In this document: piece by piece, positions 1 to 64,000 of the stretch
How the letters are laid out: the number at the start of each line of letters is the position of its first letter
How positions within the stretch are numbered: position 1 is the first letter of the stretch
Assembly: GCA_001029715.1 (NCBI GenBank)
Contig: CP011212.1
Coordinates: forward strand, 67,407 to 131,406
From: a candidate division TM6 bacterium GW2011_GWF2_28_16
Lineage (GTDB): Bacteria; Patescibacteriota; Microgenomatia; UBA1400; PJMF01
Reading direction: 5' to 3'
DNA: 64,000 bases
Position numbers and translations under genes: made by a program
The notes under the pieces: generated by a model
The model's input: only the letters and a program-made list of their open reading frames with translations
The model's database searches: none
Told to the model about the DNA's origin: nothing

Positions 1-1
1 T

Positions 2-2224
2 GAGCAAAAGCAACCACTTTTTCAAGAATTTAGTTTTGTAAATAACGCTAAGAGCCAAATTGAAAAACTAATTGATCAAAAAATCAGAGGTCTTATTGAT
101 CACGATGAAGAGCTAGATTCAATTGCTCCTACGGAGTTAGAGCTAAAGAAGGCTTTGGAAATAAGTAGATTGCAGAGAATTCGCCAAAATAAGAAAAATA
201 AGGTTCAAAAAAAGCTTCAGAAAGCTGAAGTAGACAATGCTTGGGAATTAATTAAAGAGACCGATAAAGAACCAACAGAAGGGCATGAGAGCCAGGCTTT
301 TGATTCGGAACTTGGCAATAGAATTGAAGAGATCTTCTCTACTCAAAGAGGTTTTGATAAATCTAAGCGCCAAGAAGAAAATATTGTTCAAGGTAAAAAA
401 ATTATTAAAAAAAGCAAAAAAAGAAAATTCCTTTTTTGGCTTGGCAGCATTGGTTTTAGCCTTAGTTTTATTTTTTTACTCCTATTCTCTCTTTTCAATT
501 TAAGTCAAAAAACCTTGCAAAACCAACTCTACAACGTAATTAAAAATGGCGGAAATAATATAGAAAAGATTGATAAATCAGTTATTTATGGTCTTTTTAA
601 GTTTCAGCTTGCTCAATATCAAAAAGTTTCATCTGAAGAAAGCCTTAGTGAGGCATTAGATATAAAAAAACTAGCAGATGTCCTCTCAGCTCTTTCAGAA
701 ACTCAGCTGAAATACGAAGAGTCTAGCTATGATTTATATAAAAAAACTCTTGATGGGGGAGTTAAGTTGGAACAATCTTATGAAGATTTAACCAACTCAA
801 TTGATAAAAAAATTGTCGCTCAAAAAGAATTTAACGCCTATTTAATGGCTCTAAATTTAGATCTATATCAAGGGGAAGAGAAAAAAGTCTGGCAAAATAT
901 TCTTGAGGGAAATAAGGCAGCTTTGAGGGATTCCATTCAGGTTCAGCGATTTTTAACTCCGTTTAAAGAATTCATTCTACAGGAGGGAAGAGTCAACGTA
1001 TTAGTTTTATTCCAGGACAGCAATGAACTAAGATCTACGGGCGGATTTTTAACTGAGCTTGCTATTCTGAGCTTTGAAAATGCTTCTTTAATAGACAAAC
1101 AAATTCTTGATGTAAATGATTTAGATATGAGAACCTACGGACATAAAGATTCGAGTCAGGAAATTAAAGATTTATTGGGAGAAAATATTCTTTATTTGCG
1201 CGACAGCAATTGGCAAGTAGATTTCTCAAAGAGTAGCCAAGAGATTAAGTGGTTTGCTGAGCAAGTTAGTGGTTCACAGGTGGATTTAGTTTTAGCAATA
1301 AACAGCAAAACAATTATTAAATTATTGGATTCTCTAAGTGGAGTAGAGTTGGCAAATAATGTTTCAGTTAATGGGGCTAATTATTTGGAGAATCAGGAAA
1401 AAACTGCTTCTTCAGATTATAAGTCTATTAGTGATAAAAAATTTAATTGGCAATTTGTTAGCGCTTTATTCGAAAAGGTTTTTAGTCTGAATAAAGAACA
1501 ATTAATGCTTTTTGAAAAGGTTGCTATTAGCCAACTAGGTGAGCGAGAAATTTTGATACAAAGCGCTGACCAAAACTTGCAGAAAGCCATTGAAGCCAAC
1601 TCGTGGAGTGGAAAAAAAGTGGAACTTGTTTGCCCAGCAGAGTTTAAACAGGATAATTGTTTATTGGACTTTATTTTTCAGGTGGAAAATAATGTGGGGA
1701 TAAACAAAGTGAATCCATATATTAAGGAAACAATTGAACATAATCTTGGAATCAGTGAGCAATTTATTCGTCATAAACGTAAAATCACTTTCGAAAATTT
1801 AGCCAAAAGTGATACTTGGCCTCTAGGGACTTATCGAGATTACTTAAAGTTTTATCTCAACTCTCAAGCTAGTTTGGAAAAAATTGAAATAAATGGTCAA
1901 AAAATAGATGGGTCACGCATTAAAATAATAGATGGAGAAGATGGTAGAGAAATCGCCATTCTTCTAGAAATTCCCAAAGAAAGCAAGTTGGAGTTCACGA
2001 TTATTTATTTAGTTCCCAATCAAGTAAAGGCTCCTTTTTCTTATGTTTTCTTTGATCAAAAACAAGCCGGACTTTTTGATAAAAAGACTAGCTATAATAT
2101 TGTTTTTGATGAAAAGTTCAAACCTCAATTAATTGCTCCTCAGGCTAGCTATCAAGATAAAGTTATTCATTTCAACAATGCCAACTTAGATCACTTTCTT
2201 TTTGCCATTAATTTTAGTGAGTAA
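2..2224 (+). CDS. DUF4012-domain membrane protein (5' end probably outside the window)
   Basis: The frame is open from the window edge, with no stop between nt 2 and 155. The first candidate start is TTG 155 and there is no in-frame ATG nearby. A TM segment (FLFWLGSIGFSLSFIFLLLFSLF) is followed by VLFQDSNELRSTGGF, which matches the DUF4012 core (..N.ELR.TGG.). Confidence 0.7.
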   Translation, partial: EQKQPLFQEFSFVNNAKSQIEKLIDQKIRGLIDHDEELDSIAPTELELKKALEISRLQRIRQNKKNKVQKKLQKAEVDNAWELIKETDKEPTEGHESQAFDSELGNRIEEIFSTQRGFDKSKRQEENIVQGKKIIKKSKKRKFLFWLGSIGFSLSFIFLLLFSLFNLSQKTLQNQLYNVIKNGGNNIEKIDKSVIYGLFKFQLAQYQKVSSEESLSEALDIKKLADVLSALSETQLKYEESSYDLYKKTLDGGVKLEQSYEDLTNSIDKKIVAQKEFNAYLMALNLDLYQGEEKKVWQNILEGNKAALRDSIQVQRFLTPFKEFILQEGRVNVLVLFQDSNELRSTGGFLTELAILSFENASLIDKQILDVNDLDMRTYGHKDSSQEIKDLLGENILYLRDSNWQVDFSKSSQEIKWFAEQVSGSQVDLVLAINSKTIIKLLDSLSGVELANNVSVNGANYLENQEKTASSDYKSISDKKFNWQFVSALFEKVFSLNKEQLMLFEKVAISQLGEREILIQSADQNLQKAIEANSWSGKKVELVCPAEFKQDNCLLDFIFQVENNVGINKVNPYIKETIEHNLGISEQFIRHKRKITFENLAKSDTWPLGTYRDYLKFYLNSQASLEKIEINGQKIDGSRIKIIDGEDGREIAILLEIPKESKLEFTIIYLVPNQVKAPFSYVFFDQKQAGLFDKKTSYNIVFDEKFKPQLIAPQASYQDKVIHFNNANLDHFLFAINFSE

Positions 2225-2410
2225 TTTCCACGTGTTTTATTTGATGCCTAAGATGTTTAGTTTATATCATCGGCATTTTTTATCTTTTCAAGGTTACAAA
2301 AAACTTTTTAGTTTGATACACTTTGTTATTAAAGTTGCCTTAAGCTTTTAAGTCGAGCAAGCGTATGATAGAATGATTGCCTGTAAAGCAGAAAGGCTCC
2401 AGATAAAAAT

Positions 2411-3091
2411 ATGGAAAAAATTAAATTAAACGCCTCAAAAAGGCAAAATAAAAAAACCAATCAATTGCGCAAAGAGGGCATTATCCCAGCTAATATGTAT
2501 CAGGCAGGGAAAGACTCTGTTGCTTTGGAATTAGATAATCTTACTTTTGTAAAATTAAGTCGTCATCTTAATGACAACGCAGTTATTTATTTACAAATTG
2601 CTGATGATAAAAAAGAACTTCCAGTCTTAATAGATGAAGTTCAACATGATGTTTATGGTAAGAATATTCTTCACGTGGTTTTTAGAAAAATTAATCTTGC
2701 CGAAAAAATTAGAGCTGATATTGCTATCGAGCTAGTTGGAGAATTTGATGTTGAAAATGGTGTTTTGGTTTTAGCCAAAGACAGCGTTGAAGTCGAAGCT
2801 CTTCCAACCGATTTGCCAGAGAAATTTGAGGTTGACCAGGGTCAACTCAAAGCTATTGGAGATAAAATTTCTCTAGATTCTTTGGAATTTGATTCAAGCA
2901 AAGTAACCATAATTTTAGGAGAAGACGAAGTAGCTGAAGATATCGCTATTGCCATCGTTCAAGAAAAAGCTGAGGAGATTATAGAAGAAGTGAGTGAAGA
3001 ATTAGTTGAGCCAGAATTAGCTGGTGAGAAGAAAGAGGAGGGAGAAGAGGATAAGGCCGAAACTCCAGCCGAAAAACCTTCAGAAGCTTAA
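2411..3091 (+). CDS. rplY: 50S ribosomal protein L25 / general stress protein Ctc
   Basis: The N-terminal L25 pattern is present (KLNASKRQ...NQLRKEGIIPANMY...VALELD), followed by the beta-barrel region and an acidic E/K-rich tail as in Ctc-type L25. Confidence 0.85.
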   Translation: MEKIKLNASKRQNKKTNQLRKEGIIPANMYQAGKDSVALELDNLTFVKLSRHLNDNAVIYLQIADDKKELPVLIDEVQHDVYGKNILHVVFRKINLAEKIRADIAIELVGEFDVENGVLVLAKDSVEVEALPTDLPEKFEVDQGQLKAIGDKISLDSLEFDSSKVTIILGEDEVAEDIAIAIVQEKAEEIIEEVSEELVEPELAGEKKEEGEEDKAETPAEKPSEA

Positions 3092-3573
3092 TTTTTTTCT
3101 AAGTAATTGATCTGAGGAGCAATTTGTTTAGCTTGCTTAAAATATTCTTTAGTGGGTTGATCTTGATCAAGGGCTTTATTTAATTGACTTAAATTAAGTA
3201 AAAGGCCCAGGCTTTTTATATTTAAGCTTTCCAGTTTTTGCAGTTGTTCTATCTCGATTAGAACTTCATTTTCAGTCATGGTCACAAGCTGGCTTTTTGG
3301 TAGCTCTAGTCCGGTTTTTTCGAAAATTTCTACATGCTGGATCTCAACTTGAGGGGTATTTTTTTGCTTAATTATTAAAAGATTTAAGCCAATGCTAAGA
3401 ATAATGAGAGAGAGCAGACTAATATTTAATAGTTTTTTTGCATTGATTTTTATGAGTAAAAAATTCAGGGCAAAAACAAATAAATTGAAGGCCAGCTTCA
3501 AACAAACCCAAGTCAATTTTAAATAAAATAGAAAGTTATCTAGCACGAGAAAATTATAGCCTATTCTGGCCAA
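3088..3573 (-). CDS. hypothetical membrane protein
   Basis: TTG-initiated ORF with two hydrophobic helices and no recognisable family. It overlaps the valS stop by 13 nt. Confidence 0.35.
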   Translation of the reverse strand: MARIGYNFLVLDNFLFYLKLTWVCLKLAFNLFVFALNFLLIKINAKKLLNISLLSLIILSIGLNLLIIKQKNTPQVEIQHVEIFEKTGLELPKSQLVTMTENEVLIEIEQLQKLESLNIKSLGLLLNLSQLNKALDQDQPTKEYFKQAKQIAPQINYLEKN

Positions 3574-5804
3574 GCACTGCTAGTTAGGATTTTATCTTCA
3601 ACTAAGTTTTCCTTAGCTAGCTCTTGCCAGATAGCTTCAGTAACAAAAGGAATAAATGGGTGAAGGAGTTTCAGGAAAGTTTTTAGTCCATCTAACATTA
3701 AATCTTGATTTATCAATCCTTTTTTTGATTCTTCTATGCATTGATCGCAAAACCAATGCCAAAATTCATTGTAAAGTGTATCAGCAGCTACACCGAGTTG
3801 AAATGATTCTAGATTTTTAGTGACGTCTTTAGTAATTTGTTTTAGTTTTTCTTTAAAAACTTGATCATGGGCACAGTTAATCGGCTGATTTACTTGATTT
3901 TCTTCTCTAGTAATTAGAATAAAGCGACTGGCATTCCAGAGCTTATTACTAAGATTTCTGCCAGCTTTAAAATCTGCATCGCCCACTGATTTGTCTAGTC
4001 CAGCGGAGGAACGAATCACAAGTGCCATTCTGAGCGCGTCAGTGCCATATTTTTCACTGATTTCCATAGGATTGACTACATTGCCCTTACTTTTACTCAT
4101 CTTTAGCCCTTTGGCGTCTCTAATCAGCCCGTGGAGGTAGATGTTTTTAAAAGGAGTTTGACCAGTTTTATAGATACCCATCATGAGCATTCTCATTACC
4201 CAAAACATCAAGATATCATAAGCAGTTTCCATGGTGTTAGTGGGGTAGAATCGTTCGAAATCGCCTGGTTTATTATTTATCAAAGTGACAAAAGGCCACT
4301 GGCTAGAAGAAAACCAAGTGTCAAAAGTGTCGGTTTCTTGAAGGTATCTTTCTCCAGGATTCTCTTGGCTAATCAAATAATTTGCTTCGATTCTGGCGCT
4401 AATGTTTTGCAGTCCAGCTCTAATTTCTTCAATTGAGTTTTCCTTGAGCAAATCTGCTAGTTTTCCAGAAACGCGATTCTTTTCTTGATCAATAAAAGTG
4501 ATTTGAGCATCTAGATTTTTGTCAATTTCATACCAGATGGGTAGGCGAATGCCCCAAACAATTTGTCGGCTAATATTCCAATCTTCGAGGGTTTCTAGCC
4601 AATGACGCAAAATTTTATCATGACCTGCGCCAAAAACTTTGATTTCTCCTTGATCGATTTTCTTAATTACCGAATTGGTTAGACTTTTTACTTTAATATA
4701 AAACTGAGGCAGAGGAAGCGGTTCAATAGGATTACCGCAGCGATAACAAACACTCAGATTATTGTGATAATTTTTATCTATTTTGACGAGTAAGCCTTTT
4801 TCCTCTAGATCTTTGATTACTTGTTCTCTAGCAATAGCAATTTTAAGCCCAGCATATTTGCCAGCGGTAGCCGTTAAGCGACCTTCAAAATCTACAATCT
4901 GTATTGGCTCTGGCAATTCATCTTTATGTCTTTGCCAGGCAGCAAAATCATTAAAGTCGTGATAAGGTGTAATTTTAACTACGCCTGTCCCGAATTTTGG
5001 ATCGACAAAATCGTCAGCGATTACTTTTAATTTGAAATTACCATTTAAGCCTTCAACTTCAATTTCTTGACCAATATATTTTTGGTAGCGCTTGTCGTCT
5101 GGATGAACAGCTAAGCCAGTGTCGCCAAATTTAGTTTCTGGTCTAGTGGTCGCCAAAGTGAAAGGGCCATACTTAATGTAATAAAGCGAAGTGTCTTGTT
5201 CTTTGTGATCAACTTCTAAATTACTAAAAGCAGTGCCACATTTTGGACAAAAATTTACCAAGCGATTGGCTCGATAAACTAAACCGTCTTGATTCATTTT
5301 AATAAAAGTTTCAGTTACAGTTTCGACAATGTCTTTATCGAGGGTAAATTTATAGCGACTCCAGTCAGCGCTGGCGCCTAATTGTTTGATTTGATCAACT
5401 GCAACGGCGGAATTTTCACTCACATAGTCCCAGATCATTTTAAAAAGAGTTTCGCGATCAAAATTAAAGCGACTTTTGCCTTCTTTTTTGAGTTTTTTCT
5501 CGAAAACAAATTGAGTTTCAATGCCTGCATGGTCAGTGCCAGGAATCCAAACAGTGTCCTTACCTTGCATGCGCGCAAAACGAATCATAATGTCCTCAAG
5601 AGTGACGAACATGGCGTGACCGACGTGTAGAGGGTCATTGGCATTAGGAGGAGGCATGATAATTGAAAAACTCTCGTTAGCTTTTTTTGATTTTTTGTTT
5701 AGATTTTGGCTAATTTCGCTGTCGGGGCTGAAGCAATCATGATCGAGCCACATCTTGTAGATTTTGGCTTCATGATCTTTGGCTTGGTATTGTTTATCTA
5801 GCAT
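3561..5804 (-). CDS. valS: valine--tRNA ligase
   Basis: Shows PPPNANDPLHVGHA (HIGH), GTDHAGIETQ and KMSKSKGN (KMSKS). The ORF track starts at TTG 5819, but ATG 5804 (MLDKQYQAKDHEAKIYKMW) is the more plausible start. The protein is short for a ValRS and has no C-terminal coiled coil. Confidence 0.92.
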   Translation of the reverse strand: MLDKQYQAKDHEAKIYKMWLDHDCFSPDSEISQNLNKKSKKANESFSIIMPPPNANDPLHVGHAMFVTLEDIMIRFARMQGKDTVWIPGTDHAGIETQFVFEKKLKKEGKSRFNFDRETLFKMIWDYVSENSAVAVDQIKQLGASADWSRYKFTLDKDIVETVTETFIKMNQDGLVYRANRLVNFCPKCGTAFSNLEVDHKEQDTSLYYIKYGPFTLATTRPETKFGDTGLAVHPDDKRYQKYIGQEIEVEGLNGNFKLKVIADDFVDPKFGTGVVKITPYHDFNDFAAWQRHKDELPEPIQIVDFEGRLTATAGKYAGLKIAIAREQVIKDLEEKGLLVKIDKNYHNNLSVCYRCGNPIEPLPLPQFYIKVKSLTNSVIKKIDQGEIKVFGAGHDKILRHWLETLEDWNISRQIVWGIRLPIWYEIDKNLDAQITFIDQEKNRVSGKLADLLKENSIEEIRAGLQNISARIEANYLISQENPGERYLQETDTFDTWFSSSQWPFVTLINNKPGDFERFYPTNTMETAYDILMFWVMRMLMMGIYKTGQTPFKNIYLHGLIRDAKGLKMSKSKGNVVNPMEISEKYGTDALRMALVIRSSAGLDKSVGDADFKAGRNLSNKLWNASRFILITREENQVNQPINCAHDQVFKEKLKQITKDVTKNLESFQLGVAADTLYNEFWHWFCDQCIEESKKGLINQDLMLDGLKTFLKLLHPFIPFVTEAIWQELAKENLVEDKILTSSAWPE

Positions 5805-5862
5805 AGTTCGATCTGGCAATTATAGCATTCCTCATGAGCCTAAGGTAGAATAGCTTCCAAAT

Positions 5863-6435
5863 ATGCGACAGGTTAATTTAGTTAATGATCAAGATGAAAT
5901 AATTGGGCAAACCGATCTCTTGGATGCTCATAGGGGAGAAGGAAAGAAGCATCAGGCTATTTCTTTATTTTTGTTTCATAAAAAAAGAAATGGCGAATTT
6001 GAACTATTAATTCAACAACGTAGCAATGAAAAAATTGTTGGTGCTTTAGAGTGGGCCAATACAATCTGTGCAAATTTATTACCAGGAGAAAATCATTTAA
6101 CTTGTTTGAAAAGAAGGGTTTTTGAAGAGCTTGGAATTAGATGGCAAGAGGAATGGCCACTAGAAAAAACAATGATTTTTGATTATCAAATTCCTTGCGA
6201 AAATGGTTTTTGTGAAAATGAAATTGATCATATTTTCGTTTCAGTTTTAGATGAAAAGCTGATTTCTAATTTGGAAATTTCACTAAATCCAAAAGAAGTG
6301 GTTGCCACTAGTTGGATTGATTGGAATGATCTCAAACTTAAAAAAGTAGGGGAGAAAAAAATAACTCCTTGGCTTAATCTATTTTTAGATAGCTCAGAAA
6401 TTATTAAAAAAATTGATCGGATGCTCATAAAATGA
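5863..6435 (+). CDS. idi: isopentenyl-diphosphate delta-isomerase, type 1 (Nudix fold)
   Basis: Matches the type-1 IDI layout: HRGEGKKHQAISLFLF.., QQRSNEKI.., WANTICANLLPGE, VFEELGI. Confidence 0.72.
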   Translation: MRQVNLVNDQDEIIGQTDLLDAHRGEGKKHQAISLFLFHKKRNGEFELLIQQRSNEKIVGALEWANTICANLLPGENHLTCLKRRVFEELGIRWQEEWPLEKTMIFDYQIPCENGFCENEIDHIFVSVLDEKLISNLEISLNPKEVVATSWIDWNDLKLKKVGEKKITPWLNLFLDSSEIIKKIDRMLIK

Positions 6436-7109
6436 CAGAAACAAAAAGCTTAGTTCCCAAACATGTAGCTATTATTATGGACGGTAATCGTCGCTGGGCT
6501 CGCCAACAGGGTTTGTCCATAATCAAAGGTCATCGCAAAGTTGCTGAGGAAATGATTGAGCGCCTGGCAGATTTTGCTATTGCCGAGGGAATAGAATATT
6601 TAACTCTTTGGGCTTTTAGTACAGAAAATTGGCAAAGACCAAAAGATGAATTAGATGGAATTATGGCTCTTTTTCGTGAAACCTTCTCTACTAGTGCCAA
6701 AAGACTACATAAAAAAGGAGTTAGAGTGGCTGTAATAGGGGATTTGAATCGTTTTCCAGATGATATTAGAAAAGGCGTGGAATTCTGGGTGGAAGAAACT
6801 AAAGAAAACAATAAGCTAATAGTGACTTTTGCCTTAAATTATGGTGGTAGAGATGATATTAAAAGAGCAGTTAAGCTTGGTGGTGAAGATTTCGAGAATT
6901 TTTTAGATACTAAAAGAGTAATTGATATTCCAGATCCAGATTTTTTGATTCGTCCCGGTGGGGAAAAAAGACTTTCTGGATTTTTAACTTGGCAGACGGT
7001 TTATACAGAATTGTATTTTACTGATGTTCTTATGCCGGACTTTGATGAAAAAGAATTTGCCAAAGCACTAGAAGACTATGCTCAGAGACAAAGAAGATTT
7101 GGGAAATAG
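6432..7109 (+). CDS. uppS: undecaprenyl-diphosphate synthase (cis-prenyltransferase)
   Basis: Shows HVAIIMDGNRRWA, LTLWAFSTENWQRP and LIRPGGEKRLSGFLTWQ. There is a 4-nt overlap with idi. Confidence 0.93.
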   Translation: MTETKSLVPKHVAIIMDGNRRWARQQGLSIIKGHRKVAEEMIERLADFAIAEGIEYLTLWAFSTENWQRPKDELDGIMALFRETFSTSAKRLHKKGVRVAVIGDLNRFPDDIRKGVEFWVEETKENNKLIVTFALNYGGRDDIKRAVKLGGEDFENFLDTKRVIDIPDPDFLIRPGGEKRLSGFLTWQTVYTELYFTDVLMPDFDEKEFAKALEDYAQRQRRFGK

Positions 7110-7135
7110 TCAAGCAATTTATTCTTCAGAAATTA

Positions 7136-7498
7136 TTACCAGTTTTTAGCTGATCCAGGGATGGTGAAGTTTTTAATAACTTCAAGACCGGTAAAATCGG
7201 AAATCAAATTAACGATAATAAATGAGGACAGAGCTAAAATAATACCAACAACTGCCATGGTAATTGTATTTTTAGATTTTTCTGTAGCCTGACTATTGCC
7301 ACCCATGATCATCATGTTAAAGGCTGCGTAGATAATCATTATGAAGCCAGCAATACCGAGAGCAGTCAGTGCAATTGAAAAAACATTGGCCAACATACAT
7401 CCAATTCCCTGTATGGTTGCTGTGCCATTATTAACACATCCTTCACTAATGTCTGACCAGGCTTGGGTTTGTGCGTAGGCTTGTTTGACGATTTGCAT
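7136..7498 (-). CDS. TrbC/VirB2-like T4SS-pilin-family small membrane protein (paralog 1, most divergent)
   Basis: 120 aa with a two-helix hairpin and a loop GGNSQATEKSKNTITMAVVGIIL that aligns with the GGD..K...A...I..A.IGL loop of the six neighbours. Confidence 0.6.
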   Translation of the reverse strand: MQIVKQAYAQTQAWSDISEGCVNNGTATIQGIGCMLANVFSIALTALGIAGFIMIIYAAFNMMIMGGNSQATEKSKNTITMAVVGIILALSSFIIVNLISDFTGLEVIKNFTIPGSAKNW

Positions 7499-7517
7499 TT
7501 ATTTCTAGATTATATAT

Positions 7518-7549
7518 TTAAAAAACCCGCTTTAAAAGCGGGTTTTTTA
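7518..7549. terminator. rho-independent terminator, bidirectional geometry
   Basis: The stem aaaacccgc (7522-7530) pairs with gcgggtttt (7538-7546) for 9 bp, with a 7-nt loop tttaaaa. A/T runs lie on both sides. It sits directly downstream of the minus-strand gene 7570-7977. Confidence 0.8.
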
Positions 7550-7569
7550 TATTTTCCATAAAATAATGA

Positions 7570-7977
7570 TTATTTATTTGGATTATTGATGTCGCCGACA
7601 TTATTGAAAACGTCATTGAAGTCACCAAATCCTAAGAATTGGACAACTAGAGTAACTATAGCGTAAGAAGCAGCTACAATTACCAAGCCAATTACAGCGG
7701 AAGTGAGTTTGTTTCTAGCGCTTTCTGCTTTGGTTTTATCTCCGCCTGAAGTAATCCATTCGATGCCTCCCCAAATCATGTAGGCGAAAACTAAGAGGGC
7801 TGCAACGAGCATAACTACATTCAAGATAGAACTGAACATAGTACCAAAATTATTTGCATATCCCTTACCAGTGGTAATTGGTTGGATGTCAACTTCAGCC
7901 ATGGCCATAGAGGCTGTACTCAACATGGTACCCATAGCGGCTCCGGTAGCGAGGACGATTTTCTTTAATGATTTCAT
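7570..7977 (-). CDS. TrbC/VirB2-like T4SS-pilin-family protein (paralog 2)
   Basis: Has a signal peptide (..STASMAMA/EV) and the core WGGIEWITSGGDKTKAESARNKLTSAVIGLVIVAASYAIV. Confidence 0.75.
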   Translation of the reverse strand: MKSLKKIVLATGAAMGTMLSTASMAMAEVDIQPITTGKGYANNFGTMFSSILNVVMLVAALLVFAYMIWGGIEWITSGGDKTKAESARNKLTSAVIGLVIVAASYAIVTLVVQFLGFGDFNDVFNNVGDINNPNK

Positions 7978-8021
7978 AATTTTTTCCTTTTTAATTACTA
8001 AATTAATTTATTATAAATACG

Positions 8022-8030
8022 ATTATATCA
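8022..8030 (-). promoter_or_regulatory. extended -10 promoter element TGATATAAT for gene 7570-7977
   Basis: The minus strand reads cTTGATATAATcg. An AGGA Shine-Dalgarno lies 7 nt before the ATG at 7977. No properly spaced -35 is present. Confidence 0.45.
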
Positions 8031-8044
8031 AGTTTAGTCAACTT

Positions 8045-8383
8045 TTAATTAAAAGTCAAAACATCTATCCCCAAAAATCCTTCTAAGAGTAAGAAAATTG
8101 CAGTCACGGCGGCTAAAATAATTAGGCCAATAACGGCATTGCCAATTCTACTTCTGGCTTTTTCTAACTTGCCTGAATCACCTGCAGAGGTAATCCACTC
8201 AATTGCTCCCCAGATCAAAAAACCAAAAACTAGCACTGCTGCTAAAGTCATTACTGCGCTCATGATATTGCCAAAAAATAATCCAAAGCCACCATCACTG
8301 GAGTTGGCATATTCAGCACCTTGCAAACCTTGGCTTTGAGCTTCTCCAGCAATGTCTAATGTTAGAGCTATTTGTCTTGTCAT
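8045..8383 (-). CDS. TrbC/VirB2-like T4SS-pilin-family protein (paralog 3)
   Basis: Core WGAIEWITSAGDSGKLEKARSRIGNAVIGLIILAAVTAIF. Confidence 0.75.
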   Translation of the reverse strand: MTRQIALTLDIAGEAQSQGLQGAEYANSSDGGFGLFFGNIMSAVMTLAAVLVFGFLIWGAIEWITSAGDSGKLEKARSRIGNAVIGLIILAAVTAIFLLLEGFLGIDVLTFN

Positions 8384-8395
8384 ATTTTTTCGTTT

Positions 8396-8824
8396 TTAGT
8401 TATAAGTAGGCAGAGTTAATTTTAGTAAATCGAAGTTGTCGCCAAAGAAAATCTTACTAATAAAGCTAAGAATAGTGAAGGAGGCAACTAAAATAATTAA
8501 GCCAATCACGGCATTGGTTATTCTTTTTCTAGCATCTTCGGCTTTTTTACTATCAGAACCAGAGCTAATCCACTCAATTGCTCCCCAGATAAAATAGGCA
8601 ATTACAGCTAGTGCTCCCAAGTTAATACTAACCTTCCATAAATAAACTACGTAGTTAATGAATTTGCTGCCATCGGCGGCGCCAGTGTTCGTGCCTAATT
8701 CTCCAACTACAGGGTTTTCTATGGCAGCGTAAGCATTTGTGGCAAAAAATGAGAACATTACCAAAGAAAATAAACTGACAAAGATGGTGTTTTTATTTAG
8801 TTTCATATTTAAATTAAATATCAT
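8396..8824 (-). CDS. TrbC/VirB2-like T4SS-pilin-family protein (paralog 4)
   Basis: Has a signal peptide (..ATNAYA/AIE) and the core WGAIEWISSGSDSKKAEDARKRITNAVIGLIILVASFTIL. Its start overlaps the stop of paralog 5; ATG 8806 is an alternative start. Confidence 0.75.
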   Translation of the reverse strand: MIFNLNMKLNKNTIFVSLFSLVMFSFFATNAYAAIENPVVGELGTNTGAADGSKFINYVVYLWKVSINLGALAVIAYFIWGAIEWISSGSDSKKAEDARKRITNAVIGLIILVASFTILSFISKIFFGDNFDLLKLTLPTYN

Positions 8825-9180
8825 TTAGCTACGCCTGGAATAATATTTTGAATTAAATCTCCAGGATTTAGGATGTCAACTCCGACTAAACTACCGATCA
8901 GGCCAATAATAGCATAGCTAGCTACGATTAAAATTATGCCCAATGTTCCCCAAATAAATCTATTTTTAGCTTTTTCTACCTTACTACTGTCTCCTCCTGC
9001 AGTCGCCCATTCAAAAGCTGCTAAAAATGAGAAAACCACAAAAAATAAAATAGCTAAAACGGTAATCGCTCCAATAATATCGCTAAGATACAATTCCAAA
9101 GAAGAGACAAAACCCTCATTGGTTAAACTTTCTGGAGCTCTTGCTTCGCTAACTGGTTGTATTGATCCAATGTCTGCCAT
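8821..9180 (-). CDS. TrbC/VirB2-like T4SS-pilin-family protein (paralog 5)
   Basis: Core AAFEWATAGGDSSKVEKAKNRFIWGTLGIILIVASYAII. Confidence 0.7.
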   Translation of the reverse strand: MADIGSIQPVSEARAPESLTNEGFVSSLELYLSDIIGAITVLAILFFVVFSFLAAFEWATAGGDSSKVEKAKNRFIWGTLGIILIVASYAIIGLIGSLVGVDILNPGDLIQNIIPGVAK

Positions 9181-9181
9181 A

Positions 9182-9649
9182 TTAAGTACCTATCACTGTT
9201 GGTATTTGCGGATTAATAATATACGTTGCATCTCCAAAAACGAGCAAACTAATTACGCCAATAATTGTATATGCTGCAACAATCAGAAGCAGTCCGGTTA
9301 CGCTGAGTGATAATTTTTCGCCAATCTTGGCATAAGCCCCACTATCACCATTGGAAGAAACATAAGTAAAGCCTGCAAAGACAAAATTAAACATCACCCA
9401 AATTCCAGCAATAATCGAGGCAAACTTGATCATGTTAGAGATGAAAATAAGTAGGCCAATGCTGTTTGTTCCGTTAGACGCACTTTCGGCCTGTGTATTT
9501 AATTCTGCAACTCCTGCTGGTGCGTCAATTTTACCAAAGACACCCTCTGTTAGATTAGGAGTAGGAGTTACTGTTTGAGCAACAGCTAATTGATTGCTTG
9601 AAAATAAGAGCGCAAGGGTAAAAAGTAGACTTAAAAGAATTTTTTTCAT
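9182..9649 (-). CDS. TrbC/VirB2-like T4SS-pilin-family protein (paralog 6)
   Basis: Has a signal peptide (..NQLAVA/QT) and the core FAGFTYVSSNGDSGAYAKIGEKLSLSVTGLLLIVAAYTII. Confidence 0.65.
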   Translation of the reverse strand: MKKILLSLLFTLALLFSSNQLAVAQTVTPTPNLTEGVFGKIDAPAGVAELNTQAESASNGTNSIGLLIFISNMIKFASIIAGIWVMFNFVFAGFTYVSSNGDSGAYAKIGEKLSLSVTGLLLIVAAYTIIGVISLLVFGDATYIINPQIPTVIGT

Positions 9650-9679
9650 TTTATATTTTGATTATAAACCATTTATCTA

Positions 9680-10099
9680 TTAAAAACCCATATTAATGCC
9701 GGTTAGAAGTTGAATGATTTGCATAATCCAGTAAGCTGCAAACATAATAATAAAGCCAAGTACAGCAGAAGTCATGGTGGTTTTGGCTTTTTCCGCATCT
9801 TTTCCACCTCCTTGAATCATTGCAAATCCAGCGCCGACAATCATGACAAATAGAACTAAGCCCGCGCCGACAAAGAGTACTTTGACAATTAAATTTAGCA
9901 TGTCATCGGTACTATTAAAAACATCCTTGACTGGCGTGCCGTCTTTGAGAATGAGTTTCTCTCCCAGAGAAATTTCAACTTCTTCTACTTGTGCTGAGCT
10001 AGTAGCCCCAACGGCTAAAGCTAGAGGCGTTTTTATAAAAGAAAAATTAAAGACAAAAGCCGAGAAAAGAAGTAAAAATAATAAAAATTTGTTCTTCAT
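9680..10099 (-). CDS. TrbC/VirB2-like T4SS-pilin-family protein (paralog 7)
   Basis: Has a signal peptide and the core GAGFAMIQGGGKDAEKAKTTMTSAVLGFIIMFAAYWIM. Confidence 0.65.
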   Translation of the reverse strand: MKNKFLLFLLLFSAFVFNFSFIKTPLALAVGATSSAQVEEVEISLGEKLILKDGTPVKDVFNSTDDMLNLIVKVLFVGAGLVLFVMIVGAGFAMIQGGGKDAEKAKTTMTSAVLGFIIMFAAYWIMQIIQLLTGINMGF

Positions 10100-10139
10100 T
10101 GAAAATTATTATATTAGCTATATCGATATGTTTCTAGTG

Positions 10140-10145
10140 TAAAAT
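10140..10145 (+). promoter_or_regulatory. -10-like TAAAAT placed 7 nt before the sigma-factor ATG (possible leaderless transcript)
   Basis: The sequence is gtgTAAAATagagctaATG. There is no Shine-Dalgarno between the element and the start codon. Confidence 0.3.
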
Positions 10146-10152
10146 AGAGCTA

Positions 10153-10713
10153 ATGCAAGATTTAACTCGTTTTGTTGGTTTCGACAATGAAGCAATTTTA
10201 GTGGAAGCCTTAAAGAATGGTAATGAATTGGCTGTCGAGTATTGGTTTAAAAAATATCGTCTTAAACTGAAAAAAATTGCTATTTTAAAAGTTCCTAGTC
10301 AAACGCAAGCTGCGGAAATTGTTCAAGAAACTTTCATTAATTGTCTACAAACCCTTAATTTATTTAAAGGTAATTCTTCACTTTTAACTTGGATGCAAAG
10401 CGTTATGCGTCATGAAATTGCTGACTTTTATCGCAAACGTTACGCAAAGAAATTTATTCAAACCATTCCTCTGAGTGATTTTCTTCTTGAACAGAACTAT
10501 AAAGATGCGGCGTCATCTGCAGAATTAGTAAGTCTGGTGCTTAAGAAAATGCTAAAAGAAAATCGAGAATTATTATTAAAAAAATATGTGGATTGTAAAA
10601 AAGTTAAAGATATTGCTTTCGAGATGGGTAATACCAGCAAAGCAGTTGAATCAAATTTGTTTAGAGCAAGACAAGAATTCAAGGCTTTGTGGTTAGAATT
10701 AGAAACAAAATGA
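10153..10713 (+). CDS. ECF-type RNA polymerase sigma-70 family factor
   Basis: Region 2 is recognisable (QETFINCLQTL..F....SLLTWMQSVMRHEIADFYRKR), as is the region 4 HTH (VKDIAFEMGNTSKAVESNLFRARQEFK). Confidence 0.85.
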   Translation: MQDLTRFVGFDNEAILVEALKNGNELAVEYWFKKYRLKLKKIAILKVPSQTQAAEIVQETFINCLQTLNLFKGNSSLLTWMQSVMRHEIADFYRKRYAKKFIQTIPLSDFLLEQNYKDAASSAELVSLVLKKMLKENRELLLKKYVDCKKVKDIAFEMGNTSKAVESNLFRARQEFKALWLELETK

Positions 10714-10904
10714 TAGAAAATAATTTTTTAAAGTTACTTAAAGATACTGCCAAAGAACAGAGTTATTTGGGTCAGGAAAAGCTAATTCCAGATCAACTAA
10801 GTGATCTGGCTAATTTTGTTGCCAATCATTTATGGCAAACGGCTTTGTTTTTAGCCTTTTTATCGACGATTTTATTAAATTTTTTAGCCACAATTAGACC
10901 ATGA
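10710..10904 (+). CDS. small single-pass membrane protein, candidate anti-sigma factor
   Basis: An ATGA overlap with the sigma gene stop indicates translational coupling. There is a C-terminal TM (LWQTALFLAFLSTILLNFL). The call rests on position only. Confidence 0.4.
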   Translation: MIENNFLKLLKDTAKEQSYLGQEKLIPDQLSDLANFVANHLWQTALFLAFLSTILLNFLATIRP

Positions 10905-11221
10905 AACATAAACAAAATAAATTTCTAATGATTTTTGACTCAATCATTTATTCCAGCGGACAAATGTTCCTTGGTTTGCTTTTGCATCCTTACCGCAGTA
11001 CTCAGCTTTTAGTTAAGAACAAGCTTTTATTACCATTTATTTTTTATCCTTTTTTAATTGCTTCCTTTTTTTATTTATTTATGCGAATTGATTTGATTTT
11101 GGGTTTTTACCAGAGTAACTTTTTCTTTAAATTTGCTTATCAAACGTTTTTATTCTTTTGTTTTTATTGGCAGATAGCTCTTTTTTATCTATGGTTTCGT
11201 TTTAGCAGGGTTTTTAATTAA
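10901..11221 (+). CDS. hypothetical multi-pass membrane protein
   Basis: Three hydrophobic segments and a 4-nt overlap with the upstream gene. No family recognised. Confidence 0.4.
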   Translation: MKHKQNKFLMIFDSIIYSSGQMFLGLLLHPYRSTQLLVKNKLLLPFIFYPFLIASFFYLFMRIDLILGFYQSNFFFKFAYQTFLFFCFYWQIALFYLWFRFSRVFN

Positions 11222-11222
11222 A

Positions 11223-12305
11223 ATGTTAATTAAATCTTTAGCTCTCCAAAATTTTCGCAATTTTTCTTTGATTAATTTCAGTTTTGAAAAAACTAATCTA
11301 ATTTTTGGCGAGAATGGCATTGGCAAGACCTCAATTATCGAAGCAATTTATTTATTGGCGAGTGCCGATAGCTTTAGAGCTGGTAAAGTCGAAGAAATGA
11401 TTCGTTTGGAAGCAGATTTGGGAAGAGTTCAGGGCTTAATTGATTTAGAGGGTCTCGGTGATGAAGAAAGTGAAGAACTAAAATTAGAAGCAATGCTGAC
11501 AAGAGGGATGGTTCAAGGAAAAAAAACTCAATATCGTTTATTTTCTGTTAACGATATTAGGCGTAGAAAAAAAGATTTTTTAGCTTTTTTTAAAGCAGTG
11601 GTTTTTAGACCAGAAGACCTACGCTTAGTAGAAGGTTCACCATCAAGAAGACGTAGTTTTTTAGATACAGCTTTAATAATGATTTCTGATGAATATCGAT
11701 CCGCTTTATCTAGATACGAGCAAACTCTAAAACGTAGAAATAGATTGTTACAAAAAGTTAATGAAGGCAAAGAGGGCCGAGAGACTCTTAATTTTTGGAA
11801 TACAAATTTAGTTAAAAATGGTGAATTTCTCCAAGCTCAGAGATCGAACCTAATTGATTTTATTAGCGAAGTGGTTTTTCCTTTTGAACTCAACATTGAA
11901 TATATTCCCTCTATAATTTCTGAAAAAAAGTTGCTAGAGCACTTAGATAAAGAGATTTTTCTTGGACACACTTTAATCGGGCCACATAAAGATGATTTTT
12001 TACTTAAGTTTTCACAGGAAGAAAAAGGTATTGATGACCTTAGTCTTTTGGCTTATGGCTCTAGAGGACAGCAACGACTGGGTGTTTTATGGCTTAAAAT
12101 AGCTGAATTACAGTTTTTGACTGATAAAATTGGTTACCAACCAGTGCTTTTGCTTGATGATATTTTGTCAGAGCTTGATATACACAGCAAAGATATGGTA
12201 CTCGATTTATTATCAAATTATCAGACTATTTTGACGACAGCAGACGCTGATGTTCTAGCAGACCTGCGTAGTCGAGTAAAAGATTTGAATCTAATTATCT
12301 TGTAA
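11223..12305 (+). CDS. recF: DNA replication/repair protein RecF
   Basis: Shows LALQNFRNF.., a Walker A (GENGIGKTSIIEAIYLLA), the signature region GSRGQQR and a Walker B (LLLDDILSELD). Confidence 0.92.
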   Translation: MLIKSLALQNFRNFSLINFSFEKTNLIFGENGIGKTSIIEAIYLLASADSFRAGKVEEMIRLEADLGRVQGLIDLEGLGDEESEELKLEAMLTRGMVQGKKTQYRLFSVNDIRRRKKDFLAFFKAVVFRPEDLRLVEGSPSRRRSFLDTALIMISDEYRSALSRYEQTLKRRNRLLQKVNEGKEGRETLNFWNTNLVKNGEFLQAQRSNLIDFISEVVFPFELNIEYIPSIISEKKLLEHLDKEIFLGHTLIGPHKDDFLLKFSQEEKGIDDLSLLAYGSRGQQRLGVLWLKIAELQFLTDKIGYQPVLLLDDILSELDIHSKDMVLDLLSNYQTILTTADADVLADLRSRVKDLNLIIL

Positions 12306-13122
12306 TTTGTTTGCGGGTTATTTCTAACTCTTGCCACAAAACTTCTGGAATTATTTCTACTAGATCACTACTATTGAAAAAAGTTCCCTGTTTTTTGTAA
12401 AGTTCTTCAGCTGATTTTTTATTAATGTAGCTGGCGACCAAGCAGCTCTCCAAGGCTTCACTTTTACAATAAAATGCGGCTAAAAGACCAGCTAAAACAT
12501 CCCCCGTGCCACCTTTAGTCATGCCGGCATTGCCACCCTCAACTTCAATTTCCTCTGGATTTTGAGGCTTAAAGATTTTATCAGTTTGTCCTTTGAGTAA
12601 ACAAAAACAATTAGCTTGATAATTTACCTCGTTAAATAAATTGTTTTTTTTTTGCAATAGCACCATCTCCTGATGATGTGGAGTAATGATATGATTTTTG
12701 TTTAGCAATTTTACGTCAAGCATTTGCAATGCTCCGGCGTCAATAACCCATTTTTTATTTGGATATTTTTTTAGCAAATTATTAATCAATCTCTTAGTAT
12801 AAAAAGACCGATCCATGCCTGGGCCAATCAAAACAGCATCAGCCTCGTCAATATAATTTTTGATTTGTTTGCGACTAATAACGATGCCATTCCAGAATTT
12901 TTCTTTTGCCTCATTGATCAATTTATTATTACTTGGAACTGAAGAGTAAAAAACCATGTCAACGATTTTACTTGCAATATCTAAGCTCCACTTACTGGCA
13001 GCATGAAATAATTCACTACCACCGATAATTAGCAATTTACCATTTTGGCCTTTATGAGAATTACTTTTTGGCAAAGAGAGTTGCGCAAGGGCAAGCTCTA
13101 GAGCTTGTATTTTTTTATTCAT
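12295..13122 (-). CDS. nnrD: ADP-dependent NAD(P)H-hydrate dehydratase (YjeF C-terminal family)
   Basis: Shows HKGQNGKLLIIGGS..FHAASKWS and GNAGMTKGGTGDVLAGLLAAF. Confidence 0.85.
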   Translation of the reverse strand: MNKKIQALELALAQLSLPKSNSHKGQNGKLLIIGGSELFHAASKWSLDIASKIVDMVFYSSVPSNNKLINEAKEKFWNGIVISRKQIKNYIDEADAVLIGPGMDRSFYTKRLINNLLKKYPNKKWVIDAGALQMLDVKLLNKNHIITPHHQEMVLLQKKNNLFNEVNYQANCFCLLKGQTDKIFKPQNPEEIEVEGGNAGMTKGGTGDVLAGLLAAFYCKSEALESCLVASYINKKSAEELYKKQGTFFNSSDLVEIIPEVLWQELEITRKQITR

Positions 13123-13237
13123 CTATTTGATTCTAACTTATTCTTTAGTTTTTGAGGACTTAGCTTTTATTCTGCTTTTATTGTAGATTATGCAAGAATC
13201 TTCCCAAAACCAACAAACTAGTTTAAAATCACACTAA

Positions 13238-14329
13238 ATGTATCAACCGAAGTTTAAGATTACCAATCACTTACTTGCCTACATTTCTTCCATTGAATCC
13301 GCCAAAGCCCTAATCGATCATTCTGCTCTCGTTCCTTCTTGGGAAGCAAAGTTTCGTGATGAAGCAATGATGAGGAGTGTCCATTTTGGTACTCACATCG
13401 AGGGAAATGAACTTAGTGCTGATCAAGCTGGCAAAGTTGTTCAGTTAAAAAATACCAGCAATCCGCAAATAGTGGTTGATCAAACTGGGATTATTGCTAG
13501 AGATAGAGATATTCAAGAAGTAATTAATTATCGCAACGTAATTGCTTGGATTGATCAGCGCCCAATTAAAAAATCTGGCGAAGATCTTAATTTAGAAACT
13601 CTAATGAGTTTACATAAATTAACCATGCAAAAACTCTTACCAGAGGAACAAATTGCTGTTTTTCGTGAAAAACAAGTCATCGTCAGAGGAGCGGCTAGTG
13701 GAAGCGTGGTTTTTCGTCCACCGGTTTCAGTAGAAGTGCCATTCTTAATTGAAGATTTCTTCACTTGGTTAAATAGTCCAGAAGCTTTAGAACTGCATCC
13801 GGTTTTTAGAGCTGCTATTACTCATTACAGCTTGGTTTATATTCATCCTTTTGTTGAAGGCAATGGTCGAGTGGCCAGGGCTTTTGCTACTTTTGTGCTT
13901 TACAGCTCTGGTTACGATTTTAAGCGTTTTTTTTCAATTGAAGAATATTTTGACAGCGATGTTGAAGCTTATTATCAGGCTCTTTTATCAGCTCAACAGA
14001 GCAGTGATAAAGACCTAACATACTTTTTGGAATATTTTGCTTATGGTTTGGCTTTGGAAATCGACAAGGTTAAACAAAAAGTTTTAAAGCTTTCTCAAGA
14101 TCTGAAAATCCAGCGTGAACTTGGTCAACAAGTAGCTTTATCTGAACGTCAGATCATTATTTTAGAAATTCTACAGAATCAGGGGCAGATGACGTCTGAT
14201 GATGCTCAAAAAGCTTTGCCCAATGTTTCTGTCGATACGATTTTGCGCGACTTAAAAGATTTAATCAGTAAAGGTGTGGTACAAAAACGAGGTGTCACTA
14301 AGGGTGTGAGTTACACTTTAATTAACTAA
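13238..14329 (+). CDS. Fic family protein (AMPylase-type) with C-terminal winged-helix domain
   Basis: The Fic motif HPFVEGNGRVARAF (HxFx[D/E]GNGR) is present. There is an N-terminal Fic_N-like ..THIEGN.. helix and a C-terminal HTH-like tail (ILRDLKDLISKGVVQKRG). Confidence 0.88.
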   Translation: MYQPKFKITNHLLAYISSIESAKALIDHSALVPSWEAKFRDEAMMRSVHFGTHIEGNELSADQAGKVVQLKNTSNPQIVVDQTGIIARDRDIQEVINYRNVIAWIDQRPIKKSGEDLNLETLMSLHKLTMQKLLPEEQIAVFREKQVIVRGAASGSVVFRPPVSVEVPFLIEDFFTWLNSPEALELHPVFRAAITHYSLVYIHPFVEGNGRVARAFATFVLYSSGYDFKRFFSIEEYFDSDVEAYYQALLSAQQSSDKDLTYFLEYFAYGLALEIDKVKQKVLKLSQDLKIQRELGQQVALSERQIIILEILQNQGQMTSDDAQKALPNVSVDTILRDLKDLISKGVVQKRGVTKGVSYTLIN

Positions 14330-14346
14330 GCTGTTAAAATGGTCTT

Positions 14347-16206
14347 ATGTTTTTCAGAGATTTTTCTATTTATTTGCAGAAAATTGAGGCAGTTTCTGCT
14401 CGTTTGAGCATTACTGCTATTTTAGCTGATCTTTTTAAGGATCTATCAGTTGGCCAGCAAGATCCAGACGAAATTGTTTTAGCCACTTATCTAATGCAGG
14501 GGAGTTTAGTACCCTCTTATTTATCTTTAGAATTTCAAATGTCAGAAAAAATGTTGATTAAAACTTTGGCAAGAGTTCAGGGCAAAGATAATAATTTTAA
14601 ATCAAACAATTCAGATAATCTTTTTGCAGAAGTGGATCAAAATTTATTTGAGGATCATTCTGTTTTAGAGAAAAAGTTGAGTGTCGAATATAAAAAAATA
14701 GGTGACATTGGTGAACTTTTTGAAAAAGTTTTAACCGAATTTTCATCTGATAAAACTTTGAGTGAGCAGCTTTCAATCACTCAAGTCCATCAATTCTTAA
14801 GTGAACTGGCCACTACTTCTGGACTCGGCTCTCAGGACAAAAAAATTGAATTACTTGCCAATTTACTACAAAAATTAGATCCTCTTTCTGCTCGGTACAT
14901 CAGTCGTATTATTTTAAGCAAAATGCGTCTTGGTTTTTCGACTATGACTCTGATAGATTCACTTTCTTTCGTCAAAAATAATGATAAAAGTGATAGCGCC
15001 AACTTAGAAAGAGCTTTTTTTAAAAAAGCAGATTTAGGTAAGTTGGCTAAGGCTTATTTATTAGATCATAGAGACTTAAATAGTGATGAATTATTGAAAA
15101 CTTATCAAGTGGAACTGGGTGTTCCAGTTTTGCCTGTGCTTTGTCAACGTCTCAATAGCGCTCAAGAAATTATTGAAAAAATGGGTGAAGTGCTTGCAGA
15201 GCCAAAATATGATGGTTTGAGAGTGCAGATTCATATCAACAAGGAAAAATTTGCTGACAGTGGTTTGCTTTATAAAGCTTTTACTAGAAATTTAGAAGAT
15301 GTTACTCATATGTTTCCAGAGTTGGCGGAGGTGGCCTCGGCATTAAAGGTCAAAAATTGCATTTTAGACACTGAGGCAATTGGAATAGATAAAAAAACCG
15401 GCAAGTTTTTATCTTTTCAAGAAACAATTCAGCGTAAGCGTAAACACGACATCTCAGCCAAAGCTCTAGAGGTGCCAATTTGTTTTTATGCTTTTGATTT
15501 GCTTTTGTTAGATGATCAGGTTTTGATTGATCGAGATTTGCTGGCTAGAAAAGCCAAATTAAATGAAGTTTTGAAAGATTCGGAATTTATCAAAAAAACT
15601 GAATATTCTCTGATTAGTGATCCGAGTGAATTAAAATCTTTTCATGAGCAACAACTTAATTTGGGTTTAGAGGGTGCCGTCATGAAACAGGGGAGTTCAG
15701 CCTATATTTCTGGTAGAAAATCTTGGCGTTGGGTCAAAATTAAAGAAGAAGAAGGTAGTCAAGGTAAACTCTCTGATACCATTGATTGCTTGATGCTGGG
15801 TTATTACCTTGGCAAAGGTAAAAGACAAGTTTTTGGAATAGGCGCTTTATTAGTGGGAGTTCTGGATAAAGACAAAGATGGCAATTTAGTGGTTAGATCT
15901 CTTTCCAAAATTGGAACTGGTTTGACTGATGAGCAGTTTCGTGAAGTTAAAAACTTAGCGGATAAATATCCAAGTAAAGATAATCAAAAACCAACTTTGT
16001 ATGATGTCGATAAAAATTTATTTCCTGATGTTTGGCTTGAGCCGCGTTTGGTTTTAGAAATTGCTGCTGATGAAATTAGCAAATCGCCAATTCACTCTGC
16101 AGGAGTAGCTTTGCGTTTTCCAAGATTAGTTCAAATTCGTTACGATAAAAGTTTCGAAAATGCTACTACTCTTGAGGAGTTGTCTTCAATTCATATTGCT
16201 GGCTAA
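14347..16206 (+). CDS. ATP-dependent DNA ligase, Lig1/archaeal type with N-terminal DNA-binding domain
   Basis: Shows the adenylation motif I AEPKYDGLRVQIH (KxDG), motif EGAVMK, and motif V/VI WVKIK .. LRFPR. Confidence 0.88.
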   Translation: MFFRDFSIYLQKIEAVSARLSITAILADLFKDLSVGQQDPDEIVLATYLMQGSLVPSYLSLEFQMSEKMLIKTLARVQGKDNNFKSNNSDNLFAEVDQNLFEDHSVLEKKLSVEYKKIGDIGELFEKVLTEFSSDKTLSEQLSITQVHQFLSELATTSGLGSQDKKIELLANLLQKLDPLSARYISRIILSKMRLGFSTMTLIDSLSFVKNNDKSDSANLERAFFKKADLGKLAKAYLLDHRDLNSDELLKTYQVELGVPVLPVLCQRLNSAQEIIEKMGEVLAEPKYDGLRVQIHINKEKFADSGLLYKAFTRNLEDVTHMFPELAEVASALKVKNCILDTEAIGIDKKTGKFLSFQETIQRKRKHDISAKALEVPICFYAFDLLLLDDQVLIDRDLLARKAKLNEVLKDSEFIKKTEYSLISDPSELKSFHEQQLNLGLEGAVMKQGSSAYISGRKSWRWVKIKEEEGSQGKLSDTIDCLMLGYYLGKGKRQVFGIGALLVGVLDKDKDGNLVVRSLSKIGTGLTDEQFREVKNLADKYPSKDNQKPTLYDVDKNLFPDVWLEPRLVLEIAADEISKSPIHSAGVALRFPRLVQIRYDKSFENATTLEELSSIHIAG

Positions 16207-16218
16207 TTCTGCCAACCA

Positions 16219-17325
16219 TTAGTTGAGAAGTCTGTCTATTTCTTTAAGCAAAATATTGATTGAATTTTGATTGTAAGCCTTAAGTTTTTTGATGTTTTTT
16301 GTAAAATCACTGATTTTCTCTGGATTCTCAATCAATTCTGCTAATTCTTTATTGGCTTTTTTGGCATTTTCTTCGACGATACCAATTTTAAAATCTCTAA
16401 TAATATCGAGATTACCATCTTCTTGACCATGGATGTGAGTAATAGCAAAAAACGGTTTTTCACAAGCCACGCTTTCAAATAAAGTATTTGGTCCAGCCTT
16501 ACCAACGATTAGATCGGCTGCCTGCATGTAGAGATGTAGCTCACTTGTATGATAAAGGGGAATAATTTCAGCCTTAGAAGAACTAAATTTGTCAAAACTC
16601 TGTTTGATACCAAGCATATTGTTATAAAGAAATTTATTTTTACCGCAGCTAATAATAAAGTTAACTTTTTGTTCACAGTTAATAATTGTTGGTAAAATTT
16701 TTAGAATAGCATTGGAACCCTCTGATCCAGAAACAATTAAAAAGGTCAAATCATTGCTAATTTTTAATTTTTTTCTAATTGTTTTTCGATCGTAATTATT
16801 TTCAAATTTACTTCTGATAAACCAGCCAGCCTTTTTCATATTTTTGTTTTTGTATTGTTTTACAAGATAATCATCAAAAACAAAATTGGAGTCAGCTTTT
16901 TCTGAAATTGTCAAAGAATGAACCGTTTTTGGATCAGTAACAATATTGATGAAAGGAATACCTTTTTGTTGAAATTTTTCTAGAATGGGATTACATTCAA
17001 AATAAGTACTTATACATAGGTTAATTTTATTTTTTTTGATAAAATCTGTTATTTCTTTATCGTAGTTCATTAAAAAATAAGCATCCGCCAATTTTCTAGC
17101 ACTCTTATCTTTTTGTGTTATTTTGGAGCTCCAATGAAAAGAAGAACCAATTGAAGTGGGGTTTATTTTAAATAAGTAGTCATAAGTTAAGTCCAACGCG
17201 CTTCGTTTGATAAAAAAGATTTTAATTGAATATTTATTTTTAGCATTTTCTTCAATTTTTTCTGCAATTGCCTTGGCTATGCTTTCGTGACCGTAGATGC
17301 TAGTAAAGATTCCAATGGTTTTCAT
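16219..17325 (-). CDS. glycosyltransferase, MGDG-synthase / GT28 (MurG-like C-terminal) family; probable glycolipid synthase
   Basis: The N-terminus is GIFTSIYGHESIA... The C-terminal GT-B block reads LIVSGSEGS ... ADLIVGKAGPNTLFESVACEKPF. Confidence 0.65.
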   Translation of the reverse strand: MKTIGIFTSIYGHESIAKAIAEKIEENAKNKYSIKIFFIKRSALDLTYDYLFKINPTSIGSSFHWSSKITQKDKSARKLADAYFLMNYDKEITDFIKKNKINLCISTYFECNPILEKFQQKGIPFINIVTDPKTVHSLTISEKADSNFVFDDYLVKQYKNKNMKKAGWFIRSKFENNYDRKTIRKKLKISNDLTFLIVSGSEGSNAILKILPTIINCEQKVNFIISCGKNKFLYNNMLGIKQSFDKFSSSKAEIIPLYHTSELHLYMQAADLIVGKAGPNTLFESVACEKPFFAITHIHGQEDGNLDIIRDFKIGIVEENAKKANKELAELIENPEKISDFTKNIKKLKAYNQNSINILLKEIDRLLN

Positions 17326-17347
17326 GATCTGGCTATTATATACTTTA

Positions 17348-17509
17348 TTAAAACTTCACGCTTTGACGAGTCACGGCAGACTAAAATTATTGGTGAAACA
17401 AATTAACAATCTTTGTCTGCCTCGGAGAAGTCGCTGTTTATAAACAATTATTTAGAGTTAAGCTGTTTCCCAGCTCCTTCTAGGGACTCTTTAAAGCGTG
17501 AAGTTTTAA
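17348..17509 (+). other. 162-nt element closed by a 25-bp inverted repeat (structured RNA or MITE-like element)
   Basis: 17348-17372 (ttaaaacttcacgctttgacgagtc) pairs with 17485-17509 as 23 Watson-Crick pairs, 1 G-U (plus sense) and 1 mismatch. Inner hairpins are ggcagac/gtctgcc (17375-81/17415-21) and agctg/cagct (17461-65/17471-75). It lies in the divergent spacer between the GT28-like gene and pth. Confidence 0.4.
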
Positions 17510-17526
17510 AATTTGGATAAATTGAT

Positions 17527-18081
17527 ATGAAAATAATCATGGGTCTTGGTAATCCGGGCAAAGAATATGAGCAGACTAGGCACAATGCTGGTTTTGCCCT
17601 GATTGATTATTTAGTAAAAAAATTCTCCCTCAGTCTTAAATTTGACAAGAAATTTAACGTGGAATACGTCAAAGCCGAAATTATTCAAAATGGAGTGGCT
17701 CAGGATATTTGCTTGATCAAGTCTATGACGTTTATGAATAGATCTGGTATAGCCTTAAGAGCTTTTTTAGATTATTTTTATCCAGAAATGCTTGAGGAAG
17801 ACGAGGGGAATCATTTGATCATTGCTCATGATGATCTCGATTTAGAATTAGGTCAATTTAAGCTTCAAAAAGGCAAGGGCCCAAAAATTCATAATGGCCT
17901 TGCTTCAATTTATGAAAATCTTAGACATAAGAATTTTTGGCATTTACGTCTCGGCGTAGATTCTAGAGCTGGCAATCGCAATATTGATCCGAGTAATTAT
18001 GTTTTGATGAAGCTAAATCAAGAAGAGAAAACCAGTTTAGAAAAGGTTATCATTGAGGTTTCAAGTTTACTTTTTAGTTGA
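17527..18081 (+). CDS. pth: peptidyl-tRNA hydrolase
   Basis: Shows MGLGNPGKEYEQTRHNAGF and the later ..HDDLDL..G.... block. Confidence 0.93.
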   Translation: MKIIMGLGNPGKEYEQTRHNAGFALIDYLVKKFSLSLKFDKKFNVEYVKAEIIQNGVAQDICLIKSMTFMNRSGIALRAFLDYFYPEMLEEDEGNHLIIAHDDLDLELGQFKLQKGKGPKIHNGLASIYENLRHKNFWHLRLGVDSRAGNRNIDPSNYVLMKLNQEEKTSLEKVIIEVSSLLFS

Positions 18082-18100
18082 GTTTTTATATTAAAGTCCT

Positions 18101-19303
18101 ATGCCCATCCTTCATTTAAATTTTCAAAAAACCAAAAATCTTAAATATATTTATGCAATTCGTCTTGTTCGTGAATTTGCCAATCAACTAATGGTTTTCT
18201 TTTTACCACTTTATTTTTTTAACATTCGTTTTTCCTTCATGAGCCATTTCGACCTATCTCCCCTGCAAGAAGGAATTTTTAACGTAATGATTGTTTTGTT
18301 GTTAACTCGGTTAGTTGCTTTATTTTCTGCCATTCCAATCGCCAAAATACTTAATAAATACGGTATTCGTCATGGTTTTTTGATGGGACATTTGCTGTAT
18401 TCTTTGTTTGTTCTATGTCTTTATCTTTCCAAAGCCAATCCTTATTTAGTTTTAACGGCTGCGATAATTGATGGTTTCCAAATTAATTTCTTTTGGAACA
18501 GTTATTATTATTCTATTAGTCGTAACAGCGACCAAGCAAAAATGGGTGCAAATCTAGGTGCTGTGAATTTTTTACTTCACTTACTAGCAATGATCGCTCC
18601 TGCTTTAGGTGGTTTAATTATTGTGACCTTAGGATATCAGACTTTGTTTTTACTTGGTTTAGTGATTATTCTTAGTGGAGTAATTTTTTCAATTTTACTC
18701 AACAATGTTAAAGTAAAAGATAAAATCTCCTTCAAAGAATTTTTAACTTGGCTTAAAGAGCCTGGATTTAAACGCCTGGCAGTAAGTTTTGCTGGAAAAT
18801 ATTTTAATGATGCTTCTGTTAGTTTGTGGGCACTTTATATGTTCATTTTGCTTGGTAGTACTGAGGGAGTTGGTTATTTATATAGCTTGTCTTTGCTTTT
18901 AGCTTTGCTTGTGAGCTATACGGCTGGTTCTTTTATAGATAAGCACAAAAATCGCAAACAATTCTTTATTTCTGGTGGATTTTTATCGATTTTTTGGGCT
19001 TTGAGGGGCTTTGTTGTTGGCATTTGGTCAATTACTATTTTAAATGCAGTCGACAGACTAACCTCAAGTTTTCACTGGTTATTTTTTGATCGTAGCTGGA
19101 TTCTGCGAGGCAAAGGTCGTGAAGCCCTTTCCTATTTTGTTTATCGAGAAATGATCTATTCTTTTGCAGCCATAGTTTTTTGGCTTATAGTGGCAATTTT
19201 ATTTTATTTCTTTGTTTTTGCTTGGAAGAGTTTGTTTATTGTTGCCGGAATGGGTGTTCTTTTAACTTTGCTAGTCAAAGAGCATCAAGGAGAAAGCAAT
19301 TAA
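18101..19303 (+). CDS. MFS-type transporter
   Basis: 400 aa with roughly 12 hydrophobic helices split by a central loop. Specificity is unknown. Confidence 0.6.
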   Translation: MPILHLNFQKTKNLKYIYAIRLVREFANQLMVFFLPLYFFNIRFSFMSHFDLSPLQEGIFNVMIVLLLTRLVALFSAIPIAKILNKYGIRHGFLMGHLLYSLFVLCLYLSKANPYLVLTAAIIDGFQINFFWNSYYYSISRNSDQAKMGANLGAVNFLLHLLAMIAPALGGLIIVTLGYQTLFLLGLVIILSGVIFSILLNNVKVKDKISFKEFLTWLKEPGFKRLAVSFAGKYFNDASVSLWALYMFILLGSTEGVGYLYSLSLLLALLVSYTAGSFIDKHKNRKQFFISGGFLSIFWALRGFVVGIWSITILNAVDRLTSSFHWLFFDRSWILRGKGREALSYFVYREMIYSFAAIVFWLIVAILFYFFVFAWKSLFIVAGMGVLLTLLVKEHQGESN

Positions 19304-20337
19304 AATTTCCTGGAAAAATTATATTCAAGAATTTCTTTTAAAAGGAGATTCATCTCTTTAGGCTCTATTTCTGCGATTTCAACTTGAGCTTTTTTCTTAA
19401 ATTGATTAAGTAATTTTTCAATTTTTGTTTGGGCGAATTGTCTAAAAAGATTTTGAATTTTGATGATTTCTTCTTTGCTAAGATTTTTTTGTCCATATTT
19501 TGCCATTAAAAACTCTTTTTCTGATGGAGGAATTTCCTCTAGTAGAGTTAAATAGAAAAGTGTCTTCTTACCCTCTCTAATATCAGAGGCAAAACTTTTG
19601 CCAGAAAGCTCTTCCGGAGTAAAAATGCTGATAGAATCATCCACTATTTGGAAGATTAAGCCGAGCTTTTCACCGATTTTTTCAAGTTGTGTGATTTCCT
19701 CATCTTTTAATTCATTGATTAGTCCAGCTAATTTCAATGGAAGAGAAAAAGTATAGCGAGCTGTTTTGAAAAGATACATTTCTAAGACTTCATCAAAACT
19801 TGGAAGTTCTTTTTGCGAGGTAATTTTGCTATCTAACATTTCTGCAAAATTAGTTTTAATGATTTCTTCTGAAATAGTTGGAAGAATATTTGTTTCTCTT
19901 AATAAAGAAATAGCTAGGAAATTTGCAATGTTGGCAAGGCAAATCGCTTGGTTTTGCCCATATTCTTTAGGATTCTGATAGTTTTCTCTTTCAGCATCCA
20001 ATTCATATTGATACCAAATTGAATTTTGACCACGGCGCTTCTTATCTTGGTCAATAATATCGTCATGGATGAGTAGGCTTGAGTGAATTAATTCTAATGC
20101 GGCGGCAATCTTTAGAAGTTTTTTTTGTTCTGTTTGATATTTTTTTTCATCAAGAGATTTGACGGCAAGTAAAAAAAGTCCGCCGCGCACAGTTTTACCA
20201 CTGATTACAAAATCTTTAATTTTGCTAAAAGCATCTTTCACCAAGCTTTGTTTTTCAAATTTCTTTTCTTCCTCAGAAAGAAAAGAGAGTAGAAAATTAT
20301 CAATGAGTTGTTTTTCTTCTTGTAATTTTTCTATCAT
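19300..20337 (-). CDS. polyprenyl diphosphate synthase (trans-IPPS, FPP/GGPP synthase family)
   Basis: The first Asp-rich motif is LIHDDIIDQDKKRRG. The second motif region is FQIVDDSISIF (DDxxS rather than DDxxD), followed by GKSFASDIREGKKTL. Confidence 0.82.
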   Translation of the reverse strand: MIEKLQEEKQLIDNFLLSFLSEEEKKFEKQSLVKDAFSKIKDFVISGKTVRGGLFLLAVKSLDEKKYQTEQKKLLKIAAALELIHSSLLIHDDIIDQDKKRRGQNSIWYQYELDAERENYQNPKEYGQNQAICLANIANFLAISLLRETNILPTISEEIIKTNFAEMLDSKITSQKELPSFDEVLEMYLFKTARYTFSLPLKLAGLINELKDEEITQLEKIGEKLGLIFQIVDDSISIFTPEELSGKSFASDIREGKKTLFYLTLLEEIPPSEKEFLMAKYGQKNLSKEEIIKIQNLFRQFAQTKIEKLLNQFKKKAQVEIAEIEPKEMNLLLKEILEYNFSRKF

Positions 20338-21011
20338 TTTAAGATTTTTTCTATTGTTGCTTCTGCCAAAATAGCCATGGAATCAAAAATTTCTGTTCCA
20401 GCATATATTGGAGTTAATAGTTGCAGATCAGTGCAAGCTAAAACAACATGTTTAATATCTTTCTTTGCAAATTTCTGAATAATTTTAATTAACTCAGTCT
20501 GATCTTTTTCACTGTATCTACTGCGAACTAAATTGTTAATTAGTTGGCCAATTTTCTCCTGATCTTTTTCTATGGGTAAATGAATTTTAATATCTTTTAA
20601 ATTGTACAAATTTGTCTTGATGGTTGGATTTGTTGCCAATAAAGCGATCTCTTTAATATCTCTTTTTTTAAGAAATTTCTCTGTTTCTTCAACAATGCTT
20701 AAAACTGGGATTTTAACAACTTGACGCACAGCATCAATGGCTAAGTGTACGGAATTGCAGGGAATCACAATAAAGTCTGCGCCGCCATTCTCCAATCTTT
20801 TAGCTGCATCTTGGAGATATGGAATATATTTTTCAAATCCCTGAGCTTTAGTAATAAAATCTTGTTCAAGCTGATATTCTAGAGGAATGCTCCAGATCAG
20901 CACAGGTGGTCTCTTTTTTTTATTTTTTTCAAAACTAGAAAAAATCAGTTTTAAATAAAATTCAGCCGTAGTTTCTGGTCCCAATCCACCAATGATTCCC
21001 GTAGTCTGCAT
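20334..21011 (-). CDS. aspartate/glutamate racemase family protein
   Basis: Shows GIIGGLGPETTAEFY, ..IVIPCNSVH.. and ..VVLACTDL.., which supply the two catalytic Cys contexts. Confidence 0.8.
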   Translation of the reverse strand: MQTTGIIGGLGPETTAEFYLKLIFSSFEKNKKKRPPVLIWSIPLEYQLEQDFITKAQGFEKYIPYLQDAAKRLENGGADFIVIPCNSVHLAIDAVRQVVKIPVLSIVEETEKFLKKRDIKEIALLATNPTIKTNLYNLKDIKIHLPIEKDQEKIGQLINNLVRSRYSEKDQTELIKIIQKFAKKDIKHVVLACTDLQLLTPIYAGTEIFDSMAILAEATIEKILK

Positions 21012-21099
21012 AGCTTGTCTATTTTATAACTAAAAAATCCAGATTGCCATGTAAATTCTTTGCATGATTTTTTTTGTTTTTTACGACTATTAGAGTGTA

Positions 21100-22278
21100 A
21101 TGTCATTTTTTAAGAAAAATATTCAAATGCAAAATGATGAGCAAGCAATTGCTTCTCGTCAAGAAGACTTGCTAAAGAATTGGAAAAAGGCTGATTTTAA
21201 GCAGCTTTTTTCTATCAACAAAGCACTGAGCAAAGCCAACCAATGCAATTGTGAAAATATGATTGGCGCAGTTACTTTACCGGTTGGTTTGGCTGGTCCA
21301 GTTAAAGTTATTTTAGAAGACAGCGAAACTGAATATTTTGTGCCCCTAGCAACTAGTGAGGGCGCTTTAGTTGCTAGCGTAAATAGGGGTTTAAAAGCAA
21401 TTAATCAAGCTGGCGGAGCTCAAGTTTTTGTCAAAAATGTTGGCATGACTAGAGCTCCAGTTTTTGCTTTTGAAAATGGCAAAGAAGCTTTTGCTTTTGC
21501 TACTTATTTGGAAGAAGCCAAAACTTTGGCGGAAATAAAAAAGATTACTGAACTAAGCAGCGATCACCTCCATTTTAAAAATCTCCAGAGTTTTGTCAGA
21601 GGTCGTAATGTCTATGTACGTTTTAGTTTCTTCACTGATCAAGCCATGGGCATGAACATGGTTACCCTTGCCCTTCAGAAATTGTGGGAAGAATTTTTGA
21701 GTAATTATCAGGGTATAAAAATGTTGGCTTTATCTAGTAATGTTTGTACTGATAAAAAATCTTCATTTATCAATCAATTACTTGGTAGAGGCTATAGTGC
21801 TCAGGCTGAGGTTTTTTTAAGTGAAGCAATTTTGGAAAATATTCTAAAAACTAGTTCTAAGGCTTTGTTTAAAACCCATCAAAGCAAAAATCAAATTGGT
21901 TCAAATCTAGCCGGGACTTTTTCTAACAATATGCAATTTGCCAATGTGGTGGCAGCTTTTTATATGGCTACTGGTCAAGATTTGGCTCATATCACTGAGG
22001 CAAGTCAAGGTAATACAATCGTCGAGGAAACTGAAGAAAAAGGCCTTTATTTTGCAGTTAACTTACCAGATTTGCCGCTTGGCAGTGTTGGTGGTGGAAC
22101 TAACTTGCCCGCTCAAAAAGAGTTGCGCAACTTAATTCATCAAAGTAACGAAGACCTAGGCTCAGTGCAACTAGTTAGTATTTTAGCGACTGGCGTTTTG
22201 GCAGCGGAAATTTCTGGTTTGGCAGCTCTTAGTAGTAATAGCCTAGCCCAGGCCCACCAAAGATTGGCAAGAAAATGA
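21100..22278 (+). CDS. hydroxymethylglutaryl-CoA reductase, class I (archaeal/eukaryal type catalytic domain)
   Basis: Shows ENMIGAVTLPVGLAGPV, TSEGALVASVNRG, DQAMGMNMV and GGGTNLP. Confidence 0.88.
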   Translation: MSFFKKNIQMQNDEQAIASRQEDLLKNWKKADFKQLFSINKALSKANQCNCENMIGAVTLPVGLAGPVKVILEDSETEYFVPLATSEGALVASVNRGLKAINQAGGAQVFVKNVGMTRAPVFAFENGKEAFAFATYLEEAKTLAEIKKITELSSDHLHFKNLQSFVRGRNVYVRFSFFTDQAMGMNMVTLALQKLWEEFLSNYQGIKMLALSSNVCTDKKSSFINQLLGRGYSAQAEVFLSEAILENILKTSSKALFKTHQSKNQIGSNLAGTFSNNMQFANVVAAFYMATGQDLAHITEASQGNTIVEETEEKGLYFAVNLPDLPLGSVGGGTNLPAQKELRNLIHQSNEDLGSVQLVSILATGVLAAEISGLAALSSNSLAQAHQRLARK

Positions 22279-23345
22279 AAACAAATCAAGTCGGCATAGT
22301 TGCCTATGGTGCAGCTATTCCAAGACACAAGGTTTCCACTAATATTATTGCTCAAAGTCAGGGTAAAAATGCTGATGTGGCTAAATCTTTGGGTGTTTTT
22401 TCAAAAACTATTCCAAGTTTAGATGAAGATACAGTGACTCTTTCTACAGAAGCAGGCAAAATTGCTTTGGATAGATTTTTATTAAATAAGGGCGCAGTCA
22501 AAAATATCGAAACTCTTTTTATTGGTAGCGAAAGTCATCCTTATGCTGTCAAACCATCTGGCACAGTAGTCAAAGAAGCTCTTGGTTTAAGCAACTATTT
22601 AAGTATGGCTGATCTACAATTCGCTTGCAAAGCTGGTTCTCAGTCTCTGCAAATCGCTGCAGCTTATGTTCAGGCAAAAATGGTTAAAAATGCCATGGCA
22701 ATTGGTGCAGATACTGCCCAAGCTCGTCCTGGAGATGCTCTAGAATATACTGCGGCGGCGGGCGCCGCCGCCTTCATCCTTGGTCATGAAGCGAATAGCG
22801 ATCAATTATTAGCTCGCTTATCAGCCACTAAATCAGTAGCAACTGATACGCCAGATTTTTGGCGCAAACCAAAAGAATCTTATCCGCAACATTTTGGCAG
22901 ATTTACTGGCGAGCCGGCTTATTTCAAGCATGTTTTGATGGCCAGTAGTGCGCTTCTTGCAGAAACAAAGTTGAAGCCAGCAGAAATTGATTTCTGCGTT
23001 TTTCATACGCCAAATGCCAAGTTTCCAGAGCAAGCCGCTAAAATACTTGGATTTACCAAAGAGCAATTAGCTCCATCTCTAGTCGTTAAAGAAATTGGTA
23101 ACACTTATGCCGCTGCTTCACTTTTAGCTCTAACTGCAGTTCTTGATGTCGCTCATGCTAGTGCTAAAATTTTGGTTTGTTCTTATGGTTCTGGTTCGGG
23201 GGCTGATGCTTTTTTGTTTGAAACAACTAAGAATTTGGAAACACAGAGAGTAAAGTATAAAAAAACTCTAGCAGCCCAAATTGCTGCTTTGGAAGCAATT
23301 GATGCTGAAACTTATCAAAAAATGAGGACTGACAATGAACATTAA
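22275..23345 (+). CDS. hydroxymethylglutaryl-CoA synthase (archaeal-type, short form)
   Basis: Shows GIVAYGAAIPRHKV, ..GSESHPYAVKP.. and FACKAGSQSL (catalytic Cys context), then HTPNAKFP. There is a 4-nt overlap with the HMGR gene. Confidence 0.85.
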   Translation: MKTNQVGIVAYGAAIPRHKVSTNIIAQSQGKNADVAKSLGVFSKTIPSLDEDTVTLSTEAGKIALDRFLLNKGAVKNIETLFIGSESHPYAVKPSGTVVKEALGLSNYLSMADLQFACKAGSQSLQIAAAYVQAKMVKNAMAIGADTAQARPGDALEYTAAAGAAAFILGHEANSDQLLARLSATKSVATDTPDFWRKPKESYPQHFGRFTGEPAYFKHVLMASSALLAETKLKPAEIDFCVFHTPNAKFPEQAAKILGFTKEQLAPSLVVKEIGNTYAAASLLALTAVLDVAHASAKILVCSYGSGSGADAFLFETTKNLETQRVKYKKTLAAQIAALEAIDAETYQKMRTDNEH

Positions 23346-24444
23346 AGTAATTGGCAATTACATTGGTAAATTTGCTGAGCTTTGGGAACAGAGCTTAACT
23401 GATTTGATTAAAGAAGGAGTAGAGGGCGTTTTAGCTGATGCGCAAATTGATCCAAAATCAATTGATGCGATTTTTGTAGCCAATAAAGCTAGTGGTAGTT
23501 TTAATAATCAACGTCATTTAGGTGCTTTAGTGAGTGAGCAATTTGCTCATTTTCCTCCAGCAATGCGCATTGAGGGCGCTTGTGCTTCGGGTGGTTTAGC
23601 TATGCTAGCTGCGGAGCAAGCCTTACTCAGCGGTGTTTATAAAACAGTTTTAGTGCTCGGAGTAGAGAAAATGACTGATGTCTCTGGTTCGGAAACAGCA
23701 GCTATTTTAGCGACTGCAGCTAGTCGAGAGAAAGAATATGGCTCTACTTTCCCAGCCCTCTATGCGATTTTGGCCAATTATCACATGAATAAATACGGCA
23801 CTACCAGAGAGCAGTTATCTAGTGTAGTGGTTAAGAACCACTTACACGCCTTCGATAATCCTAAAGCCCAGTTTCATAAGAAATTTACTTTAGAAGATGT
23901 TGCCAATTCTGCCATGGTCGCTTCGCCTTTGCGCTTGTTAGATTGTTCACCAATTAGCGATGGAGTAGCTGCCGTCATTCTTAGCAGTAAACCTTCTTCT
24001 CGCAAAGCTAAAATTCTTGGTTTTGGACATGGCCAAGATACTTTGGCACTTGCCGATCGCCAAGATTTAGGCAGATTGGCTGCGACAGAAAAAGCAGCCA
24101 AACAAGCGTTCTTAATGGCCAAATTGAGTCAGACAGACATTCAAGTGGCAGAAGTTCATGATTGTTTCAGTATTGCTGAAATTTTGGCAGTGGAAGACTT
24201 AGGCTTCTTTGCCAAAGGAAAAGCCGCCGCCGCCATTGCTAAAGGCAAAGCTACTTACGGTGGGCAAATAGTTATCAATCCTTCCGGCGGCCTCAAAGCT
24301 TGTGGGCATCCAGTTGGAGCGACCGGAGTGAAGCAAATTGCTTTTTTGGCTAATTTAATTGAAAAAGGAAAATTTGAACGAGTTCTAGCTCATAATGTTG
24401 GCGGCAGTGGAGCAACCGCGGCTGTAAATATTTTAGGAATATAA
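23335..24444 (+). CDS. acetyl-CoA acetyltransferase (archaeal-type thiolase)
   Basis: Shows RIEGACASGGLA (active-site Cys), ..EVHDCFSIAE.. and NPSGGLKACGHPVGATG. Confidence 0.85.
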   Translation: MNIKVIGNYIGKFAELWEQSLTDLIKEGVEGVLADAQIDPKSIDAIFVANKASGSFNNQRHLGALVSEQFAHFPPAMRIEGACASGGLAMLAAEQALLSGVYKTVLVLGVEKMTDVSGSETAAILATAASREKEYGSTFPALYAILANYHMNKYGTTREQLSSVVVKNHLHAFDNPKAQFHKKFTLEDVANSAMVASPLRLLDCSPISDGVAAVILSSKPSSRKAKILGFGHGQDTLALADRQDLGRLAATEKAAKQAFLMAKLSQTDIQVAEVHDCFSIAEILAVEDLGFFAKGKAAAAIAKGKATYGGQIVINPSGGLKACGHPVGATGVKQIAFLANLIEKGKFERVLAHNVGGSGATAAVNILGI

Positions 24445-24446
24445 AT

Positions 24447-24740
24447 ATGAATATAACGGAGTATTGGCGCTCAAACAAACAATGGTCTAAATATCTTGGC
24501 AAAAAAGCCAAGGTTTTAGCTGTTTCATTGATGGAAGTGGCGGCTTCAGATCAAACTGCGCTTTTGCCTTATTCTTATTTGCTCCTAGATTTAGAGAAAA
24601 GTAAAATTTCTTTGATGGGTGCTGCTCATCAAGAATTTAAAATTGGTGATGAGGTAGAAATTGTTTTGCGCAAAATTAAAAAAGAGGCTCAGGAAGAGAT
24701 AATCGTTTATGGTCTCAAAGCGGAAAAAATTTATGTCTAG
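24447..24740 (+). CDS. DUF35-type OB-fold protein lacking the N-terminal zinc ribbon (thiolase/HMGS partner)
   Basis: 97 aa with no Cys. The pattern G..AKVLAVS..........LPYSYLLLDLE...ISLMG.......IGDEVEIVLRK resembles the DUF35 OB-fold. It occupies the same position as the archaeal thiolase-HMGS-DUF35 triad. Confidence 0.55.
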   Translation: MNITEYWRSNKQWSKYLGKKAKVLAVSLMEVAASDQTALLPYSYLLLDLEKSKISLMGAAHQEFKIGDEVEIVLRKIKKEAQEEIIVYGLKAEKIYV

Positions 24741-25599
24741 TTTTTACAGTGGCAAAGTTATTTTAAGTGGGGAACATAGCGTGGTTTATGGCTATCAGGC
24801 TGTTCTGGCGAGCTTGGATTTAGGAATTTCTTGTATTGCTAAAGAAGGCTCTTTGAGTCATGAGCAAAAAAGTGATCTATATCTACAGCACATTCTAGAG
24901 ATGTTTTCTAAGCTTGCACAAATTAAAGAAATTCAGTTAGCACTTAAAATTAAATCGAATTTGCCTCAAAAATCAGGTCTTGGTTCTTCAGCGGCTTTTG
25001 CAGCAGCAGTTTTTTCAGAGTTGGCAGATTTTTATAATTATTCACTCAACCAAGATCGCCTCTACAAATTGGTTTTAGAAGCAGAAAATTTTATTCATGG
25101 TCGTTCCAGCGGAGCTGATCCAGCGATTGTTGTTTATGGTGGCTTAATTGCTTTTAGTCAAGGTAAAGTAGAGCATTTGCCAGATTTAGCCTTGGCAAAG
25201 AAAAGTTTTTTCTTAATTGATTCTGGAATTGCTGATGAATCCACTGGTGAAATGGTGGCTAAAGTTGCTGCTAATAAGTCTAGCCGGCCATTTATAGATG
25301 AAATTGGCGGAATTAGTCAAAAAATGATAGTTGATTTAAAGAATAGTTTCTTCAATCCTCAACTTTTGAATGAAAATCAAGCACTTTTAGAAGAAATTGG
25401 CATAATTGCTGATTCAGTGAAAGACACTATTCGCCAATTACAAAAGTTAGGTGCTTTTTGTAAAATTACTGGAGCAGGCGGACTGAAGAGTGGCTCTGGT
25501 TTTATTTTAGCTTTTCACCAAAATGAAGCAAACTTTGAGCAAAATTTAAAAAATATGGGTTTGAGTTTTTTCAAAACCCAACTAGGAAATACGAAATGA
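24733..25599 (+). CDS. GHMP kinase, mevalonate-kinase-like (paralog 1)
   Basis: Shows GKVILSGEHSVVYG (motif I) and QKSGLGSSAAFAAAV (motif II), then KITGAGG. ATG 24733 (MSSFYSGK..) is preferred over the longer 24709 start. Confidence 0.8.
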   Translation: MSSFYSGKVILSGEHSVVYGYQAVLASLDLGISCIAKEGSLSHEQKSDLYLQHILEMFSKLAQIKEIQLALKIKSNLPQKSGLGSSAAFAAAVFSELADFYNYSLNQDRLYKLVLEAENFIHGRSSGADPAIVVYGGLIAFSQGKVEHLPDLALAKKSFFLIDSGIADESTGEMVAKVAANKSSRPFIDEIGGISQKMIVDLKNSFFNPQLLNENQALLEEIGIIADSVKDTIRQLQKLGAFCKITGAGGLKSGSGFILAFHQNEANFEQNLKNMGLSFFKTQLGNTK

Positions 25600-26585
25600 A
25601 AAAAGTGAAGACTTCTGCCCCAGGAAAATTGATGCTTTTTGGTGAACATAGTGTGGTTTTTGGTCATCCTTGTATTGTGACTGCCGTTGATCGTCGTTTA
25701 TCAATTACTGTTGAGGAAAATGGCGAAGAAGTTTTTATTTTAGATGCGCCAGATTTGGGTTTACGAGCTTATTCTAAGCGAATTTGTGATCTTGGTAATA
25801 AAGATTTGCCAAAAGAAGTTAGCTTTATCGAAACTTGCTATAAGCTATTTTTGGAGAAATACCCACAACAAAAAACTATTCATGTTTATAGCAAGAATGA
25901 ATTCAAATCTTCTTATGGTCTTGGTTCAAGTAGTGCTAGCACAGTGGCTTTTGCTAAAGCTTTAAGTGAGTTTTATGAAGTGCCAATGAATAATGATCAG
26001 TTGTTCGATTTGGCTTATCAGACTGTTTTAGAAGTGCAGGGTGTGGCTTCTGGTTTTGACATTGCAGCTGCAATTTGGGGTGGAACGATTTATTACATCA
26101 CTCCTCATGGCAAACTTAGTAAACATAAAACTGTCGAACCAATCAAAATCAAAAACTTGCCTTTGTTAGTTGCCTATACTGGTATTAAAGCTGATACTGC
26201 CACCTTAATTCGAATGGTGCAAAATTTGCACAGTGAAAACAAAGGAACAGTTAATCACATTTTTACCGATATTACTCTTTTGGTAGAACAGGCTAAAAAG
26301 ACTCTTCAACAGCAAGACTGGCCACATCTTGGCTTATTAATGGATGAGAACCAAGCTTTACTACGTAAATTGCAAATTAGTAGCATTGAGCTAGAGAATC
26401 TCATCGCTGCTGGCAAAAGTGCCGGAGCAATGGGAGCCAAGCTCTCTGGAGCTGGAGGCGGTGATTGTATGTTAGCTTTAGTTGATGAAGCTGAGAAAAA
26501 AGCCGTTGCTCAAGAAATTACCAAGGCTGGTGGTAAAATTATTGAGGTGGAGATGAATGCGGAGGGCGTACGTTTGGAAAACTAA
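25596..26585 (+). CDS. GHMP kinase, mevalonate/phosphomevalonate kinase (paralog 2)
   Basis: Shows APGKLMLFGEHSVVFG, SSYGLGSSSASTVAFA and KLSGAGGGDCMLAL. There is a 4-nt overlap with paralog 1. Confidence 0.8.
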   Translation: MKKVKTSAPGKLMLFGEHSVVFGHPCIVTAVDRRLSITVEENGEEVFILDAPDLGLRAYSKRICDLGNKDLPKEVSFIETCYKLFLEKYPQQKTIHVYSKNEFKSSYGLGSSSASTVAFAKALSEFYEVPMNNDQLFDLAYQTVLEVQGVASGFDIAAAIWGGTIYYITPHGKLSKHKTVEPIKIKNLPLLVAYTGIKADTATLIRMVQNLHSENKGTVNHIFTDITLLVEQAKKTLQQQDWPHLGLLMDENQALLRKLQISSIELENLIAAGKSAGAMGAKLSGAGGGDCMLALVDEAEKKAVAQEITKAGGKIIEVEMNAEGVRLEN

Positions 26586-26694
26586 GTTTCGAGCCAGAGA
26601 TCGCTTGAATAAATACATTTTTTCACGCGCTCAAATGTCTCTAAACTTAGTTTTCCAAAACGTACTTTATTTAATTAAGCAAATTGAAAAAAAT

Positions 26695-27693
26695 ATGAAA
26701 AAAACAACGGTTCAAGCAGGTAGTGATATCGCTTTTGTTAAGTATTGGGGCAAAAAGGATAAAATCCTACGTTTACCAAGCAATGGTAGTATTTCCATGA
26801 TTTTAGATTCTTTGCAGAGCAAAACTACTGTCGAGTTTTTGCCAAATTTAGCTAAGGATGAGATCATAATAGGTGGCGAAGTTGAAGAGGGAGAGGCTTC
26901 TCGTGCCATTAAACATTTGGACAGAATTAGAACTTTAGCCAAAGAAAAAGGATTGATAGATAAAGATATTTTTGCTAAAGTCGTTTCGGAGAATAATTTT
27001 CCCAAGAGCACTGGTCTTTCTAGCTCTGGTTCTGGTTTTGCTGCTTTGACCATGGCTGCCACTAAGGCTATTGGTTTAGATCTTTCAGAAAAAGAATTGT
27101 CTATTTTAGCCAGGCAAGGATCTGGCTCTGCCTGTCGCTGTGTTTGTGGTGGTTTTGTTGAGTGGTTAGATGGTGAAACTTCTGAAGAATCTTATGCACA
27201 AAGCTTTGCTAAGTCAGAAGATTTTGATATTAGAGATTTAGTGGCGATTGTTTCAGAAGATAAAAAGAATTTAAGCTCAAGTGATGGACATGATTTAGCA
27301 GAAAGCAGTTTGTTTTTTAAGGCTCGTCAAGAAAAAATTGATACCAAGTTAGCAGCTGTCAAAAGAGCAATTTTACAAAAAGACTTTGAAACCCTAGGTG
27401 AAATAGTAGAAGCCGAGGCTTTAGAGTTTCACTCAATTTTATTAACCAGTCAGCCAACTATCTTGTTGTTTTATCCGGGAACGATTGAGGTGATGCAGGC
27501 TGTTCGTCAATTGCGTAAGACTGGTGTGCCAGTTTATTTCACTATTAATACCGGCTTCAATGTCCACATTTTGACTTTACCTCAATATGAGAAACAGGTA
27601 GCTGCTGTTTTGCAAAATTTACCAAGTGTGCAGAAAATTATTATCTCAGGAGCAGGTAATCAGCCAGAATATTTAGAAAAACATTTGTTTTAA
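26695..27693 (+). CDS. mvaD: diphosphomevalonate decarboxylase
   Basis: Shows SDIAFVKYWGKKD, PKSTGLSSSGSGFAAL and GSGSACR. ATG 26695 (MKKTTVQAG..) is preferred; the 46-codon upstream extension in the ORF track has no homology-like content. Confidence 0.85.
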   Translation: MKKTTVQAGSDIAFVKYWGKKDKILRLPSNGSISMILDSLQSKTTVEFLPNLAKDEIIIGGEVEEGEASRAIKHLDRIRTLAKEKGLIDKDIFAKVVSENNFPKSTGLSSSGSGFAALTMAATKAIGLDLSEKELSILARQGSGSACRCVCGGFVEWLDGETSEESYAQSFAKSEDFDIRDLVAIVSEDKKNLSSSDGHDLAESSLFFKARQEKIDTKLAAVKRAILQKDFETLGEIVEAEALEFHSILLTSQPTILLFYPGTIEVMQAVRQLRKTGVPVYFTINTGFNVHILTLPQYEKQVAAVLQNLPSVQKIIISGAGNQPEYLEKHLF

Positions 27694-28109
27694 AAACTTG
27701 GTGTCGAACTGCGACTGGCTTCGTATTGCTTAACTACTTCTTGGCAGTAAATATATTTGCCATATTCAAAAGCTTTTTCAGAAATATTTTGCTCGCCATT
27801 TTCGTCAACTCTGACGGCCTCTTGGACAAATTCTTGAGCAACTCCACCAGCCTCTTTGGCTTTTTCTGTCAAAATCTTAATTTGTGAAACACCATTTTCA
27901 CCTAAATTTTTAAAGTCTTCTTGCTTGAAATCAATTTGATCAAATTCAATTTCTTTATCTTTTTGCCAGGGAAGAGTGATACTTTTTGGGAGGCCTTCTT
28001 CTATTTTGGAAAAAATTTCATTATTAAGCCAACCTTTGTTTTTGGCAAATTTATAGGCAAAAACAACTAGAGCTATGGCGATAATAATGGTAAACAATTT
28101 GCGAAGCAT
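27690..28109 (-). CDS. hypothetical N-terminally anchored protein
   Basis: 139 aa with an N-terminal TM (LFTIIIAIALVVFAY) and no recognisable family. Its start codon lies inside a 9-bp hairpin (28104-28129). Confidence 0.5.
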   Translation of the reverse strand: MLRKLFTIIIAIALVVFAYKFAKNKGWLNNEIFSKIEEGLPKSITLPWQKDKEIEFDQIDFKQEDFKNLGENGVSQIKILTEKAKEAGGVAQEFVQEAVRVDENGEQNISEKAFEYGKYIYCQEVVKQYEASRSSTPSF

Positions 28110-28187
28110 GCTTTTATTTTAGCATGCTTTAAGGAGCGGCTGTGCACCCTGCGGGTACTACCCAGGTTTGCTTTGCAAACTTGGCGG

Positions 28188-28261
28188 TGCGTGTGCTAGG
28201 ACTCGAACCTAGAACCGCCAAGGTATAAGCTTGGAGCTCTAACCAATTGAGCTACACACGC
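28188..28261 (-). tRNA. tRNA-Ile, anticodon UAU
   Basis: The minus-strand sequence folds into a clean 74-nt cloverleaf: acceptor GCGTGTG/CACACGC, D arm GCTC-AATTGGTTA-GAGC, anticodon stem CCAAG/CTTGG with loop C-T-TAT-A-C, variable CGGTT, T arm CTAGG-TTCGAGT-CCTAG, discriminator A. CCA is not encoded. Confidence 0.88.
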
Positions 28262-28303
28262 GTTGATTTGTGTCAGGGGTAGATTTTACTAAATTTATTG
28301 ACT

Positions 28304-29287
28304 TTATAGAAGTAGTAGCAAGAGTGCGCCAACGCCTAGGGCTCCAAGGCCAGCTTTAATGTAGTTCATCCAATCAGCTGGGCCACTTTCAGTAGGAACG
28401 TTGATTGGGCGCACGATGGTGGTTTCACCATTTGCTAATTTGCATTGACTATCTGTAGGATTGACGTCGAGGCGACATTGACCGCTGTAACAAATATGAC
28501 TAATGTTGCTACAGTCAGCATTGGCATTACAAGTTTCGTTGCAGCCAACAGTGGTAATAACGGTGGTAACAGATGGAGTTGGAGTGCTGGTAGCGGTCAC
28601 AGTAGTAGTTGGAGTTACGGTTGTAGTTACAGTAGTGGTTGGAGTAACAGTTGTAGTAACGGTTGGAGTAACAGTTACGGTTGCTTCACAACAAGTTGTG
28701 CTACTAGGATCGGCGACACATTCATCGAGATAATCTTCATCTGCACAGTATTTAACAATGTTTCCATCGCCATCAGTATCTGAAGTAGAAATACAAACAT
28801 AACCATCTTCGCAGTCATCGCTGTTGGTACAGTCTTTTTCACCACAAGAAAGCAAGTTTTCTTCTGGAGCGGTGCAACAAGAGTCAGTGTTTGGATCATC
28901 TATACAGGCTGTTTTATAATCTTCATCTGCACAATATTTATTGCCATTGTCGGCCTCAATACAAATTAAATTACTGCTACAGTCATCGTCACTTTCGCAA
29001 CCACTCAAACCACAGGTAATTTTATCTGGTTCTGTAACTGTAAATTCAAGAGTACAAGTTTGAGTTTTTTCAATATAAGCAGCTGGCTGAGATTGAGGGG
29101 CAGTTGGGGCGACTGGAGTAGTGTCTTGTTTTTGCGTAATTAAGAAAACACTAACTGCGCCACCAACAAAAATTAGTAGACCCAGCAACATAGCGATCAC
29201 TTTAAAATCGCCTTTTTTCTTCAGAGCAGTTTGTCCTTGCTTTGATTTTACGTAGGTCGCTGGTGTTTCAATTTGTTCTATGTTCAT
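28304..29287 (-). CDS. Cys-rich surface protein with N-terminal signal anchor, T/V/P repeat stalk and C-terminal hydrophobic anchor
   Basis: The TM is FKVIAMLLGLLIFVGGAVSVFLI. Two roughly 50-aa modules (CG..(G/D)C..(D/S)DDC.....C......YCADEDY...C..DP.....CC) are followed by (TVTPTTTV)n, a third degenerate module, and the terminal GLGALGVGALLLLLL. Confidence 0.7.
   Translation of the reverse strand: MNIEQIETPATYVKSKQGQTALKKKGDFKVIAMLLGLLIFVGGAVSVFLITQKQDTTPVAPTAPQSQPAAYIEKTQTCTLEFTVTEPDKITCGLSGCESDDDCSSNLICIEADNGNKYCADEDYKTACIDDPNTDSCCTAPEENLLSCGEKDCTNSDDCEDGYVCISTSDTDGDGNIVKYCADEDYLDECVADPSSTTCCEATVTVTPTVTTTVTPTTTVTTTVTPTTTVTATSTPTPSVTTVITTVGCNETCNANADCSNISHICYSGQCRLDVNPTDSQCKLANGETTIVRPINVPTESGPADWMNYIKAGLGALGVGALLLLLL
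28590..28684. repeat. imperfect ~24-nt tandem repeat inside the CDS, encoding (TVTPTTTV)n
   Basis: Repeating units such as ggttggagtaacagttgtagtaac are visible on the plus strand. The wider T/V/P-coding tract spans about 28549-28686. Confidence 0.7.
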
Positions 29288-29291
29288 TATT

Positions 29292-30683
29292 TTAATTCAC
29301 ATTATCTATCATTGTGCTTGGTGAATTATCCACCATTTCCCAAACTTGGCATTCCGTTCCCCAGCAAATACGACCCTGGACAACGTAATCTCCAAAGCTT
29401 GAAATGGTGTAGGAATCAGATACATTTTTAGCAATTGCGCCACTAGTGTCAGTTAGATCTATCCAAGAGCTCATGCCTGGAGCCCAGATTCTAAATTCAT
29501 AATTAAAGTCAACTCCTTGGTTGCCGACAGCAGTGCAACGGAAGCGCACCTCATCTCCGTCCTTGAGACTATCATCATCGTTTGCTTCCATAGTATTGTT
29601 ATTAGCATCTAGCATATCTATGCTGGCACAAACTGGCATAGCCTGGCTTTCACAACAATTGGCAGTGCTTGGATCAGCTGCGCAAAACAATTGATTTTCT
29701 CCTTTGGCACAAATACCAGTCGATTGAGAGTCGACTGTTACTGTTTGACAAGTAAGACCATTTTGACAGTCAGAATTTTGAGTACAACCAATCACTCCGC
29801 AGGCTAAAAGTTCTGGAGGTGTAGTAGGAGTTGGAGTAGGTGTTCTATTTGGAGGATTAGTTGGAGTAGGGGTTGGTGTGGCGCAATCTGAACAATCAGC
29901 TCCAGCATCACCGCATAAAGCATCACAACTTGAGGCACTGCCTATCACCCACCAGCCAGCGCTACATTGGCAACGCATTAAGCCAGATTCTTCACAGTTT
30001 TCGATTACTGAAGTATTTGGATTGTCGCACCAATCTCCGCCCATGGATTGTTCTGTGCACGGATCTTGATCGGTAACGTAACCGCACATGGTATCGCCAT
30101 TGGCGATTATTCTACAGGTAGTACTAACACATGGTCCACCAGCTACGAGTCTATGCAGATTTGGACCGCAGGCCGCCACAGTTGTGGTTGGAGTAACGGT
30201 CGAACCACCCGTGGGTGTACAGGCACCATCAATTACACGATAGCCAGTAATACATCTTCCACTAGTACCATTACAATATGGATCTCCTTCCATACACATC
30301 TCACTGGCTTGTTGGCGGTTGTCTTGATTTTGTCTGCTAAGTATATAACTAGAAAAAACCCCAACTACCAAGAAAAAAACTATAAGTAAGCCAGCCAATT
30401 TATTATTTGATTTCTTTTTCACTTGAAAAGATGGTTTTTGATCAGTTGAAAGTGGATTTTGAATAGAAACAGTTTCAGCACCTGACTTAACTGCCTCTTT
30501 GAGAGGTTCATTATCTGTAATTGTATTACCGCGATATTCTGGTATTTCTGGTTCTTTAGCAAGATCATTCCAAGGGGAATCAATTTTTTCTGGTTCTTTA
30601 ACAAAGTTATCGGAAGAATCCTCTGCCTTGTCTATCTGGCTTTTTTTATATTTAGCTGGTATAAAATCTCTAGGATTATTCAT
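29292..30683 (-). CDS. Cys-rich surface protein (signal anchor, PT-linker, shared Cys module, C-terminal beta-rich domain)
   Basis: About 95 aa of cytoplasmic N-terminus precede the TM LAGLLIVFFLVVGVFSSYIL. Then come a Cys-rich region, a PTPTPTPTNPPNRTPTPTPTTPP linker, and the module CGVIGCTQNSDCQNGLTC...FCAADPSTANCC shared with the neighbouring gene. Confidence 0.7.
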   Translation of the reverse strand: MNNPRDFIPAKYKKSQIDKAEDSSDNFVKEPEKIDSPWNDLAKEPEIPEYRGNTITDNEPLKEAVKSGAETVSIQNPLSTDQKPSFQVKKKSNNKLAGLLIVFFLVVGVFSSYILSRQNQDNRQQASEMCMEGDPYCNGTSGRCITGYRVIDGACTPTGGSTVTPTTTVAACGPNLHRLVAGGPCVSTTCRIIANGDTMCGYVTDQDPCTEQSMGGDWCDNPNTSVIENCEESGLMRCQCSAGWWVIGSASSCDALCGDAGADCSDCATPTPTPTNPPNRTPTPTPTTPPELLACGVIGCTQNSDCQNGLTCQTVTVDSQSTGICAKGENQLFCAADPSTANCCESQAMPVCASIDMLDANNNTMEANDDDSLKDGDEVRFRCTAVGNQGVDFNYEFRIWAPGMSSWIDLTDTSGAIAKNVSDSYTISSFGDYVVQGRICWGTECQVWEMVDNSPSTMIDNVN

Positions 30684-30787
30684 TATTAGACAAAGAAAAT
30701 ACTTCTTCTTTTAAGAATAACCTATTTATAATTGTCTTTGCAAGAGGATATTAGTGTGTTATCTTGCGATTTTAGAGATCATCAACA

Positions 30788-31588
30788 ATGAAATTTTTAA
30801 AATTAAATACAAAACAAAGATATTGGCTAGATTTTATTCTTGTGATGACGCAAAAGGAGATAAAGGCAAGGTATAAGAGAACTTTTTTAGGTCTTTTGTG
30901 GGTAATTTTTAATCCATTCTTGCAGATGCTAATAATTGGTTTGATTTTTCAATTTTTTGTTCCTATGCAAATTGAGAATTATTTTCTTTATCTTTTTGCT
31001 GGTCTTTTACCTTGGAATTTCTTTTCAATGGCGCTTTTGCGCGCGACACCTCTTTTAGTGCAGGAAAGATCTTTGATTCAAAAAGCTGCTTTTCCTAGAG
31101 AATTAATGGTTGTGGCAGTGGTCATGGCAAATTTATTTCATACTTTAGTGGCTAGTTCAGTATTTTTGCTATTTTTAGCTTTTCTAAAGACGAGTTTTTT
31201 TGCTGGTGTCCTATTTTTTATATCTAGCTTTTTCTTAATCTTTTTAATACTTATCTTTTTATTATTTTTTACTTTGGCGACTTGTTTAGTTATTTCTGCA
31301 TTATATGTAAAGATAAGAGATTTAATTTTCATTATCCAACTTTCAATTCAATTGCTATTTTATGCTGTGCCAGTTATCTATAGTCTAGAGATGTTACCGG
31401 AATTTTTTAGAAATCTACTTTATCTAAATCCATTGGTTAGCTATATTGAGGTTTTTAGAGCGGCTGCTTTAAATAGTGTTTTCAATTATAAAATGGCAAT
31501 TTATGCCGGTCTTTTTTCCATTTTTTTTCTATTTTTTGCTCTGCAATTTTTTCGAAAAGAAAGCAAAAATTTTGATGATTGGTTTTAA
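30788..31588 (+). CDS. ABC-2 type transporter permease (Wzm/TagG-like)
   Basis: 266 aa with six TM helices. The N-terminal cytoplasmic helix EIKARYKRTFLGLLWVIFNP is typical of ABC-2 polysaccharide/teichoic-acid exporters. Confidence 0.82.
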   Translation: MKFLKLNTKQRYWLDFILVMTQKEIKARYKRTFLGLLWVIFNPFLQMLIIGLIFQFFVPMQIENYFLYLFAGLLPWNFFSMALLRATPLLVQERSLIQKAAFPRELMVVAVVMANLFHTLVASSVFLLFLAFLKTSFFAGVLFFISSFFLIFLILIFLLFFTLATCLVISALYVKIRDLIFIIQLSIQLLFYAVPVIYSLEMLPEFFRNLLYLNPLVSYIEVFRAAALNSVFNYKMAIYAGLFSIFFLFFALQFFRKESKNFDDWF

Positions 31589-31596
31589 ATTTTAAA

Positions 31597-32649
31597 ATGA
31601 AAAACAGTAAAAATAAAAAAATAGCTATAAATATAGAAAACGCTAGTAAACGCTATTTCTTGCGATCTGCAAAAGCTAAGAAAAAAGAAACTTTTTTTGC
31701 CTTAAAAGATATAAATATAAAAATATTTAAGGGAGAAAAAGTAGCTATTCTTGGTGACAATGGGGCTGGCAAGACTACTTTGCTCAAAGTAATGACTGGA
31801 ATAGCAGAACCAACTTGTGGGAAAGTGAATAGTATTGGTAAGCTTGTTTCCTTAATTGATATCACGGCTGGTTTTCATCCTGAGTTTTCAGGTCGTGAAA
31901 ATATTTATTTCAATGGCATTCTTTTAGGAATGAATCTTTCTTCAATTAAAAAATTAGAGCAAGAAATAATTAATTTTTCAGGTATAGAAAAATTTATAGA
32001 TCAAGCTCTTTATACCTATTCTTCAGGTATGGTTTTGCGGCTTGGTTTTTCTATTGCTATTCACAGCGATCCAGATATTTTAATTTTGGATGAGGAGGTG
32101 GTGGTGGGAGATCAGGATTTTCAGAAAAAGGCCTATGATGAAATTGAGAAGATTTTTGCTGAAGGTAAAACCATTGTTGTTTGTAGTCATGTTTTACCTT
32201 TACTGAGTAGACTTTGTGAGCGCTTCATCTGGCTAGATAAAGGCAAAGTAAAAATGGATGGAGGTAAAGAGGTTGTTATTGAATATAAAAAGAATCGAAG
32301 TAAATTGGATATAGAAAAAATTGGCAAGATTAAAAATGAAAAAAAATTTTTTCAATTTCTGCAATCTTTGCCAATCGGAGAGAGGTTTATTGTAGAAGCA
32401 GTCAGTGGCAGTATGGAGCCACTTATCTTAAAGGGCGATGAGGTAAGAGTTGAAAGGTGTTCACTTAAAAATATAAGAGTTGGCAACATAATTGCTTATT
32501 GGAGCGATGAATTTAAAAATATCATTGTTCATAGAATTTATAAGAAAAGCTCTAAGGGGATTTTCTTGACTAGAGGAGATAGTAACTATATTGTAGATGA
32601 GATGCCAGTCACAGAAGATATTTTTTTAGGTAAAGTTATTAATTTTTAA
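31597..32649 (+). CDS. ABC transporter ATP-binding protein (Wzt/TagH-like) fused to a C-terminal S24/S26-superfamily (SipW/Sec11-type) peptidase domain
   Basis: The NBD shows Walker A GDNGAGKTTL, TagH-like AGFHPEFSGRENIY, signature YSSGM and Walker B ILILDE. The C-terminal roughly 95 aa show SGSMEPLILKGDEV, IIVHRIY and TRGDSNYIVDE. No hydrophobic segment lies between the domains. ATG 31597 is preferred over 31579. Confidence 0.8.
   Translation: MKNSKNKKIAINIENASKRYFLRSAKAKKKETFFALKDINIKIFKGEKVAILGDNGAGKTTLLKVMTGIAEPTCGKVNSIGKLVSLIDITAGFHPEFSGRENIYFNGILLGMNLSSIKKLEQEIINFSGIEKFIDQALYTYSSGMVLRLGFSIAIHSDPDILILDEEVVVGDQDFQKKAYDEIEKIFAEGKTIVVCSHVLPLLSRLCERFIWLDKGKVKMDGGKEVVIEYKKNRSKLDIEKIGKIKNEKKFFQFLQSLPIGERFIVEAVSGSMEPLILKGDEVRVERCSLKNIRVGNIIAYWSDEFKNIIVHRIYKKSSKGIFLTRGDSNYIVDEMPVTEDIFLGKVINF
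32350..32646 (+). other. peptidase-like domain of the ABC ATPase (candidate Ser at nt 32410-32412 in SGSMEP, candidate His at 32530-32532 in VHRI)
   Basis: The box order SGSMEP - GD - VHR - GDSN..D matches the conserved boxes B, C, D and E of ER/archaeal-type signal peptidases (S26B). Confidence 0.6.
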
Positions 32650-32934
32650 ATGAGGATAAATATGAAAATATTATATATTCGAGACAATGATCTTTATTTT
32701 AAGGAGGAAGACGGCAAAATATTGGTTTTAAAAAAGAACAAAAAAGAAATTGTGGAATTAAATGAGGTTGGCTCTTTGATTTGGAAAGCTTTGAAGACGA
32801 AGAAGTCTATTGATGCTTTGGTGAAAAAAATAAATTCAGCTTTTGAGGGGGCAGATTCTAAGGAGGTAAAAAAAGATGTTGAGGAGTTTATTCTCAAGTG
32901 TTTAAAAGATTCAATAATAGAAAAAATAAATTAG
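32650..32934 (+). CDS. PqqD-family protein (RiPP recognition element-like)
   Basis: 94 aa with the pattern ..DGKILVLKKNKKEIVELNEVGSLIWKAL..KKSIDALVKKINSAFE....EVKKDVEEFILKCLKDSII. This is the typical PqqD/RRE layout of a beta-strand region followed by a winged helix. Its start abuts the upstream stop. Confidence 0.75.
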   Translation: MRINMKILYIRDNDLYFKEEDGKILVLKKNKKEIVELNEVGSLIWKALKTKKSIDALVKKINSAFEGADSKEVKKDVEEFILKCLKDSIIEKIN

Positions 32935-32938
32935 AGTT

Positions 32939-33922
32939 ATGAAAAAAATTAGCAGACAAGAGTTTGATTATTTAATTAAAAAAAGAAAGCTTGAAGATCC
33001 AAAGAAAATTAAAGCTTTTGAAAAAATACTAAAAGATGAGCGCGGTTATGTTTTCAAAATGCCTAAAAGAGGTTCGAATGTTATTTTAATGGCTTCTGGT
33101 GGACTTGATTCAATGGTTGTTTGGGGAATTTTAATGAAAGAATATGGCTTGAATGTTTATCCGATTACTTTTGACAGAGGTGAAAAAAAAAGAAACAGGG
33201 AATTTGCTGCTTTTAAATATTTTGATAAATTTTATCAGAAAAAATTTCCTAAAAATTATAGAAAATTTTTAGATTTAGACGTAGGACAAGATCAGATTTC
33301 AATAAAAATTGAAGACGGTGTCAAAGATCTACGAGAAGAAACATTATTAAATAATTTTAGAGATGACTTAATGTTTTTTAACCCCTCTTTAGGTGTTTTT
33401 ACTATCTTGCCACTTTTTGCACGTAGTTATGCCATGTATCTAAATGCAATTAAAGGTCTAAAAATTAATACTATTTTTTGTGCCGTCACAGCCAATGATG
33501 GGGAATTAATTGCTCATCAAACCTTAACTTCATTGAGGTCTATTATGTGCAACATGTGTGTTTCAATCAAAGATTATTCTTGGCAGTTTTTGTCAATTTG
33601 TTTAGAGCCAGAAATTAATTCTTTTATAAAGAAATCAGATCTTGTTAAGTGGGGAGAAGATAATAGTTTACCACTAGAAAAATCTTGGAGTTGTTACCAT
33701 GCGAAAAAGTATCAATGTGGTGGAGATAACTGTATTGCTTGTGAAGCGAGAAGAAAAGCATATTTAGAGGCAAAAATAGAAGATAGAACTATTTATAAAA
33801 GCCTTGCAGATCAGGAGATCCTAATTAAAAAAGCGAAAAAAACTTTAAGAAAGTATCTTTCTAGAACAAAAAAGAACTTAATAAACACAGTTAAACGTTT
33901 TTTTGAAGATACGATAAGATAG
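32939..33922 (+). CDS. QueC-like PP-loop ATP pyrophosphatase (divergent, with ~45-aa N-terminal extension)
   Basis: The PP-loop is VILMASGGLDSMVVW, followed by ITFDRGEK (QueC: FDYGQR). The C-terminal four-Cys cluster SCYHAKKYQCGGDNCIACEARR sits at the position of the QueC zinc site. Confidence 0.7.
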   Translation: MKKISRQEFDYLIKKRKLEDPKKIKAFEKILKDERGYVFKMPKRGSNVILMASGGLDSMVVWGILMKEYGLNVYPITFDRGEKKRNREFAAFKYFDKFYQKKFPKNYRKFLDLDVGQDQISIKIEDGVKDLREETLLNNFRDDLMFFNPSLGVFTILPLFARSYAMYLNAIKGLKINTIFCAVTANDGELIAHQTLTSLRSIMCNMCVSIKDYSWQFLSICLEPEINSFIKKSDLVKWGEDNSLPLEKSWSCYHAKKYQCGGDNCIACEARRKAYLEAKIEDRTIYKSLADQEILIKKAKKTLRKYLSRTKKNLINTVKRFFEDTIR

Positions 33923-33964
33923 AACTATCAAGGGGAAATCTAAGAATGCTGTTTAGAACTAAAT

Positions 33965-34033
33965 TTATTCAGCTACTACTAAGATAGCTTTTAGATCAAT
34001 AATTCTAAGTTGAGGTTTTTTATATTTTTGCAT
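33965..34033 (-). CDS. un-called 22-codon ORF MQKYKKPQLRIIDLKAILVVAE; candidate RiPP precursor / leader-like peptide
   Basis: Hand-translated from the minus strand. Y4-x-x-P7-x-L9 matches the YxxPxL leader motif bound by PqqD-like RREs. A TTGACA-17-TAACAT promoter ends 9 nt before the ATG. There is no Shine-Dalgarno, and the ORF is very short. Confidence 0.35.
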   Translation of the reverse strand: MQKYKKPQLRIIDLKAILVVAE

Positions 34034-34042
34034 TGTAATTTA

Positions 34043-34071
34043 ATGTTAGATAATTTTTAAGTTGTTGTCAA
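34043..34071 (-). promoter_or_regulatory. sigma-70-type promoter TTGACA-17 nt-TAACAT upstream of the 22-codon ORF
   Basis: On the minus strand, -35 TTGACA is at 34071-34066 and contains the TGA stop of the methyltransferase gene. The spacer is 17 nt and -10 TAACAT is at 34048-34043. The ATG is at 34033. Confidence 0.45.
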
Positions 34072-34784
34072 CGATTAGATTGCTTTTGAATTATGCCCAG
34101 TCCAGAGCCTAAATAATTTACTTCAATCTTATTTTTGTTTGTTTTTTCTTCCCAAAGTTTCCAGACTCCGTATTTTCCTTCTGGCAAAGTTTCTTTTATA
34201 GAAATATCGTGCAGAAGCATAAGACCTCCTTCATGGAGCATCGGCCAGAAGAGTTTAAAATCTGTTTTTATTCCTTCATAGGAATGGTCTCCGTCTATAT
34301 AGATATATTCATAGCTCATGTTTTTATATTTTTTGGCAAATTTTTGCGTAGTTGTTACAAATAGTTGGATATTATTTTCTAAGCCAAAATTTTTGAAATG
34401 ATCTTTGCCTTCTTGAGTTTTCCAAAAACCTTTTCCGGTCCATGAGCTTTTACCTTCTTTTTTTATTTCATCGCCAAATCCCGCATCAACAAAGTCGACT
34501 TTGCCAAAACCATTGTCATGACAAGCTTGAGCTAGAACAGCTGGTATATATCCATATCGGGATCCAATGCAAAGAATTTTCTTTGCTTTTATTTGTCTGA
34601 GTAGGCCATAGTGAATCCAACCATATCCTAGGTCAGCATTTTTGATATTGGATTCGTGTCCAAATTCATCTGCTTCAAAAAAATTCATTAATTCGGTAAT
34701 TCTTAAATCATTGGAGAGCTTTTTACTTTTTTCTTGCTGATGGAATATTAAATATTTTAAGATTTTTGTTTTGATTCCAAACAT
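34068..34784 (-). CDS. class I SAM-dependent methyltransferase (CmcI / Methyltransf_24-like)
   Basis: Shows ILCIGSRYGYIP (a degenerate G-rich motif I) and YIYIDGDHSYEGIKTDFKLFWPMLHEGGLMLLHDI. Confidence 0.7.
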   Translation of the reverse strand: MFGIKTKILKYLIFHQQEKSKKLSNDLRITELMNFFEADEFGHESNIKNADLGYGWIHYGLLRQIKAKKILCIGSRYGYIPAVLAQACHDNGFGKVDFVDAGFGDEIKKEGKSSWTGKGFWKTQEGKDHFKNFGLENNIQLFVTTTQKFAKKYKNMSYEYIYIDGDHSYEGIKTDFKLFWPMLHEGGLMLLHDISIKETLPEGKYGVWKLWEEKTNKNKIEVNYLGSGLGIIQKQSNR

Positions 34785-34789
34785 AGGTT

Positions 34790-35917
34790 TTAATTCTTTA
34801 AAATTTCGCTAATTTTTTTAATTTTATTATACCAACTATTTTCAATGGCTAATTGTCTAGCCTCTTTTCCATTTTTTTCAATCCAGCTATTTTTTTCAAT
34901 TGTTTCTATATGCTTTTTCCATTCTTGAGCATTTTTTCCTATTTTAATGAATTTTTTGAATTTATTATCAGTTAGTTCTTTTATTTCTGTAGAAATTATT
35001 GGTTTTTCAAAATAAAGATACTCAAAAGTTTTCATTGGATAGCAATTAGCATTAAATGGATAACTGACGTCATAGGGTATTATGCAGAGGTCAAATTGAG
35101 ATATTAATTGAGGAATTTTATCTTTTTTTTGAGATTCAATTTTTTTTACATTGGAGAAAGATAAAAATTTTTTAATTCGTTTTCTTTTATTTTCTTTTAT
35201 TTTTAAGTCTCTTTTAATTGGTCCAATAAAAGTGAAATTAGTTTCTGGCATTAACTTGACTAAATTTATCATTAGATCGTAGTCAATGCGGTCGCTTATG
35301 GCTCCAATAAAACCAACGTTTATTTTCTTCTTCTTTGAGAATTTTATGGGCGATTTTTCAAACATTTGCAAATCAAAGCCCTGAGACACTAAATGAAGCT
35401 TTTTTTTATTATATTTTGCCACTTCTTTTTTTAGGGTCTTTGAATTAACAAAAATATAGTTTGCTTTATCTAAATTTGTTTTATATTTTTTGAAATCAAA
35501 CCAATCAACTATATCTAAGATCAGCTCTCTTTTTTTCAAGTTATGCTTTTCTATTTCCACTGTAAGATCAAAGATCCACTCATATGTTTTTTTATTTATC
35601 GATAGAAAGAAAATAATAAACTCAGTAATAAAATAATTAATTTTGTTATTTAGTTTTGAAAATAAATCTTTTGTAAAGAGAAATTTAATTTTCTTTGGAA
35701 AAAAGTAAAAATATTTATAATAAAAAATGTCATTTTTTTTACTTAATAAAAAGAATTCTTGTTGAAAAAGCTTTTTCCAACTCAAGGAGAAATTTTTTTC
35801 AATAACTAAGACTTTATTATTATTTTGTGTTAAGATCCGAATAGTTTGTAATATGAAATCGCAAATTTCTTGAGGATTTTCATGAGTGGGAACAATAATA
35901 AAACTATTTCTAAGCAT
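34790..35917 (-). CDS. glycosyltransferase, GT-B fold (GT1/GT4-like)
   Basis: The C-terminal half reads INVGFIGAISDRIDYDLMINLVKLMPETNFTFIGPI ... IIPY......NANCYPMKTFEYL...KPIIST. Confidence 0.65.
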   Translation of the reverse strand: MLRNSFIIVPTHENPQEICDFILQTIRILTQNNNKVLVIEKNFSLSWKKLFQQEFFLLSKKNDIFYYKYFYFFPKKIKFLFTKDLFSKLNNKINYFITEFIIFFLSINKKTYEWIFDLTVEIEKHNLKKRELILDIVDWFDFKKYKTNLDKANYIFVNSKTLKKEVAKYNKKKLHLVSQGFDLQMFEKSPIKFSKKKKINVGFIGAISDRIDYDLMINLVKLMPETNFTFIGPIKRDLKIKENKRKRIKKFLSFSNVKKIESQKKDKIPQLISQFDLCIIPYDVSYPFNANCYPMKTFEYLYFEKPIISTEIKELTDNKFKKFIKIGKNAQEWKKHIETIEKNSWIEKNGKEARQLAIENSWYNKIKKISEILKN

Positions 35918-37435
35918 CGACTATATATTAGCAAAGTTTTTGATTTATTTTTTATCAAAAAAAATGCTTTTTCTAAACAAGAAAAAATTTCTATACTTAT
36001 ATCTATTTTGTTTTTAGTTTCAGTTTTCTTCATTCCAAACAATAAATTTTTATTCATGGTTACTGCAACTTACATACTTTCTTTATTTATCGTGAACAAG
36101 TCAATTTATGAAACCGTCTTTTATGCTTTTTTACCACTGAGTTTAGTTTTAGTTGGTCAAGGTTATTCTTATATTGCTATTCCTGGTGAAGCAATAAAAT
36201 CAGAGGGCTATGAAGAGGGAAAAATTTTAAATTATTTTTTTTCTCCATTTATTGTTTTGTTGATTTTAATTAGTTTTTTATTTTTTGTTAATTTAACTCA
36301 AAAACTTTTTAGAAAAAAATCTTTTATTAAATTTAAGCCATTTATTATTTCTTTTTTATTCTTTTTTCTTTTTTCTTTTTTTTCTGCAATTAGCAATGAT
36401 TCTTTTCCAAAATTGTCCTTTCTTTACTTTTTAAATGATTTTCTATTTTTTATTTCTTGTTTTTTTATTGCGCTGTTTATTTCAGATAGCAAGGAAAAAA
36501 CAAATAAAATGAATTTGATTCTATTAAATTTGATAATTTTATCTGTTTTTTTAGGGATGGTTGTGATTTTTCAATTTATAAACAAATCACCCTTAGGAAT
36601 AATAGCTGAAATGAGCCACGAAGTCCCATTTTTTGGAGGTGGAGCAGATGAAGACAGTTCTTTATTTAGACCGATAGGAATTTTTACTCACGCTAATATT
36701 CTGGCTAACTATTTAAGCAATTTATTTTTTTCTATATTTTTATTGAAAGCTTATTTAATAGAAAAAAAAGAATTACTCATTAATAAAAAGTTTATCAATA
36801 TTGGATTGCTTCTCATTTTTATTTCTATATTCTCAACTCTCTCAAGAGCAGTTTATTTAGCTTTGTTTTTATCAGCATTGATTTATGTGTTTATTTTTAG
36901 AAAAGAAATATCCGCAAGCGGTAAGAAAATAGTTAAAAAAATATTGAAAGTTAAATATTTAATTTTTCTTTTACCTTTGATGTGGAATGTAGCTGTAAGA
37001 ATAATTTACAGTTTCAATAGCTTTTATCAAGAGGGAGGGGTTGGAGTTCGGGAAAAACTAACTATAGAGAGCTTAGCTCTTTTAAGAAGAAATTTTTTTT
37101 ATGGAGTGGGAACTGGCATGTTTATCCCATCTTTGTTTAGGGAAAATCCCATTGGAATCATAAGCGAATTTCCGGAGTCAGTTCATAATGGTATTTTATT
37201 AAATTTAATTGAAAATGGGTTTCTTTCTTTTTTCTTCTTTTTGATGGTTTATTTTTTATTTTTCAAAGCTTTAATAGCTTTAAAAGCTAATAAGAAAATC
37301 ATCGTAATTTCTTTTCTAGCAATTTTTTCCCAATTAGTAATAAGTTTCTTTCATCCATTCACAAACACCGTTACTCTATATACTTTTATTATGATTTTGA
37401 TAATATATGATCTATATGCAATTGAAAAAAAATAA
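35870..37435 (+). CDS. O-antigen ligase/polymerase-like (Wzy_C family) membrane protein
   Basis: Polytopic, with LSRAVYLALFLSALIY and ESVHNGILLNLIENGFLSF (a WaaL/Wzy-type loop and motif). The start is uncertain because the ORF overlaps the divergent gene's 5' end. Confidence 0.65.
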   Translation: MRIFMSGNNNKTISKHRLYISKVFDLFFIKKNAFSKQEKISILISILFLVSVFFIPNNKFLFMVTATYILSLFIVNKSIYETVFYAFLPLSLVLVGQGYSYIAIPGEAIKSEGYEEGKILNYFFSPFIVLLILISFLFFVNLTQKLFRKKSFIKFKPFIISFLFFFLFSFFSAISNDSFPKLSFLYFLNDFLFFISCFFIALFISDSKEKTNKMNLILLNLIILSVFLGMVVIFQFINKSPLGIIAEMSHEVPFFGGGADEDSSLFRPIGIFTHANILANYLSNLFFSIFLLKAYLIEKKELLINKKFINIGLLLIFISIFSTLSRAVYLALFLSALIYVFIFRKEISASGKKIVKKILKVKYLIFLLPLMWNVAVRIIYSFNSFYQEGGVGVREKLTIESLALLRRNFFYGVGTGMFIPSLFRENPIGIISEFPESVHNGILLNLIENGFLSFFFFLMVYFLFFKALIALKANKKIIVISFLAIFSQLVISFFHPFTNTVTLYTFIMILIIYDLYAIEKK

Positions 37436-38294
37436 AATTTTAAAGTGGCTAAAGTCTTTTGACAAGATAGATATTATTGGCATTGTTTTCTTTTTTTTGA
37501 TTCTATTTAGTTCTGCATTATTTCTTTTAAGAAGGTCTGAATATGTGTACATTACCATAAGAGTTACCAAAGAAGACAGCCTTCATAATCAATGGTGGGT
37601 TCAGCCGTCTAATTGGTATTTGAAAAATTTAACTGATGGCCTGGAAGATAAAGACCTAATGGGGAAAGTTAATGCGAGATTAGAAAATATGTATTTTTAT
37701 CCAAGAAATGAATCGGTTCAAGATATATTTATAGTTTTAAAATTAGAGGCAACATACAATAAGAGATCAAATCAATATTCATATAAGGGCTTACCTCTTT
37801 TAATGGGCAGCTATCAAAAAATTGAACTAGGAGGAAATTCAATAAGAGGAATGGTTCAAGATCTTAGCTTAGACCCTCCGGTTAGAAAGATGAAATCTTT
37901 TAGGGTTAAAGTCGAGTTAGAGGCTGAAAATAATAGATCTGCTTTTACCAATGCAAATATCGAATATCGTGGAATTGATAATTTTTTGGCAGATCCGATC
38001 AAAGTAGGACTAGTTTCTTATGACAGCGAAAAAGAAGAAATTGTTAAAGTAATTGATGTAAAAAAATCTCCTTCTTATAAAATTTTTATTTCTCCTTTGA
38101 CCAATAAATTAGTCAGTGCCTATGATCCAGATAGACAAAAAGTAGAAATGGAGATGATAGTTAAGCAAGCTGAGGTTTTTGATGGCACTTATTTATACAG
38201 AGAAGATTTGGTAATTGCTTTGGGAGAGGTAATTCCTCTTTATTTTGATTCTCTAACCTTAAACGCAACTGTCACAGGTATAGAGGAGCTCTAG
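37407..38294 (+). CDS. N-terminally anchored protein, DUF4330-like
   Basis: The N-terminus is KWLKSFDKIDIIGIVFFFLILFSSALFLL, followed by a soluble beta-rich domain. The family assignment is tentative. Confidence 0.4.
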   Translation: MIYMQLKKNKILKWLKSFDKIDIIGIVFFFLILFSSALFLLRRSEYVYITIRVTKEDSLHNQWWVQPSNWYLKNLTDGLEDKDLMGKVNARLENMYFYPRNESVQDIFIVLKLEATYNKRSNQYSYKGLPLLMGSYQKIELGGNSIRGMVQDLSLDPPVRKMKSFRVKVELEAENNRSAFTNANIEYRGIDNFLADPIKVGLVSYDSEKEEIVKVIDVKKSPSYKIFISPLTNKLVSAYDPDRQKVEMEMIVKQAEVFDGTYLYREDLVIALGEVIPLYFDSLTLNATVTGIEEL

Positions 38295-38301
38295 AGTTTT
38301 T

Positions 38302-39774
38302 TTATTGGCAATTCCATTTTTCTATTGTTTGTAGCTCGTGCTCCAAAAAACAATTTTCATTTAAAATTTTTCGAACTTCTTCTTTGTTTTTTAAATTATC
38401 TTGATATTCTTTTTCTAGATAAAGTTTTTTTGATTTCAATAGGCTCTCTAAACTACTGAGATTGTTGAGATAAATTCTATTGGTAACTTCGCTATTTTTA
38501 TTTTCATTAGACTTAATATATGTTGAATCATTTTCCATAGTATTAATGCTTAGAGTGTCTAGAAGAATACTTTCTGGAAAATATAAACTTAGCTCATTTC
38601 TTTCTTTGGTGAGATATTCAATTTTTTCTAATCTTTGTTTTGAATAAATACTTTTTAAGTTTGATAAGTTTTGAGGAATCCAAATAATAAACATCAGGAG
38701 AATTATCAAAAAAATATTGTTTTTTTTGATAAATATTTTTTTCACATAAAAAACAAAAAATATGATGTAAAGAATATGCGCTCTTGGAATCAAAACTGAT
38801 ACGTTTGGAAAAATTGTTCCAATTTTATAAATAGATGACAATATTGGAGATAGCAATGAGTAGCTCAAGGTAATTATAAATGGAGTGCTTACTAGCAACG
38901 CTATTTCTTTATTTTTTTTGAGGGTTTTGCTTTTTATGATTTTGGAAGTTATAAAAATTGTTATTAATATGAATATTAAAATTGTTAAAAATTTATTTTT
39001 AAAAATATTAATTCCAATGTTTTCTAAATAAAAACTGCTCAAATTTAAAAGAGTGGGCTTTTTTATCCAATCAATATTATTAAACTGCTGATAATTTTTA
39101 TAAGCACTGATAAGTAAAAATTCAAAAAAATAAATAAGTAGAAAACTTAGATATTGGATTATCTTTTTATTTTTATATAGTAGATAAGAAATTAATGTGA
39201 CCGCTAATACTATAAAACTATAGTCAACATAAATTCCCAGAACTGTTGATAAAATTAGCAAGAATAATGTTTTTTTATTTTTATTATTTAGATAGAGGTC
39301 AAATAAGATAATACTGGTACTACCAATAAAAATTAATAAGCTATACATTCTCAGTTGCCATGATTGTTGAATTATAAGAGGATGAAAACTTATTAAAGTC
39401 GCAAGCAAAACAGCAGAAAAAAAGTCTTTTCTAGTTTTTAATTTATAAAAAGATAAAAATATTATTGCTAGAACTTGAAAAACTAGAGAAGATAAAATTC
39501 TTAAAAATGTTAAATCTCTAGTAAAGAAAAGCAAAAATTTTAGATACAAATAATATCCCCCAGGATGTACATCCTGATTGAAATTAATAGCCATTTCTTT
39601 GAAATTGTATCTTTGAGTAAAAAACAAGGAATATTTTTCATCCAGCCACAGCGGTTGTGTTTTGATCGTGTATAATTTGATTATTATTCCAGACAGAATT
39701 ATAAGAAAAAGAATTATCTTTTCCTTTTTCTGAGGAATGCTATTTATATAAGTTTTAATAGATTTAAGTTTCAT
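38302..39774 (-). CDS. GT-C fold membrane glycosyltransferase (ArnT/PMT, GT39/GT83-like)
   Basis: About 12 TM helices, with the early loop PLWLDEKYSLFF carrying a D-E motif typical of GT-C enzymes. ATG 39774 (MKLKSIKTY..) is preferred over 39828. Confidence 0.6.
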   Translation of the reverse strand: MKLKSIKTYINSIPQKKEKIILFLIILSGIIIKLYTIKTQPLWLDEKYSLFFTQRYNFKEMAINFNQDVHPGGYYLYLKFLLFFTRDLTFLRILSSLVFQVLAIIFLSFYKLKTRKDFFSAVLLATLISFHPLIIQQSWQLRMYSLLIFIGSTSIILFDLYLNNKNKKTLFLLILSTVLGIYVDYSFIVLAVTLISYLLYKNKKIIQYLSFLLIYFFEFLLISAYKNYQQFNNIDWIKKPTLLNLSSFYLENIGINIFKNKFLTILIFILITIFITSKIIKSKTLKKNKEIALLVSTPFIITLSYSLLSPILSSIYKIGTIFPNVSVLIPRAHILYIIFFVFYVKKIFIKKNNIFLIILLMFIIWIPQNLSNLKSIYSKQRLEKIEYLTKERNELSLYFPESILLDTLSINTMENDSTYIKSNENKNSEVTNRIYLNNLSSLESLLKSKKLYLEKEYQDNLKNKEEVRKILNENCFLEHELQTIEKWNCQ

Positions 39775-40678
39775 GGATAAAAAAGTTTCAGTAGTCATTG
39801 TAACAAAAAATAGACAGAATGATCTCACTCATTGCCTCGGTTCACTCCTATCTCAATCCATTGTTTTAGACCAGTTGATTTTAATCGATAATAACTCAAC
39901 TGATAAAACAAAAGAAATTTTCTCTAACTTTGCTAAGAATAGCCAGATACCATGTAAATATGTTTTAGAAAAAAGAAAAGGATATCCTACCGTCTACAAT
40001 CGAGGTTTAAAAGAAGCTAAAAACACTTGGGTGGCATTTATTGATGATGATTGCGTAGCAGATGTTGATTGGTACATGAATATTAAAAAAAGAGTAAATA
40101 AAGAACGCGATGTTAATTTAGCTGCTATTCTTGGTTTTTCAGACACTTATTATCAAACAGATATTTTTTCTTTAGCCACCAATTTCTTTGATTTAATCTG
40201 GAAAAAATCAGGAAGCATTGGAGGAAAAGTAAGAGATTTCGAAATCCTTGATAACAAAAACATTGTTTACAATAAAAACTTTTTAATTAAAAACAAGTTA
40301 AGCTTTGATGAATCTAGAGTAAGGTTTTTCAATGGAGCTAGTGAAGATTGTGATTTAGGTAGACAAATATTTGAAACTAAAAAAGCTGTGGCTATTTATG
40401 ATAGATCAATCAAAATTTGGCATAAAGATCCGGTGAATTTTTCTTGGTTTGTAAAAAAATATTTATCTTCCATTAGTGCTTACTCTTATTATCTAAGTAA
40501 GTGGGGAAATGAATCCCACAATTTAGTTAAAAATAAAATTAACTTTAAAAAAGAACTCATTCTTTTTATTAAGCACCACAGAATTAAATCTTTTAAAAAA
40601 ATAGCTTTATATATTTTGATATATTTTCATGTGGTGCTAGATTATTTCTTTCTCTTGTTTTATAAATCTAAACACTGA
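39773..40678 (+). CDS. glycosyltransferase family 2 (copy A)
   Basis: Shows VSVVIVTKNRQNDLTHCLGSLLSQS, ILIDNNSTD and AFIDDDC (DxD). Confidence 0.85.
   Translation: MDKKVSVVIVTKNRQNDLTHCLGSLLSQSIVLDQLILIDNNSTDKTKEIFSNFAKNSQIPCKYVLEKRKGYPTVYNRGLKEAKNTWVAFIDDDCVADVDWYMNIKKRVNKERDVNLAAILGFSDTYYQTDIFSLATNFFDLIWKKSGSIGGKVRDFEILDNKNIVYNKNFLIKNKLSFDESRVRFFNGASEDCDLGRQIFETKKAVAIYDRSIKIWHKDPVNFSWFVKKYLSSISAYSYYLSKWGNESHNLVKNKINFKKELILFIKHHRIKSFKKIALYILIYFHVVLDYFFLLFYKSKH
39818..40074. repeat. 257-bp block, 100% identical to 41883-42139
   Basis: Compared base by base by eye. Covers the N-terminal halves of the two GT2 genes. Confidence 0.9.
40234..40361. repeat. 128-bp block, 100% identical to 42302-42429
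   Basis: Compared by eye. The offset is 2068 nt versus 2065 nt for block 1, and the blocks are separated by strongly diverged sequence. Confidence 0.88.
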
Positions 40679-40680
40679 TT

Positions 40681-41841
40681 ATGAAAAAATTTCTATTTAT
40701 TTCAGAAACATATCCGTCTGGATTGACTGGCACCAGTGTTAAGACGAGAAACACTATCCAGCATTTGCTGAAATTAGGTCATAAGGTTGATGTAGCCTGT
40801 ATAAGTTTTGACACCTTGGTTAAAAAAGAACTCAAGCATAAAAATTTTAGAGCATTTGCTATCCGTGAAAAAGGAATAAGACGTTTTCGTATAGGTTGGT
40901 TTTGGCGTGTTTTTGAAATTATTTTTACCTATAAACCCTTTATTGTGAGTTCTATTTTTAATAAAAAAGTGCAAATGGTTTTTGATGCGCTCGGAGAAGA
41001 GTACGACAGAGTCTTTTTTGATGGTTTTGCTACTCTTCAATATGCTAGAAAGAAAGATGCTAGATATATTTACATAGATGATGAAGATATAACCTACTTG
41101 ATGAAAAGAAGAGTTGATCAGGAATCAAATATTTTTCTAAAAATATTTTTATATACAGAGTTCCTGAGATCCTTGTTTTTTGAAAAAATAAAGCTCTCTT
41201 ATATGGATCAGGTTTGGGCGATCGCTAAAGAAGATCAGAAACGTTTAAAAACTCTTAGTCCTTCAAAAACTTTATTGATGCCAACTTTAATTGAAGAACA
41301 AAAAAACTGTTTTTCTAAAAAATCTAAAGACTTTATTTTTGTGGGAACTTTAAGTTGGAGGGAAAATTATTTGGGTTTAAGGTGGTTTATTAAAAACTGT
41401 TGGTCTGAAATTTCAAATGATTTTCCAGATTCAAAATTATTAATAGTTGGTCAACAAGGAGATGATAGCTGGGAAAAACTGATTAAAAATTATAAAAACA
41501 TCAAGTTGCTTGGGTTCGTAGACGAGCTAGATTCTGTTTTCAAAAAATCCGCCATCGCTATTTCACCTGTTTTTGTAAATGTTGGGATTAAAATTAAGGT
41601 TTTAACTTATTTGTCTTATGGAATTCCAACAATCTCTACAAAGATATCAACCGGAGGAATGGCAAGTACAAACGGTATTTATTTAGCAAATAAAAATAAT
41701 TTTGCTAAAAAAACTAAAGAACTTTTTAAAAAATCAGATCTGAGATTAAAACTATCCAAAGAAGGTTGGGAAAATATCAAAAAGAACCATTCAAACTCTG
41801 CTTTAGATTTGTTTTTTTCAAAAAGTAAGATTTTTGATTAA
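40681..41841 (+). CDS. glycosyltransferase family 4 (GT-B)
   Basis: Shows FIFVGTLSWRENYLGLRWFI..., KLLIVGQ and the C-terminal ..SPVFVNVGIKIKVLTYLSYGIPTIST. Confidence 0.75.
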   Translation: MKKFLFISETYPSGLTGTSVKTRNTIQHLLKLGHKVDVACISFDTLVKKELKHKNFRAFAIREKGIRRFRIGWFWRVFEIIFTYKPFIVSSIFNKKVQMVFDALGEEYDRVFFDGFATLQYARKKDARYIYIDDEDITYLMKRRVDQESNIFLKIFLYTEFLRSLFFEKIKLSYMDQVWAIAKEDQKRLKTLSPSKTLLMPTLIEEQKNCFSKKSKDFIFVGTLSWRENYLGLRWFIKNCWSEISNDFPDSKLLIVGQQGDDSWEKLIKNYKNIKLLGFVDELDSVFKKSAIAISPVFVNVGIKIKVLTYLSYGIPTISTKISTGGMASTNGIYLANKNNFAKKTKELFKKSDLRLKLSKEGWENIKKNHSNSALDLFFSKSKIFD

Positions 41842-41843
41842 TT

Positions 41844-42746
41844 ATGAAAATTTCTGTTGTTATAGTTAGTAAAAATAGGAGTAATGATCTCACTCATTGC
41901 CTCGGTTCACTCCTATCTCAATCCATTGTTTTAGACCAGTTGATTTTAATCGATAATAACTCAACTGATAAAACAAAAGAAATTTTCTCTAACTTTGCTA
42001 AGAATAGCCAGATACCATGTAAATATGTTTTAGAAAAAAGAAAAGGATATCCTACCGTCTACAATCGAGGTTTAAAAGAAGCTAAAAACACTTGGGTGGC
42101 ATTTATTGATGATGATTGCGTAGCAGATGTTGATTGGTATGAGAGTATTAAAAAAGAACTTTTATCTCTAGATATAAATACTGAAATAGTAGCAATTTTA
42201 GGAAATTCTCAAACTTATTATAAAAATAATCTCTTTTCTCTTTTAACCCTCTTCAAAGATAAAATTTGGAAAGGATCTAAAATTAAGAAAAATAAGGTTT
42301 TAGATTTCGAAATCCTTGATAACAAAAACATTGTTTACAATAAAAACTTTTTAATTAAAAACAAGTTAAGCTTTGATGAATCTAGAGTAAGGTTTTTCAA
42401 TGGAGCTAGTGAAGATTGTGATTTAGGTATGCAAATATTTGAGAAAAAAGGCAAAGCAAAATATTTACCGGAAATGTTAGTTTTTCATAAGGATCCTCAT
42501 AGCTCTTTTCAGTTTTATAGAAAAATATATTTTTCAACTCTTGGTCATATCAAATATGAGGAAAAGTGGAGCAATTTTAGAAAAAACAACTTAGCAATTA
42601 ATCATGATTTTAATTTTTTTCGCTTCACAATGAGTTTTATGAATGAAAATAAGCTTTCATTTTTACAGAAAGTACTTTTTGCTGTTAACTTATTATTGAT
42701 GGCTTTTTTATTAAAAGGAATTAAATTTTATGTCAAAAGTTTTTAA
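41844..42746 (+). CDS. glycosyltransferase family 2 (copy B, mosaic paralog of 39773-40678)
   Basis: Carries the same GT2 motifs and shares two perfectly identical nucleotide blocks with copy A. Confidence 0.85.
   Translation: MKISVVIVSKNRSNDLTHCLGSLLSQSIVLDQLILIDNNSTDKTKEIFSNFAKNSQIPCKYVLEKRKGYPTVYNRGLKEAKNTWVAFIDDDCVADVDWYESIKKELLSLDINTEIVAILGNSQTYYKNNLFSLLTLFKDKIWKGSKIKKNKVLDFEILDNKNIVYNKNFLIKNKLSFDESRVRFFNGASEDCDLGMQIFEKKGKAKYLPEMLVFHKDPHSSFQFYRKIYFSTLGHIKYEEKWSNFRKNNLAINHDFNFFRFTMSFMNENKLSFLQKVLFAVNLLLMAFLLKGIKFYVKSF
41883..42139. repeat. 257-bp block identical to 39818-40074
   Basis: See the partner block. Confidence 0.9.
42302..42429. repeat. 128-bp block identical to 40234-40361
   Basis: See the partner block. 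Confidence 0.88.
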
Positions 42747-43713
42747 TAAAATTTTAGTAACAGGAGGAGCTGGTTTTATAGGTTCTCATCTTGTTACTCG
42801 TTTATTAAAAGATGGATATGAAGTTACATTAATAGATGACCTATCTAGGGGTAATATTAAATTTTTAGATTTTTTAAAAGAAAAACCAAAATTTTTAAAA
42901 ATGGATTTAAGCAAAGAGGAGGGTTTACTTAAAGTTTTTGAAGGGCATGATCTAGTTTTTAACTTAGCAGCTCTTAATACTGGGGTAGATTATGATGAAG
43001 GTAGAACTCAGCTCATGTTTGAAAATAATATGCTTTTACAAATGATTCCTCTTCGTGTGGCTGCCAAAACTAAATCAATAAAAAAGTTTATTCAAATTAG
43101 CTCAGCCTCAGTTTATTCTAGAGAAGTTATGAACAAGGTTCCATGTATCAAAGAAGAGTCAGACACTAATAATCCAGAGCCTTCAAAGCTGGGTTATGCC
43201 CTCGCCAAAAAAATGGGAGAAAATTTGGCTTCTTGGTATGCGTCTAACAGTAAGCTAGAAACAATTTCTGCAAGATTTATTAATGTTTTTGGAGAGAATG
43301 ACCACTATGATCAACTTGGGCATTTCATTCCTATGATGATTAGAAAAATTATTGAAGCAGAAAAAAAAGTTGAGGTTTTTGGTAGTGGTAATCAAAGCAG
43401 ATCTTTTGTTTACGTAGAAGACGTAGCTGATGCTCTTTTATTGCTTGCAAAAAAGGGCAAGAACGGAGAAATCTATAACGTAGATGCCAACCAGGAGAAA
43501 ACAGTTAAAGAAGTTGTTTCGATGATCAAAAAATATCTAAAAAAAGATTTACAAGTAAATTTTGATCTTAGCAAGCCAGAGGGTTCAAAAAGAAGAATGC
43601 TGGATAGTAGTAAGCTGAGAAGCTTGGGTTGGAAACCAAAGACATCTTTTGCTCTGGCTCTTAAAAAAACAATTAAAGATATTAATGAAAGAATAAAAAG
43701 TGAAAACTCTTAA
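42730..43713 (+). CDS. NAD-dependent nucleotide-sugar epimerase/dehydratase (SDR family)
   Basis: Shows ILVTGGAGFIGSHL (Rossmann fold) and YALAKKMGE (the YxxxK catalytic pair). Confidence 0.85.
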   Translation: MSKVFNKILVTGGAGFIGSHLVTRLLKDGYEVTLIDDLSRGNIKFLDFLKEKPKFLKMDLSKEEGLLKVFEGHDLVFNLAALNTGVDYDEGRTQLMFENNMLLQMIPLRVAAKTKSIKKFIQISSASVYSREVMNKVPCIKEESDTNNPEPSKLGYALAKKMGENLASWYASNSKLETISARFINVFGENDHYDQLGHFIPMMIRKIIEAEKKVEVFGSGNQSRSFVYVEDVADALLLLAKKGKNGEIYNVDANQEKTVKEVVSMIKKYLKKDLQVNFDLSKPEGSKRRMLDSSKLRSLGWKPKTSFALALKKTIKDINERIKSENS

Positions 43714-44422
43714 AATCTTTGACCAGAGAGTTGATTCTTTGTCTTTTAAAGAATGTTTTAAGCTAACTAAACTAGCGGTTTCTTCTAAAGAGAAGAAGCT
43801 GTTTTTTGCATTGAACATTCATATCTTAAATTTGCTTTCAAAAGACAAAACTTTTAAAAACAAACATAAAAAAATAGCAAGCGTTATATTTTCAGATGGT
43901 TTGCCACTCGTCATTTTGTCGAGATTAAAATCTGTCAGTAAGGAAAAAATTATAGAAAGAATTAGTGGAACAGATCTTGTTGAAAAAATTTTAGAGGATA
44001 AGTCATTAAAAGTTTTTATTTTGGGAAGTGATGAAAAAACCTTGGAAGTTTTACAGAAAAAGTATAAGAATATAACTGGTTTTTATTCTCCGCCTTACAG
44101 TAATAATTGGTCTAATAAAGAAAATTTAAAAATTATTGAAAAAATAAAAACTTCTAAAGCCAATGTTTTATTAATTGGAGTTGGCCCATTAAAACAAGAG
44201 AAATGGCTGTTAAAATATTTTGATCAAATAGAAAATTTATATGTTGGAATAGGTGTAGGGTCAGCTTTTGATATTCTTTCTGGAAAAACACCTCGAGCTC
44301 CAAAATTGTTTAGAAATTTTTCTTTAGAATGGTTGTGGAGATTGATTCTTGAACCAAGGCGCTTATTTAGACGTTATTTTGATGATTCTAAATTTTTATT
44401 CAAGCTTTTTTTCCATTATTAA
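43700..44422 (+). CDS. WecG/TagA/CpsF family glycosyltransferase (GT26)
   Basis: GTG start. Shows FSDGLPLV, ..GVGPLKQEKW.. and SLEWLWRLILEPRRLFRRY. Confidence 0.82.
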   Translation: MKTLKIFDQRVDSLSFKECFKLTKLAVSSKEKKLFFALNIHILNLLSKDKTFKNKHKKIASVIFSDGLPLVILSRLKSVSKEKIIERISGTDLVEKILEDKSLKVFILGSDEKTLEVLQKKYKNITGFYSPPYSNNWSNKENLKIIEKIKTSKANVLLIGVGPLKQEKWLLKYFDQIENLYVGIGVGSAFDILSGKTPRAPKLFRNFSLEWLWRLILEPRRLFRRYFDDSKFLFKLFFHY

Positions 44423-45868
44423 AAAGTTATCGTTTTCATATAAAAAATTAAAATTATTCTCTAGATCCAAATAGAAATCATCTTTGCTCTTTTGCCAAAC
44501 GATAATTCCAAACTGAAGATTGGGATTTAAAGCAACTTTTTCATAGTAATGATGAGAGCTTGTTTTTTCATCAGAAAAATTATTGTCTGTAAAATAAAAA
44601 AATGGTTGATCGAGCCAGAGATTATTTTTAGATGAATAAAAATATGAGGTTTTCTTATCAACTTTGTTTTGTTTGATTTTATTGAAATGATCAAGCAAGT
44701 CATACAAATCTTTTTTATTTAAGACAACATCTCTATTCATGTCTTTATAAATGATGGACATTTGTTGAAAGTTGAAAATAAAAATTGACCCTAAAGAAAA
44801 TAAAATAAAAATTAGGTAAATTCTTATCTTATATTCATTTTTCAACCAAGAAAAAATTGAGATGATGGAAGAAGAAACAAGTGGAAGAGAGAGAGCTATT
44901 GGAAGCAGTAAGTATCGATTTGCTTCCCACTCCATAGTTCCAAAATACACTTGTGCAACTAAAATAATGAAAAAATAGATTGCCAATCCCCAGGCTATTA
45001 TTTGGTTTTTTTTGTTTTGTTTTTTGCTTATGAGTAAATTAATAAGAAGGCTAACTATAAAAACATTGTTAACGTTTTGTTTTAGTTTTCTCCACCAAGC
45101 CATAAAGCTACTTGAGATATTGTAATAATTTCTGTTTGCGTATTTTTGTGCGGTGTCATTTTTTTCATTAAAGAAAAAGAGACTTTCTCCATAAATTAAA
45201 TAATTATTTATCATCCAGTAAATTGGAAAAGAAGTACTTAGTAGCAAATAAATAATTTTTTCTACAGAACTTATTTTTTTGTCCAGAACAATAAGAAGAT
45301 AAATAAATGGTAATACAAGCCAAGCTTCAAATCTGATTCCTTGAGAAATGTTTAGAAATAAAATCCCCAGTAGATAATTTGGCTTTTTTTTCAAAAAAAA
45401 GCAGAGAGCAGTGATAAAGAAAAAAATAAAAACAGGCTCTGAAAGAGTTTGAGCCGCCATGATAATTCTCATTGGCAACAATAAATAGAGAAGACTAGCT
45501 AAAATTGCAGTTTTTTTATCTTTATTGATTAAATAACTGTAGATAAATATAACTACGATACTGAGTAAATTTATTATAAGAGTAATTACTCTAGGAGAGA
45601 TATATGCTGTTTTTAAGTAAAAAGAACTGCTTAGAATGACGAAGTGTAGTGGCAACCATGTTCCAATGTATTTTTGATAAAGAACACCATCTTTATAGTT
45701 TGCAAAAGCAATGTTAAATCTTGCGTATGCATCTGGTTCAGCAATCATTGGATTTCTTAGATCTTCTAGTGATATAAAGAAAGCAATAATTATCAAAATA
45801 ACTAATGCAAAATAATATTTATCAGTCTTGTTTAGAACTTGTTTAATTTTTATGAAAAATTTACTCAT
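44396..45868 (-). CDS. polytopic membrane protein, GT-C-like glycosyltransferase
   Basis: 490 aa with more than 10 TM helices and an early loop with EPDAYARF. The family assignment is tentative. Confidence 0.45.
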   Translation of the reverse strand: MSKFFIKIKQVLNKTDKYYFALVILIIIAFFISLEDLRNPMIAEPDAYARFNIAFANYKDGVLYQKYIGTWLPLHFVILSSSFYLKTAYISPRVITLIINLLSIVVIFIYSYLINKDKKTAILASLLYLLLPMRIIMAAQTLSEPVFIFFFITALCFFLKKKPNYLLGILFLNISQGIRFEAWLVLPFIYLLIVLDKKISSVEKIIYLLLSTSFPIYWMINNYLIYGESLFFFNEKNDTAQKYANRNYYNISSSFMAWWRKLKQNVNNVFIVSLLINLLISKKQNKKNQIIAWGLAIYFFIILVAQVYFGTMEWEANRYLLLPIALSLPLVSSSIISIFSWLKNEYKIRIYLIFILFSLGSIFIFNFQQMSIIYKDMNRDVVLNKKDLYDLLDHFNKIKQNKVDKKTSYFYSSKNNLWLDQPFFYFTDNNFSDEKTSSHHYYEKVALNPNLQFGIIVWQKSKDDFYLDLENNFNFLYENDNFLIMEKKLE

Positions 45869-46730
45869 AGGATATGGATATTGGGGTAAAAAGATTGAAT
45901 CAGTGTTACTTAATTATGGTGAATTATGCATCTTTGACAAGAATAACAAAATTTCTCCATGCCTGTCTACAGCACTAGAAGACTTACTAGATGACAAACT
46001 AATTGAAAATTGTTTCATTGCTACTCCTGAAGATACCCATTTTGAATTAGTGAAAGAATGTCTTTTGAAAAATAAAAATGTTTTTGTAGAAAAACCATTA
46101 ACTTTAAAAGAATCTGAAGCTAAAAAATTGATTGATTTGGCAAAGAAAAAAAAGAAACTTCTTTTTATAGATTCTATTTTTTTATATGATCCATTTTTCA
46201 ATGAATTGAAAAAAATGGTACAGCTAGGAAAAATTGGAAATATAAATAAAATAGAATCAATTAGATTTAGTGTTGGATTTGATAAAAAAAATATCTCAGT
46301 CACCGATGACCTAGCAACGCATGATTTTTACATTTTTGAAAAACTTTTATCTCAAAAAATAAATCTGAAATCAATTAAAACAGATCTAAAAAATAATTTT
46401 CAGGAGGCTTTTGCTAATTATGAATCCGAAAATGGAGTTCAAATGGAATCCATTTATAGTTGGATCAGAAAAAATCCGCAAAGAAAAATGACTGTTTACG
46501 GAACAGAAGGAAAAATTATTTGGGACAAGAACTTTGATTATTTAAAAATAGAAAAAGCAACAGGTCTAGAAAAAAAATATATTAAGGAAGAGCTCAAGTC
46601 TCCTTTGGAAAAAATGATTGATGATTATTTTTCTTTACGCAGTAGCAAAGAAAAATTTCCAGATCTTCTTAGTCACCAAAGGTATGTTTGCATGCTAGAA
46701 TGTTTAAGAAATGAATGTACCCCTTTTTGA
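45852..46730 (+). CDS. Gfo/Idh/MocA family oxidoreductase (sugar dehydrogenase)
   Basis: Shows LLIGYGYWGKK (Rossmann fold) and ATPEDTHFELVKECLLKNKNVFVEKPL. ATG 45852 is preferred. Confidence 0.78.
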   Translation: MKNLLIGYGYWGKKIESVLLNYGELCIFDKNNKISPCLSTALEDLLDDKLIENCFIATPEDTHFELVKECLLKNKNVFVEKPLTLKESEAKKLIDLAKKKKKLLFIDSIFLYDPFFNELKKMVQLGKIGNINKIESIRFSVGFDKKNISVTDDLATHDFYIFEKLLSQKINLKSIKTDLKNNFQEAFANYESENGVQMESIYSWIRKNPQRKMTVYGTEGKIIWDKNFDYLKIEKATGLEKKYIKEELKSPLEKMIDDYFSLRSSKEKFPDLLSHQRYVCMLECLRNECTPF

Positions 46731-47835
46731 TCTTAAAAGACAAAACCAAAAATTAAAAAAAGAATTTCTCAAATCAATATCCATAGCAATTGATGAGAGT
46801 GAATTTGTCCACGGTGAAGCTATAAAAGAATTTGAAAAAAATTTTGCAAATTATTGCAATAGTAAATATTGTTTGGCTGTAAATTCTGGAACGACGGCTT
46901 TAATTCTCGCTCTTAAAGCAATAGGGGTTAGCAGTGGTGATGAGATTATTACCACTCCATGTACCTTTTCAGCAACATCAGATGCGGTCGTTTGGCTTAA
47001 TGCCAAACCAGTTTTTGTGGATGTTGATGAAAAAACAGGCAATATAGATCCCTCAAAAATAGAAGCTAGAGTTAACAAGAAAACAAAAGCAATCTTAGTT
47101 GTTCATTTGTATGGCATTCCTTGTGAGATGGATGAAATAAATAGAATAGCAAAAAAACATAAACTTAAAGTGGTAGAAGATGCTTCTCATGCTCATGGAT
47201 CTGAATATAAAGGTAGGAAGGTGGGAGGCTTAGCGGATATTTCTTGTTTTTCTGCTTATCCATCAAAAACATTAGGTTCTTTTGGTAATGCAGGGATGAT
47301 TGTTTCCAATAATAAAAAATTTATGGAAAAAGCTAGAGAGTTTGCTGACAATGGTGTTTTTGATCCGAAGAAAAAATATTTTCACAACCTTTGTGGAATT
47401 AATGGCTTAATCAATAATTTTCAGGCCATTTCATTGATATTAAAGTTAAAAGAAATTGATTCAGTTATAAATAAAAGGTTAAAAATAGCAAAAACTTATA
47501 ATCAGCAATTACAAGAGTTAGGTCTTAAGGGAATGTTCTGGGACGATAAAAAGATTAAGCCGTCTTTGTATGTTTATAGTTTTCAATATAAAGATAGAGA
47601 TAAATTAAGAGAATTTTTAACGAGCAGGGGTGTAGGCAACTCAGTTTACTATCCAATTCCTTTACATTTACAAAAATCGTTTTTACCTTTGTCTTATAAA
47701 AAAGGCGATTTTCCGATAGCAGAAAGATTTTTTAAACAAACAATTAGCCTGCCTTTGTATTCTGGTTTGTCAAAGAAAGAGGTAGACTATGTTCTCAGCT
47801 CTCTTGTAACTTTTTTTAAAAAACAATATCATTAA
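46711..47835 (+). CDS. DegT/DnrJ/EryC1/StrS family sugar aminotransferase (PLP-dependent)
   Basis: Shows AVNSGTTALILALKA, VEDASHAHGSEYKGRKVG and SAYPSKTLGSFGNAGM (PLP-Lys context). Confidence 0.88.
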   Translation: MNVPLFDLKRQNQKLKKEFLKSISIAIDESEFVHGEAIKEFEKNFANYCNSKYCLAVNSGTTALILALKAIGVSSGDEIITTPCTFSATSDAVVWLNAKPVFVDVDEKTGNIDPSKIEARVNKKTKAILVVHLYGIPCEMDEINRIAKKHKLKVVEDASHAHGSEYKGRKVGGLADISCFSAYPSKTLGSFGNAGMIVSNNKKFMEKAREFADNGVFDPKKKYFHNLCGINGLINNFQAISLILKLKEIDSVINKRLKIAKTYNQQLQELGLKGMFWDDKKIKPSLYVYSFQYKDRDKLREFLTSRGVGNSVYYPIPLHLQKSFLPLSYKKGDFPIAERFFKQTISLPLYSGLSKKEVDYVLSSLVTFFKKQYH

Positions 47836-47838
47836 CTT

Positions 47839-50139
47839 ATGATATTGGCTCTCGTTATTAGCCTGCTTTTCTTATTTTTAATTTTGCTTGGTGATAACCA
47901 ATTTGGAGCTTATGTTATTTTTATTGCATCTGGATTGTTGTTATTTCTCTCTCCAAAGCTCTTATCTAGGAAAAAAATAAGTATTTTTTTCTCTAGAAAA
48001 GATCTTGTATTTTTATTTTTATTAATTCTTATATTTTTAACGATTTCCAGCCTTAGCTTGATTTATACGATTAGTTTGCCACATTCAATCAATCGTTTAA
48101 TAACTTTAATTTTTTCATTTTTAATTTTCTTCTTCTTTCTATTTATAAAAGATAAGTATATTGAAAAAGAAAATCTTCTTTTAATGTTTAATTTGTTAAT
48201 TGTTTCACTTGGTTTGCTAGTTCTAATATTAACTATTTTCCCTGGAATTGGTGAATTTTTACCAGGGATGAATTTAATCTTTCTCAGTTATGGGCATAAT
48301 CATTTTGCAGCATTTTTATTATTGATTTTACCGCTATTTTATTGGCAATTATTAAGTCGCAAGAGCGGGTTTCATCTTTTTATTTTTATTTTTTCTTATT
48401 TTTTAATACTTATCAGTTTCGCTAGAGTAGTTATTCTATTAGCAGTAGTGGAATTTCTTCTTCTTTTGTTTGTTTCTAAAGATTCATTTATATCTTTAAA
48501 AGCTAGCTTTAAGAAAATAATTACTATTACAATTACTTTTCTTTCTTTCTTTCTATTATTAATGGCTATTTTTAGTTTTTCTAATTTGTTTAAGTTGAAT
48601 TCCGTGTGCAACTCCGATTTAAAAGTAATTTGTAAAGATATTTCTAACGAAGGTAGAAAAACATATTGGACGAATTCTATTCTTATATTTAAAGAAAACA
48701 TTATAAATGGAACTGGATTGAATACTTACTCTTTAGAAAATCAGAAATATATACACTATGGAGATACTGCGACGAGTTATCCTCATAATGAGTTTTTACA
48801 AATGTTTTCAGATCTTGGAATTGTAGGCGGGTTTTCTTTTTTGATCCTAATGTATTATCTTTTATATTTATCTTTTAAGATTATTAAAAAAACAGAAAAA
48901 AAATCAATAAATAGATTTTTATTTGTAGGATTAATTTTTACTTATCTAAATTCTTTTTTTGATTTCGATTGGCAATTTGTTTCAATATATTCATTAACAC
49001 TAATCTTTTTTTCTCTTATTTTAAGACAAGCTTTAAAAGATGATCTTTTGAGTAAAGAGAAGGTTAGCTTCAGTTACCTTTTTTCTAGTTTTTACTATTT
49101 TTTAAATATACCTTTATTTTTAGTTACTTTGCTTATAGTGAGCAGTAATCTTTTGGGTTTTTTTGGAAAAGATGATTTAGCTTTTAGAGTTTATCCTTAT
49201 TCTTTTTATCAAAAATTTGTGTTTTTAAAGAGTGAGCTTTTGTCTGGTAACGACAGAAAAAAACTGGAGAATCTTTACAGAAATGATCCATTTTTTTTGA
49301 TTCAAAGTTCTAGGTCGAAAACTTTTGAAGAAAAATTAAATTCTTATACAAAAGCATTTGAGAAATATCCTTTGTCTATTTCCACTAAAGATTTTTCATT
49401 ATTTATTGAAAACGAATGTTTGAATGAAGATAATTACATAAAATCAAAAGAACTTTTGTTTAGAATGGTTAATTTTATTGTTGAAGAACAGAATAAAGGA
49501 TTTCCAGTGTCCGACGATATAAAAAATGATGTGGGAAATTATTTAGTATCTTTAGGCAACATTGCTTATAAAGAAAGGAACTTGATTTATTTAGGAGAAA
49601 TATATCATGAATATTCTAGGATTTTTATCCAGTTCCCAAAAGGATATAATCCTTCGTTTTTATCCGATGAAGTTGAGTTGACACATGCATCTTTTTTATT
49701 TTCTATGGGAGAATTCAATCCTTTTTTGTTTAGAGATCAAACTGAGAAATTCATTGAATTTTACAGAAATACTGCGGAAGAACTTTTAGTTTATGGAAGG
49801 TCTGAAGAAGCATATGAACTATATTCAAGAATGTTGCCGATTTTTAGGAGAGAAGGTACCTGGTTTGGAGATATTTCAGATTTTGTCTTAAAAGAGACTT
49901 CATCAAAAGTAAAAAAGAAAAATGCTGATTTAGATCTCTATTTATCTAATTTTATGAATTTTTATTTTCAAAATGAAGATCTTTATTGGAATTATTTTTT
50001 TAAAAAAGAATTGTCTTTTGATCTTGTAAATTTAGCTAATGATGTTTATTTAGAAAATGAACCTTTAGCTCTTAAATATTATTCTTTTGCCCATACTTTA
50101 GATGAGTGGAGCCTTTTAGATAATGGAATCAACATTTAA
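47839..50139 (+). CDS. O-antigen ligase-like (Wzy_C) membrane protein with large C-terminal helical-repeat domain
   Basis: The N-terminal roughly 430 aa are polytopic and carry SYPHNEFLQMFSDLGIVGG (WaaL/Wzy motif). The C-terminal roughly 330 aa are soluble and look like TPR-type helical repeats. Confidence 0.65.
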   Translation: MILALVISLLFLFLILLGDNQFGAYVIFIASGLLLFLSPKLLSRKKISIFFSRKDLVFLFLLILIFLTISSLSLIYTISLPHSINRLITLIFSFLIFFFFLFIKDKYIEKENLLLMFNLLIVSLGLLVLILTIFPGIGEFLPGMNLIFLSYGHNHFAAFLLLILPLFYWQLLSRKSGFHLFIFIFSYFLILISFARVVILLAVVEFLLLLFVSKDSFISLKASFKKIITITITFLSFFLLLMAIFSFSNLFKLNSVCNSDLKVICKDISNEGRKTYWTNSILIFKENIINGTGLNTYSLENQKYIHYGDTATSYPHNEFLQMFSDLGIVGGFSFLILMYYLLYLSFKIIKKTEKKSINRFLFVGLIFTYLNSFFDFDWQFVSIYSLTLIFFSLILRQALKDDLLSKEKVSFSYLFSSFYYFLNIPLFLVTLLIVSSNLLGFFGKDDLAFRVYPYSFYQKFVFLKSELLSGNDRKKLENLYRNDPFFLIQSSRSKTFEEKLNSYTKAFEKYPLSISTKDFSLFIENECLNEDNYIKSKELLFRMVNFIVEEQNKGFPVSDDIKNDVGNYLVSLGNIAYKERNLIYLGEIYHEYSRIFIQFPKGYNPSFLSDEVELTHASFLFSMGEFNPFLFRDQTEKFIEFYRNTAEELLVYGRSEEAYELYSRMLPIFRREGTWFGDISDFVLKETSSKVKKKNADLDLYLSNFMNFYFQNEDLYWNYFFKKELSFDLVNLANDVYLENEPLALKYYSFAHTLDEWSLLDNGINI

Positions 50140-51431
50140 TTTTTTAATACCTCCACCCCAGGTAACTTCTCTCCACCCAAGAACTCCAAAGCAGCTCCTC
50201 CAGCAGTTGAGACATGGGTAAAACGGTCTCTCAGCCCACAAGCATTAATTAGAGCATTGGTTTCACCTCCACCGCAAACTGTGGTAGCTGGTGAGTCAGT
50301 AGTATTGTTAGCGATATTTTTAGCAAGAGCGCGACTGCCTTTGGCAAAAAGAGGATTTTCAAAAACACCCATTGGGCCATTAAAGAAAATCGTTCTAGCC
50401 TTAGAAAGTAAAAGTTTATATAAATCGGTAGTTTTTCTACCGATGTCTAAGTATTGCAAGTCTAAGTCATTTTCAGTGTCGGCGACATCTTTTAATAATT
50501 CCAGGTTTACAACTTCTTTTTCATTGCTGATATCTTGATTTTTAGCAGCCAGCACATCGATTGGCATAATCACTTTTGGTAGTGGCAAATTTTTACCATT
50601 TTCTTCGACGTTGATCATGGTTCTTTCTGTCTTGTGTTCATCAAGAATTTCTTTGGCAATTCTGACGTTTGCCTCAGCATTTTTACCCATAAAAGATTTG
50701 TGAACCTCAATACCATTAGCTTTTAAGAAAGCGTTGGCGATGCCACCACCTACCAAAACTAGGTCTGCCAGAGCAGAAAGATTTTTTACAGCTGAGACTT
50801 TATCATCAATTTTGGCTCCACCGAGTACAACGATGAAAGGGCGCTGAGCTTTTTCTAGAATTTTACTTAGGATTTTTATTTCTGCAGAAAGATCAAAGCC
50901 GGCAAAACTAGGTAATAACTTAGCCAAGCCAACTACAGAAGCATGGGCTCTGTGCGAAGCAGAAAAAGCTTCATTAATGAAAACTTCAGCACCAGTGTCT
51001 TTGATAATATTTTTAGCAAAATCAGGCTCATTGGCTTCTTCTTCTGGATGGAAACGTAAGTTTTCGAGTAGCAAGACTTCGCCTTTTTGTAATGAGAGAG
51101 TTTTTTGAGCAACTTCTTCACCAATGCAGTCATGGGCAAAAGTTGTATTCAAGCCTAAATTTTTATTTAAATAGCTAGCTACTGGACTAAGACTAAATTC
51201 TTTGCTTACTTTTCCATCTGGTCGGCCTAAGTGAGAAATTAAGATAATTTTGGCGCCATGCTCCTTCAAAAAAAGAATTGTCTCTAAAGCACTTCTAATG
51301 CGTTGATCGTCAGAGACTAGATACTTAAAATCTTCACCCTGAGCGACTTTTTTAAGAGGAACATTAAAGTCCACTCTAACTAATACTGTTTTGTCTTGGA
51401 TGTCTGAGACTTTAGGAGTGTGAATGATCAT
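50136..51431 (-). CDS. pgk: phosphoglycerate kinase
   Basis: Shows VLVRVDFNVPL, ILISHLGRP and the C-terminal STAGGAALEFLGG. ATG 51431 is preferred over TTG 51446. Confidence 0.93.
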   Translation of the reverse strand: MIIHTPKVSDIQDKTVLVRVDFNVPLKKVAQGEDFKYLVSDDQRIRSALETILFLKEHGAKIILISHLGRPDGKVSKEFSLSPVASYLNKNLGLNTTFAHDCIGEEVAQKTLSLQKGEVLLLENLRFHPEEEANEPDFAKNIIKDTGAEVFINEAFSASHRAHASVVGLAKLLPSFAGFDLSAEIKILSKILEKAQRPFIVVLGGAKIDDKVSAVKNLSALADLVLVGGGIANAFLKANGIEVHKSFMGKNAEANVRIAKEILDEHKTERTMINVEENGKNLPLPKVIMPIDVLAAKNQDISNEKEVVNLELLKDVADTENDLDLQYLDIGRKTTDLYKLLLSKARTIFFNGPMGVFENPLFAKGSRALAKNIANNTTDSPATTVCGGGETNALINACGLRDRFTHVSTAGGAALEFLGGEKLPGVEVLKN

Positions 51432-51481
51432 ATTGTTATGATACAATCTCGCAATCCAAAAAGAAAGGAAATATTTTTGCT

Positions 51482-52594
51482 ATGACTGATAAAACGGTCA
51501 AGAAATTACAAACTATGGAGGAACTCTTAACTGCTAACGCAGGTAAGCTAGTGATCCCAAAAAAAGGTGACACCATTTCTGGAGTCATTGTTGAAAAAAA
51601 TAAAAAGAGTTTAATCATTGATTTAGGCTCTAAAACTGAAGGCATTGTTGCCGAAAAAGAATTCGAATTTGCCGTCGATTTTGTCAAAGAACTCAAAGAA
51701 GGTGACGAGGTTAAAGCAATTGTTATCTCAACTGATAATGATAAGGGTCAAGTCGTTCTATCTCTCAAAGGCGCTGCTTCGGATGCCAAATGGGAATATT
51801 TCGAAGAGGCTATGGAGAAGGATCAAGAAATTAAGGCTACCGGTATCGAAATGAATCGTGGTGGCTTAATTATCTTAGTCAATGGCATTCGTGCTTTTGT
51901 ACCTTCCAGCCAATTTAGTCGTAAATACATGGGTAAAATCCAAAATCTTAAAGGTGTTGATTTTCCAGTCAAAGCTATCGAAGTCGATCGCGAGAAAAAT
52001 CGTTTGATTTTCTCAGAGAGACACGTTAGTGAAGCTAAAGAATTAGCCCAAAAAGATTTGGCAGTTGCTAGTGTTGAAGAAGGCAAAATCTACGATGGCG
52101 TCGTTTCCGGAGTAATGCATTTTGGTTTATTTGTCACTGTTGAAGTTCCTGTCAAAGATTCAGAAAAAAAAGATAGTATTGGCTATGTTGAAGGTTTGAT
52201 TCATATCTCAGAAATTTCTTGGGAAAAAGTCAATCATCCAAAGGATTATCACAAAGTTGGTGATCGCATTAAGGTTAAAGTTTTGGGGATTGATGAAAAA
52301 ACCAATAAACTTAATCTTTCTATCAAGCAATTAGATGCTGATCCATGGGAGAGTATTGAAGAGCGCTATGGTGTTGGCACCACCTTTACTGGTGAAGTCA
52401 CTCGTGTAGAAGCTTTCGGTGCTTTTATCAATGTTGAAAAAGGTGTCGATGCTTTAATCCATGCCTCCAAACTTGAGGGACATGATCTCCAAGTTGGTGA
52501 AAAAGTTACGGTTAACGTTGAAAACGTTGTGCCAGAACAGCGTCGTATGAGTTTATCTATTATTGATACTTCTACACCAATTGCTTACAAGTAA
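51482..52594 (+). CDS. rpsA: 30S ribosomal protein S1 (four S1 domains)
   Basis: Repeated S1 OB-fold motifs are present (G..ISGVIV, G..Y.GVVSGVMHFGLFV, TGEVTRVEAFGAFINV). An AAGGAA Shine-Dalgarno lies upstream. Confidence 0.88.
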   Translation: MTDKTVKKLQTMEELLTANAGKLVIPKKGDTISGVIVEKNKKSLIIDLGSKTEGIVAEKEFEFAVDFVKELKEGDEVKAIVISTDNDKGQVVLSLKGAASDAKWEYFEEAMEKDQEIKATGIEMNRGGLIILVNGIRAFVPSSQFSRKYMGKIQNLKGVDFPVKAIEVDREKNRLIFSERHVSEAKELAQKDLAVASVEEGKIYDGVVSGVMHFGLFVTVEVPVKDSEKKDSIGYVEGLIHISEISWEKVNHPKDYHKVGDRIKVKVLGIDEKTNKLNLSIKQLDADPWESIEERYGVGTTFTGEVTRVEAFGAFINVEKGVDALIHASKLEGHDLQVGEKVTVNVENVVPEQRRMSLSIIDTSTPIAYK

Positions 52595-52613
52595 AATCTT
52601 TTAAGAAATAATG

Positions 52614-52646
52614 AAGAGCGCCTTTTTAAGGCGCTCTTTTATTTTT
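52614..52646. terminator. rho-independent terminator between convergent rpsA and the sugar-transferase gene
   Basis: aagagcgcc (52614-22) pairs with ggcgctctt (52630-38) as a 9-bp GC-rich stem with loop tttttaa, followed by ttatttttg. Confidence 0.85.
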
Positions 52647-52647
52647 G

Positions 52648-53310
52648 TTAACTAAATAAATTATTAATCTGTTTCAAGATTATTTTAAGAATGATCAAAG
52701 CTTGATCTTTAGTGTTCATTCTTAAACTTTCTTTTTCAAGTTTCTTCCAATAAGCAAAAGATCTATTGTGTGCTGAATCAGCTGCCCAAAGCGAAAAGAC
52801 TCCTGGTTTGACGCTATGTCTCCATTCGTACCAATTAGGATCAATTTTTTTAAGCGCCGTAGCCTCTATAGTGGGGAGAGGTCTTGGTCCAATGAGGCTC
52901 ATCTCACCTTTTAGAATATTAAGCAGTTGAGGAATTTCATCTAGACCAGAGCGAGATAAGAACTTTCCAACTTTGACTATAAGCGGCTTTTTAAAGCCGA
53001 ATATTCTGATTTCTTTTTTAAGAAAACGGGGGTCTTCTGCAATTTTAAACATTGGATTTGGAGCCTCATTTTTGCTTAGATATTTTTTTCTATTTGATTG
53101 AGCGTTTTTTTTCATGCTACGCAATTTATATAAGATAAATTTTTGTCCGTTTTTGCCGATTCTTTCTTGCTTGAAGATAATAGGCTGGCCAATAAAAAAC
53201 ATTAAAAAAGGATAAGCTAAAATTGTGAATGGAACAGCTACAAGCAGTGCTAAAACAGCAGTAATAAGGTCAAAAGCTCTTTTTTTATTAAACATAAAAG
53301 TGTCTCCCAT
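52648..53310 (-). CDS. polyprenyl-phosphate sugar-phosphate transferase (bacterial sugar transferase, WbaP C-terminal / PglC-like)
   Basis: Shows KRAFDLITAVLALLV, PIIFKQERIGKNGQKFILYKLRSM and LDEIPQLLNILKGEMSLIGPRP. Confidence 0.9.
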   Translation of the reverse strand: MGDTFMFNKKRAFDLITAVLALLVAVPFTILAYPFLMFFIGQPIIFKQERIGKNGQKFILYKLRSMKKNAQSNRKKYLSKNEAPNPMFKIAEDPRFLKKEIRIFGFKKPLIVKVGKFLSRSGLDEIPQLLNILKGEMSLIGPRPLPTIEATALKKIDPNWYEWRHSVKPGVFSLWAADSAHNRSFAYWKKLEKESLRMNTKDQALIILKIILKQINNLFS

Positions 53311-53359
53311 TCTAACCGCAAAAAACTAAAAAACCAGACGTTAAACTGTCTTTTTTCTA

Positions 53360-53525
53360 TAGCCTTTTCGAGTGGTAAAAATCACAATTTCTTCACATCT
53401 ATTTATTCATTTTTGTATGTTAGAGCTTCACTCAAGTAGGCAAAGCTACTATCGTAAATCTCTGCCTTCAAAAATAAATAAATATATGCGAAGTTATCAG
53501 TAATTTTTACCACCCGAAAAGGCTA
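53360..53525 (-). ncRNA. candidate ~166-nt rod-shaped structured RNA (6S-like sRNA or 5' leader of the sugar-transferase gene)
   Basis: The outer stem 53360-82/53503-25 is 23 bp and the inner stem 53391-414/53470-93 is 24 bp. There are 4 non-Watson-Crick positions. Three of them are A/C in plus sense and therefore G-U in minus sense. The apical part has agag/ctct and agtag/ctact helices separated by two internal loops. A minus-strand TATTAT lies about 11 nt upstream. Confidence 0.45.
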
Positions 53526-53532
53526 CTGCAAG

Positions 53533-53541
53533 TGATATAAT
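53533..53541 (+). promoter_or_regulatory. extended -10 promoter TGATATAAT, 6 nt upstream of the ATG at 53548 (leaderless geometry)
   Basis: The sequence is agTGaTATAATacgcctATG. The hexamer is at 53536-53541, and a start site about 7 nt downstream coincides with the A of the ATG. Confidence 0.45.
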
Positions 53542-53547
53542 ACGCCT

Positions 53548-53715
53548 ATGGCAAAACAAAGAATGATTGTTACAGACGACCAACTATTAATCGACATGGA
53601 TCTATTATTTAATGCGATTCGCGAAGCCAAAGGTAATTGGCAGCAAGTCGAACAAGAAATGAAGCAATATTTAGCTGCTGTTCAAGGCATGACCAACGAA
53701 GCTAACGAAGAATAA
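53548..53715 (+). CDS. un-called 55-aa acidic helical protein
   Basis: Hand-translated: MAKQRMIVTDDQLLIDMDLLFNAIREAKGNWQQVEQEMKQYLAAVQGMTNEANEE. It fills an otherwise empty 450-nt gap and has a promoter directly upstream. Confidence 0.45.
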   Translation: MAKQRMIVTDDQLLIDMDLLFNAIREAKGNWQQVEQEMKQYLAAVQGMTNEANEE

Positions 53716-53768
53716 GCTCGCCTCATTTTTTATAATCTGTTTTCTGCCCTAAACAAGAAGGTAGTTTA

Positions 53769-54452
53769 ATGTCAGACAAAAATAATCAAGAAAATCTCAC
53801 TCCAGAAGTTGTCAAAGTTCCTTTGGTAATTGCCTGCGGTGATGAGGGTGTACAAATCAACGTCGGTCGTCGCTTGGCTTTTTTAGGCGCAGGCTTGAAA
53901 TTAGAGGGTTTTGATAAGGTTTTAGTAGCTGTGCGTAAAATGCTTGAATCCTACAGCGATCAATCAGATCGTCAATTGCGTTTAGTTGCCAGTGAAGAAA
54001 ATTCTTATGTCAAGGAAGTTTTAGGTCTCAATGATTTTGATGAAGCTAATGCTAGCATGCAACAGCATTTACAGGCTTTATCAGATAAAGAAAACTTGCT
54101 TTATGTCGGAATTTTGCCTTTTGCCGATCCTTTAGAACTAAAACATGGGATCAAAGGTCACATGGTTCGTCCTCGCAATATTCATATTGCTAATAAAATT
54201 TGCTTTACCTTGTCAGGTGGTGAAACTACTTACAACCTTGGTCAATATTTGATCTCAGCTGATTGGTTGGCTTTTGCCGATAAAGATTTAGTCAAGTCAG
54301 TCATAGATACTCAGGTTAAATTTTACGAAAAATTAGCCAAGAGACCTTTGAAGTTTGTGATTGAAGAAGCAGGAGATCTGCCAAGCGAGATAGTTGCGAA
54401 GAATAAAACCATTCTATTTAGCTTAGGTTATAATTTCTCTTTAGATGTCTAA
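53769..54452 (+). CDS. hypothetical protein
   Basis: 227 aa, soluble, with no recognisable motif. It overlaps the next gene by 8 nt. Confidence 0.55.
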   Translation: MSDKNNQENLTPEVVKVPLVIACGDEGVQINVGRRLAFLGAGLKLEGFDKVLVAVRKMLESYSDQSDRQLRLVASEENSYVKEVLGLNDFDEANASMQQHLQALSDKENLLYVGILPFADPLELKHGIKGHMVRPRNIHIANKICFTLSGGETTYNLGQYLISADWLAFADKDLVKSVIDTQVKFYEKLAKRPLKFVIEEAGDLPSEIVAKNKTILFSLGYNFSLDV

Positions 54453-54807
54453 ATCTAAATCATCAAATCAAGCCATTTCTTTATTTAGTGAATTTGAAGA
54501 TGCTAAACCAGCCCAGGAGAGAAAACGTCAACAAACAGAATTTACCTCGACTAAAGATTTGCTTGTTAAATATCAAGTCAATGAAACAAATAAGCATATT
54601 TCTCACGAATTTCAAAGCTTTGGTTGCCATTTGGCAGAAGCCTTAGCAGACAAGCGTCACACCTCGTTGTATATTAAGTTAGCCAAAACAGTTTCGCGTG
54701 GTCTTTTAGAACGAGCTTTAAGTTTTGTAACTGATTCAACTGCAGATAATAAAGCCAAGCTTTTCATGTGGAAGTTGGAGCAATTAAAAAAAGCTAAATC
54801 GACTTAA
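54445..54807 (+). CDS. hypothetical protein (basic, helical)
   Basis: 120 aa. The C-terminal half (SLYIKLAKTVSRGLLERALSFV...NKAKLFMWKLEQLKK) looks like an HTH or helical bundle. No family assigned. Confidence 0.5.
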   Translation: MSKSKSSNQAISLFSEFEDAKPAQERKRQQTEFTSTKDLLVKYQVNETNKHISHEFQSFGCHLAEALADKRHTSLYIKLAKTVSRGLLERALSFVTDSTADNKAKLFMWKLEQLKKAKST

Positions 54808-54809
54808 TT

Positions 54810-55970
54810 ATGAAACACTGGACAACTAAATTACTAATTTTTTTCCTTTTTCTTCTAGTTTTAGTTTCTGCTTATAATTATTTTAAGAAACCTTTCTTTA
54901 AAAGTTCAGATGTTGTTTCTGAAGATTTGAGTCCTACTCCGACACCAACTCCGAGTAAAGCTCCTAAGAAAGAATTAAATAGTAAAGAGAAAGTTTCTCA
55001 ACTATTAGCAATTCCAGTCGACATTAATGAACTAGATGAAGATAGTAGTGCTAGTGCCAAAATCTTGCGTTTTATTGAGGACAATGATCCTGGCTTTGTC
55101 TTATATTTTGGTGAAAAAATTTCTACAGAGTCAGCTGCTTTAGCCACGATTAAGATTAATGGTCTTTTTACTGAAAAAGATTATTTGCCACTTATTGCAG
55201 TTGACCACGAAGGTGGTCTAGTCCAGCGTTTAAGTGGAGAAGGTTTCACCAAGCTAGATTCTTGGCAAAAAATAGTTAGTACTTACTCAGTAACTCAGCA
55301 AAAAGCTATTTTTAATCAATCAGCTCGAGAACTGGAGTCAGCTGGAATCAACATTGTTTTTGCTCCGGTAGTTGACTTAGCTTCAAACAGTGCAGTTCTT
55401 AAAACAAGAGCTGCCAGCGATTCTGAAGAGACTTACTTTGCTACCAGTAATTTTATTTATGCTTTTTCTCAAAATGGAGTTATGCCAGTCATTAAACACT
55501 TTCCTGGTATAGGTTCTATAAGCAAAGATCCTCACAATGCAGTCTCCACAATTAGTTTGAGTAAAGACGATACGGCAATTTTTAGTAAGATTTTAGATAA
55601 ATTCAACAACATCGGAGTAATGACCACTCACGTGCGTTTGGAAAATAAATTGTCTGGAGAGATTTGTAGTTTAAGTGAAGAGTGCTTGGCTCAGTTTAAG
55701 CAGTCTTATCCAAAAGTTTTGCTTTTCACTGACGATCTAACAATGAAAGCAGCCAGAGCTCAAGAATCTGGAGAAGGAGAAAGGGATATTTCTGAAGTAG
55801 CAATTGAAGCAGTCAAAGCAGGGAATAATGTTTTAGTTTTTGGCAGAGGAATTGATTCCTCCGTACTTGAAAAAATTATTTATGCTTTACAACAAGAATA
55901 TGATGACTCAGAAAGCTTTAGAGCAAAGGTAGATAATTCAGTAGAGAAGATTTTAAGCCTAAAGAAATGA
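54810..55970 (+). CDS. glycoside hydrolase family 3 N-terminal domain protein (NagZ-like beta-N-acetylhexosaminidase), membrane-anchored
   Basis: An N-terminal TM is followed by AVDHEGGLVQRL, KHFPGIGS and TDDLTM. Confidence 0.82.
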   Translation: MKHWTTKLLIFFLFLLVLVSAYNYFKKPFFKSSDVVSEDLSPTPTPTPSKAPKKELNSKEKVSQLLAIPVDINELDEDSSASAKILRFIEDNDPGFVLYFGEKISTESAALATIKINGLFTEKDYLPLIAVDHEGGLVQRLSGEGFTKLDSWQKIVSTYSVTQQKAIFNQSARELESAGINIVFAPVVDLASNSAVLKTRAASDSEETYFATSNFIYAFSQNGVMPVIKHFPGIGSISKDPHNAVSTISLSKDDTAIFSKILDKFNNIGVMTTHVRLENKLSGEICSLSEECLAQFKQSYPKVLLFTDDLTMKAARAQESGEGERDISEVAIEAVKAGNNVLVFGRGIDSSVLEKIIYALQQEYDDSESFRAKVDNSVEKILSLKK

Positions 55971-56473
55971 AGCAAATTTTTACCAAGAAACAAATCGTTT
56001 TTAAACTCATTTTTTCTTTTTTATTTTTGATTTCTTTAGTAATTTTTTATAAAGCTTGGCAAAATGTTAGTACCTTAATTGCTTTTGTTCTAGCTTATTC
56101 AGTTGCTGTTTTTTTACTCTATTTAGATGAACAATTTTTGTATAAGTTTTATGTAGAAAAGATTGATAATGGAGAGGAAAGATCTTCGCATTTTCCAGCA
56201 CTCGCTAGCCGAAACTTCTTCTTTATTTTAATGTTACCTTTTCTAAGTATTTTTGTTTTAACTTCATCAGGAAGTGTTTTAGGGATTGCTTTGATTTTGG
56301 CAATTAACTTTTATTTATTAATTGAAGTGTGGCAATTACGTGATGAATTTTTACTTTTCAAAGATCGTTTTCTAGCACTTTCAAAAATAAAAACTAACAG
56401 CAGAATGGTTCGTAAAATTTCTTGGATTGCTTTATTTTACTTTGTTTTTTTGCTAATCATTTTATATTTTTAA
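55967..56473 (+). CDS. hypothetical multi-pass membrane protein
   Basis: 168 aa with 4-5 hydrophobic helices and a 4-nt overlap with the GH3 gene. Confidence 0.5.
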   Translation: MKQIFTKKQIVFKLIFSFLFLISLVIFYKAWQNVSTLIAFVLAYSVAVFLLYLDEQFLYKFYVEKIDNGEERSSHFPALASRNFFFILMLPFLSIFVLTSSGSVLGIALILAINFYLLIEVWQLRDEFLLFKDRFLALSKIKTNSRMVRKISWIALFYFVFLLIILYF

Positions 56474-56474
56474 T

Positions 56475-56972
56475 ATGAAAAAGGTTTTTTTTATTTTTGC
56501 TCTATTTAGTCTTTTTATTTTTTCCATTTATTTTTTCTATCGAAGCTATGCTTTTATTTTTTTTGTAAAAGATAGACAAGTAATTAAGCTAGTTTTAAAA
56601 GAGAATTTTTTTGCTAGTAAAGAAAAGGAACTTTTAGTTGAAGTAGTTAGAACCAAACAGAGTACCACGGAGGGTCTTTCTAATCGTAAAAGTTTAGAAA
56701 GTGTAAACGGTCAAAAGATCGACGGTCTTCTTTTTATTTTTCCAGAGAAAACAGTTCGTCGATTTTGGATGAAAGAAATGCTATTTAATATTGACATCTG
56801 TTGGCTAAACAACTTGGATTTTCTTTCCTGTCAGAGATCAGCTCAGCTTCCTTCACCAGGTGAAGACTTAAAAATTTATAGCTCCAATTCAGACTCTAAT
56901 GTAGTTCTAGAAACCAACCCAAATCGATTGAGCGATGATGATCTCAAACTAAAGCTCTTCTTCCAGTGGTAA
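56475..56972 (+). CDS. DUF192 domain protein
   Basis: A signal/TM segment is followed by TEGLSNRKSL...DGLLFIFPEK..RRFWMKEMLFNIDICWL, matching the DUF192 core (GLM.R..L....GMLF.F......FWMKNT..PLDI). Confidence 0.7.
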   Translation: MKKVFFIFALFSLFIFSIYFFYRSYAFIFFVKDRQVIKLVLKENFFASKEKELLVEVVRTKQSTTEGLSNRKSLESVNGQKIDGLLFIFPEKTVRRFWMKEMLFNIDICWLNNLDFLSCQRSAQLPSPGEDLKIYSSNSDSNVVLETNPNRLSDDDLKLKLFFQW

Positions 56973-57685
56973 AGAAAAAACGTTATGATAAATGCGTGAC
57001 AAATAATCACTCCTTACAGAGGATGTTTTCTAGTTCTGATCCAGGCAAATATCCAACTATTGGTAGGTTTTTGCCGTCGGCCACCAAGCAACAGGCTGTT
57101 TTTCCTGCAGCAAGCAAGAAGGCAGATGATCAAAAGGAAGATAAAAATGATTTAGATTTACTTGATCAATTAGTAAGTCAGACTATTTTAAGTCGTGTTG
57201 ATACTTCGTCAGTTGCTCAAGCTCCTCAGGTTTCAAGCCAGACAACTGCTCGCGCCAAAGAGTTTTTAGCTAATCAGGTAGTTACAGAGTCGCCTATTGT
57301 AAACGCAGAAATTAATACCGAGGCAACTGCTGAATCTACTTCTGAGTCCGCTATCGAGTCTGCTCCTGAAGTTACAGTGACTCCAGAAATGGCAGAACTT
57401 TCCAAAGAATTAAAAGAAGTTTCTAGTGAAACTAAAGAGCAACGTGAGCAAGCGGCGATTAAAGAAAAACAACAAGAGATCAATAATTTAGCTGCAACAG
57501 TCACTACTCCCGTGGCAGTTTCAGATAAACCAGTGGTGGTTTTGCCAATTACAGCAAAAAGTAAAGAAGAGGCAAAATTTAAGAGTACTAAATATAGTGT
57601 AAAGTGGTTGGTGGAATGGTGTGTAAAAGTTGCTAAAATGTTTTCTGGAGCAGTAATTTATAAAGAAGAAATAGCAGATGAATGA
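56966..57685 (+). CDS. hypothetical protein with S/T/E/A-rich low-complexity centre
   Basis: GTG start, with ATG 57023 as an alternative. There is an 8-nt overlap with the downstream ATPase gene. No family recognised. Confidence 0.45.
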   Translation: MVKKKRYDKCVTNNHSLQRMFSSSDPGKYPTIGRFLPSATKQQAVFPAASKKADDQKEDKNDLDLLDQLVSQTILSRVDTSSVAQAPQVSSQTTARAKEFLANQVVTESPIVNAEINTEATAESTSESAIESAPEVTVTPEMAELSKELKEVSSETKEQREQAAIKEKQQEINNLAATVTTPVAVSDKPVVVLPITAKSKEEAKFKSTKYSVKWLVEWCVKVAKMFSGAVIYKEEIADE

Positions 57686-60020
57686 ACAAAGCCAAAATCT
57701 ACTATCAAATTTAAATAGTTTTTTTATTACCTTTTTTTTATGGATTGGTTTGCTGGTTTTAATAGTTCTAATAGTTTTATTAATTGCTTCTTTGATTAAG
57801 AACCAGCGTCGAGAAAATTACGTACTGAATTTCGTTACTCTCCTTGTAAAGTTGCCAAAGGGTAATGAGATTAAAATTGATGCTGCAGAGCAAATGTTTG
57901 CCGGACTTTATTCGCTTAAGAAAGAAGGTTTTTTCTCTTTTCTTAAACCAGAAGACACCATCAGTTTTGAAATAGTAGGTATGAAAGAAGATATTGCTTT
58001 TTATGTGACTTGTCACAAAGCAATTCGCGATTTTGTAGAAAAACAAGTTAATGGTGCTTATCCATTGGCTGAAATTAGTGAAATGGATGAGGTCAATATT
58101 TTTAATGAAAAAGGTCGAGTAGCTTTTGCCCCGATTAAACTAGAAAAAGCTAATTTTTATCCAATTAAAACTTACAAAGATCTCCCAACTGATGGCTTAT
58201 CTTTGATTACTTCTGCTATGTCAAAAATGAGTGATGGTGAGGGCGCAACCTTGCAAATTTTAATGAGACCAGAGGGGAAACGTTGGCAAACGAGCGGTCA
58301 GAAATACAATCAAAAAGAAAAAAAGCGCGAATCAGATCCAGATAAAGCTAACTACACTCACGATCCAAAAGAAGTTGAAGCAGTTAATAACAAAGTTGGT
58401 AAATCAGGTTTTAGAGTTTCAATTCGAGCGGTAGTGTCAGCACAAAATGCAACTACAGCGCAATCCAATCTCAATAATATCGTTGGTGCTTTTTCGCAGT
58501 TCAGTTCTACTTATAACAAATTCAAAAAACCTAATTTTTTACTTTTCAAACATTTATTCATGATTGATTTTATTTATCGCTACATGCCGATTTTTAATGC
58601 CAATACAATGATTCTGAATACTGAGGAATTAGCCACAGTCATGCATTTTCCAAATAAAACTGTCGAGACGCATCACATTCGCAAGTTGACTGCTAAAAAT
58701 GCTCCAGCTCCAAACAAGATTCCTACTTCTGGCTTGTTTATGGGTAAATCGATCTATCGTGGCGAAGAAAGAGATATTTATGCAGGTCTCAATGATCGCC
58801 GTCGTCACACCTACATCATTGGTAAAACTGGTACTGGTAAGTCAGAATTTCTTAAGGACATGGTTTTACAAGATATAGAGGCTGGGCATGGTGTAGCAGT
58901 CATCGATCCTCACGGTGATTTAGTTGATGATGTTTTGCAATTAATGCCTCCAGAAAGAGCTGAGGATGTGATCTATTTCAATCCTTCTGATTTGACTAGA
59001 CCGCTTGGACTCAACATTATGGAAGCCGAGACAGAAGAGCAAATGCACTTTGTAGCGAGTTCCATTATTGGCTTAATGTATAAGCTCTATGATCCTCACC
59101 ACACTGGTATCGTCGGTCCTCGTTTTGAGCACGCTATTCGTAATGCCATGTTAACCATTATGTGCAAGCCTGGTAGTACCTTTATTGAAATGGTGCGTGT
59201 TTTAACCGATGCAAAATTTGTTGAAGAATATTTGCCATTAATTAAAGATGGTATGGTTAAGCGTTATTGGACCGATCAGATTGCCAATACCAGTGATTTC
59301 CATAAGTCAGAGGTAATGGATTACATTGTTTCTAAGTTTGGCAAATTCGTGACCAATAAAACCATGCGCAATATCATTGGTCAGCCTGTTAGTTCTTTTG
59401 ATTTTCGCAAAGCCATGGATGAAAAGAAAATTGTGCTTTGTAATTTATCTAAAGGTATTTTAGGCGAAGAAGATGCTAAATTTCTTGGTTTGATTTTGGT
59501 ACCAAAAATTCTGGCTGCCGCCATGAGTCGTCAGAATGTTCCCATGGAGCAACGTCCTGACTTCTTTCTCTATGTTGATGAGTTTCAGAACTTTGCTACT
59601 GAAGATTTTGCAGCTATTCTTTCTGAGGCTCGTAAATATCGCTTAAATTTAATTGTTGCTAACCAGTTTATTGGTCAGATTGATGAAGAAATCAAAAATG
59701 CTGTTTTTGGTAACGTTGGCACAATGGTTTCTTTCCGCGTTGGTGTAACTGACGCTAACTTCTTACAACATGAGTTTGCCCCAACTTTCTCTGAAAATGA
59801 TTTAACCAACGTAGAAAAATACCATGCTTATATTAAGACAATCGTTGATAATGAGCCAGTTTCAGCTTTCAGCATGTCTCTCTATAAGGATATTAAAGCT
59901 CAGGAAGCCAGAATGAATCCTAAATTAGCTGAAATGATTAAGCAGCTTTCACGTCTTAAATATGGCAAAGATAAAGAATTGGTGGAGGCAGAAATTAATC
60001 AAAGAGCGAGGTTACTCTGA
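57678..60020 (+). CDS. T4SS coupling-protein-like AAA ATPase (VirD4/TraD/TrwB-type DNA-binding-domain family), N-terminal TM
   Basis: The TM is FFITFFLWIGLLVLIVLIVLLIASLI. Walker A is IIGKTGTGKSEF, followed by VIDPHGDL. Walker B is FLYVDEFQNFAT, followed by ARKYRLNLIVANQ. Confidence 0.68.
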   Translation: MNEQSQNLLSNLNSFFITFFLWIGLLVLIVLIVLLIASLIKNQRRENYVLNFVTLLVKLPKGNEIKIDAAEQMFAGLYSLKKEGFFSFLKPEDTISFEIVGMKEDIAFYVTCHKAIRDFVEKQVNGAYPLAEISEMDEVNIFNEKGRVAFAPIKLEKANFYPIKTYKDLPTDGLSLITSAMSKMSDGEGATLQILMRPEGKRWQTSGQKYNQKEKKRESDPDKANYTHDPKEVEAVNNKVGKSGFRVSIRAVVSAQNATTAQSNLNNIVGAFSQFSSTYNKFKKPNFLLFKHLFMIDFIYRYMPIFNANTMILNTEELATVMHFPNKTVETHHIRKLTAKNAPAPNKIPTSGLFMGKSIYRGEERDIYAGLNDRRRHTYIIGKTGTGKSEFLKDMVLQDIEAGHGVAVIDPHGDLVDDVLQLMPPERAEDVIYFNPSDLTRPLGLNIMEAETEEQMHFVASSIIGLMYKLYDPHHTGIVGPRFEHAIRNAMLTIMCKPGSTFIEMVRVLTDAKFVEEYLPLIKDGMVKRYWTDQIANTSDFHKSEVMDYIVSKFGKFVTNKTMRNIIGQPVSSFDFRKAMDEKKIVLCNLSKGILGEEDAKFLGLILVPKILAAAMSRQNVPMEQRPDFFLYVDEFQNFATEDFAAILSEARKYRLNLIVANQFIGQIDEEIKNAVFGNVGTMVSFRVGVTDANFLQHEFAPTFSENDLTNVEKYHAYIKTIVDNEPVSAFSMSLYKDIKAQEARMNPKLAEMIKQLSRLKYGKDKELVEAEINQRARLL

Positions 60021-60023
60021 GGT

Positions 60024-61094
60024 ATGGAATTTCCAGAAGAAATTACTAAAGAAAAATTATCAATTGGGTGTGGGAAAAAATACTTCAACCTATTATTAAT
60101 ATTTGTATCTTTGTTATTTTCTTTAATTTTATTTGAGTTTTACTTAAGAATAATAAAATATCCATATCAGGGTTGTGAAGAAGTTCAGTTAGCCAGCGAG
60201 TCTTGGTTGGGAGAATTTAATAAAGCAACTGGCTGGTCTTACAAGAAATCATTTTCTTATTATGAGGATAATGGTAAGTTTGAATATCATTTTGATAAAA
60301 ATGGCATTAGGGTTGAGAGTGAGAACTATGAAATAAATCATGATAAAAAAATAATAGCTTTCATTGGAGATTCTGTTACTTTTGGAGAAGAGTTGTCTTT
60401 TAAAGATACTTTTCCTGCCAAAATAGGAGAATTACTTGGTGAAGAATTTGAAATTGTAAATTTAGGAGTTCAGGGTTTTGGAACAAGCCAGTCAATGATT
60501 CATTTGAAAAATTTAATCTCTGAAATCAGGCCTGATTTCGTTGTTTATACTTTTATTCCAGATCATATTAATAGAGATATTAATTATGATAGGAGAATTC
60601 ACGTTAAATGTCTTGATTTTAATGGTACTAAGCCTGTTTTTAGAATTGTTGATGGGCAATTAAAGCAAATTAGAAAACCAAAGCTATATAAAACAGTTGA
60701 TAGATTTAAACTTGCTCTATTTTTAGATGATATTTATCAAATTAGTAAAGAAAGAGAACAAATTGAGAGTGGAGATGCAGAAAAAATAACAAAAGAGATT
60801 ATTAATCAGATATCTGAGCTTGTAAGAAATAATGGTGCACAAGATTATTACATATACTACGACAATGTATATGACACCAGCATTTATAGTTATAATGATT
60901 ATCTTGTTAAATATATTTTTGATGGTGATAAAGAAGATAAAGTTTTTAATTTTACTAATTGGGCAATAGATTCTCAAACAAAGGGAAAAAAATATTATGT
61001 TAACGATGAGGATGACTACCATCCTAATGCAAGTTTGTCAGCAGAAATAGCTAAGGGCTTTTTTAATAAATTTAAAGATCATTTTCTTGATTAA
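60024..61094 (+). CDS. SGNH/GDSL hydrolase family protein, membrane-anchored
   Basis: A TM is followed by block I IAFIGDSVTFGEE, then GVQGFGT and a C-terminal DDYHPN (DxxH). Confidence 0.72.
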   Translation: MEFPEEITKEKLSIGCGKKYFNLLLIFVSLLFSLILFEFYLRIIKYPYQGCEEVQLASESWLGEFNKATGWSYKKSFSYYEDNGKFEYHFDKNGIRVESENYEINHDKKIIAFIGDSVTFGEELSFKDTFPAKIGELLGEEFEIVNLGVQGFGTSQSMIHLKNLISEIRPDFVVYTFIPDHINRDINYDRRIHVKCLDFNGTKPVFRIVDGQLKQIRKPKLYKTVDRFKLALFLDDIYQISKEREQIESGDAEKITKEIINQISELVRNNGAQDYYIYYDNVYDTSIYSYNDYLVKYIFDGDKEDKVFNFTNWAIDSQTKGKKYYVNDEDDYHPNASLSAEIAKGFFNKFKDHFLD

Positions 61095-62613
61095 TGTTAA
61101 GTTTTTGAGTTAAGAAATCAAATATGTATTCTGCAAGCAATTGTTGTCCATAATTACTTAAATGAACAAAGTCCCACCAAAGTAATCCCGTAGAATCCTT
61201 TTCTTTTAGAAATTCGTTAGTATCTATAAGATAGACATCATTTTCTTTAGAAATTTTCTTCATTATTGAGTGAAATTGATTTTCAATTCCTTTTTCGTAT
61301 GAATTCGCCTCTAGCATTAAAATTGTTTTAATATTGTTTTTTTTATTTATTTCAATGAACTTTTCAATATTTTTTTTGAAAATTGCTTTGTCTATTTCAT
61401 ATGAAAAATCATTGCTAGATAGATTTATGAATACTATTTTAGGATTTAATTGAATCCACTTTTCTTGATAAAGATCAATTAGTTCTACACTGGTTAAACC
61501 AGATATCCCAGTGTTAACAATATTGATCTTTTTTTTAAAATTAATAATCATTGGTTCTGATTCGGTAGCTTCTTTGGGAGTTTCGATTAGGTTTTTATTA
61601 AGTCTTTCTTCTAGAATAGCCGTAAATGTTTTTTTATATTCAGAGGCACCAGTTCCCTCTGTTTGAGAAGAGCCAATAAACATGATCTTTTGTTCTTCAT
61701 CATGTACGTAAGCATTCATTATTTCGTTTGATATTTTTTCAGTGATATTTTCTATATATTCTTCTTCCTTATTTTTTAAATTATTCAAACCAAAATTTAT
61801 ACTTGGATAATTTCCAACAAAAAAGAAGACAAGATAAAAGTAGTAAATTATTAAGGATATATTAATAGAGATTAAAATTAAAATTAATTTGTCAAAATAA
61901 CTAATTAATATTATAGAGATTATAATTAATGAGAATAAGGATACGAAGAATGGCCAGCTCAGGTGATTTTTGTTTGAAAAATTTTCTTTAAAGATGATTT
62001 TGTTTCCTGTCCTCAATGAAACATTGTCTACTAAACTTTTATGATACGAACCTTTAAAGCCGATTTTAGAAGATTCTTTATCAACGGATACTTCACAGGT
62101 AAACAATTTTTTATTTATTTCTAAGTTTATAAAATTTTCCTTAAAAGTAATTTTGGCATGATTCCACTTACCTACATTTATTCTTAAATTTTCAATTGAA
62201 TTATTAGACAAAAATTTGCCATTTTCGTCAATTTTTAAACAAGAATTTTGTTTAGGATCATCAGCAATTTTTATACTATGCTTATAATTGTCTTTTATAA
62301 ATAAATGGACTATTAGATAGGCCTCTTTTTCAATAAAAAAATCAAACTCCATCTGCTCATAGTTATATTCTGTTTTTGTAATTACCTCTTGAAATCCGTG
62401 CCAAGCTGATAAATCTAAACGCTCAAAGTTAAGTGTTTGCGTTTGAGTGAGAAACTGTTCTGCACCCATTATATCTAACTCTAGTTTTGATTTTTCACTG
62501 TCCCAAGTGTTGCCTTTTTCTAGGGTATTATTGCTGAGTAGATGTATTTTATTAATAATTCCTGATATTAGAATAATTAAAATCAAAGTTGCCAATTTCC
62601 TCTTTATTTTCAT
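61072..62613 (-). CDS. membrane protein with N-terminal beta-sandwich-like domain and C-terminal SGNH-hydrolase-like domain
   Basis: The C-terminal part shows IMFIGSSQTEGTG, GISGLTS and WWDFVHLS (DxxH). Mid-protein TM helices are present. ATG 62613 (MKIKRKLATL..) is preferred over TTG 62637. Confidence 0.6.
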   Translation of the reverse strand: MKIKRKLATLILIILISGIINKIHLLSNNTLEKGNTWDSEKSKLELDIMGAEQFLTQTQTLNFERLDLSAWHGFQEVITKTEYNYEQMEFDFFIEKEAYLIVHLFIKDNYKHSIKIADDPKQNSCLKIDENGKFLSNNSIENLRINVGKWNHAKITFKENFINLEINKKLFTCEVSVDKESSKIGFKGSYHKSLVDNVSLRTGNKIIFKENFSNKNHLSWPFFVSLFSLIIISIILISYFDKLILILISINISLIIYYFYLVFFFVGNYPSINFGLNNLKNKEEEYIENITEKISNEIMNAYVHDEEQKIMFIGSSQTEGTGASEYKKTFTAILEERLNKNLIETPKEATESEPMIINFKKKINIVNTGISGLTSVELIDLYQEKWIQLNPKIVFINLSSNDFSYEIDKAIFKKNIEKFIEINKKNNIKTILMLEANSYEKGIENQFHSIMKKISKENDVYLIDTNEFLKEKDSTGLLWWDFVHLSNYGQQLLAEYIFDFLTQKLNINQENDL

Positions 62614-62629
62614 TTTTTTTAAATAGTGC

Positions 62630-62773
62630 TCAAACAAGCATGTAAATAAATGGACTTATTGGAGAAGTTGTTGAAAAAGCAATTAATAGGGCAAAGATAA
62701 TAAATAAGATTATTGGAGGAATTAACCACCATTTTTTATTTTTCATCAAGTACTCTGCGATTTCTTTAAACAT
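62630..62773 (-). CDS. un-called 47-aa DUF5989-like small membrane protein
   Basis: Hand-translated: MFKEIAEYLMKNKKWWLIPPIILFIIFALLIAFSTTSPISPFIYMLV. The ..KKWWL.P.I......LL......S...PFIY.. pattern and the position right after a carbamoyltransferase match the known DUF5989 context. Confidence 0.6.
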   Translation of the reverse strand: MFKEIAEYLMKNKKWWLIPPIILFIIFALLIAFSTTSPISPFIYMLV

Positions 62774-62777
62774 ATTT

Positions 62778-64000
62778 TTATTTTCCTTTTTTAACCATAT
62801 AGTTGTCTATAACTAGATAGTCAATATCTGTTGTTAAAAAGCAATTAATAGCATCTTTAGGAGTACAAACTATCGGTTCACCTTTTACATTGAAAGAGGT
62901 ATTAATAATAATTGGTATTTTAGTTTTTTTCTTGTAACTTTTAACTAAGTCATAGTATTTTGGATTATCTTCTCTAATTAGTGTTTCTAGTCTTCCACTA
63001 TTATCGACATGGACAACGGCTGGAACTTCTTTAATTCCTTTTTCTTTAAATGGATAAACCATAAGCATCCATCTTGCTGACGGTGATATGTATTCATCTG
63101 TTTTGAAATATTTTTTTGTTTCTTCTTCTAGAATCACTGGGGCAAAAGGTCTAAACATTTCTCTTTTTTTAACTTTTTCATTAATAATATCTCTCATTTT
63201 TGTAGTGGTAGCAGATGCAAGAATGCTTCTATTGCCTAAAGCTCTTGGGCCCCATTCCATTCTTCCTTGAAACCATCCAATTACTTTTTTATTTTTTATT
63301 AAAGCAGCTGTTTTATCGATCAACTCTTGATCATTTTCTATAAATTTATATTTTAATTTATATTTTTTAAGTTCTTTTTCAACTTGATACCACTTGTATT
63401 CTGGACCAAGATAAGGGTGAAATTTTTCTTTATTTGTGAGTTTGCCTGTTAATCTAGTGTAGCTGTAAAGAGCAGCCCCCATTGCTGCTCCAGCATCACT
63501 TGGATCTGGAGGAATGAATATTTTTTTAAAAGGAGTATTGCTTAATATCTTTCCATTTAAAACAGAATTAAGAGCAACGCCACCAGCTAAGCATAGATTT
63601 TTATTTTTATGATTTTTGTAAGTTTGATTTAAAATATTAAAGACTACCTCTTCTAGTTTTAATTGTAGAGCGGCAGCAATATCTTCGTGGTATTTTTTAA
63701 CAATTTCGTCTTTTTTTCTAGCTGGATGACCCAGGAGTTTAGACATTTTTTTAGAAGGCATTTCTTTTGACCAGTCAAAGTCAAAATAATCCATATTTAA
63801 CTGAAAACTACCGTCTGAAAAAACTTCAACAATTTGATCAAATTTTTCTTTATATATATCAGGGTTTCCGTAAGCAGCTAAACCCATAACCTTATATTCG
63901 CTATCATTAGCGCTAAAACCAAGATAAGTCGTAAGAGTACTATAGAGTAGTCCAAGGGAATGCGGAAAATTAATTTGTTTCTCTATTTTTATTTTTTTAC
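62778..64000 (-). CDS. carbamoyltransferase (NodU/CmcH family), 5' end beyond the window
   Basis: Shows MGLAAYG, GGVALNS and NTSFNVKGEPIVCTP. The frame stays open upstream of the ORF-track ATG (...HSLGLLYSTLTTYLGFSANDSEYKV-MGLAAYG) to nt 64000. Confidence 0.88.
   Translation of the reverse strand, partial: KKIKIEKQINFPHSLGLLYSTLTTYLGFSANDSEYKVMGLAAYGNPDIYKEKFDQIVEVFSDGSFQLNMDYFDFDWSKEMPSKKMSKLLGHPARKKDEIVKKYHEDIAAALQLKLEEVVFNILNQTYKNHKNKNLCLAGGVALNSVLNGKILSNTPFKKIFIPPDPSDAGAAMGAALYSYTRLTGKLTNKEKFHPYLGPEYKWYQVEKELKKYKLKYKFIENDQELIDKTAALIKNKKVIGWFQGRMEWGPRALGNRSILASATTTKMRDIINEKVKKREMFRPFAPVILEEETKKYFKTDEYISPSARWMLMVYPFKEKGIKEVPAVVHVDNSGRLETLIREDNPKYYDLVKSYKKKTKIPIIINTSFNVKGEPIVCTPKDAINCFLTTDIDYLVIDNYMVKKGK

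Follow-up and report, generated by a model that had tools for sequence, protein, structure and literature searches.

A probable leader-guided peptide-modification and export cassette centred on a QueC-like enzyme and a conserved 22-codon gene in uncultured bacteria

The window—the whole 64-kb stretch of DNA analyzed here—carries a gene set that probably constitutes a conserved leader-guided peptide-modification (RiPP-type) cassette with export of the modified peptide. Dozens of uncultured (CPR) bacteria share the cassette, and we found no published description of one like it. An earlier, sequence-only reading had proposed a new RiPP-type unit made up of a YxxP mini-ORF, a PqqD-type RiPP recognition element (RRE), a QueC-like enzyme, and a peptidase-fused ABC exporter; this proposal is supported and has withstood all refutation tests that could be run. 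Its positions for the permease, the NBD–peptidase, the PqqD protein, the QueC-like protein, and the mini-ORF are all five borne out by profile matches and translation, and the profile-HMM searches that it suggested recover the ABC2_membrane, PqqD, and QueC families. The features are as follows:

30788..31588, plus strand: ABC-2 type permease of the exporter, Wzm/TagG-like (PF01061, ABC2_membrane, 57.8 bits)
31597..32349, plus strand: ABC nucleotide-binding domain (NBD), TagH/Wzt-like (PF00005, ABC_tran, 72.4 bits)
32350..32649, plus strand: serine peptidase domain of Sec11/SipW type (S26B), C-terminal on the NBD (TIGR02228, 69.4 bits)
32650..32934, plus strand: PqqD-family RRE, 94 aa (PF05402, 45.2 bits)
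32939..33922, plus strand: QueC-family PP-loop ATP pyrophosphatase, 327 aa (PF06508, 53.6 bits)
33965..34033, minus strand: candidate precursor/scaffold peptide gene, 22 codons (translation MQKYKKPQLRIIDLKAILVVAE plus stop codon)
34043..34071, minus strand: predicted sigma-70-type promoter of the peptide gene, TTGACA-17-TAACAT (best promoter-like match, 10/12 positions)
34068..34784, minus strand: Methyltransf_24 SAM-dependent methyltransferase (PF13578, 66.3 bits)

The mini-ORF lies on the minus strand within the 145 bp convergent spacer (33923–34067), 34 nt downstream of the Methyltransf_24 gene on the same strand. Its conservation indicates that this previously unannotated ORF, singled out earlier for its YxxPxL start, is a real, conserved gene. 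All 25 related loci with a PqqD gene or domain encode a peptide of 20 to 29 aa starting with K-Y-x-x-P, no more than about 150 bp away from the QueC-like or PqqD gene, and Y and P are invariant among the aligned peptides. Protein-level conservation of the ORF extends across these loci, down to about 30% identity of the QueC-like protein, and the first nine codons of the window's ORF show only synonymous differences relative to L001 and L038. Gene order and strand are shuffled among the loci carrying the peptide: its gene follows QueC in convergent orientation, separates QueC from PqqD, lies upstream of PqqD, or diverges from a QueC::PqqD fusion gene. One locus (L003) bears two PqqD/QueC-like pairs, and a separate peptide type goes with each. 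In the 64-kb window, the strict motif K[YFW]x[KR]Px[LIVMF] occurs once among 379 ATG ORFs of 15 to 60 aa. A loose motif—scored in 24 of the 25 loci, the 25th peptide having been spotted by eye—shows six-fold enrichment at distances of up to 200 bp from the QueC-like/PqqD genes (Poisson P ~3e-14).

In loci with a separate PqqD, the distance from Pro to the C-terminus is 13 to 17 aa in 17 aligned peptides and 18 aa in L060. The C-termini themselves vary (AT, VT, RT, TP, TG, VS, SK, AK, AI, and MN among them), and the C-terminal halves of the L039 and L041 peptides lack any acidic side chain. In essence, the peptide is a leader of the lasso type that has hardly any core. The peptides show no consistent cleavage site of the Ala-x-Ala type, and the NCBIfam peptide families do not match the mini-ORF peptide.

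We propose the QueC-like protein as the class-defining, peptide-modifying enzyme. It is a PP-loop ATPase with SGGLDS and a four-Cys cluster (C252/C260/C265/C268), as had been read from the translation; SGGxD and the four Cys are invariant in the family. The family comprises at least 250 clusters at 50% identity. The AlphaFold2 model (pLDDT 88.8) has QueC and Cap9 as its top structural matches. The enzyme nevertheless appears not to be a preQ0 synthase: TIGR00364 (QueC) reaches only 35.3 bits versus a cutoff of 150.3, and the YxQxHxxE, VPxRN, and YPDC motifs, which are the canonical QueC substrate motifs (PMC13329287), are absent. The sequence-only reading had asked whether the gene travels with queD/queE/queF; neither these nor a TGT family gene are present in any neighborhood with Pfam calls. 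Gene fusions, as read from the sequences, tie the parts of the cassette together: of 47 long family members, 32 (32 protein clusters) have PqqD fused to the C-terminus of the QueC-like protein, and a QueC-like::S24/S26 fusion is seen once (P0050).

The 94-aa PqqD-family assignment is likewise upheld; lasso PqqD and PQQ PqqD are the top-scoring NCBIfam models, both under cutoff, and the gene adjoins the QueC-like gene in most loci. The peptidase domain had been labeled S24/S26, of which the S26 part stands—TIGR02228, "signal peptidase I, archaeal type," scores over its cutoff of 51.85 bits—and the S24 part does not, with Pfam Peptidase_S24 at 21.4 bits falling just short of the gathering score. 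Alignment to human SEC11A (7p2p) identifies SGSMEP, IVHR, and TRGDSN as the Ser, His, and Asp motifs. These are kept in all fused NBD–peptidase homologues examined, so the lack of a Ser/His pair that the sequence-only reading had named as a refuting outcome is not seen. The peptidase is of the S26B (Sec11/SipW, Ser-His) type rather than S24. The domain is predicted to be cytoplasmic and is proposed to be the peptide-processing protease. Most of the loci with PqqD and the peptide also encode this domain, usually as part of the ABC ATPase; in L015, L017, L018, L044, and L047, it is a separate protein or is joined to NTP_transf_5. Wherever PqqD and the peptide co-occur with the transporter, an S26 domain with catalytic motifs is found; it is missing in L006 and L007, both devoid of PqqD and peptide.

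Genome neighborhoods, whose inspection the sequence-only reading had recommended, show PqqD, QueC-like, and NBD–peptidase genes co-occurring with the conserved YxxP ORF. A reciprocal search starting from the NBD–S26 fusion yielded four new loci, three of them with PqqD, the QueC-like gene, Methyltransf_24, and the peptide; L057 carries the NBD–S26 fusion without QueC-like or PqqD genes. Among the longer related loci, most have the permease gene as a direct neighbor of the QueC-like gene. The Methyltransf_24 gene, too, is found beside the QueC-like gene in most loci, and in L039 and L041 a single co-directional run holds the peptide, PqqD, QueC-like, and Methyltransf_24 genes as well as the transporter. 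No solved structure of a Methyltransf_24 homologue was found. A PLP decarboxylase also belongs to the conserved gene set of most loci. L006 and L007 retain the QueC-like enzyme, Methyltransf_24, the decarboxylase, and the ABC-2 transporter and have no PqqD, peptidase, or recognizable peptide; hence, the QueC-like enzyme may not always act on a peptide. Three features had been overlooked before: Methyltransf_24 as a conserved cassette member, the decarboxylase, and the glycan-biosynthesis genes next to the cassette in many loci, where the flanking genes include a glycosyltransferase, Wzy_C, RGP, or Bac_transf.

Around the genes, domains, co-conservation, gene fusions, and peptide anatomy observed, a mechanism can be sketched. 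The 22-aa ribosomal peptide would be made from its own promoter, bound at its K-Y-x-x-P-x-L N-terminal segment by the PqqD-family recognition protein, and presented to the QueC-family PP-loop enzyme. Since the span of 13 to 18 residues after Pro is fixed and the last residues are unconserved, the C-terminal α-carboxylate would most likely be adenylated—a site that we infer from peptide anatomy only. Nitrogen would then replace the adenylate to give a C-terminal amide or possibly a nitrile, the group into which QueC converts the carboxylate of its own substrate; where a locus also encodes the PLP decarboxylase, an amine cap might be added. The product would be tailored by the Methyltransf_24 enzyme, cut by the cytoplasmic peptidase domain (Sec11/SipW type, Ser-His-Asp) that the ABC ATPase carries, and exported by the ABC-2 transporter. 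QueC itself converts a carboxylate to an amide and further to a nitrile, using ATP. An asparagine-synthetase-like PP-loop enzyme turns the C-terminal carboxylate of a RiPP into a nitrile (PMC13060819), and Cap9 forms the same adenylate as QueC and from it an amide with a protein amine (10.1101/2025.04.06.647259). Against the proposed mechanism, the protein partner in Cap9, and by proposal in QatC, is the amine, whereas the peptide of the present cassette is the proposed carboxylate.

Alternatively, the ABC-2 transporter might export a neighboring teichoic-acid-like or O-antigen-like polymer, with peptide, PqqD, and peptidase as accessories. Decoration or capping of this polymer would then be the task of the methyltransferase, the decarboxylase, and the QueC-like enzyme, for instance through amidation of a uronic acid or attachment of an amine; one variant has the peptide grafted onto the glycan or serving as an export handle for the NBD-fused peptidase to remove. 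We consider this unlikely, although a link of the cassette to the neighboring glycan locus is possible. For the NBD (alternative start: TTG at 31579), the closest models are galactan Wzt, at 172 bits, and TagH, at 168 bits, each under the equivalog cutoff, with TagH proteins of Bacillaceae as next-best matches, and the nearest NCBIfam model of the permease is galactan Wzm, under cutoff. The window at 34 to 50 kb holds GT1, GT2, two Wzy_C genes, WecG/TagA, an epimerase, and a DegT aminotransferase, and no ABC transporter in the window other than that of the cassette is available for this large glycan locus. Glycan genes also stand beside the cassette in L004, L006, L039, L040, L042, L047, L056, L059, and L060, the peptide-free L006 and L007 fit such a role, and PF06508 contains a sugar-amidotransferase cluster with WbpG as representative (PMC13329287). 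However, the peptidase domain goes together with the peptide and PqqD, so that the transporter does not co-vary only with the glycan locus—a refuting outcome named earlier—and glycan genes in glycan-flanked loci are present with or without the peptide. Both fusion types link the enzyme to a peptide substrate, and the family motifs are unlike those of the WbpG cluster (WbpG being compared by description). Distant family members, moreover, are found in RiPP contexts, adjoining a YcaO SagD-type cyclodehydratase with nitroreductase or radical SAM/SPASM enzymes, with NTP_transf_5, a sulfotransferase, or an Asn synthase fragment as other neighbors. ABC-2 exporters also serve linear azole peptide RiPPs (SagGHI, McbEF).

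Less probable still is a Cap9/QatC-like conjugation, in which the enzyme adenylates a small-molecule carboxylate—7-carboxy-7-deazaguanine or another acid—and ligates it to an amine of the peptide (N-terminus or Lys) as acceptor. Cap9 is the best PDB sequence match of the QueC-like enzyme (E 4.8e-10) and QatC is matched as well; Cap9 ligates a deazaguanine carboxylate to a protein N-terminus, as is proposed for QatC. The peptides are Lys-rich, and AMP-binding-like enzymes occur near some loci. Yet the canonical deazaguanine-binding motifs are absent from the enzyme, and queD/queE genes are not nearby. The peptide N-terminus is the conserved RRE-binding segment with Met kept (M-K/Q), in contrast to the Gly N-termini of the Cap9 and QatB substrates; a Lys downstream of the motif is not universal (L004, L012, and L047 are exceptions), and the tight Pro-to-C-terminus distance points to the C-terminus.

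A lasso-like macrolactam, in which leader removal frees an N-terminus that attacks the adenylated side chain of a Glu to close a ring of eight residues, is very improbable. Lasso precursor leaders carry YxxPxL (PMC10368454) as does the peptide here, a PP-loop enzyme is present as with the lasso cyclase, the C-terminal residue of the window peptide is Glu, and distant loci contain lasso-associated tailoring families (NTP_transf_5, sulfotransferase, HprK-related). But this Glu is unconserved, several peptides lack acidic residues beyond the motif, and the lasso register (Y at −17) leaves a core of 0 to 5 residues, so that the head-to-Glu lactam suggested earlier finds no support. The window has neither a transglutaminase-like B2 nor an Asn-synthetase-like cyclase, and lasso peptide models show no significant match to the peptide.

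That the enzyme is an ordinary QueC for preQ0 synthesis beside a glycan exporter, and that the ORF arose by chance in an AT-rich spacer, has a negligible probability: public annotation does label family members 7-cyano-7-deazaguanine synthase (or hypothetical protein), and promoter-like sites in the region are no commoner than in shuffled sequence, but the ORF conservation and the PqqD and S26 fusions already contradict it, as do the low TIGR00364 score and the missing substrate motifs.

The promoter claimed for the mini-ORF (34071–34043, minus strand) is indeed present as the top promoter-like match in 30500–34300, and its TTGACA-N17-TA[AG]CAT arrangement is kept upstream of the peptide in L001, L038, L003/L008, and L009. 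More generally, the peptide genes of related loci have conserved promoters or Shine-Dalgarno sites in front of them. In the window, the ATG of the peptide gene follows 9 nt after the end of the −10 hexamer, which implies a leaderless or near-leaderless mRNA.

Every ORF named in the sequence-only reading was found at its reported position in a check of the window's ORFs. The cassette, with positions counted within the window, comprises the following features.

30788-31588: ABC-2 permease, by domain search
31597-32649: ABC ATPase with a C-terminal peptidase domain, formed by the last ~100 residues
32650-32934: PqqD-family protein (PF05402, 45 bits), the candidate RiPP recognition element (RRE)
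32939-33922: PF06508 (QueC) protein with SGGLDS and four Cys
34033-33965, minus strand: mini-ORF of 22 codons in the 145-bp spacer, translated as MQKYKKPQLRIIDLKAILVVAE
34068-34784, same strand as the mini-ORF, which starts 34 nt downstream of it: Methyltransf_24 gene

The mini-ORF is preceded by TTGACA-17-TAACAT, the top promoter-like site of the region in a promoter scan. As read from the sequence, 9 nt separate the −10 hexamer from the ATG, and the mini-ORF mRNA would hence be leaderless or nearly so. Rfam and terminator scans found neither an RNA element nor a terminator in the spacer. Domains of an asparagine-synthetase-like cyclase or a transglutaminase-like B2 protease are absent from the eight genes across 28304-35917, and the window holds no LanB-like, radical-SAM, or ATP-grasp enzyme. 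A public hypothetical protein of Candidatus Pacebacteria bacterium GW2011_GWF2_38_9—a member of the CPR/Patescibacteria—is 100% identical to the QueC-like protein of the window.

Related loci on other contigs (L001-L060) were gathered from contigs encoding QueC-like homologues, from scans of species-representative genomes and of metagenomes and, independently, from contigs encoding homologues of the ATPase–peptidase fusion. The locus scans used a closer subset of sequences, as the full 29-member QueC-like alignment is too diverse to serve as a locus query. Each of the PqqD-carrying loci (25 of 25) has, no more than ~150 bp away from its QueC-like or PqqD gene, a small ORF whose N-terminus bears the signature of the mini-ORF; together with the gene fusions described below, this gives the genomic hallmark of a RiPP pathway, namely a short encoded precursor beside an RRE-containing or RRE-associated enzyme that is conserved across taxa. 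Across the peptide-bearing loci, the identity of the QueC-like proteins to that of the window goes down to ~30%, and order and strand of the cassette genes vary from locus to locus. Relative to its neighbors, the peptide gene takes one of four positions: behind the QueC-like gene in convergent orientation, in the gap that separates the latter from PqqD, upstream of PqqD, or divergent from a QueC-like::PqqD fusion. Of the 379 small ATG ORFs counted across the window, one matches the strict peptide motif, and the loose motif is six-fold enriched near the anchor genes (Poisson P ~3e-14). Window-type peptide genes share a TTGACA-N17-TA[AG]CAT promoter, and the other types have a promoter and a Shine-Dalgarno site. 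Over its first nine codons the mini-ORF differs from its counterparts in L001 and L038 by synonymous changes only; the counts of synonymous versus non-synonymous changes in the mini-ORF are too few to decide on their own. None of the peptides matches a curated peptide family.

Peptides encoded in related loci.
L001: MQKYKKPQLKVIDLKAILIVSE
L003, first peptide: MKKYIKPRLKKVILKALLARSE
L003, second peptide: MKKQLKKYVKPELKKNKVKINFAFAASK
L013: MKKYNKPVLKKAKIKISLAVAEAI
L010: MKKYEAPRDKKITLKVVLAETP
L039: MKKYEAPKDKKIALKVVLAT
L042: MKKKYTTPSSKRAKIKALLAVAE
L047: MKKKSQVKAVKYQKPSDTRSKITVMLVET
L056: MKKYHKPQDKRTKIKVVLYEIY
L058: MKRVYVIPADDRLNVSALMAITE
L059: MKKYTKPSLKVKDIKVSLIYVE
L054, already a called gene, 42 aa: MKKGAKVLKKTYVKPARREISV...

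Some of these loci show peculiarities of their own. L003 carries, at 5703-10487, two paralogous PqqD/QueC-like pairs that share one transporter, each with its own peptide type (ends ...ARSE and ...AASK), which hints at two products or at one two-peptide product. In L039 (~6990-7025) and L041 (~6990-7040), another very short ORF, located directly before the peptide gene, repeats the C-terminal half of the peptide alone—MLALKVVLVET in L039/L040, MDYKIALKVVLVIPE in L041—and lacks KYxxP; it may have decayed from a duplicate, or it may serve as a second substrate without a leader. Several public titles of L009, L010, L011, L014, L017, and L018 read "uncultured Gammaproteobacteria" or "Pseudomonadales". 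These labels look wrong, as gene content and synteny match Microgenomates/Pacebacteria loci.

The anatomy of the peptides can be read directly from an alignment of 17 of them. The Tyr and the Pro of Y-x-x-P never vary, and the Lys in front of the motif hardly does; downstream comes a stretch of alternating hydrophobic residues, I-x-L-K-A-x-L. From the Pro to the end there are 13-17 residues in the aligned peptides and 18 in L060; in the fused QueC-like::PqqD subfamily, this distance varies more widely (15-32 residues). Peptide lengths are 20-29 aa, and the final residues are not conserved (AE, SE, GE, TP, TG, VS, ED, AT, RT, SK, AK, AI, MN, IY); certain peptides have no acidic side chain past the motif. 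At the end distal to the enzyme, all of them share a single chemically reactive feature, the C-terminal α-carboxylate, whose distance from the motif is fixed. In lasso precursors YxxPxL occupies positions -17 to -12 (PMC10368454). Applied here, this register leaves a "core" of only 0-5 residues, so that the peptides are essentially leaders. Short peptides that act mainly as a recognition handle, with the chemistry at the extreme C-terminus, are familiar from PEARL/pearlins, mycofactocin, PQQ, and the LysW carrier. Two other ways of reading the C-terminus were tried and set aside: an Ala-x-Ala site for a signal peptidase, 1-4 residues from the end (VVA|E, ARS|E, AFA|ASK) fails in LVEIE, VLVT, and VLRT, and a microcin C-like peptidyl-nucleotide product was not adopted for want of a conserved C-terminal Asn.

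The enzyme encoded beside the peptide belongs to the QueC family and is not QueC. It has the PF06508 fold, the SGGxDS PP-loop, and the C-terminal four-Cys (zinc) motif of canonical QueC/ToyM—the loop reads SGGLDS, and 29 family members all keep C252, C260, C265, and C268—and the two-step chemistry of canonical QueC, from carboxylate via amide to nitrile, offers a template for it. Compared with canonical QueC, it has ~45 extra helical residues at the N-terminus, ~40 inserted residues, and a long helix at the C-terminus, and it fails the QueC equivalog model TIGR00364 (35.3 bits, cutoff 150.3). According to a survey of PF06508, the motifs YxQxHxxE, VPxRN, and YPDC are essential for preQ0 synthesis; its clusters are QueC, QatC, Cap9, LarE, WbpG-like, and GMP-synthase, and it mentions neither PqqD, peptides, nor Patescibacteria, nor a cluster associated with peptides or PqqD (PMC13329287). 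All three motifs are missing in the window enzyme and in the family consensus, and FDRGEKKRNRE stands at the position of YxQxHxxE. No neighborhood with Pfam calls contains a queD/queE/queF or TGT family. An AlphaFold2 model (pLDDT 88.8) is closest to structures of QueC (2pg3, 3bl5) and Cap9 (9nto); other PP-loop enzymes, the nitrile synthetase ArtA among them, come next. Cap9 is also the closest solved relative by sequence. None of the curated models covers this enzyme subfamily. A profile search of 1.84 billion representative proteins yields at least 250 clusters (50% identity) at E < 1e-30, whose publicly named members are called 7-cyano-7-deazaguanine synthase—an annotation that should be corrected.

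Gene fusions tie the parts of the cassette together. Among the best 150 clusters, 32 of the 47 longest members carry a C-terminal PqqD domain, and one of the 47, P0050, is a QueC-like protein with a C-terminal S24/S26 peptidase bearing the motifs TSMEP, IVHR, and TKGDN. The presence of the parts also covaries: in every examined locus with PqqD, peptide, and transporter, the ATPase bears the peptidase domain with its Ser, His, and Asp motifs, and in L006 and L007, the ATPases lack this domain while PqqD and a recognizable peptide are missing as well. Where the ATPase is unfused or absent (L015, L017, L018, L044, L047), the S26-like peptidase is stand-alone or fused to NTP_transf_5, and in several of these loci it adjoins PqqD. 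Reciprocally, starting from the ATPase–peptidase fusion recovered PqqD, the QueC-like enzyme, Methyltransf_24, and the peptide again in three of four new loci. L039 and L041 hold a packed co-directional run of Methyltransf_24, PLP decarboxylase, permease, ATPase–peptidase, QueC-like enzyme, peptide, PqqD, and a second methyltransferase. More distant members have typical RiPP enzymes or families linked to lasso peptides as neighbors: L017 has a SagD-type YcaO cyclodehydratase above its model cutoff together with a dehydrogenase of the nitroreductase family, L006 has radical SAM/SPASM enzymes, L004 a sulfotransferase, and L054 NTP_transf_5, a radical SAM enzyme, and an Asn-synthase fragment.

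In L017 (4268-12692) and L018 (5121-6380), the QueC-like::PqqD fusion sits amid YcaO, nitroreductase-family, Hint-domain, sulfatase, and HprK-related/ScmC-like proteins. The fusion of the S26-like peptidase to NTP_transf_5 is seen by Pfam/NCBIfam in L017 and apparently, by motifs and sequence similarity only, in L018; we know of no description of this architecture. L057 (3098-8468) combines Methyltransf_24, an Orn/Arg decarboxylase, an ABC-2 permease, and an ATPase–S26 fusion, and no QueC-like gene, PqqD gene, or KYxxP peptide was found in it. Beside these genes is encoded a protein of 456 aa that matches AMP-binding_C_2 weakly and resembles an adenylate-forming ligase; it might stand in for the activating enzyme as a non-orthologous replacement.

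The peptidase domain scores 69.4 against TIGR02228, the archaeal-type signal peptidase I model (cutoff 51.85), and stays just below the cutoff of Pfam S24 (21.4 versus 23.3). It aligns to human SEC11A (7p2p), with SGSMEP, IVHR, and T(R/K)GD(S/N)N matching the motifs of the latter that carry the catalytic Ser, His, and Asp. The same alignment includes the deposited SEC11A chain 9rjb, which reads SGAMEP at the first motif. The Ser, His, and Asp motifs are kept in the fused homologues. Used alone as a homologue query, the domain returned one match, and a profile of 12 full-length fusions was used instead; with it, ~55 fused ATPase–peptidase proteins of 328-357 aa were found in the protein collection, publicly named "signal peptidase I" or "polysaccharide/polyol phosphate transport ATPase". 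No hydrophobic segment lies between the nucleotide-binding domain (NBD) and the peptidase domain in the sequence. Hence, a signal-peptidase-type active site is predicted to reside in the cytoplasm, on the motor subunit of an exporter—unlike that of S26B signal peptidases, which are membrane-anchored and cut Sec signal peptides with an active site on the trans side. A protease physically coupled to the exporter of a ribosomal peptide is known from PCATs with their C39 domain. The protease of the window differs in that it is S26B-type, forms the C-terminus of the separate NBD subunit of an ABC-2 system, and would be cytoplasmic. To our knowledge, the coupling of a Sec11/SipW-type peptidase to an ABC ATPase has not been described.

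Comparative genomics shows the components, their conservation, the fusions, and the peptide anatomy; from these, binding, modification, cleavage, and export are predicted as a sequence of six steps, with confidence falling in this order. PqqD would bind the KYxxPxL segment, and the QueC-family enzyme would then act on the peptide. Next, it would adenylate the C-terminal carboxylate and swap the adenylate for nitrogen: with ammonia this would give an amide, perhaps a nitrile as in QueC itself, and with an amine supplied by a decarboxylase—a gene absent from the window—it would give a cap. Methyltransf_24 would tailor the product, the S26 domain would cleave the peptide, and the ABC-2 transporter would export the product. 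The nitrilobacillin enzyme PesC, an Asn-synthetase-like nitrile synthetase (PMC13060819), and the Asn-synthetase-like C-terminal amidation enzymes are precedents for the amide or nitrile outcome, and such C-terminal chemistry is the likeliest candidate for the window system. PesC itself, a member of the Asn-synthetase family, requires Gln and has MNIO and HExxH hydroxylases as partners in relatives of Bacillus, whereas the window enzyme is of the QueC family, has no glutaminase, is proposed to depend on a PqqD RRE, and occurs in CPR bacteria.

The proposed system follows the overall logic of known RiPP pathways, above all of lasso peptides. Shared with the latter are a PqqD-family recognition protein, the YxxPx(L) leader, an SGGxDS carboxylate-activating PP-loop enzyme, a dedicated protease, and an ABC exporter and, in the distant members, the accessory families NTP_transf_5, sulfotransferase, and HprK-related. 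In place of the Asn-synthetase-like enzyme, the Cys protease, and the McjD-like exporter of lasso pathways, however, stand a QueC-family enzyme, an S26B Ser-His protease, and an ABC-2/TagH-like exporter. Lasso cores are ~15-25 aa long with Asp/Glu at position 7-9, whereas the peptides of the cassette have no conserved ring-forming acid. Lasso-specific PqqD models give the window PqqD 29.9 bits (cutoff 80). New here are the class-defining enzyme family, the protease–exporter fusion, and the leader-only substrates, and the literature yielded no paper tying a QueC-family enzyme to PqqD or RiPPs. If confirmed, QueC/PF06508 PP-loop ATPases join RRE-dependent peptide biosynthesis, and polypeptide modification on the QueC scaffold, as in Cap9 and QatC, reaches beyond phage defense. 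We know of few natural-product pathways from CPR/Patescibacteria with their tiny genomes, which makes a conserved pathway noteworthy. An enzyme capping peptide C-termini with an amide, nitrile, or amine under the guidance of a 9-residue tag would be a useful biocatalyst.

In a further, rather unlikely reading, the 20-29-aa peptides might be "leader-only" scaffolds instead of antibiotic precursors, with the adenylated C-terminus as an attachment point for the QueC-family enzyme. Possibly, an amine-derived metabolite would be built on the peptide, tailored by decarboxylase and methyltransferase and released by the peptidase, by analogy with PEARL. Equally within this idea, the peptide could possibly be grafted onto the surface glycan that the TagGH-like ABC-2 transporter would carry, and the ATPase-fused peptidase would read and clip this handle at export. 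A ribosomal peptide would in that case replace the chain-terminating cap that is normally recognized by Wzt C-terminal domains.

A glycan-centered reading of the cassette appears unlikely. It would explain that the NBD is TagH/Wzt-like, that a large glycan locus occupies 34-50 kb while the window has no other ABC transporter to serve it, that glycan genes recur beside the cassette, and that L006 and L007 retain enzyme, methyltransferase, decarboxylase, and transporter without the peptide. Galactan Wzt and TagH are the nearest curated relatives of the window ATPase, but ATPase and permease stay below the equivalog cutoffs (Wzt 172/400, TagH 168.5/320, Wzm 66/380 bits).

A reaction like that of Cap9, in which a small acid is ligated to an amine of the peptide, has a distinctly lower chance. 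Cap9 (type IV CBASS) and QatC (QatABCD), the closest solved relatives by sequence and fold, represent the QueC scaffold turned from nucleobase synthesis to polypeptide modification via an acyl-adenylate; they are anti-phage and act on a folded partner (CD-NTase, QatB) at its N-terminal Gly, and the carboxylate of Cap9 is 7-carboxy-7-deazaguanine. The window enzyme, on the contrary, has lost the deazaguanine motifs and comes with an RRE and a 20-29-aa peptide, and it has no defense context: PADLOC returned a weak generic QueC match only, the QatC model NF041925 gives 19 bits (cutoff 280), and the neighborhoods hold no QatA/B/D, CD-NTase, or Cap10 partner genes. Its target is likely the peptide C-terminus, unlike that of Cap9/QatC. 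The lactam to the C-terminal Glu, on which the sequence-only reading had speculated, is very improbable, as neither the termini nor an acidic residue are conserved and the lasso register would leave a core of 0-5 residues. A true QueC beside a chance ORF is practically negligible given the conservation and the fusions, which exclude it. The preferred reading is a probable RRE-guided modification of the peptide C-terminus.

Around the cassette, several further features were noted. The surface-glycan locus at 34790-50139 has a low GC content (0.26-0.30) and encodes a TuaH-like GT1, two Wzy_C proteins (521 and 766 aa), two GT2, another GT1, an epimerase/dehydratase, a WecG/TagA-type transferase, a GFO/IDH oxidoreductase, a DegT aminotransferase, and three proteins without family match (295, 490, and 508 aa). 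On the other side, at 28304-30683 (minus strand; GC 0.425, above the surroundings), two adjoining genes encode Cys-rich proteins of 327 and 463 aa without Pfam or NCBIfam match. Both combine a membrane anchor at the N-terminus with long Pro/Thr linkers, and the last residues of the 327-aa protein form a hydrophobic tail, …GLGALGVGALLLLLL. Homologues of the two flank the cassette in L001, L003, L005, L007, L013, and L014. They are probably surface proteins and possibly glycosylated. The only tRNA gene of the window (28188-28261, minus strand) lies between a small 139-aa ORF and these genes.

Genes for aroB, DHQase, and DAHP synthase (L005, L007, L009, L013, L014) were rejected as pathway members: aroB passes its equivalog cutoff and shikimate genes are absent from the window, and they are treated as housekeeping synteny. 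Just upstream in the window, a co-directional ORF run at 23335-27693 (plus strand) ends with a diphosphomevalonate decarboxylase-like ORF (26557-27693), and genes syntenic to it in L001, L003, and L059 are of the GHMP-kinase or mevalonate decarboxylase family. The run may represent mevalonate-pathway genes in a CPR bacterium.

Follow-up and report, generated by a model that had tools for sequence, protein, structure and literature searches.

The fusion gene and its neighborhood

In the 64-kb stretch of DNA analyzed here (the window), the open reading frame at 31597-32649 on the forward strand, with an ATG at 31597 and a stop codon at 32647-32649, encodes a fusion protein of 350 aa. We confirmed that it consists of a Wzt/TagH-class ABC ATPase and a ~105 aa S26B (SipW/Sec11-type) peptidase domain without a transmembrane (TM) segment between them. 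The nucleotide-binding domain (NBD; 31597..32301, residues 1-235) matches Pfam ABC_tran over residues 36-166 (E 7e-20), and its top NCBIfam models are Wzt/RfbE and TagH (E 1e-50), which bears out the Wzt/TagH assignment of the first ~235 residues in the first-pass annotation; the score lies below the equivalog cut-offs of these models (172 bits vs 400 bits). The Walker A (GDNGAGKTT), signature (YSSGM), Walker B (ILILDE) and H-loop (His198) motifs are intact and invariant in the family alignment of 16 fusions. A Foldseek search returned the NBDs of TarH and Wzt as the best matches, and both sequence and fold agree with A. aeolicus WzmWzt (7k2t) and S. aureus TarGH (9cfl) at 36-40% identity. The gene directly upstream (30788..31588, +) encodes the membrane partner of the ATPase, a Wzm-like (Wzm/TagG-type) permease of the ABC-2 class (Pfam ABC2_membrane, E 1.5e-15; NCBIfam galactan Wzm, E 3e-18), and a Wzm-like permease gene occupies the same position in related loci wherever the contig permits. 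Wzt/TagH systems likewise have the permease upstream and an extra C-terminal domain on a helical linker, but in our case a protease domain replaces the carbohydrate-binding module.

The NBD is followed at 32302..32370 by a hydrophilic linker (residues 236-247) and helix α1 (residues 248-257, KKFFQFLQSL). The AF2 model has helices at residues 224-241 and 248-257 with low pLDDT in between, and a separate model of the peptidase domain has helix H2-12; the full-length model has a pTM of 0.65, and how its NBD and S26 domain are oriented toward each other is uncertain. The maximal 19-residue Kyte-Doolittle mean of the fusion protein is 1.35 and is located within the ATPase core, compared with 3.17 for the adjoining permease and 2.34 for an ordinary Clostridium SipW-like peptidase, in agreement with the earlier observation that no hydrophobic segment lies between the two domains.

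As ~30 full-length homologs share 41-100% identity with the fusion protein and a natural split form exists, we ruled out that two genes had been joined by an assembly error or a frameshift, an outcome that the first-pass annotation had raised. In the split form, found in locus L027, Wzm, a 244 aa NBD and a 104 aa S26 protein are encoded by three neighboring genes. An exhaustive profile search added, within its top 150 matches, at least 15 more representatives of NBD-S26 fusions (clustered at 50% identity), which are 314-360 aa long and carry the S26 match at the C-terminus; the named ones all belong to Patescibacteria.

Immediately downstream, the gene at 32650..32934 (+) encodes a discrete RiPP recognition element (RRE) of the PqqD family (94 aa; Pfam PqqD, E 1.2e-11, above the cut-off), which also matches the lasso-type PqqD chaperone model (E 4.6e-7). 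It is followed at 32939..33922 (+) by the gene for a 327 aa PP-loop ATPase of the QueC family (Pfam QueC, E 2.7e-14), a candidate peptide-modifying ligase whose P-loop reads SGGLDS and whose C-terminal part bears a Cys4 motif. The search for close relatives of this protein gave just 29 clusters, the named ones all from Patescibacteria, and no related sequence was found in the PDB. A role as a sugar amidotransferase of the WbpG/WbuX type was considered and rejected; TIGR03573 was matched with no better than E 0.014, and the Cys motif is not the one described for the corresponding cluster.

On the opposite strand, a small open reading frame at 34033-33965 (-) encodes a candidate precursor peptide of 22 aa, MQKYKKPQLRIIDLKAILVVAE, with the leader motif Y4-x-x-P7-x-L9. 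It is the sole small open reading frame in the window that matches the YxxPx[L/V/I/A] motif; NCBIfam holds no model for small YxxP peptides. The candidate gene lies apart from the PqqD gene and has no obvious Shine-Dalgarno sequence. The gene at 34068..34784 (-) encodes a SAM-dependent methyltransferase (Methyltransf_24; Pfam, E 5e-18), a conserved accessory gene present in most related loci. The locus is flanked by glycosyltransferase, GT2 and Wzy_C genes, and by Bac_transf in relatives.

The C-terminal peptidase domain and its likeness to LppS

The peptidase core (32371..32649, residues 259-350 and the stop codon) contains, in the order of S26B peptidases, the boxes SGSMEP (residues 270-275), KGD (279-281), IIVHRI (309-314) and GDSNYIVD (327-334). 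The catalytic residues are Ser272 (AGT at 32410-32412), His312 (CAT at 32530-32532), Asp328 (32578-32580) and Asp334 (32596-32598), and the general base is thus His, as first read from the sequence. NCBIfam TIGR02228, the model of archaeal-type signal peptidase I, matches residues 262-348 with 69.4 bits (cut-off 51.85), beginning at profile position 30, just past the part of the model with the N-terminal anchor, while Pfam Peptidase_S24 scores 21.4 bits, slightly under its 23.3-bit cut-off. In its catalytic boxes and its Ser-His chemistry, the domain therefore agrees with MEROPS S26B (SipW/Sec11/archaeal). In contrast to members of this family, which have an N-terminal anchor and an active site outside the membrane, it has neither an N- nor a C-terminal membrane anchor and follows a cytoplasmic NBD, and its likely substrate is a short RRE-bound peptide rather than a Sec signal peptide.

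The predicted fold of the domain (pLDDT 93.6) is the β-barrel of clan SF and superimposes on clan-SF proteases, with a sharp fall-off beyond the clan; a comparison with SipW, Sec11 and LexA types had been proposed in the first-pass annotation. In an alignment of 28 TM-less relatives with a mean column identity of 27%, no variation occurs at Ser272, His312-Arg313 or Gly327-Asp328, and the conservation of Asp334 is 90% or higher; among the 16 aligned fusions, Ser, His and the GD box are likewise invariant and Asp334 nearly so. The domain profile matches SEC11A with E 1.4e-11, and the Ser, His and Asp boxes are aligned with Ser56, His96 and Asp122 of SEC11A.

Two alternatives to a protease acting on another molecule were weighed against these data. 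A non-catalytic binding module would resemble SipA of S. pyogenes pilus assembly or the carbohydrate-binding domain of Wzt. Wzt proteins normally have such a module at this C-terminal position, and 7k2t and 8dku are among the structure-search matches; nevertheless, the near-complete conservation of the catalytic residues at such low overall identity, together with a structural alignment giving 34% identity to SEC11 over 90 residues but 18% to SipA, makes this explanation very improbable. We give the slimmest chance to a self-cleaving module of the LexA/UmuD kind that releases itself or regulates the ATPase. Structure comparison does show a fold common to the peptidase domain, LexA, UmuD′ and lambda cI, and the linker to the NBD is flexible, but the general base is His as in S26B and not Lys as in S24, neither an Ala-Gly nor a Cys-Gly site is conserved in the Lys-rich linker across the family alignment, and standalone and split forms of the domain exist.

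The closest functional precedent is LppS, an experimentally characterized SipW-like, RRE-dependent RiPP leader peptidase from the LPP clusters of Bacillota (Nat Commun, May 2026; PMC13381572), LPP being the RiPP class of linear polyphosphorylated peptides. BLASTP aligned the peptidase domain with LppS at 28% identity (E 6e-10) from LppS residue 4 on, including α1, and hhalign gave a probability of 98.9% (E 1.9e-17). LppS itself has no N-terminal TM segment. Ser272, His312 and Asp334 correspond to S29, H68 and D93 of LppS, and the S29A, H68A and D93A variants of LppS are inactive (PMC13381572), which again argues against a mere binding module. The two proteins thus align end to end as TM-less S26B cores behind an N-terminal helix, with equivalent Ser, His and Asp residues. 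Cleavage by LppS requires the RRE LppB, and α1 of LppS touches the RRE-leader sheet (PMC13381572); the helix at residues 248-257 of the fusion protein is equivalent to this RRE-docking helix.

The likeness extends to the neighborhood, in that a discrete PqqD-type RRE gene adjoins the peptidase, a precursor bears the [Y/W]xxPx[L/V/I/A/F]-type motif, which is the one recognized by lasso and LPP RREs (PMC13381572), and the genes are set in a polysaccharide locus. However, the systems differ in several respects. Here the peptidase forms the C-terminal part of a Wzt/TagH-type ABC-2 ATPase, whereas LPP clusters have a separate MsbA-like transporter; the partners here are the QueC-family ATPase and Methyltransf_24, plus a PLP decarboxylase or a spermine-synthase-like enzyme in some loci, whereas those in LPP clusters are an HprK kinase and an NTP transferase. 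No gene for an HprK-like kinase, an NTP transferase or an MsbA-like transporter was found in the window. Precursors are 21-32 aa long here (rarely longer) but 35-200 aa in LPP clusters, and none of the 22 peptides compared here contains VLxHQxIxFET, the extended motif of LPP leaders. The hosts here are Patescibacteria, a group represented in the LPP data set by just two ordinary signal peptidases (PMC13381572). A cytoplasmic SipW-like RiPP leader peptidase is already precedented by LppS, and the novelty lies in the enzymes that accompany the domain and in its joining to a Wzt-type ATPase.

Gene context across related loci

We compared 20 non-redundant loci carrying a TM-less S26 domain, of which 14 encode NBD fusions, 5 standalone domains and 1 a fusion to NTP_transf_5. 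A genome scan with one peptidase alignment gave nine loci, three of which are ordinary TM signal peptidases and were used as controls, and a metagenome scan with another peptidase alignment gave two. The S26 domain is accompanied by an adjoining PqqD-type RRE (in varying orientation) in 19/20 loci and by a gene for a 21-32 aa peptide (rarely longer) with the YxxPx[L/V/I/A] motif, beside the PqqD or QueC-like gene, also in 19/20, yielding 22 motif-bearing peptides. A QueC-family ATPase gene is present in 18/20 loci, mostly with a Methyltransf_24 gene, although gene order and orientation are reshuffled from locus to locus. The suggested survey of fusions and their neighbors yielded at least 15 clusters of fusions, with PqqD and the peptide as recurring partners in the loci compared. 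Ser and His proved invariant and aligned with the active-site residues of both SEC11A and LppS, as the proposed S24/S26 alignment was meant to establish.

Natural controls point in the same direction. PqqD, peptide and QueC partners are all absent from L012-L014, the three loci of ordinary signal peptidases with a TM anchor. In L018, which encodes a plain 259 aa NBD, the S26 domain, PqqD and the peptide are all missing together. The QueC-like homolog P0269 in L015 bears a fused PqqD domain, which indicates a peptide substrate for the QueC-like enzyme. L015 is also the only locus with NTP_transf_5, fused there to an S24/S26-like domain, and an S26::Spermine_synth fusion exists as well.

This distribution bears on the suggestion that the peptidase cuts the cytoplasmic N-termini of the two adjoining Cys-rich membrane proteins (28304-29287 and 29292-30683, both -) or of other envelope proteins. 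The two genes lie immediately upstream of the fusion cluster and are syntenic in the nearest relatives. However, the synteny reaches unrelated mevalonate genes and thus reflects close relatedness rather than function. The Cys-rich genes are kept in L018, which has no S26 domain, and are missing from L003, L017, L019 and L023-L027, all of which bear one, so they do not co-vary with the S26 domain. The Cys-rich proteins are accordingly poor substrate candidates, and we regard this explanation as highly unlikely. No Cys-rich homolog was seen in L028 and L029, both of which lie outside the Cys-rich homolog search.

The precursor and RRE families also recall lasso and PQQ clusters. Lasso clusters comprise a B1 RRE, a B2 protease, an ATP-dependent PP-loop cyclase C and an ABC transporter D. 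The present locus shares the RRE family and the leader motif with lasso and PQQ systems, together with an ATP-pyrophosphatase-type enzyme, a protease and an ABC transporter, and the 22 aa precursor is PqqA-like in size and N-terminal motif. In the window, however, no B2 transglutaminase-like protease, asparagine-synthetase-like cyclase or radical-SAM PqqE was found, and Pfam and NCBIfam identify only the QueC-like ATPase, the methyltransferase and glycosyltransferases among the neighboring genes. A lasso cluster is excluded because the B2 protease and the cyclase are absent, and the core would be too short for a threaded lasso; a PQQ cluster is excluded because PqqE/B/C are absent and the peptides do not have the conserved Glu...Tyr pair.

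Possible role of the fusion in peptide processing and export

Taken together, the last 105 residues of the ABC ATPase probably form an LppS-like S26B peptidase that is catalytically competent, resides in the cytoplasm, is guided by an RRE and is mounted on an ABC-2 exporter. By analogy with the published LppS experiments, cleavage by the fusion protein is putatively RRE-dependent. The adjacent PqqD protein may bind the YxxPxL motif of the 22 aa peptide as an extra β-strand and dock onto helix α1, which would put the hydrophobic C-terminal part of the peptide into the Ser272/His312/Asp334 site. Given the spacing in LppA (Tyr at -16), the cut would fall 1-7 residues from the C-terminus, that is, at approximately ILV/VAE to VVA/E in the window peptide. 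In 20/22 of the YxxP peptides, 16-22 residues follow the Tyr, and the LppA spacing places Ala at P1 in 8/22. A core of 1-7 residues is unusually short for a RiPP, and removal of a leader and removal of a follower are both conceivable. Before or after cleavage, the QueC-family ATPase and the Methyltransf_24 enzyme could modify the peptide via an adenylated carboxylate. We infer the cut position, the QueC-like chemistry and the export of a peptide product from these comparisons.

With the S26B peptidase standing where Wzt has its carbohydrate-binding module, two peptidase domains would be suspended beneath the NBD dimer of the Wzm/Wzt-type pump, and the product would therefore be released at the transporter entrance. 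This arrangement recalls PCATs, bacteriocin exporters in which a C39 cysteine protease at the N-terminus of a type IV half-transporter acts on a double-glycine leader. A leader-type peptidase on the cytoplasmic side is covalently part of an ABC exporter in both, and processing would presumably be coupled to export here too. In the fusion protein, the protease has a serine S26B fold instead of the papain-like C39 fold and follows the NBD C-terminally, in an ABC-2 (type V) pump whose NBD is a subunit of its own; recognition would involve a separate RRE and the YxxPxL motif. The Pfam scan gave no C39 or ABC_membrane match, and the peptides have no GG/GA motif at the end of the leader. The resemblance to PCATs is thus an analogy only; the gene context, in which PqqD and the peptide each occur in 19/20 loci, nonetheless favors the initial idea that a protease for peptides is carried by the exporter.

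The nature of the cargo is less certain. The pump might instead export a lipid-linked glycan or a teichoic-acid-like polymer, with the peptide system separate or loosely connected; in variants of this explanation, the fusion just tethers the peptidase near the membrane, or a peptide-derived moiety decorates or caps the glycan and is recognized or trimmed as an export checkpoint replacing the Wzt module. The NBD is nearest to Wzt/TagH and the permease to Wzm, genes for glycosyltransferases, GT2, Wzy_C and, in relatives, Bac_transf flank the cluster, and LPP clusters of Bacilli likewise sit inside capsule loci (PMC13381572). Furthermore, L018 retains the pump and the QueC-like, MT24 and PLP decarboxylase genes without the peptide system, and the cargo may therefore not be peptide-derived. 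Known cargo of Wzm/Wzt and TagGH pumps consists of lipid-linked polymers, not peptides. On the other hand, the S26 domain strictly co-varies with PqqD and the peptide and with no glycosyltransferase, and ABC-2 pumps elsewhere, such as McbEF and AlbCD, export peptides. In L028, an additional Wzm/NBD pair of the plain type lies 3.6 kb from the S26-bearing pair, which suggests a division of labor in which the S26-bearing pump is the specialized one. We therefore consider glycan export unlikely, but by a much narrower measure than the alternatives discussed above.

Returning to an RRE-guided peptidase on an exporter, the locus may, tentatively, represent an undescribed, Patescibacteria-specific class of peptide products, although we would not yet favor this view. 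A PqqA-sized precursor of 21-32 aa would be held by PqqD and modified by the QueC ligase, and the S26B peptidase on the Wzt-type pump would then cut it just 1-7 residues before its C-terminal end. The ligase chemistry could be amidation, formation of a nitrile or a lactam, or conjugation at the N-terminus of the kind known from Cap9, and methyltransferase, PLP-decarboxylase or aminopropyltransferase enzymes might assist. If so, a cut so close to the C-terminus implies that the exported molecule would be a tiny modified peptide, a metabolite derived from an amino acid, or a peptide that caps a glycan of the cell surface.

We found no description of the fusion or of the QueC/PqqD cluster in the literature on PqqD/QueC/signal peptidase RiPPs and Patescibacteria RiPPs, nor in term searches of a QueC-family survey (PMC13329287), a structure-based RRE survey (PMC12710340) and the RRE-Finder paper. 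Judging from its constant gene neighbors, the fusion protein probably trims the 22 aa peptide at the export pump. It represents a novel, fused version of a peptide-maturation protease whose first description dates from 2026.

RRE-guided cytoplasmic SipW-like RiPP proteases thus probably extend from Bacillota to the candidate phyla radiation, here in a tiny uncultured bacterium, and an S26B protease on an ABC-2 (Wzt-type) ATPase would provide a second, independent answer to the coupling of processing and export besides the C39 PCATs. Hosts thought to be poor in secondary metabolism carry a compact, recurring set of genes for a peptide, PqqD, S26, a QueC-like ATPase and a methyltransferase. An unassigned branch of the QueC family thereby gains a testable handle, and the context of a YxxP motif beside PqqD/QueC offers a rule for locating tiny precursor genes overlooked by gene callers. 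If the locus does specify a new product class, it would include the first ABC-2 exporter bearing a serine protease and a new job for QueC-family enzymes.

Domain structure and conservation of the fusion protein

The fusion gene on the plus strand extends from an ATG at 31597 to a stop codon at 32647-32649 and encodes a 350 aa product. The Pfam ABC_tran model covers residues 36-166 (E 7e-20), and the best models for the N-terminal 235 aa are Wzt/RfbE and TagH (E 1e-50), both under their equivalog cut-offs. The NCBIfam model for archaeal-type signal peptidase I, TIGR02228, matches residues 262-348 with 69.4 bits (cut-off 51.85 bits), starting at profile position 30, past the anchor region of the model. 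All four signal-peptidase boxes named in the first-pass annotation were found: SGSMEP (270-275), KGD (279-281), IIVHRI (309-314) and GDSNYIVD (327-334). The maximum 19-residue Kyte-Doolittle mean (KD19) is 1.35 and lies within the ATPase, compared with 3.17 for the adjoining permease and 2.34 for a normal SipW-like enzyme; thus, no membrane anchor is present between or after the two domains. Both the observation of a Wzt/TagH-type nucleotide-binding domain (NBD) joined to a transmembrane (TM)-less S26B peptidase domain and its interpretation by analogy with peptidase-containing ABC transporters hold.

A word-indexed search recovered ~30 full-length homologues with 41-100% identity. The C-domain profile was also used in an exhaustive HMM search of representatives of 50% clusters, which yielded among its top 150 hits at least 15 proteins of 314-360 aa with a C-terminal match. 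Many other hits were standalone proteins of 100-170 aa whose match begins within the first 5-15 residues, and these are TM-less versions of the fused domain. Locus L027 carries the split form, in which Wzm, a 244 aa NBD and a 104 aa S26 protein are encoded by three consecutive genes (142-1971); the genes for a QueC-like enzyme, the peptide MKKYQKPIIVVKKIVSFQERR and PqqD converge on them from the opposite strand. The homologues and the split form indicate that the fusion is a natural recurrent architecture and not the product of a mis-assembly or frameshift, for which the first-pass annotation had allowed. The QueC-like neighbor of the fusion gene is 100% identical to UT13_C0001G0077 of Candidatus Pacebacteria bacterium GW2011_GWF2_38_9, and most other named hosts belong to the Patescibacteria (Pacebacteria, Microgenomatus, Saccharibacteria and 'Patescibacteria group'). 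Two MAG contigs with family members bear the title 'uncultured Pseudomonadales'.

Ser272, Met273, Pro275, His312, Arg313, Gly327 and Asp328 are invariant in 16 fusions, and Asp334 is nearly so. In 28 fused and standalone TM-less relatives, S-M-P, H-R and G-D show no variation and conservation of the downstream Asp reaches at least 90%, at a mean column identity of only 27%. This conservation of the catalytic residues contradicts a role of the domain as a non-catalytic binding module. The domain profile matches human SEC11A/C (7p2p, 7p2q; E 1.4e-11), and the alignment brings the Ser, His and GDNN..D boxes into register. In the AF2 prediction for the domain (pLDDT 93.6), an N-terminal helix precedes a beta-barrel. 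A self-cleaving module of the LexA type was also considered, but the domain lacks the Lys general base and has no conserved cleavage site.

Gene neighborhood and candidate precursor peptides

The fusion gene (31597-32649) is the second gene of an operon that begins with a Wzm-like permease (30788-31588), continues with a PqqD-family protein (32650-32934; Pfam E 1.2e-11, lasso-type PqqD chaperone E 4.6e-7) and ends with a QueC-family PP-loop ATPase (32939-33922). A Methyltransf_24 (MT24) gene and a GT1 gene converge on this operon from the opposite strand, and a candidate peptide ORF of 22 codons, MQKYKKPQLRIIDLKAILVVAE (34033-33965, minus), lies downstream of the methyltransferase. This is the only ORF found by the peptide motif search of the 64-kb window.

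We surveyed NBD-S26 fusions and their neighbors, as the first-pass annotation had proposed, in 20 non-redundant loci bearing a TM-less S26 domain, which is fused to an NBD in 14, standalone in five and fused to NTP_transf_5 in one. A PqqD gene adjoins the S26 domain in 19/20 loci, a small ORF starting M-K-K...Y-x-x-P is likewise found in 19/20, and a QueC-like gene in 18/20. MT24 is present in most loci. The profile scan placed a PLP-dependent decarboxylase in about half of the 20, and a few contain a spermine-synthase-like gene. Gene order and orientation vary: the peptide and PqqD genes are convergent to the fusion gene in most loci, the QueC-like, peptide and PqqD genes form a single tight operon in three (L024, L027 and L029), and the peptide gene is relocated behind the methyltransferase in the window and in L006. 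The genes are therefore linked by function and not by inherited synteny. None of the partner genes was found at three loci of ordinary TM-anchored signal peptidases. In L018, a control relative with the same flanking genes, the NBD is a plain 259 aa protein, and the S26 domain, PqqD and the peptide are all absent together. L018 (1-9700) has kept the genes for a QueC-like enzyme, a PLP decarboxylase and MT24, placed between those of the plain NBD and Wzm, and DAHP synthase, DHQ synthase and DHQase II are encoded nearby; this is a hint that the QueC-like/MT24 module can also act in a small-molecule pathway that involves no peptide.

Two large single-pass membrane proteins without a Pfam family (28304-29287 and 29292-30683, minus) carry Cys-rich modules with Thr/Pro-rich linkers (TPTTTVT repeats) between them. 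Synteny of their genes extends to related Microgenomates/Pacebacteria loci, but they do not co-vary with the S26 domain, and their earlier nomination as its substrates was rejected on this test. The compact mevalonate-pathway operon that precedes the cluster (23335-27693, plus) encodes a thiolase-like protein, a small OB-fold protein, two GHMP kinases and diphosphomevalonate decarboxylase, and several relatives (L001, L004) have it at this upstream position too. Locus L003 (3322-6065) has AbiEii-type toxin-antitoxin and AAA/DUF4143 genes inserted between Wzm and the fusion gene, and L022 (5764-7838) has such genes directly behind the standalone S26 gene, which suggests that mobile insertions are concentrated in this region.

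The 22 peptides from the 19 loci share the start (M)KK...Y-x-[K]-P-x-[L/V/I/A]-K-K..., followed by an alternating Lys/hydrophobic stretch, a hydrophobic run and a short tail with Glu or Lys at its end. The stretch after the Tyr is 16-22 residues long in 20 of them. In L023, three tandem paralogous genes for 24-25 aa peptides, MKKYAKPTDKRLKIKVVMSLLAVK and two variants (1018-1245, minus), sit between the PqqD and QueC-like genes. Locus L019 encodes a 70 aa precursor (9952-10164, minus) with the same KKYxxPL leader and a Cys/Gly/Asp-rich repeat core (CDGWGDCGD...GWGDCGGGDC...), indicating that the peptidase/RRE (RiPP recognition element) pair handles cores of more than one type. Next to this precursor lie two radical-SAM genes, one of which has a SPASM domain, and the cluster also contains UbiA, a QueC-like gene, MT24, a PLP decarboxylase and a standalone 112 aa S26 protein.

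Relation to LppS and a proposed pathway

Cytoplasmic SipW-like RiPP leader peptidases that act with an RRE became known in May 2026 with LppS of Bacillota, whose authors describe the type as previously unreported in RiPP pathways (PMC13381572). Cleavage by LppS requires the discrete RRE LppB and is abolished by S29A, H68A and D93A, and the N-terminal alpha1 helix of LppS touches the RRE-leader beta-sheet; the LPP leader, YxxPxVLxHQxIxFET, is cut after Thr, placing Tyr at -16, and LPP clusters are located in capsule loci (PMC13381572). LppS (WP_029196374.1, from the supplementary data of that study) likewise lacks an N-terminal TM segment and aligns with the window domain over residues 4-105, helix included (28% identity, E 6e-10; hhalign profile-to-sequence probability 98.9%), such that Ser272, His312 and Asp334 correspond to S29, H68 and D93. 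If the spacing of the precursor LppA applies, the putative scissile bond lies 1-7 residues from the C-terminus, as in ILV|VAE of the window peptide and, in the L019 precursor, IIV|TCDGW. P1 would then be Ala in 8/22 peptides and mostly small or aliphatic in the others, which fits a signal-peptidase-type specificity but proves nothing.

The LPP data set of 199 proteins, mostly from Bacillota, includes just two CPR entries, one a 143 aa TM-anchored signal peptidase and the other recorded without an RRE, and makes no mention of QueC or ABC-transporter fusions (PMC13381572). In the literature searched, we found no description of an S26 fusion to a Wzt-type ABC-2 ATPase, of the QueC-family/methyltransferase partner set, of such short precursors or of the restriction to Patescibacteria, to which the named hosts mostly belong.

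By analogy, PqqD would bind the YxxPxL strand of the peptide and dock on helix 248-257 of the fusion protein, and the S26 domain would then cut the presented peptide. We infer the steps after RRE-dependent cleavage. The QueC-family enzyme might activate a carboxylate with ATP, either at the peptide C-terminus or on a Glu side chain; alternatively, it might activate a small acid to be joined to the new N-terminus, as QueC-like Cap9 does with a protein N-terminus in type IV CBASS (bioRxiv 10.1101/2025.04.06.647259). The methyltransferase would tailor the product. A flexible linker tethers the peptidase below the NBD dimer, so the product would be set free at the entrance to the Wzm channel.

Fusions to other partners and a second pump

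P0269, a 421 aa QueC-family enzyme in L015 (687-1952), has a C-terminal PqqD/RRE domain (residues 357-411; 27.1 bits, Pfam cut-off 23.4 bits), a fusion that links the QueC-like enzyme to an RRE-bound peptide. As far as we found in the literature searched, a QueC-family enzyme with its own RRE has not been described. Its gene neighbors two YxxP peptide genes in tandem (510-638 and 421-501, minus) and another discrete PqqD gene. In the same locus a TM-less S24/S26-like domain and an NTP_transf_5 nucleotidyltransferase form one protein (3716-4981), and in the 402 aa protein P0329 S26 is fused to a spermine-synthase-like methyltransferase-fold domain. The peptidase module has thus been welded promiscuously to pathway partners beyond the ABC ATPase.

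The main rival reading, which we regard as unlikely, takes a lipid-linked glycan as the cargo of the pump, with the peptide system either separate or providing a cap; it draws on the affinity of the NBD to Wzt/TagH, the glycan genes surrounding the cluster and the plain NBD and Wzm of L018. Locus L028 bears on this point, as it contains two ABC-2 pumps (5230-7014 and 10606-12131) 3.6 kb apart, one with an S26-bearing ATPase and the other with a plain 243 aa ATPase, flanking PqqD, QueC-like, MT24 and PLP-decarboxylase genes. The second, plain pump argues that the S26-bearing pump is dedicated to the peptide pathway. Some standalone TM-less S26 proteins, among them P0125, P0291 and LppS, have a moderately hydrophobic C-terminal tail (KD19 1.3-1.8), and the fused S26 domain is without one. 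The link to the NBD may take the place of a membrane-proximal tether.

Follow-up and report, generated by a model that had tools for sequence, protein, structure and literature searches.

Pqq and mycofactocin are derived from very short precursor peptides, each pathway combining a PqqD-type RiPP recognition element (RRE) with a radical SAM/SPASM partner enzyme. In lasso peptide precursors, the leader carries a YxxPxL motif at positions −17 to −12 (PMC10368454), and the lasso ring is closed by a PP-loop enzyme that resembles asparagine synthetase (PMC13060819, PMC10368454). Other ATP-dependent PP-loop enzymes act on the C-termini of ribosomal peptides: TsrC and ScdTA amidate them, and PesC makes the nitriles of nitrilobacillins/nitrilotides (PMC13060819).

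QueC is also a PP-loop enzyme, with a canonical length of approximately 222 aa (PMC13082051). The canonical substrate motifs of QueC are YxQxHxxE, VPxRN, and YPDC, and the E. coli enzyme cannot do without Y35, R99, and Y131 (PMC13082051). Reuse of the QueC scaffold for protein modification in phage defence was shown recently: Cap9 (type IV CBASS) and QatC (QatABCD) form amide bonds to proteins in ATP-dependent carboxy-deazaguanylation of protein N-termini, and QatC does so without the canonical QueC motifs (PMC13082051). The WbpG sugar amidotransferases belong to the QueC superfamily as well (PMC13082051).

Herein, we analyzed a QueC-like ORF in a 64-kb window (the whole stretch of Patescibacteria DNA under study). 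The original prediction took its product for a divergent QueC-like enzyme that is coupled to a PqqD-like gene, lies outside any queuosine context, and acts on a peptide rather than on 7-deazaguanine. In public databases, the ORF is labelled 7-cyano-7-deazaguanine synthase. The features of the locus are collected in Table 1, and related loci are given by L numbers.

Table 1. Features of the QueC-like locus (positions within the window)
Feature	Position	Strand	Remarks
ABC-2 type (Wzm-like) permease	30788..31588	+	Pfam ABC2_membrane 1.5e-15
ABC ATPase (Wzt/TagH-like) with C-terminal signal-peptidase-I-like S26 Ser/His domain	31579..32649	+	Pfam ABC_tran 7.6e-20; S26-like domain at ~aa 258–356 (nt 32350–32649), Pfam Peptidase_S24 2.1e-4
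PqqD-family RiPP recognition element / peptide chaperone	32650..32934	+	94 aa; Pfam PqqD 1.2e-11
QueC-superfamily PP-loop ATP pyrophosphatase	32939..33922	+	ATG start, 327 aa; N-terminal two-helix extension, basic C-terminal helix
Candidate precursor peptide gene	33965..34033	-	22 aa, MQKYKKPQLRIIDLKAILVVAE; YxxPxL leader motif, C-terminal Glu
Promoter-like site TTGACA-17-TAACAT	34043..34071	-	Ends 9 nt upstream of the peptide ATG; consensus match only
Methyltransf_24 SAM-dependent methyltransferase	34068..34784	-	Pfam 5e-18; in 15 related loci

RESULTS

The ORF encodes a very divergent QueC homologue

The QueC-like ORF is a true QueC homologue and a very divergent one. Its Pfam QueC match (2.7e-14) reached 53.6 bits, where the gathering score is 22, and hhalign aligned residues 38–288 of the QueC-like profile with canonical QueC at 99.8% probability (E = 6.4e-29). 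When the structural model was compared with the PDB by Foldseek, the QueC structures 2pg3 and 3bl5 ranked first, hits 3–8 were NcsA and TtuA, and YcfA and LarE appeared further among the hits. A PDB sequence search gave no match at E ≤ 1, so that the kinship with QueC is visible by fold or profile comparison only.

The PP-loop (S53-G-G-L-D-S58) and the C-terminal Cys cluster (C252-x7-C260-x4-C265-x2-C268) named in the original prediction are both present and align with QueC. In an alignment of 22 family members, the PP-loop and all four Cys are invariant. The cluster is a variant of the canonical Zn motif C(x)8CxxCxxC in which all four Cys still align, and the conserved Arg following the motif is common to the ORF and canonical QueC. 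With QueC/ToyM (PF06508 cluster 1), the enzyme thus shares fold, ancestry, the SGGxDS PP-loop, and the C-terminal four-Cys Zn motif, and presumably also a chemistry in which an oxygen is adenylated and a nitrogen then displaces AMP. The WbpG-type N-acetyl sugar amidotransferases (PF06508 cluster 5) carry SGGxDSxY and CxxC(x)6CxC in reversed order, a signature that the ORF does not match, its Cys motif being QueC-type and C-terminal.

The protein is approximately 100 aa longer than canonical QueC. About 37–45 aa at the N-terminus lie outside the hhalign alignment and form two helices with pLDDT >90 in the AF2 model, in which residues 289–326 make up a basic C-terminal helix. Both the N-terminal extension of ~45 aa and the basic C-terminal tail described earlier were therefore confirmed.

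Substrate motifs of QueC are absent, and no queuosine genes were found nearby

The FDRGEK block (residues 78–83), which had been listed as a further point of likeness to QueC, does align with it, but it occupies the exact site of the essential YxQxHxxE motif, and R80, E82, and K84 stand where Tyr, Gln, and His are expected. At the positions of YxQxHxxE, VPxRN, and YPDC, the ORF reads FDRGEKKRNRE, FNPSLG, and DGELIAH, respectively. All three motifs are absent from each of the 22 aligned family members, which keep the PP-loop and the Zn motif, whereas five canonical QueCs placed in the same alignment have all three. The score against the QueC equivalog model TIGR00364 was 35.3 bits, far from the cut-off of 150.3.

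The neighbourhood was also searched for partners of QueC. In the 64-kb window, no member of the QueD/PTPS, QueE, QueF, or TGT families was found by Pfam among 58 of the 65 non-overlapping ORFs that reach 90 aa (the scan left aside 10901–11221, 24447–24740, 25596–26585, 26557–27693, 27690–28109, 28304–29287, and 29292–30683), in line with the earlier statement that queD, queE, and queF are not visible here. No que/tgt genes were present in any related neighbourhood examined.

The enzyme is coupled to a PqqD-type RRE

The PqqD-like gene that had been placed 4 nt upstream of the QueC-like ORF was confirmed; 4 nt separate its stop codon from the ATG. Its Pfam PqqD score was 45.2 bits (gathering score 23.4), and its best NCBIfam matches were the lasso-peptide PqqD chaperone and PQQ PqqD models, both below cut-off. 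Conserved PqqD neighbours, proposed as a check, were indeed seen: of the 22 informative loci, 19 have PqqD beside the enzyme or fused with it, and 31 of the 46 long family members carry a C-terminal PqqD fusion. Taken with these fusions, the coupling is far beyond chance. One member is fused to an S24/S26 peptidase.

The clade of the enzyme comprises at least 249 sequence clusters, so far mostly from Patescibacteria; the locus sample was drawn from one genome scan and 12 contig look-ups, and a look-up of cluster members added hardly any taxonomy. A literature search returned no work joining QueC with PqqD, RiPPs, or an RRE, and nothing relevant on SynChlorMet. The family-wide QueC survey of 2026 makes no mention of a PqqD-linked clade (PMC13082051).

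Short peptides with a YxxP motif accompany the enzyme

The candidate peptide gene of the window, which encodes the 22-mer named in the original prediction, is smaller than ordinary gene calls pick up. Homologous short ORFs adjoin the QueC-like gene in 19 loci, yielding 23 peptides, all with Y-x-x-P. Peptide HMMs built on one clade matched the peptides of other clades with E values of 1.8e-6 to 2.8e-4, and matched two independent loci with E values of 1.8e-11 and 1.7e-8. Between the window peptide and that of L039 there are four synonymous codons and four conservative changes with the stop codon retained, and the substitutions among the window, L039, and L040 are synonymous or conservative. The QueC-like, peptide, and Methyltransf_24 genes diverge together, with 83–90% nucleotide identity to L039 against 94–99% for most of the flanks. 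The promoter-like site preceding the peptide gene has the top sigma-70-like score in 30.6–34.9 kb, agreeing with the consensus at 10 of 12 positions, and L039 and L040 have the same two hexamers.

The C-terminus lies 16–21 residues past the motif Tyr in 18 of the 23 peptides, with the Tyr itself at positions ranging from 3 to 15. Set against the −17 to −12 position of the lasso YxxPxL, this distance indicates that the peptides end at about the processing site of lasso precursors; counted by the lasso ruler (PMC10368454), these 18 of 23 end at core position 0 to +4. As they stop so close to the lasso core start, no room is left for a ring plus a tail. A lasso core of at least ~15 aa with Asp/Glu at positions 7–9 was not found, and the leader motif itself was.

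Outside the leader motif, no residue is universal among the peptides, which counts against a peptide model. In the window clade, all five distinct sequences (six loci) end in Glu, preceded by the variable residues VVA, IVS, VEI, ARS, or PSG. Across clades, the C-terminal residue is E, S/T, G, P, I, N, K, or Y, and the modified atom is uncertain because of these differences. Most short peptides have Lys eight residues past the motif Pro; L002 has Glu and L009 has Leu at this position.

Two ideas about the peptide were considered and given up. A universal Lys–Glu isopeptide was rejected, since the Lys is absent in L002 and L009 and several peptides have no acidic residue near the C-terminus. A cut by the S26 domain before the conserved Glu (A|E), releasing a product of one to seven residues, would fit the pattern of many peptides, and many C-termini, though not all, follow the S26 small-residue rule (in L040, VEI precedes the terminal E). 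This idea was set aside and kept only as a variant because it misfits L040 (VEI|E) and the clade-B peptides ending in S, T, or G.

A peptidase-bearing transporter and a methyltransferase recur in the cassette

The recurrent partners are an ABC-2 permease, a Methyltransf_24 protein, an S26 domain, which in most cases is joined to the ABC ATPase, and often a PLP decarboxylase. The permease accompanies the QueC-like gene in L001, L002, L003, L006, L007, L009, L010, L011, L039, L041, and L043. The NCBIfam model sigpep_I_arch (TIGR02228) matched residues 268–354 of the ATPase ORF with 69.3 bits (cut-off 51.85), and the S26 catalytic boxes SxSMxP, HR, and KGD(N/S) are invariant in 10 loci. Peptidase-containing ABC transporters (PCATs) have an N-terminal C39 domain. 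In both designs, a leader-type peptidase is fused to the cytoplasmic part of an exporter, which in PCATs couples processing of the peptide to its export; however, C39 sits at the N-terminus of a type-I exporter, whereas the S26 domain of the window sits at the C-terminus of an ABC-2 (Wzm/Wzt-like) ATPase. The permease scored 66 bits with the NCBIfam galactan Wzm model, under its cut-off, and the nearest NCBIfam likeness of the transporter is to glycan exporters of the Wzm/Wzt/TagH type, which again counts against a peptide model. In the window, a large glycan locus lies next to the cassette, and related cassettes often lie within glycan loci.

No PLP decarboxylase was matched by tblastn in 25–45 kb or found among the Pfam-scanned ORFs of the window. 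Most sister loci have one, including the 82%-identical relative L040, and the gene has been lost from the window cassette. The missing decarboxylase, a possible supplier of the amine, is a further point against the peptide model.

PqqD, the peptide, and the S26-type domain occur together and are missing together in L003 and L043. These two distant loci keep the QueC-like gene, Methyltransf_24, a decarboxylase, and ABC-2 but have neither PqqD nor a peptide, so that the family may have, or may have had, a non-peptide substrate. L003 alone joins the QueC-like gene with rSAM/SPASM genes. Fused-type loci show a RiPP context as well: L037 carries a TOMM YcaO (223.5 bits, cut-off 219.25) beside a nitroreductase, and L037 and L035 both have ScmC-like and extra PqqD genes.

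DISCUSSION

The association of the QueC-like enzyme with PqqD, a peptide, an exporter, and a methyltransferase points to a peptide-modifying pathway family, no description of which was found in the literature. The window holds what marks an RRE-dependent RiPP locus, namely an RRE beside the enzyme, a conserved short precursor gene, and a peptidase with an exporter. QueC/ToyM has substrate motifs and que neighbours that the ORF does not; in their place, the ORF has extra N- and C-terminal helices and is coupled to PqqD, the precursor peptide, the peptidase-bearing ABC transporter, and the methyltransferase. That the substrate is a peptide, as the original prediction had it in preference to 7-deazaguanine, is well supported by the loss of the substrate motifs and the low TIGR00364 score, by the adjacency or fusion of PqqD, by the YxxP(x)L-type peptides, and by the co-occurrence of PqqD, peptide, and S26 domain. 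To the reading as a whole, an ATP-using modifying enzyme of a RiPP-like pathway instead of a queuosine enzyme, acting in the manner proposed below, we give an even chance.

The computational results establish the homology of the enzyme, the remodelling of its active site, its conserved gene partnership and fusions, and the peptide family; from these we infer leader binding by the RRE, which atom is modified and by which nucleophile, in what order the steps follow, and what part the exporter plays. The PqqD protein would bind the 22-aa peptide at YKKPQL, as RREs recognize lasso leaders, and this would bring the C-terminal end of the peptide, a fixed 16–21 residues past the motif Tyr, to the catalytic centre of the QueC-like enzyme. 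The PP-loop would adenylate a carboxylate of the peptide, the likeliest target being the α- or γ-carboxylate of the invariant C-terminal Glu22. A nitrogen nucleophile would then displace AMP: with ammonia, the product would be an amide, from which a second round in the manner of QueC could lead on to a nitrile. Alternatively, the PLP decarboxylase that most sister loci have and the window has lost could supply a biogenic amine as the nucleophile. The product may be methylated by Methyltransf_24, trimmed by the signal-peptidase-like domain borne on the ABC ATPase, and exported by the ABC-2 transporter. Overall, the chemistry would be an RRE-guided, ATP-dependent change of a carboxylate at the C-terminal end of the peptide to an amide, a nitrile, or a lactam.

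The proposed chemistry is known from PesC, TsrC, and ScdTA, which make amides or nitriles out of the C-terminal carboxylates of ribosomal peptides. Those enzymes, found in Bacillus-related genera or actinomycetes, are asparagine-synthetase-like and depend on glutamine, whereas the QueC-like ORF has no asparagine-synthase or glutaminase domain by Pfam, comes from Patescibacteria, and is not an enzyme of the nitrilotide type. With PqqA/PqqD/PqqE and MftA/MftB/MftC, the locus shares a peptide of ~20–30 aa with a basic, Pro-containing N-terminal part, a PqqD-type RRE, and chemistry that in this proposal would likewise take place at or near the peptide C-terminal end; the partner enzyme differs, being a radical SAM/SPASM protein there and a PP-loop ATPase here.

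A different role for the peptide is suggested by Cap9 and QatC. In an N-acylation of this kind, the enzyme would adenylate a small-molecule carboxylate (7-carboxy-7-deazaguanine or another) and transfer it to Lys15 or the N-terminus of the RRE-bound peptide. QatC resembles the enzyme of the window in that other residues stand in place of the canonical motifs and both ends of the protein are extended (PMC13082051), most short peptides offer the Lys eight residues past the motif Pro, and weak QatC matches occur around the Zn motif. These matches amount to only 19 bits with NCBIfam (cut-off 280) and 12.8 bits with PADLOC, however, and the PADLOC scan assigned no defence system, the matches to QatC models being negligible. 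QatA, QatB, QatD, CD-NTase, and TGT-like genes are absent from every neighbourhood examined, the cassette has no conserved gene for supplying the carboxylate donor, and L002 and L009 have no such Lys. Cap9 and QatC also serve in defence systems and act on a folded protein with a Gly N-terminus, whereas the window encodes an RRE and a ~22-aa peptide; in the reaction of the window enzyme, the peptide could be either the acid or the amine. We consider such an N-acylation unlikely.

The combination of a PqqD-type RRE, a peptidase, and a PP-loop ATPase with a YxxPxL-type leader mirrors the lasso B1/B2/C machinery (PMC10368454), and sulfotransferase and NTP_transf_5 genes are common to lasso clusters and the fused-type loci. 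This likeness would suit a lasso-like macrolactam, in which the adenylated C-terminal or Glu carboxylate is joined to Lys15 N-ε or to an N-terminus made by the S26 peptidase. The span from Lys to the C-terminus would give rings of 6–11 residues, and no outside amine would be required, consistent with the window having lost its decarboxylase. But the lasso ATPase is asparagine-synthetase-like and its protease is a transglutaminase-like Cys enzyme, where the window has a QueC-like enzyme and an S26 Ser/His domain; neither an asparagine-synthetase-like cyclase nor a transglutaminase-like B2 protease was found in the window scan or the annotated neighbourhoods. Furthermore, the Lys is not universal, no plausible S26 site lies upstream of the hydrophobic stretch to free an N-terminus, and intramolecular bond formation is not known for any QueC-family enzyme. 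Formation of such a ring seems rather improbable.

The substrate might also be a glycan or a small molecule, the peptide having no part as substrate. An amine from the decarboxylase, methylated by Methyltransf_24, would be coupled to a carboxylate, uronic-acid or other, on a surface polymer that a Wzm/Wzt-type transporter exports. In Campylobacter, PLP decarboxylases paired with amide ligases decorate the capsule. The ABC proteins are nearest galactan and teichoic-acid exporters (172 and 168 bits), and besides the glycan locus bordering the cassette in the window, GT, Wzy_C, or Bac_transf genes lie near the cassette in L002, L003, L013, L035, L037, and L041. The loci L043 and L003, which lack PqqD and the peptide, retain Methyltransf_24, a decarboxylase, the QueC-like gene, and ABC-2, and WbpG offers a precedent within the superfamily. 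It leaves PqqD, its 31 fusions, the YxxP peptide, and the peptidase domain unexplained, however; no NCBIfam sugar amidotransferase matched at E ≤ 0.01, and the window cassette has kept the enzyme, PqqD, and the peptide without a decarboxylase. For these reasons, we regard glycan amidation as improbable.

Sulfur insertion into the peptide, giving a thioamide or thiocarboxylate as by TtuA/NcsA, LarE, or YcfA, is brought to mind by the presence of these enzymes among the Foldseek hits, but the only conserved Cys are the four of the QueC-type Zn motif, with no three-Cys Fe–S site and no conserved catalytic Cys elsewhere, which makes Fe–S-dependent thiolation unlikely; as the cassette also has no sulfur-carrier or cysteine desulfurase gene, we find this reading very improbable. 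An ordinary though divergent QueC, making preQ0 for queuosine or for 7-deazaguanine in DNA, has the Pfam match above gathering score and the database annotation in its favour and is hardly credible given the loss of all three substrate motifs, the equivalog score, the length of 327 aa, and the absence of queD, queE, queF, and tgt from the DNA scanned in the window and from related neighbourhoods.

Returning to modification of the peptide's own C-terminal carboxylate, the locus could, somewhat short of an even chance, be the founding case of a new, largely Patescibacteria-specific RiPP class with a QueC-family PP-loop enzyme as its class-defining member. The RRE would hold a leader-only peptide of ~20 residues by its YxxP as a ruler, the C-terminal carboxylate would be converted to a group that is new on peptides for this enzyme family, be it a nitrile by the two-step chemistry of QueC itself, an amine conjugate, or a Lys-to-tail lactam, and the product would leave by an undescribed S26-ATPase/ABC-2 exporter.

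Because public databases name these proteins 7-cyano-7-deazaguanine synthase, pathway reconstructions of candidate-phyla-radiation genomes would wrongly credit them with queuosine/preQ0 synthesis. The RRE- and peptide-tied clade would represent a third, independent reuse of the QueC scaffold. The enzyme is a candidate for a new class-defining enzyme, and as its substrate is encoded in the genome and has only 22 residues, the chemistry is directly testable. Up to 2026, nitriles in RiPPs had been reported to be without precedent, so that a QueC-type route to them would be of biocatalytic interest. For these tiny-genome episymbionts, in which the cassette adjoins surface-glycan genes, the product may matter for the cell envelope or for interaction with the host.

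A QueC homologue lacking the canonical QueC motifs

The QueC-like protein was 100% identical to the hypothetical protein UT13_C0001G0077 of Candidatus Pacebacteria bacterium GW2011_GWF2_38_9. All the features named in the original prediction were present, namely the PP-loop SGGLDS (residues 53-58), the FDRGEK block (residues 78-83), the cysteine cluster C252-x7-C260-x4-C265-x2-C268 and a 4-nt gap after the PqqD gene. Profile-profile comparison of residues 38-288 with five canonical QueCs gave a probability of 99.8% (E 6.4e-29), indicating true homology to QueC; an N-terminal extension precedes the aligned part and a tail follows it. Both additions had been anticipated, and in the AF2 model (pLDDT 86.8) they formed two confident helices and one long helix, respectively. 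The best PDB matches of this model were QueC 2pg3 and 3bl5 (16-17% identity), followed by other PP-loop enzymes: NcsA/TtuA, YcfA, the nitrile synthetase ArtA, TilS, GMP synthase and LarE.

The curated QueC equivalog model scored 35.3 bits on the protein, against a cut-off of 150.3. According to a 2026 family-wide QueC survey, YxQxHxxE, VPxRN and YPDC make up the canonical catalytic signature, and Y35, R99 and Y131 are essential (PMC13082051). When canonical QueCs were aligned jointly with the present family, all three motifs were found in 5 of 5 canonical proteins and each was absent from all 22 aligned family members. Both the PP-loop and the four cysteines of the Zn-type motif were retained in the family; the FDRGEK block of the target is a remnant of YxQxHxxE in which Tyr, Gln and His are substituted. 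Judged from this score and these residues, the protein is not a canonical QueC, and it very probably does not function as an ordinary QueC. No QueD, QueE, QueF or TGT family turned up when 58 of the window's 65 non-overlapping ORFs of 90 aa or more were scanned with Pfam, in line with the earlier failure to see queD, queE or queF in the window.

A word-indexed search returned just 29 relatives. A profile search run exhaustively against 1.84 billion cluster representatives gave 249 hits at E <= 1e-30, 1664 at E <= 1e-10 and 6757 at E <= 1e-3, and the best 150 all scored at least 219 bits. Where named, the records belonged to Pacebacteria, Paceibacterota, Microgenomatus or "Patescibacteria group"; some MAGs bearing the family were deposited under a Gammaproteobacteria label. 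NCBIfam held no model covering the family. Approximately 45 of the top 150 members measured 390-480 aa, and among 46 such long members a C-terminal PqqD domain was found in 31 and an S24/S26 peptidase domain in one. Another of the 46, the 481-aa family protein P0052, carried a Ham1 (ITPase-like) fusion in place of PqqD. Among the loci L019, L021, L025, L026, L027, L030 and L033, the alphaproteobacterial ones may correspond to "cluster 4" of PMC13082051, which is PfkB-linked.

A cassette conserved across related loci

The QueC-like gene was the last of four consecutive plus-strand genes that overlapped or lay only a few bases apart, and three minus-strand genes converged on it. The C-terminal ~100 residues of the ABC ATPase resembled archaeal/ER-type signal peptidase I (TIGR02228, 69.3 bits; cut-off 51.85), an S26 (Ser/His signal-peptidase-type) domain.

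Genes of the cassette in the window
Feature	Coordinates	Strand	Remark
ABC-2 permease	30788-31588	+	
ABC ATPase	31579-32649	+	
PqqD protein	32650-32934	+	94 aa
QueC-like protein (target)	32939-33922	+	327 aa
Candidate peptide gene	33965-34033	-	22 codons, encodes MQKYKKPQLRIIDLKAILVVAE; converges on target
Methyltransf_24 methyltransferase	34068-34784	-	converges on target
GT1 glycosyltransferase	34790-35917	-	converges on target

We compared 24 distinct related loci (L004 and L036 are near-duplicates of L003 and L035, respectively). PqqD was next to or fused with the enzyme in 19 loci, and two further contigs were too short to tell. In 11 loci the ABC ATPase carried the S26-type domain as a fusion; L012 and L037 encoded it as a separate protein, and L015 gave a partial match. 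At 3323-4564 of L035, which also encodes two QueC-PqqD fusions, an NTP_transf_5 protein carried a signal-peptidase-I-like domain at its N-terminus (TIGR02228, 49.3 bits), another mode of S26 attachment in these clusters. The SxSMxP, HR and KGD(N/S) boxes were invariant across 10 aligned loci, as would be expected of an active Ser/His peptidase. Methyltransf_24 was found in 15 related loci and a PLP-dependent decarboxylase in 12, either group II (closest to histidine decarboxylase or MfnA, below cut-offs) or Orn/DAP. The decarboxylase was absent from the window (34784-34790) and L039 and present in the 82%-identical relative L040, where it lies at 3751-4992, flanked by Methyltransf_24 and the GT1 gene; the window/L039 lineage has thus recently lost it. 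The fused-type loci look like typical RiPP (ribosomal peptide) clusters. L037 has a TOMM-type YcaO above the curated cut-off, together with a nitroreductase, a ScmC-like gene and two more PqqD genes, and a called gene of 46 aa adjoins the enzyme.

Several other observations concern the surroundings. At the locus of family protein P0008, a called 37-aa gene (4221-4334) overlaps the end of the QueC-like gene and is followed by a FemAB/Acetyltransf_6-like protein (4347-5300), which may be an aminoacyl-tRNA-dependent transferase, then by a decarboxylase and Methyltransf_24. Two clade-B loci encode, beside the QueC-like gene, a ~920-970-aa protein with PQQ_2/beta-propeller and DUF5060 matches (L002, 2578-5481; L042, 2709-5468). 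In the window, the cassette is followed by a large cell-surface glycan locus (34790-50139) with GT1, two Wzy_C, two GT2, an epimerase, WecG/TagA, a GFO oxidoreductase and a DegT aminotransferase; GT, Wzy_C or Bac_transf genes tend to stand near related cassettes too. Directly upstream of the cassette lie two Cys-rich proteins, at 28304-29287(-) and 29292-30683(-), with linkers rich in Thr and Pro and one hydrophobic segment; their L001 and L039 counterparts keep their position and have no precomputed Pfam hit. Farther away were a complete-looking mevalonate pathway block (21100-27693: HMG-CoA reductase, HMG-CoA synthase-like protein, thiolase, GHMP kinase), whose last ORFs (25596-27693) correspond to genes annotated in L001 and L039 as GHMP kinase and diphosphomevalonate decarboxylase; seven small tandem ORFs of 112-155 aa (7136-10099(-)), all matching Pfam T4SS_pilin PF18895; and a TrwB/HerA-like ATPase (57678-60020).

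A candidate precursor peptide

In 19 loci, short ORFs with a Y-x-x-P motif, usually K-Y-x-[KA]-P-x-[LV], lay no more than ~250 nt from the gene for the QueC-like enzyme or for PqqD, giving 23 peptides. When HMMs built from single clades were searched against a six-frame database of 431,000 residues, the best non-training matches were the peptides of other clades (E 1.8e-6, 1.5e-5 and 2.8e-4). In each of two further, independent loci, the full HMM gave one significant match, directly adjoining the enzyme (E 1.8e-11 and 1.7e-8). The L039 ORF has the same length and stop codon as that of the window, from which it differs by four synonymous codons and four conservative replacements. These three lines of evidence support a single homologous peptide family. 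A consensus promoter-like site, TTGACA-17-TAACAT, stops 9 nt short of the peptide ATG; it was the top such match within 4.3 kb, and both hexamers were unchanged in L039 and L040.

YxxPxL is the recognition motif of lasso leaders, where it occupies positions -17 to -12 (PMC10368454). The position of the Tyr varied from 3 to 15, whereas its distance to the C-terminus was 16-21 residues in 18 of the 23 peptides, which are therefore essentially "leader-only"; their C-terminus falls where lasso precursors are processed. In the window clade, all five distinct sequences (six loci) ended in Glu, with the three preceding residues variable, and in other clades the last residue was S/T, G, P, I, N, K or Y. 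The C-terminal carboxylate was the only carboxylate common to every peptide. L015 has two tandem YxxP gene pairs, 352-571(+) and 7688-7919(-), each with a short and a long form, which suggests two precursor subtypes; the long forms share a (D/E)LLxAE-like motif.

Joint absence and joint divergence

The distant loci L003 and L043 (34-35% identity) retained the QueC-like gene, Methyltransf_24, the decarboxylase and the ABC-2 transporter; PqqD, the YxxP peptide and the S26 domain were missing together, linking these three to one another. The same loci give a warning that the deeper family may act on another substrate. Nucleotide identity between the window and L039 was 94-99% across most flanking genes but only 83-90% in precisely the stretch (33000-34800) occupied by the QueC-like and peptide genes and Methyltransf_24, a local divergence or recombination hot spot limited to these three genes, as expected of a co-evolving unit.

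Proposed reaction and novelty

Considering the PqqD linkage, the YxxP peptides and the missing QueC motifs, the peptide substrate proposed originally is the best-supported reading, with the target as a peptide-modifying enzyme guided by a PqqD-type RiPP recognition element (RRE). To our knowledge, every relative characterised so far activates a carboxylate or carbonyl oxygen by adenylation and then swaps in nitrogen or sulfur. Because of this chemistry, the sole shared carboxylate and the fixed spacing that would place the C-terminus at the enzyme, we propose that the carboxylate at the C-terminal end of the peptide (Glu22 in the window) would be adenylated. Since the family has no conserved cysteines for sulfur chemistry and Pfam detected no glutaminase domain in the target, capture would be by ammonia or an amine, and a QueC-like second round might yield a nitrile.

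N-acylation of the peptide is an unlikely alternative reaction; formation of an intramolecular lactam and amidation of a glycan or small molecule instead of the peptide are each somewhat less probable still. Sulfur insertion, against which the lack of suitable cysteines speaks, is highly improbable.

Amidation by the RRE-guided enzyme proposed here would have counterparts: asparagine-synthetase-like TsrC and ScdTA amidate peptide C-termini, and the similarly asparagine-synthetase-like PesC converts a peptide C-terminus to a nitrile, RiPP nitriles having been called unprecedented until that 2026 report (PMC13060819). The QueC-family proteins Cap9 and QatC form amides on proteins, and for none of the ten clusters analysed in the family-wide survey were PqqD, peptides or Patescibacteria mentioned (PMC13082051). 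In the literature searched, no paper joined QueC to PqqD, RREs or RiPPs. The types of parts, namely RRE, precursor, PP-loop ATPase, peptidase and exporter, are already known; what is new, as far as can be told, is the enzyme family used, the leader-only form of the peptide and the S26-on-ABC-2 architecture.
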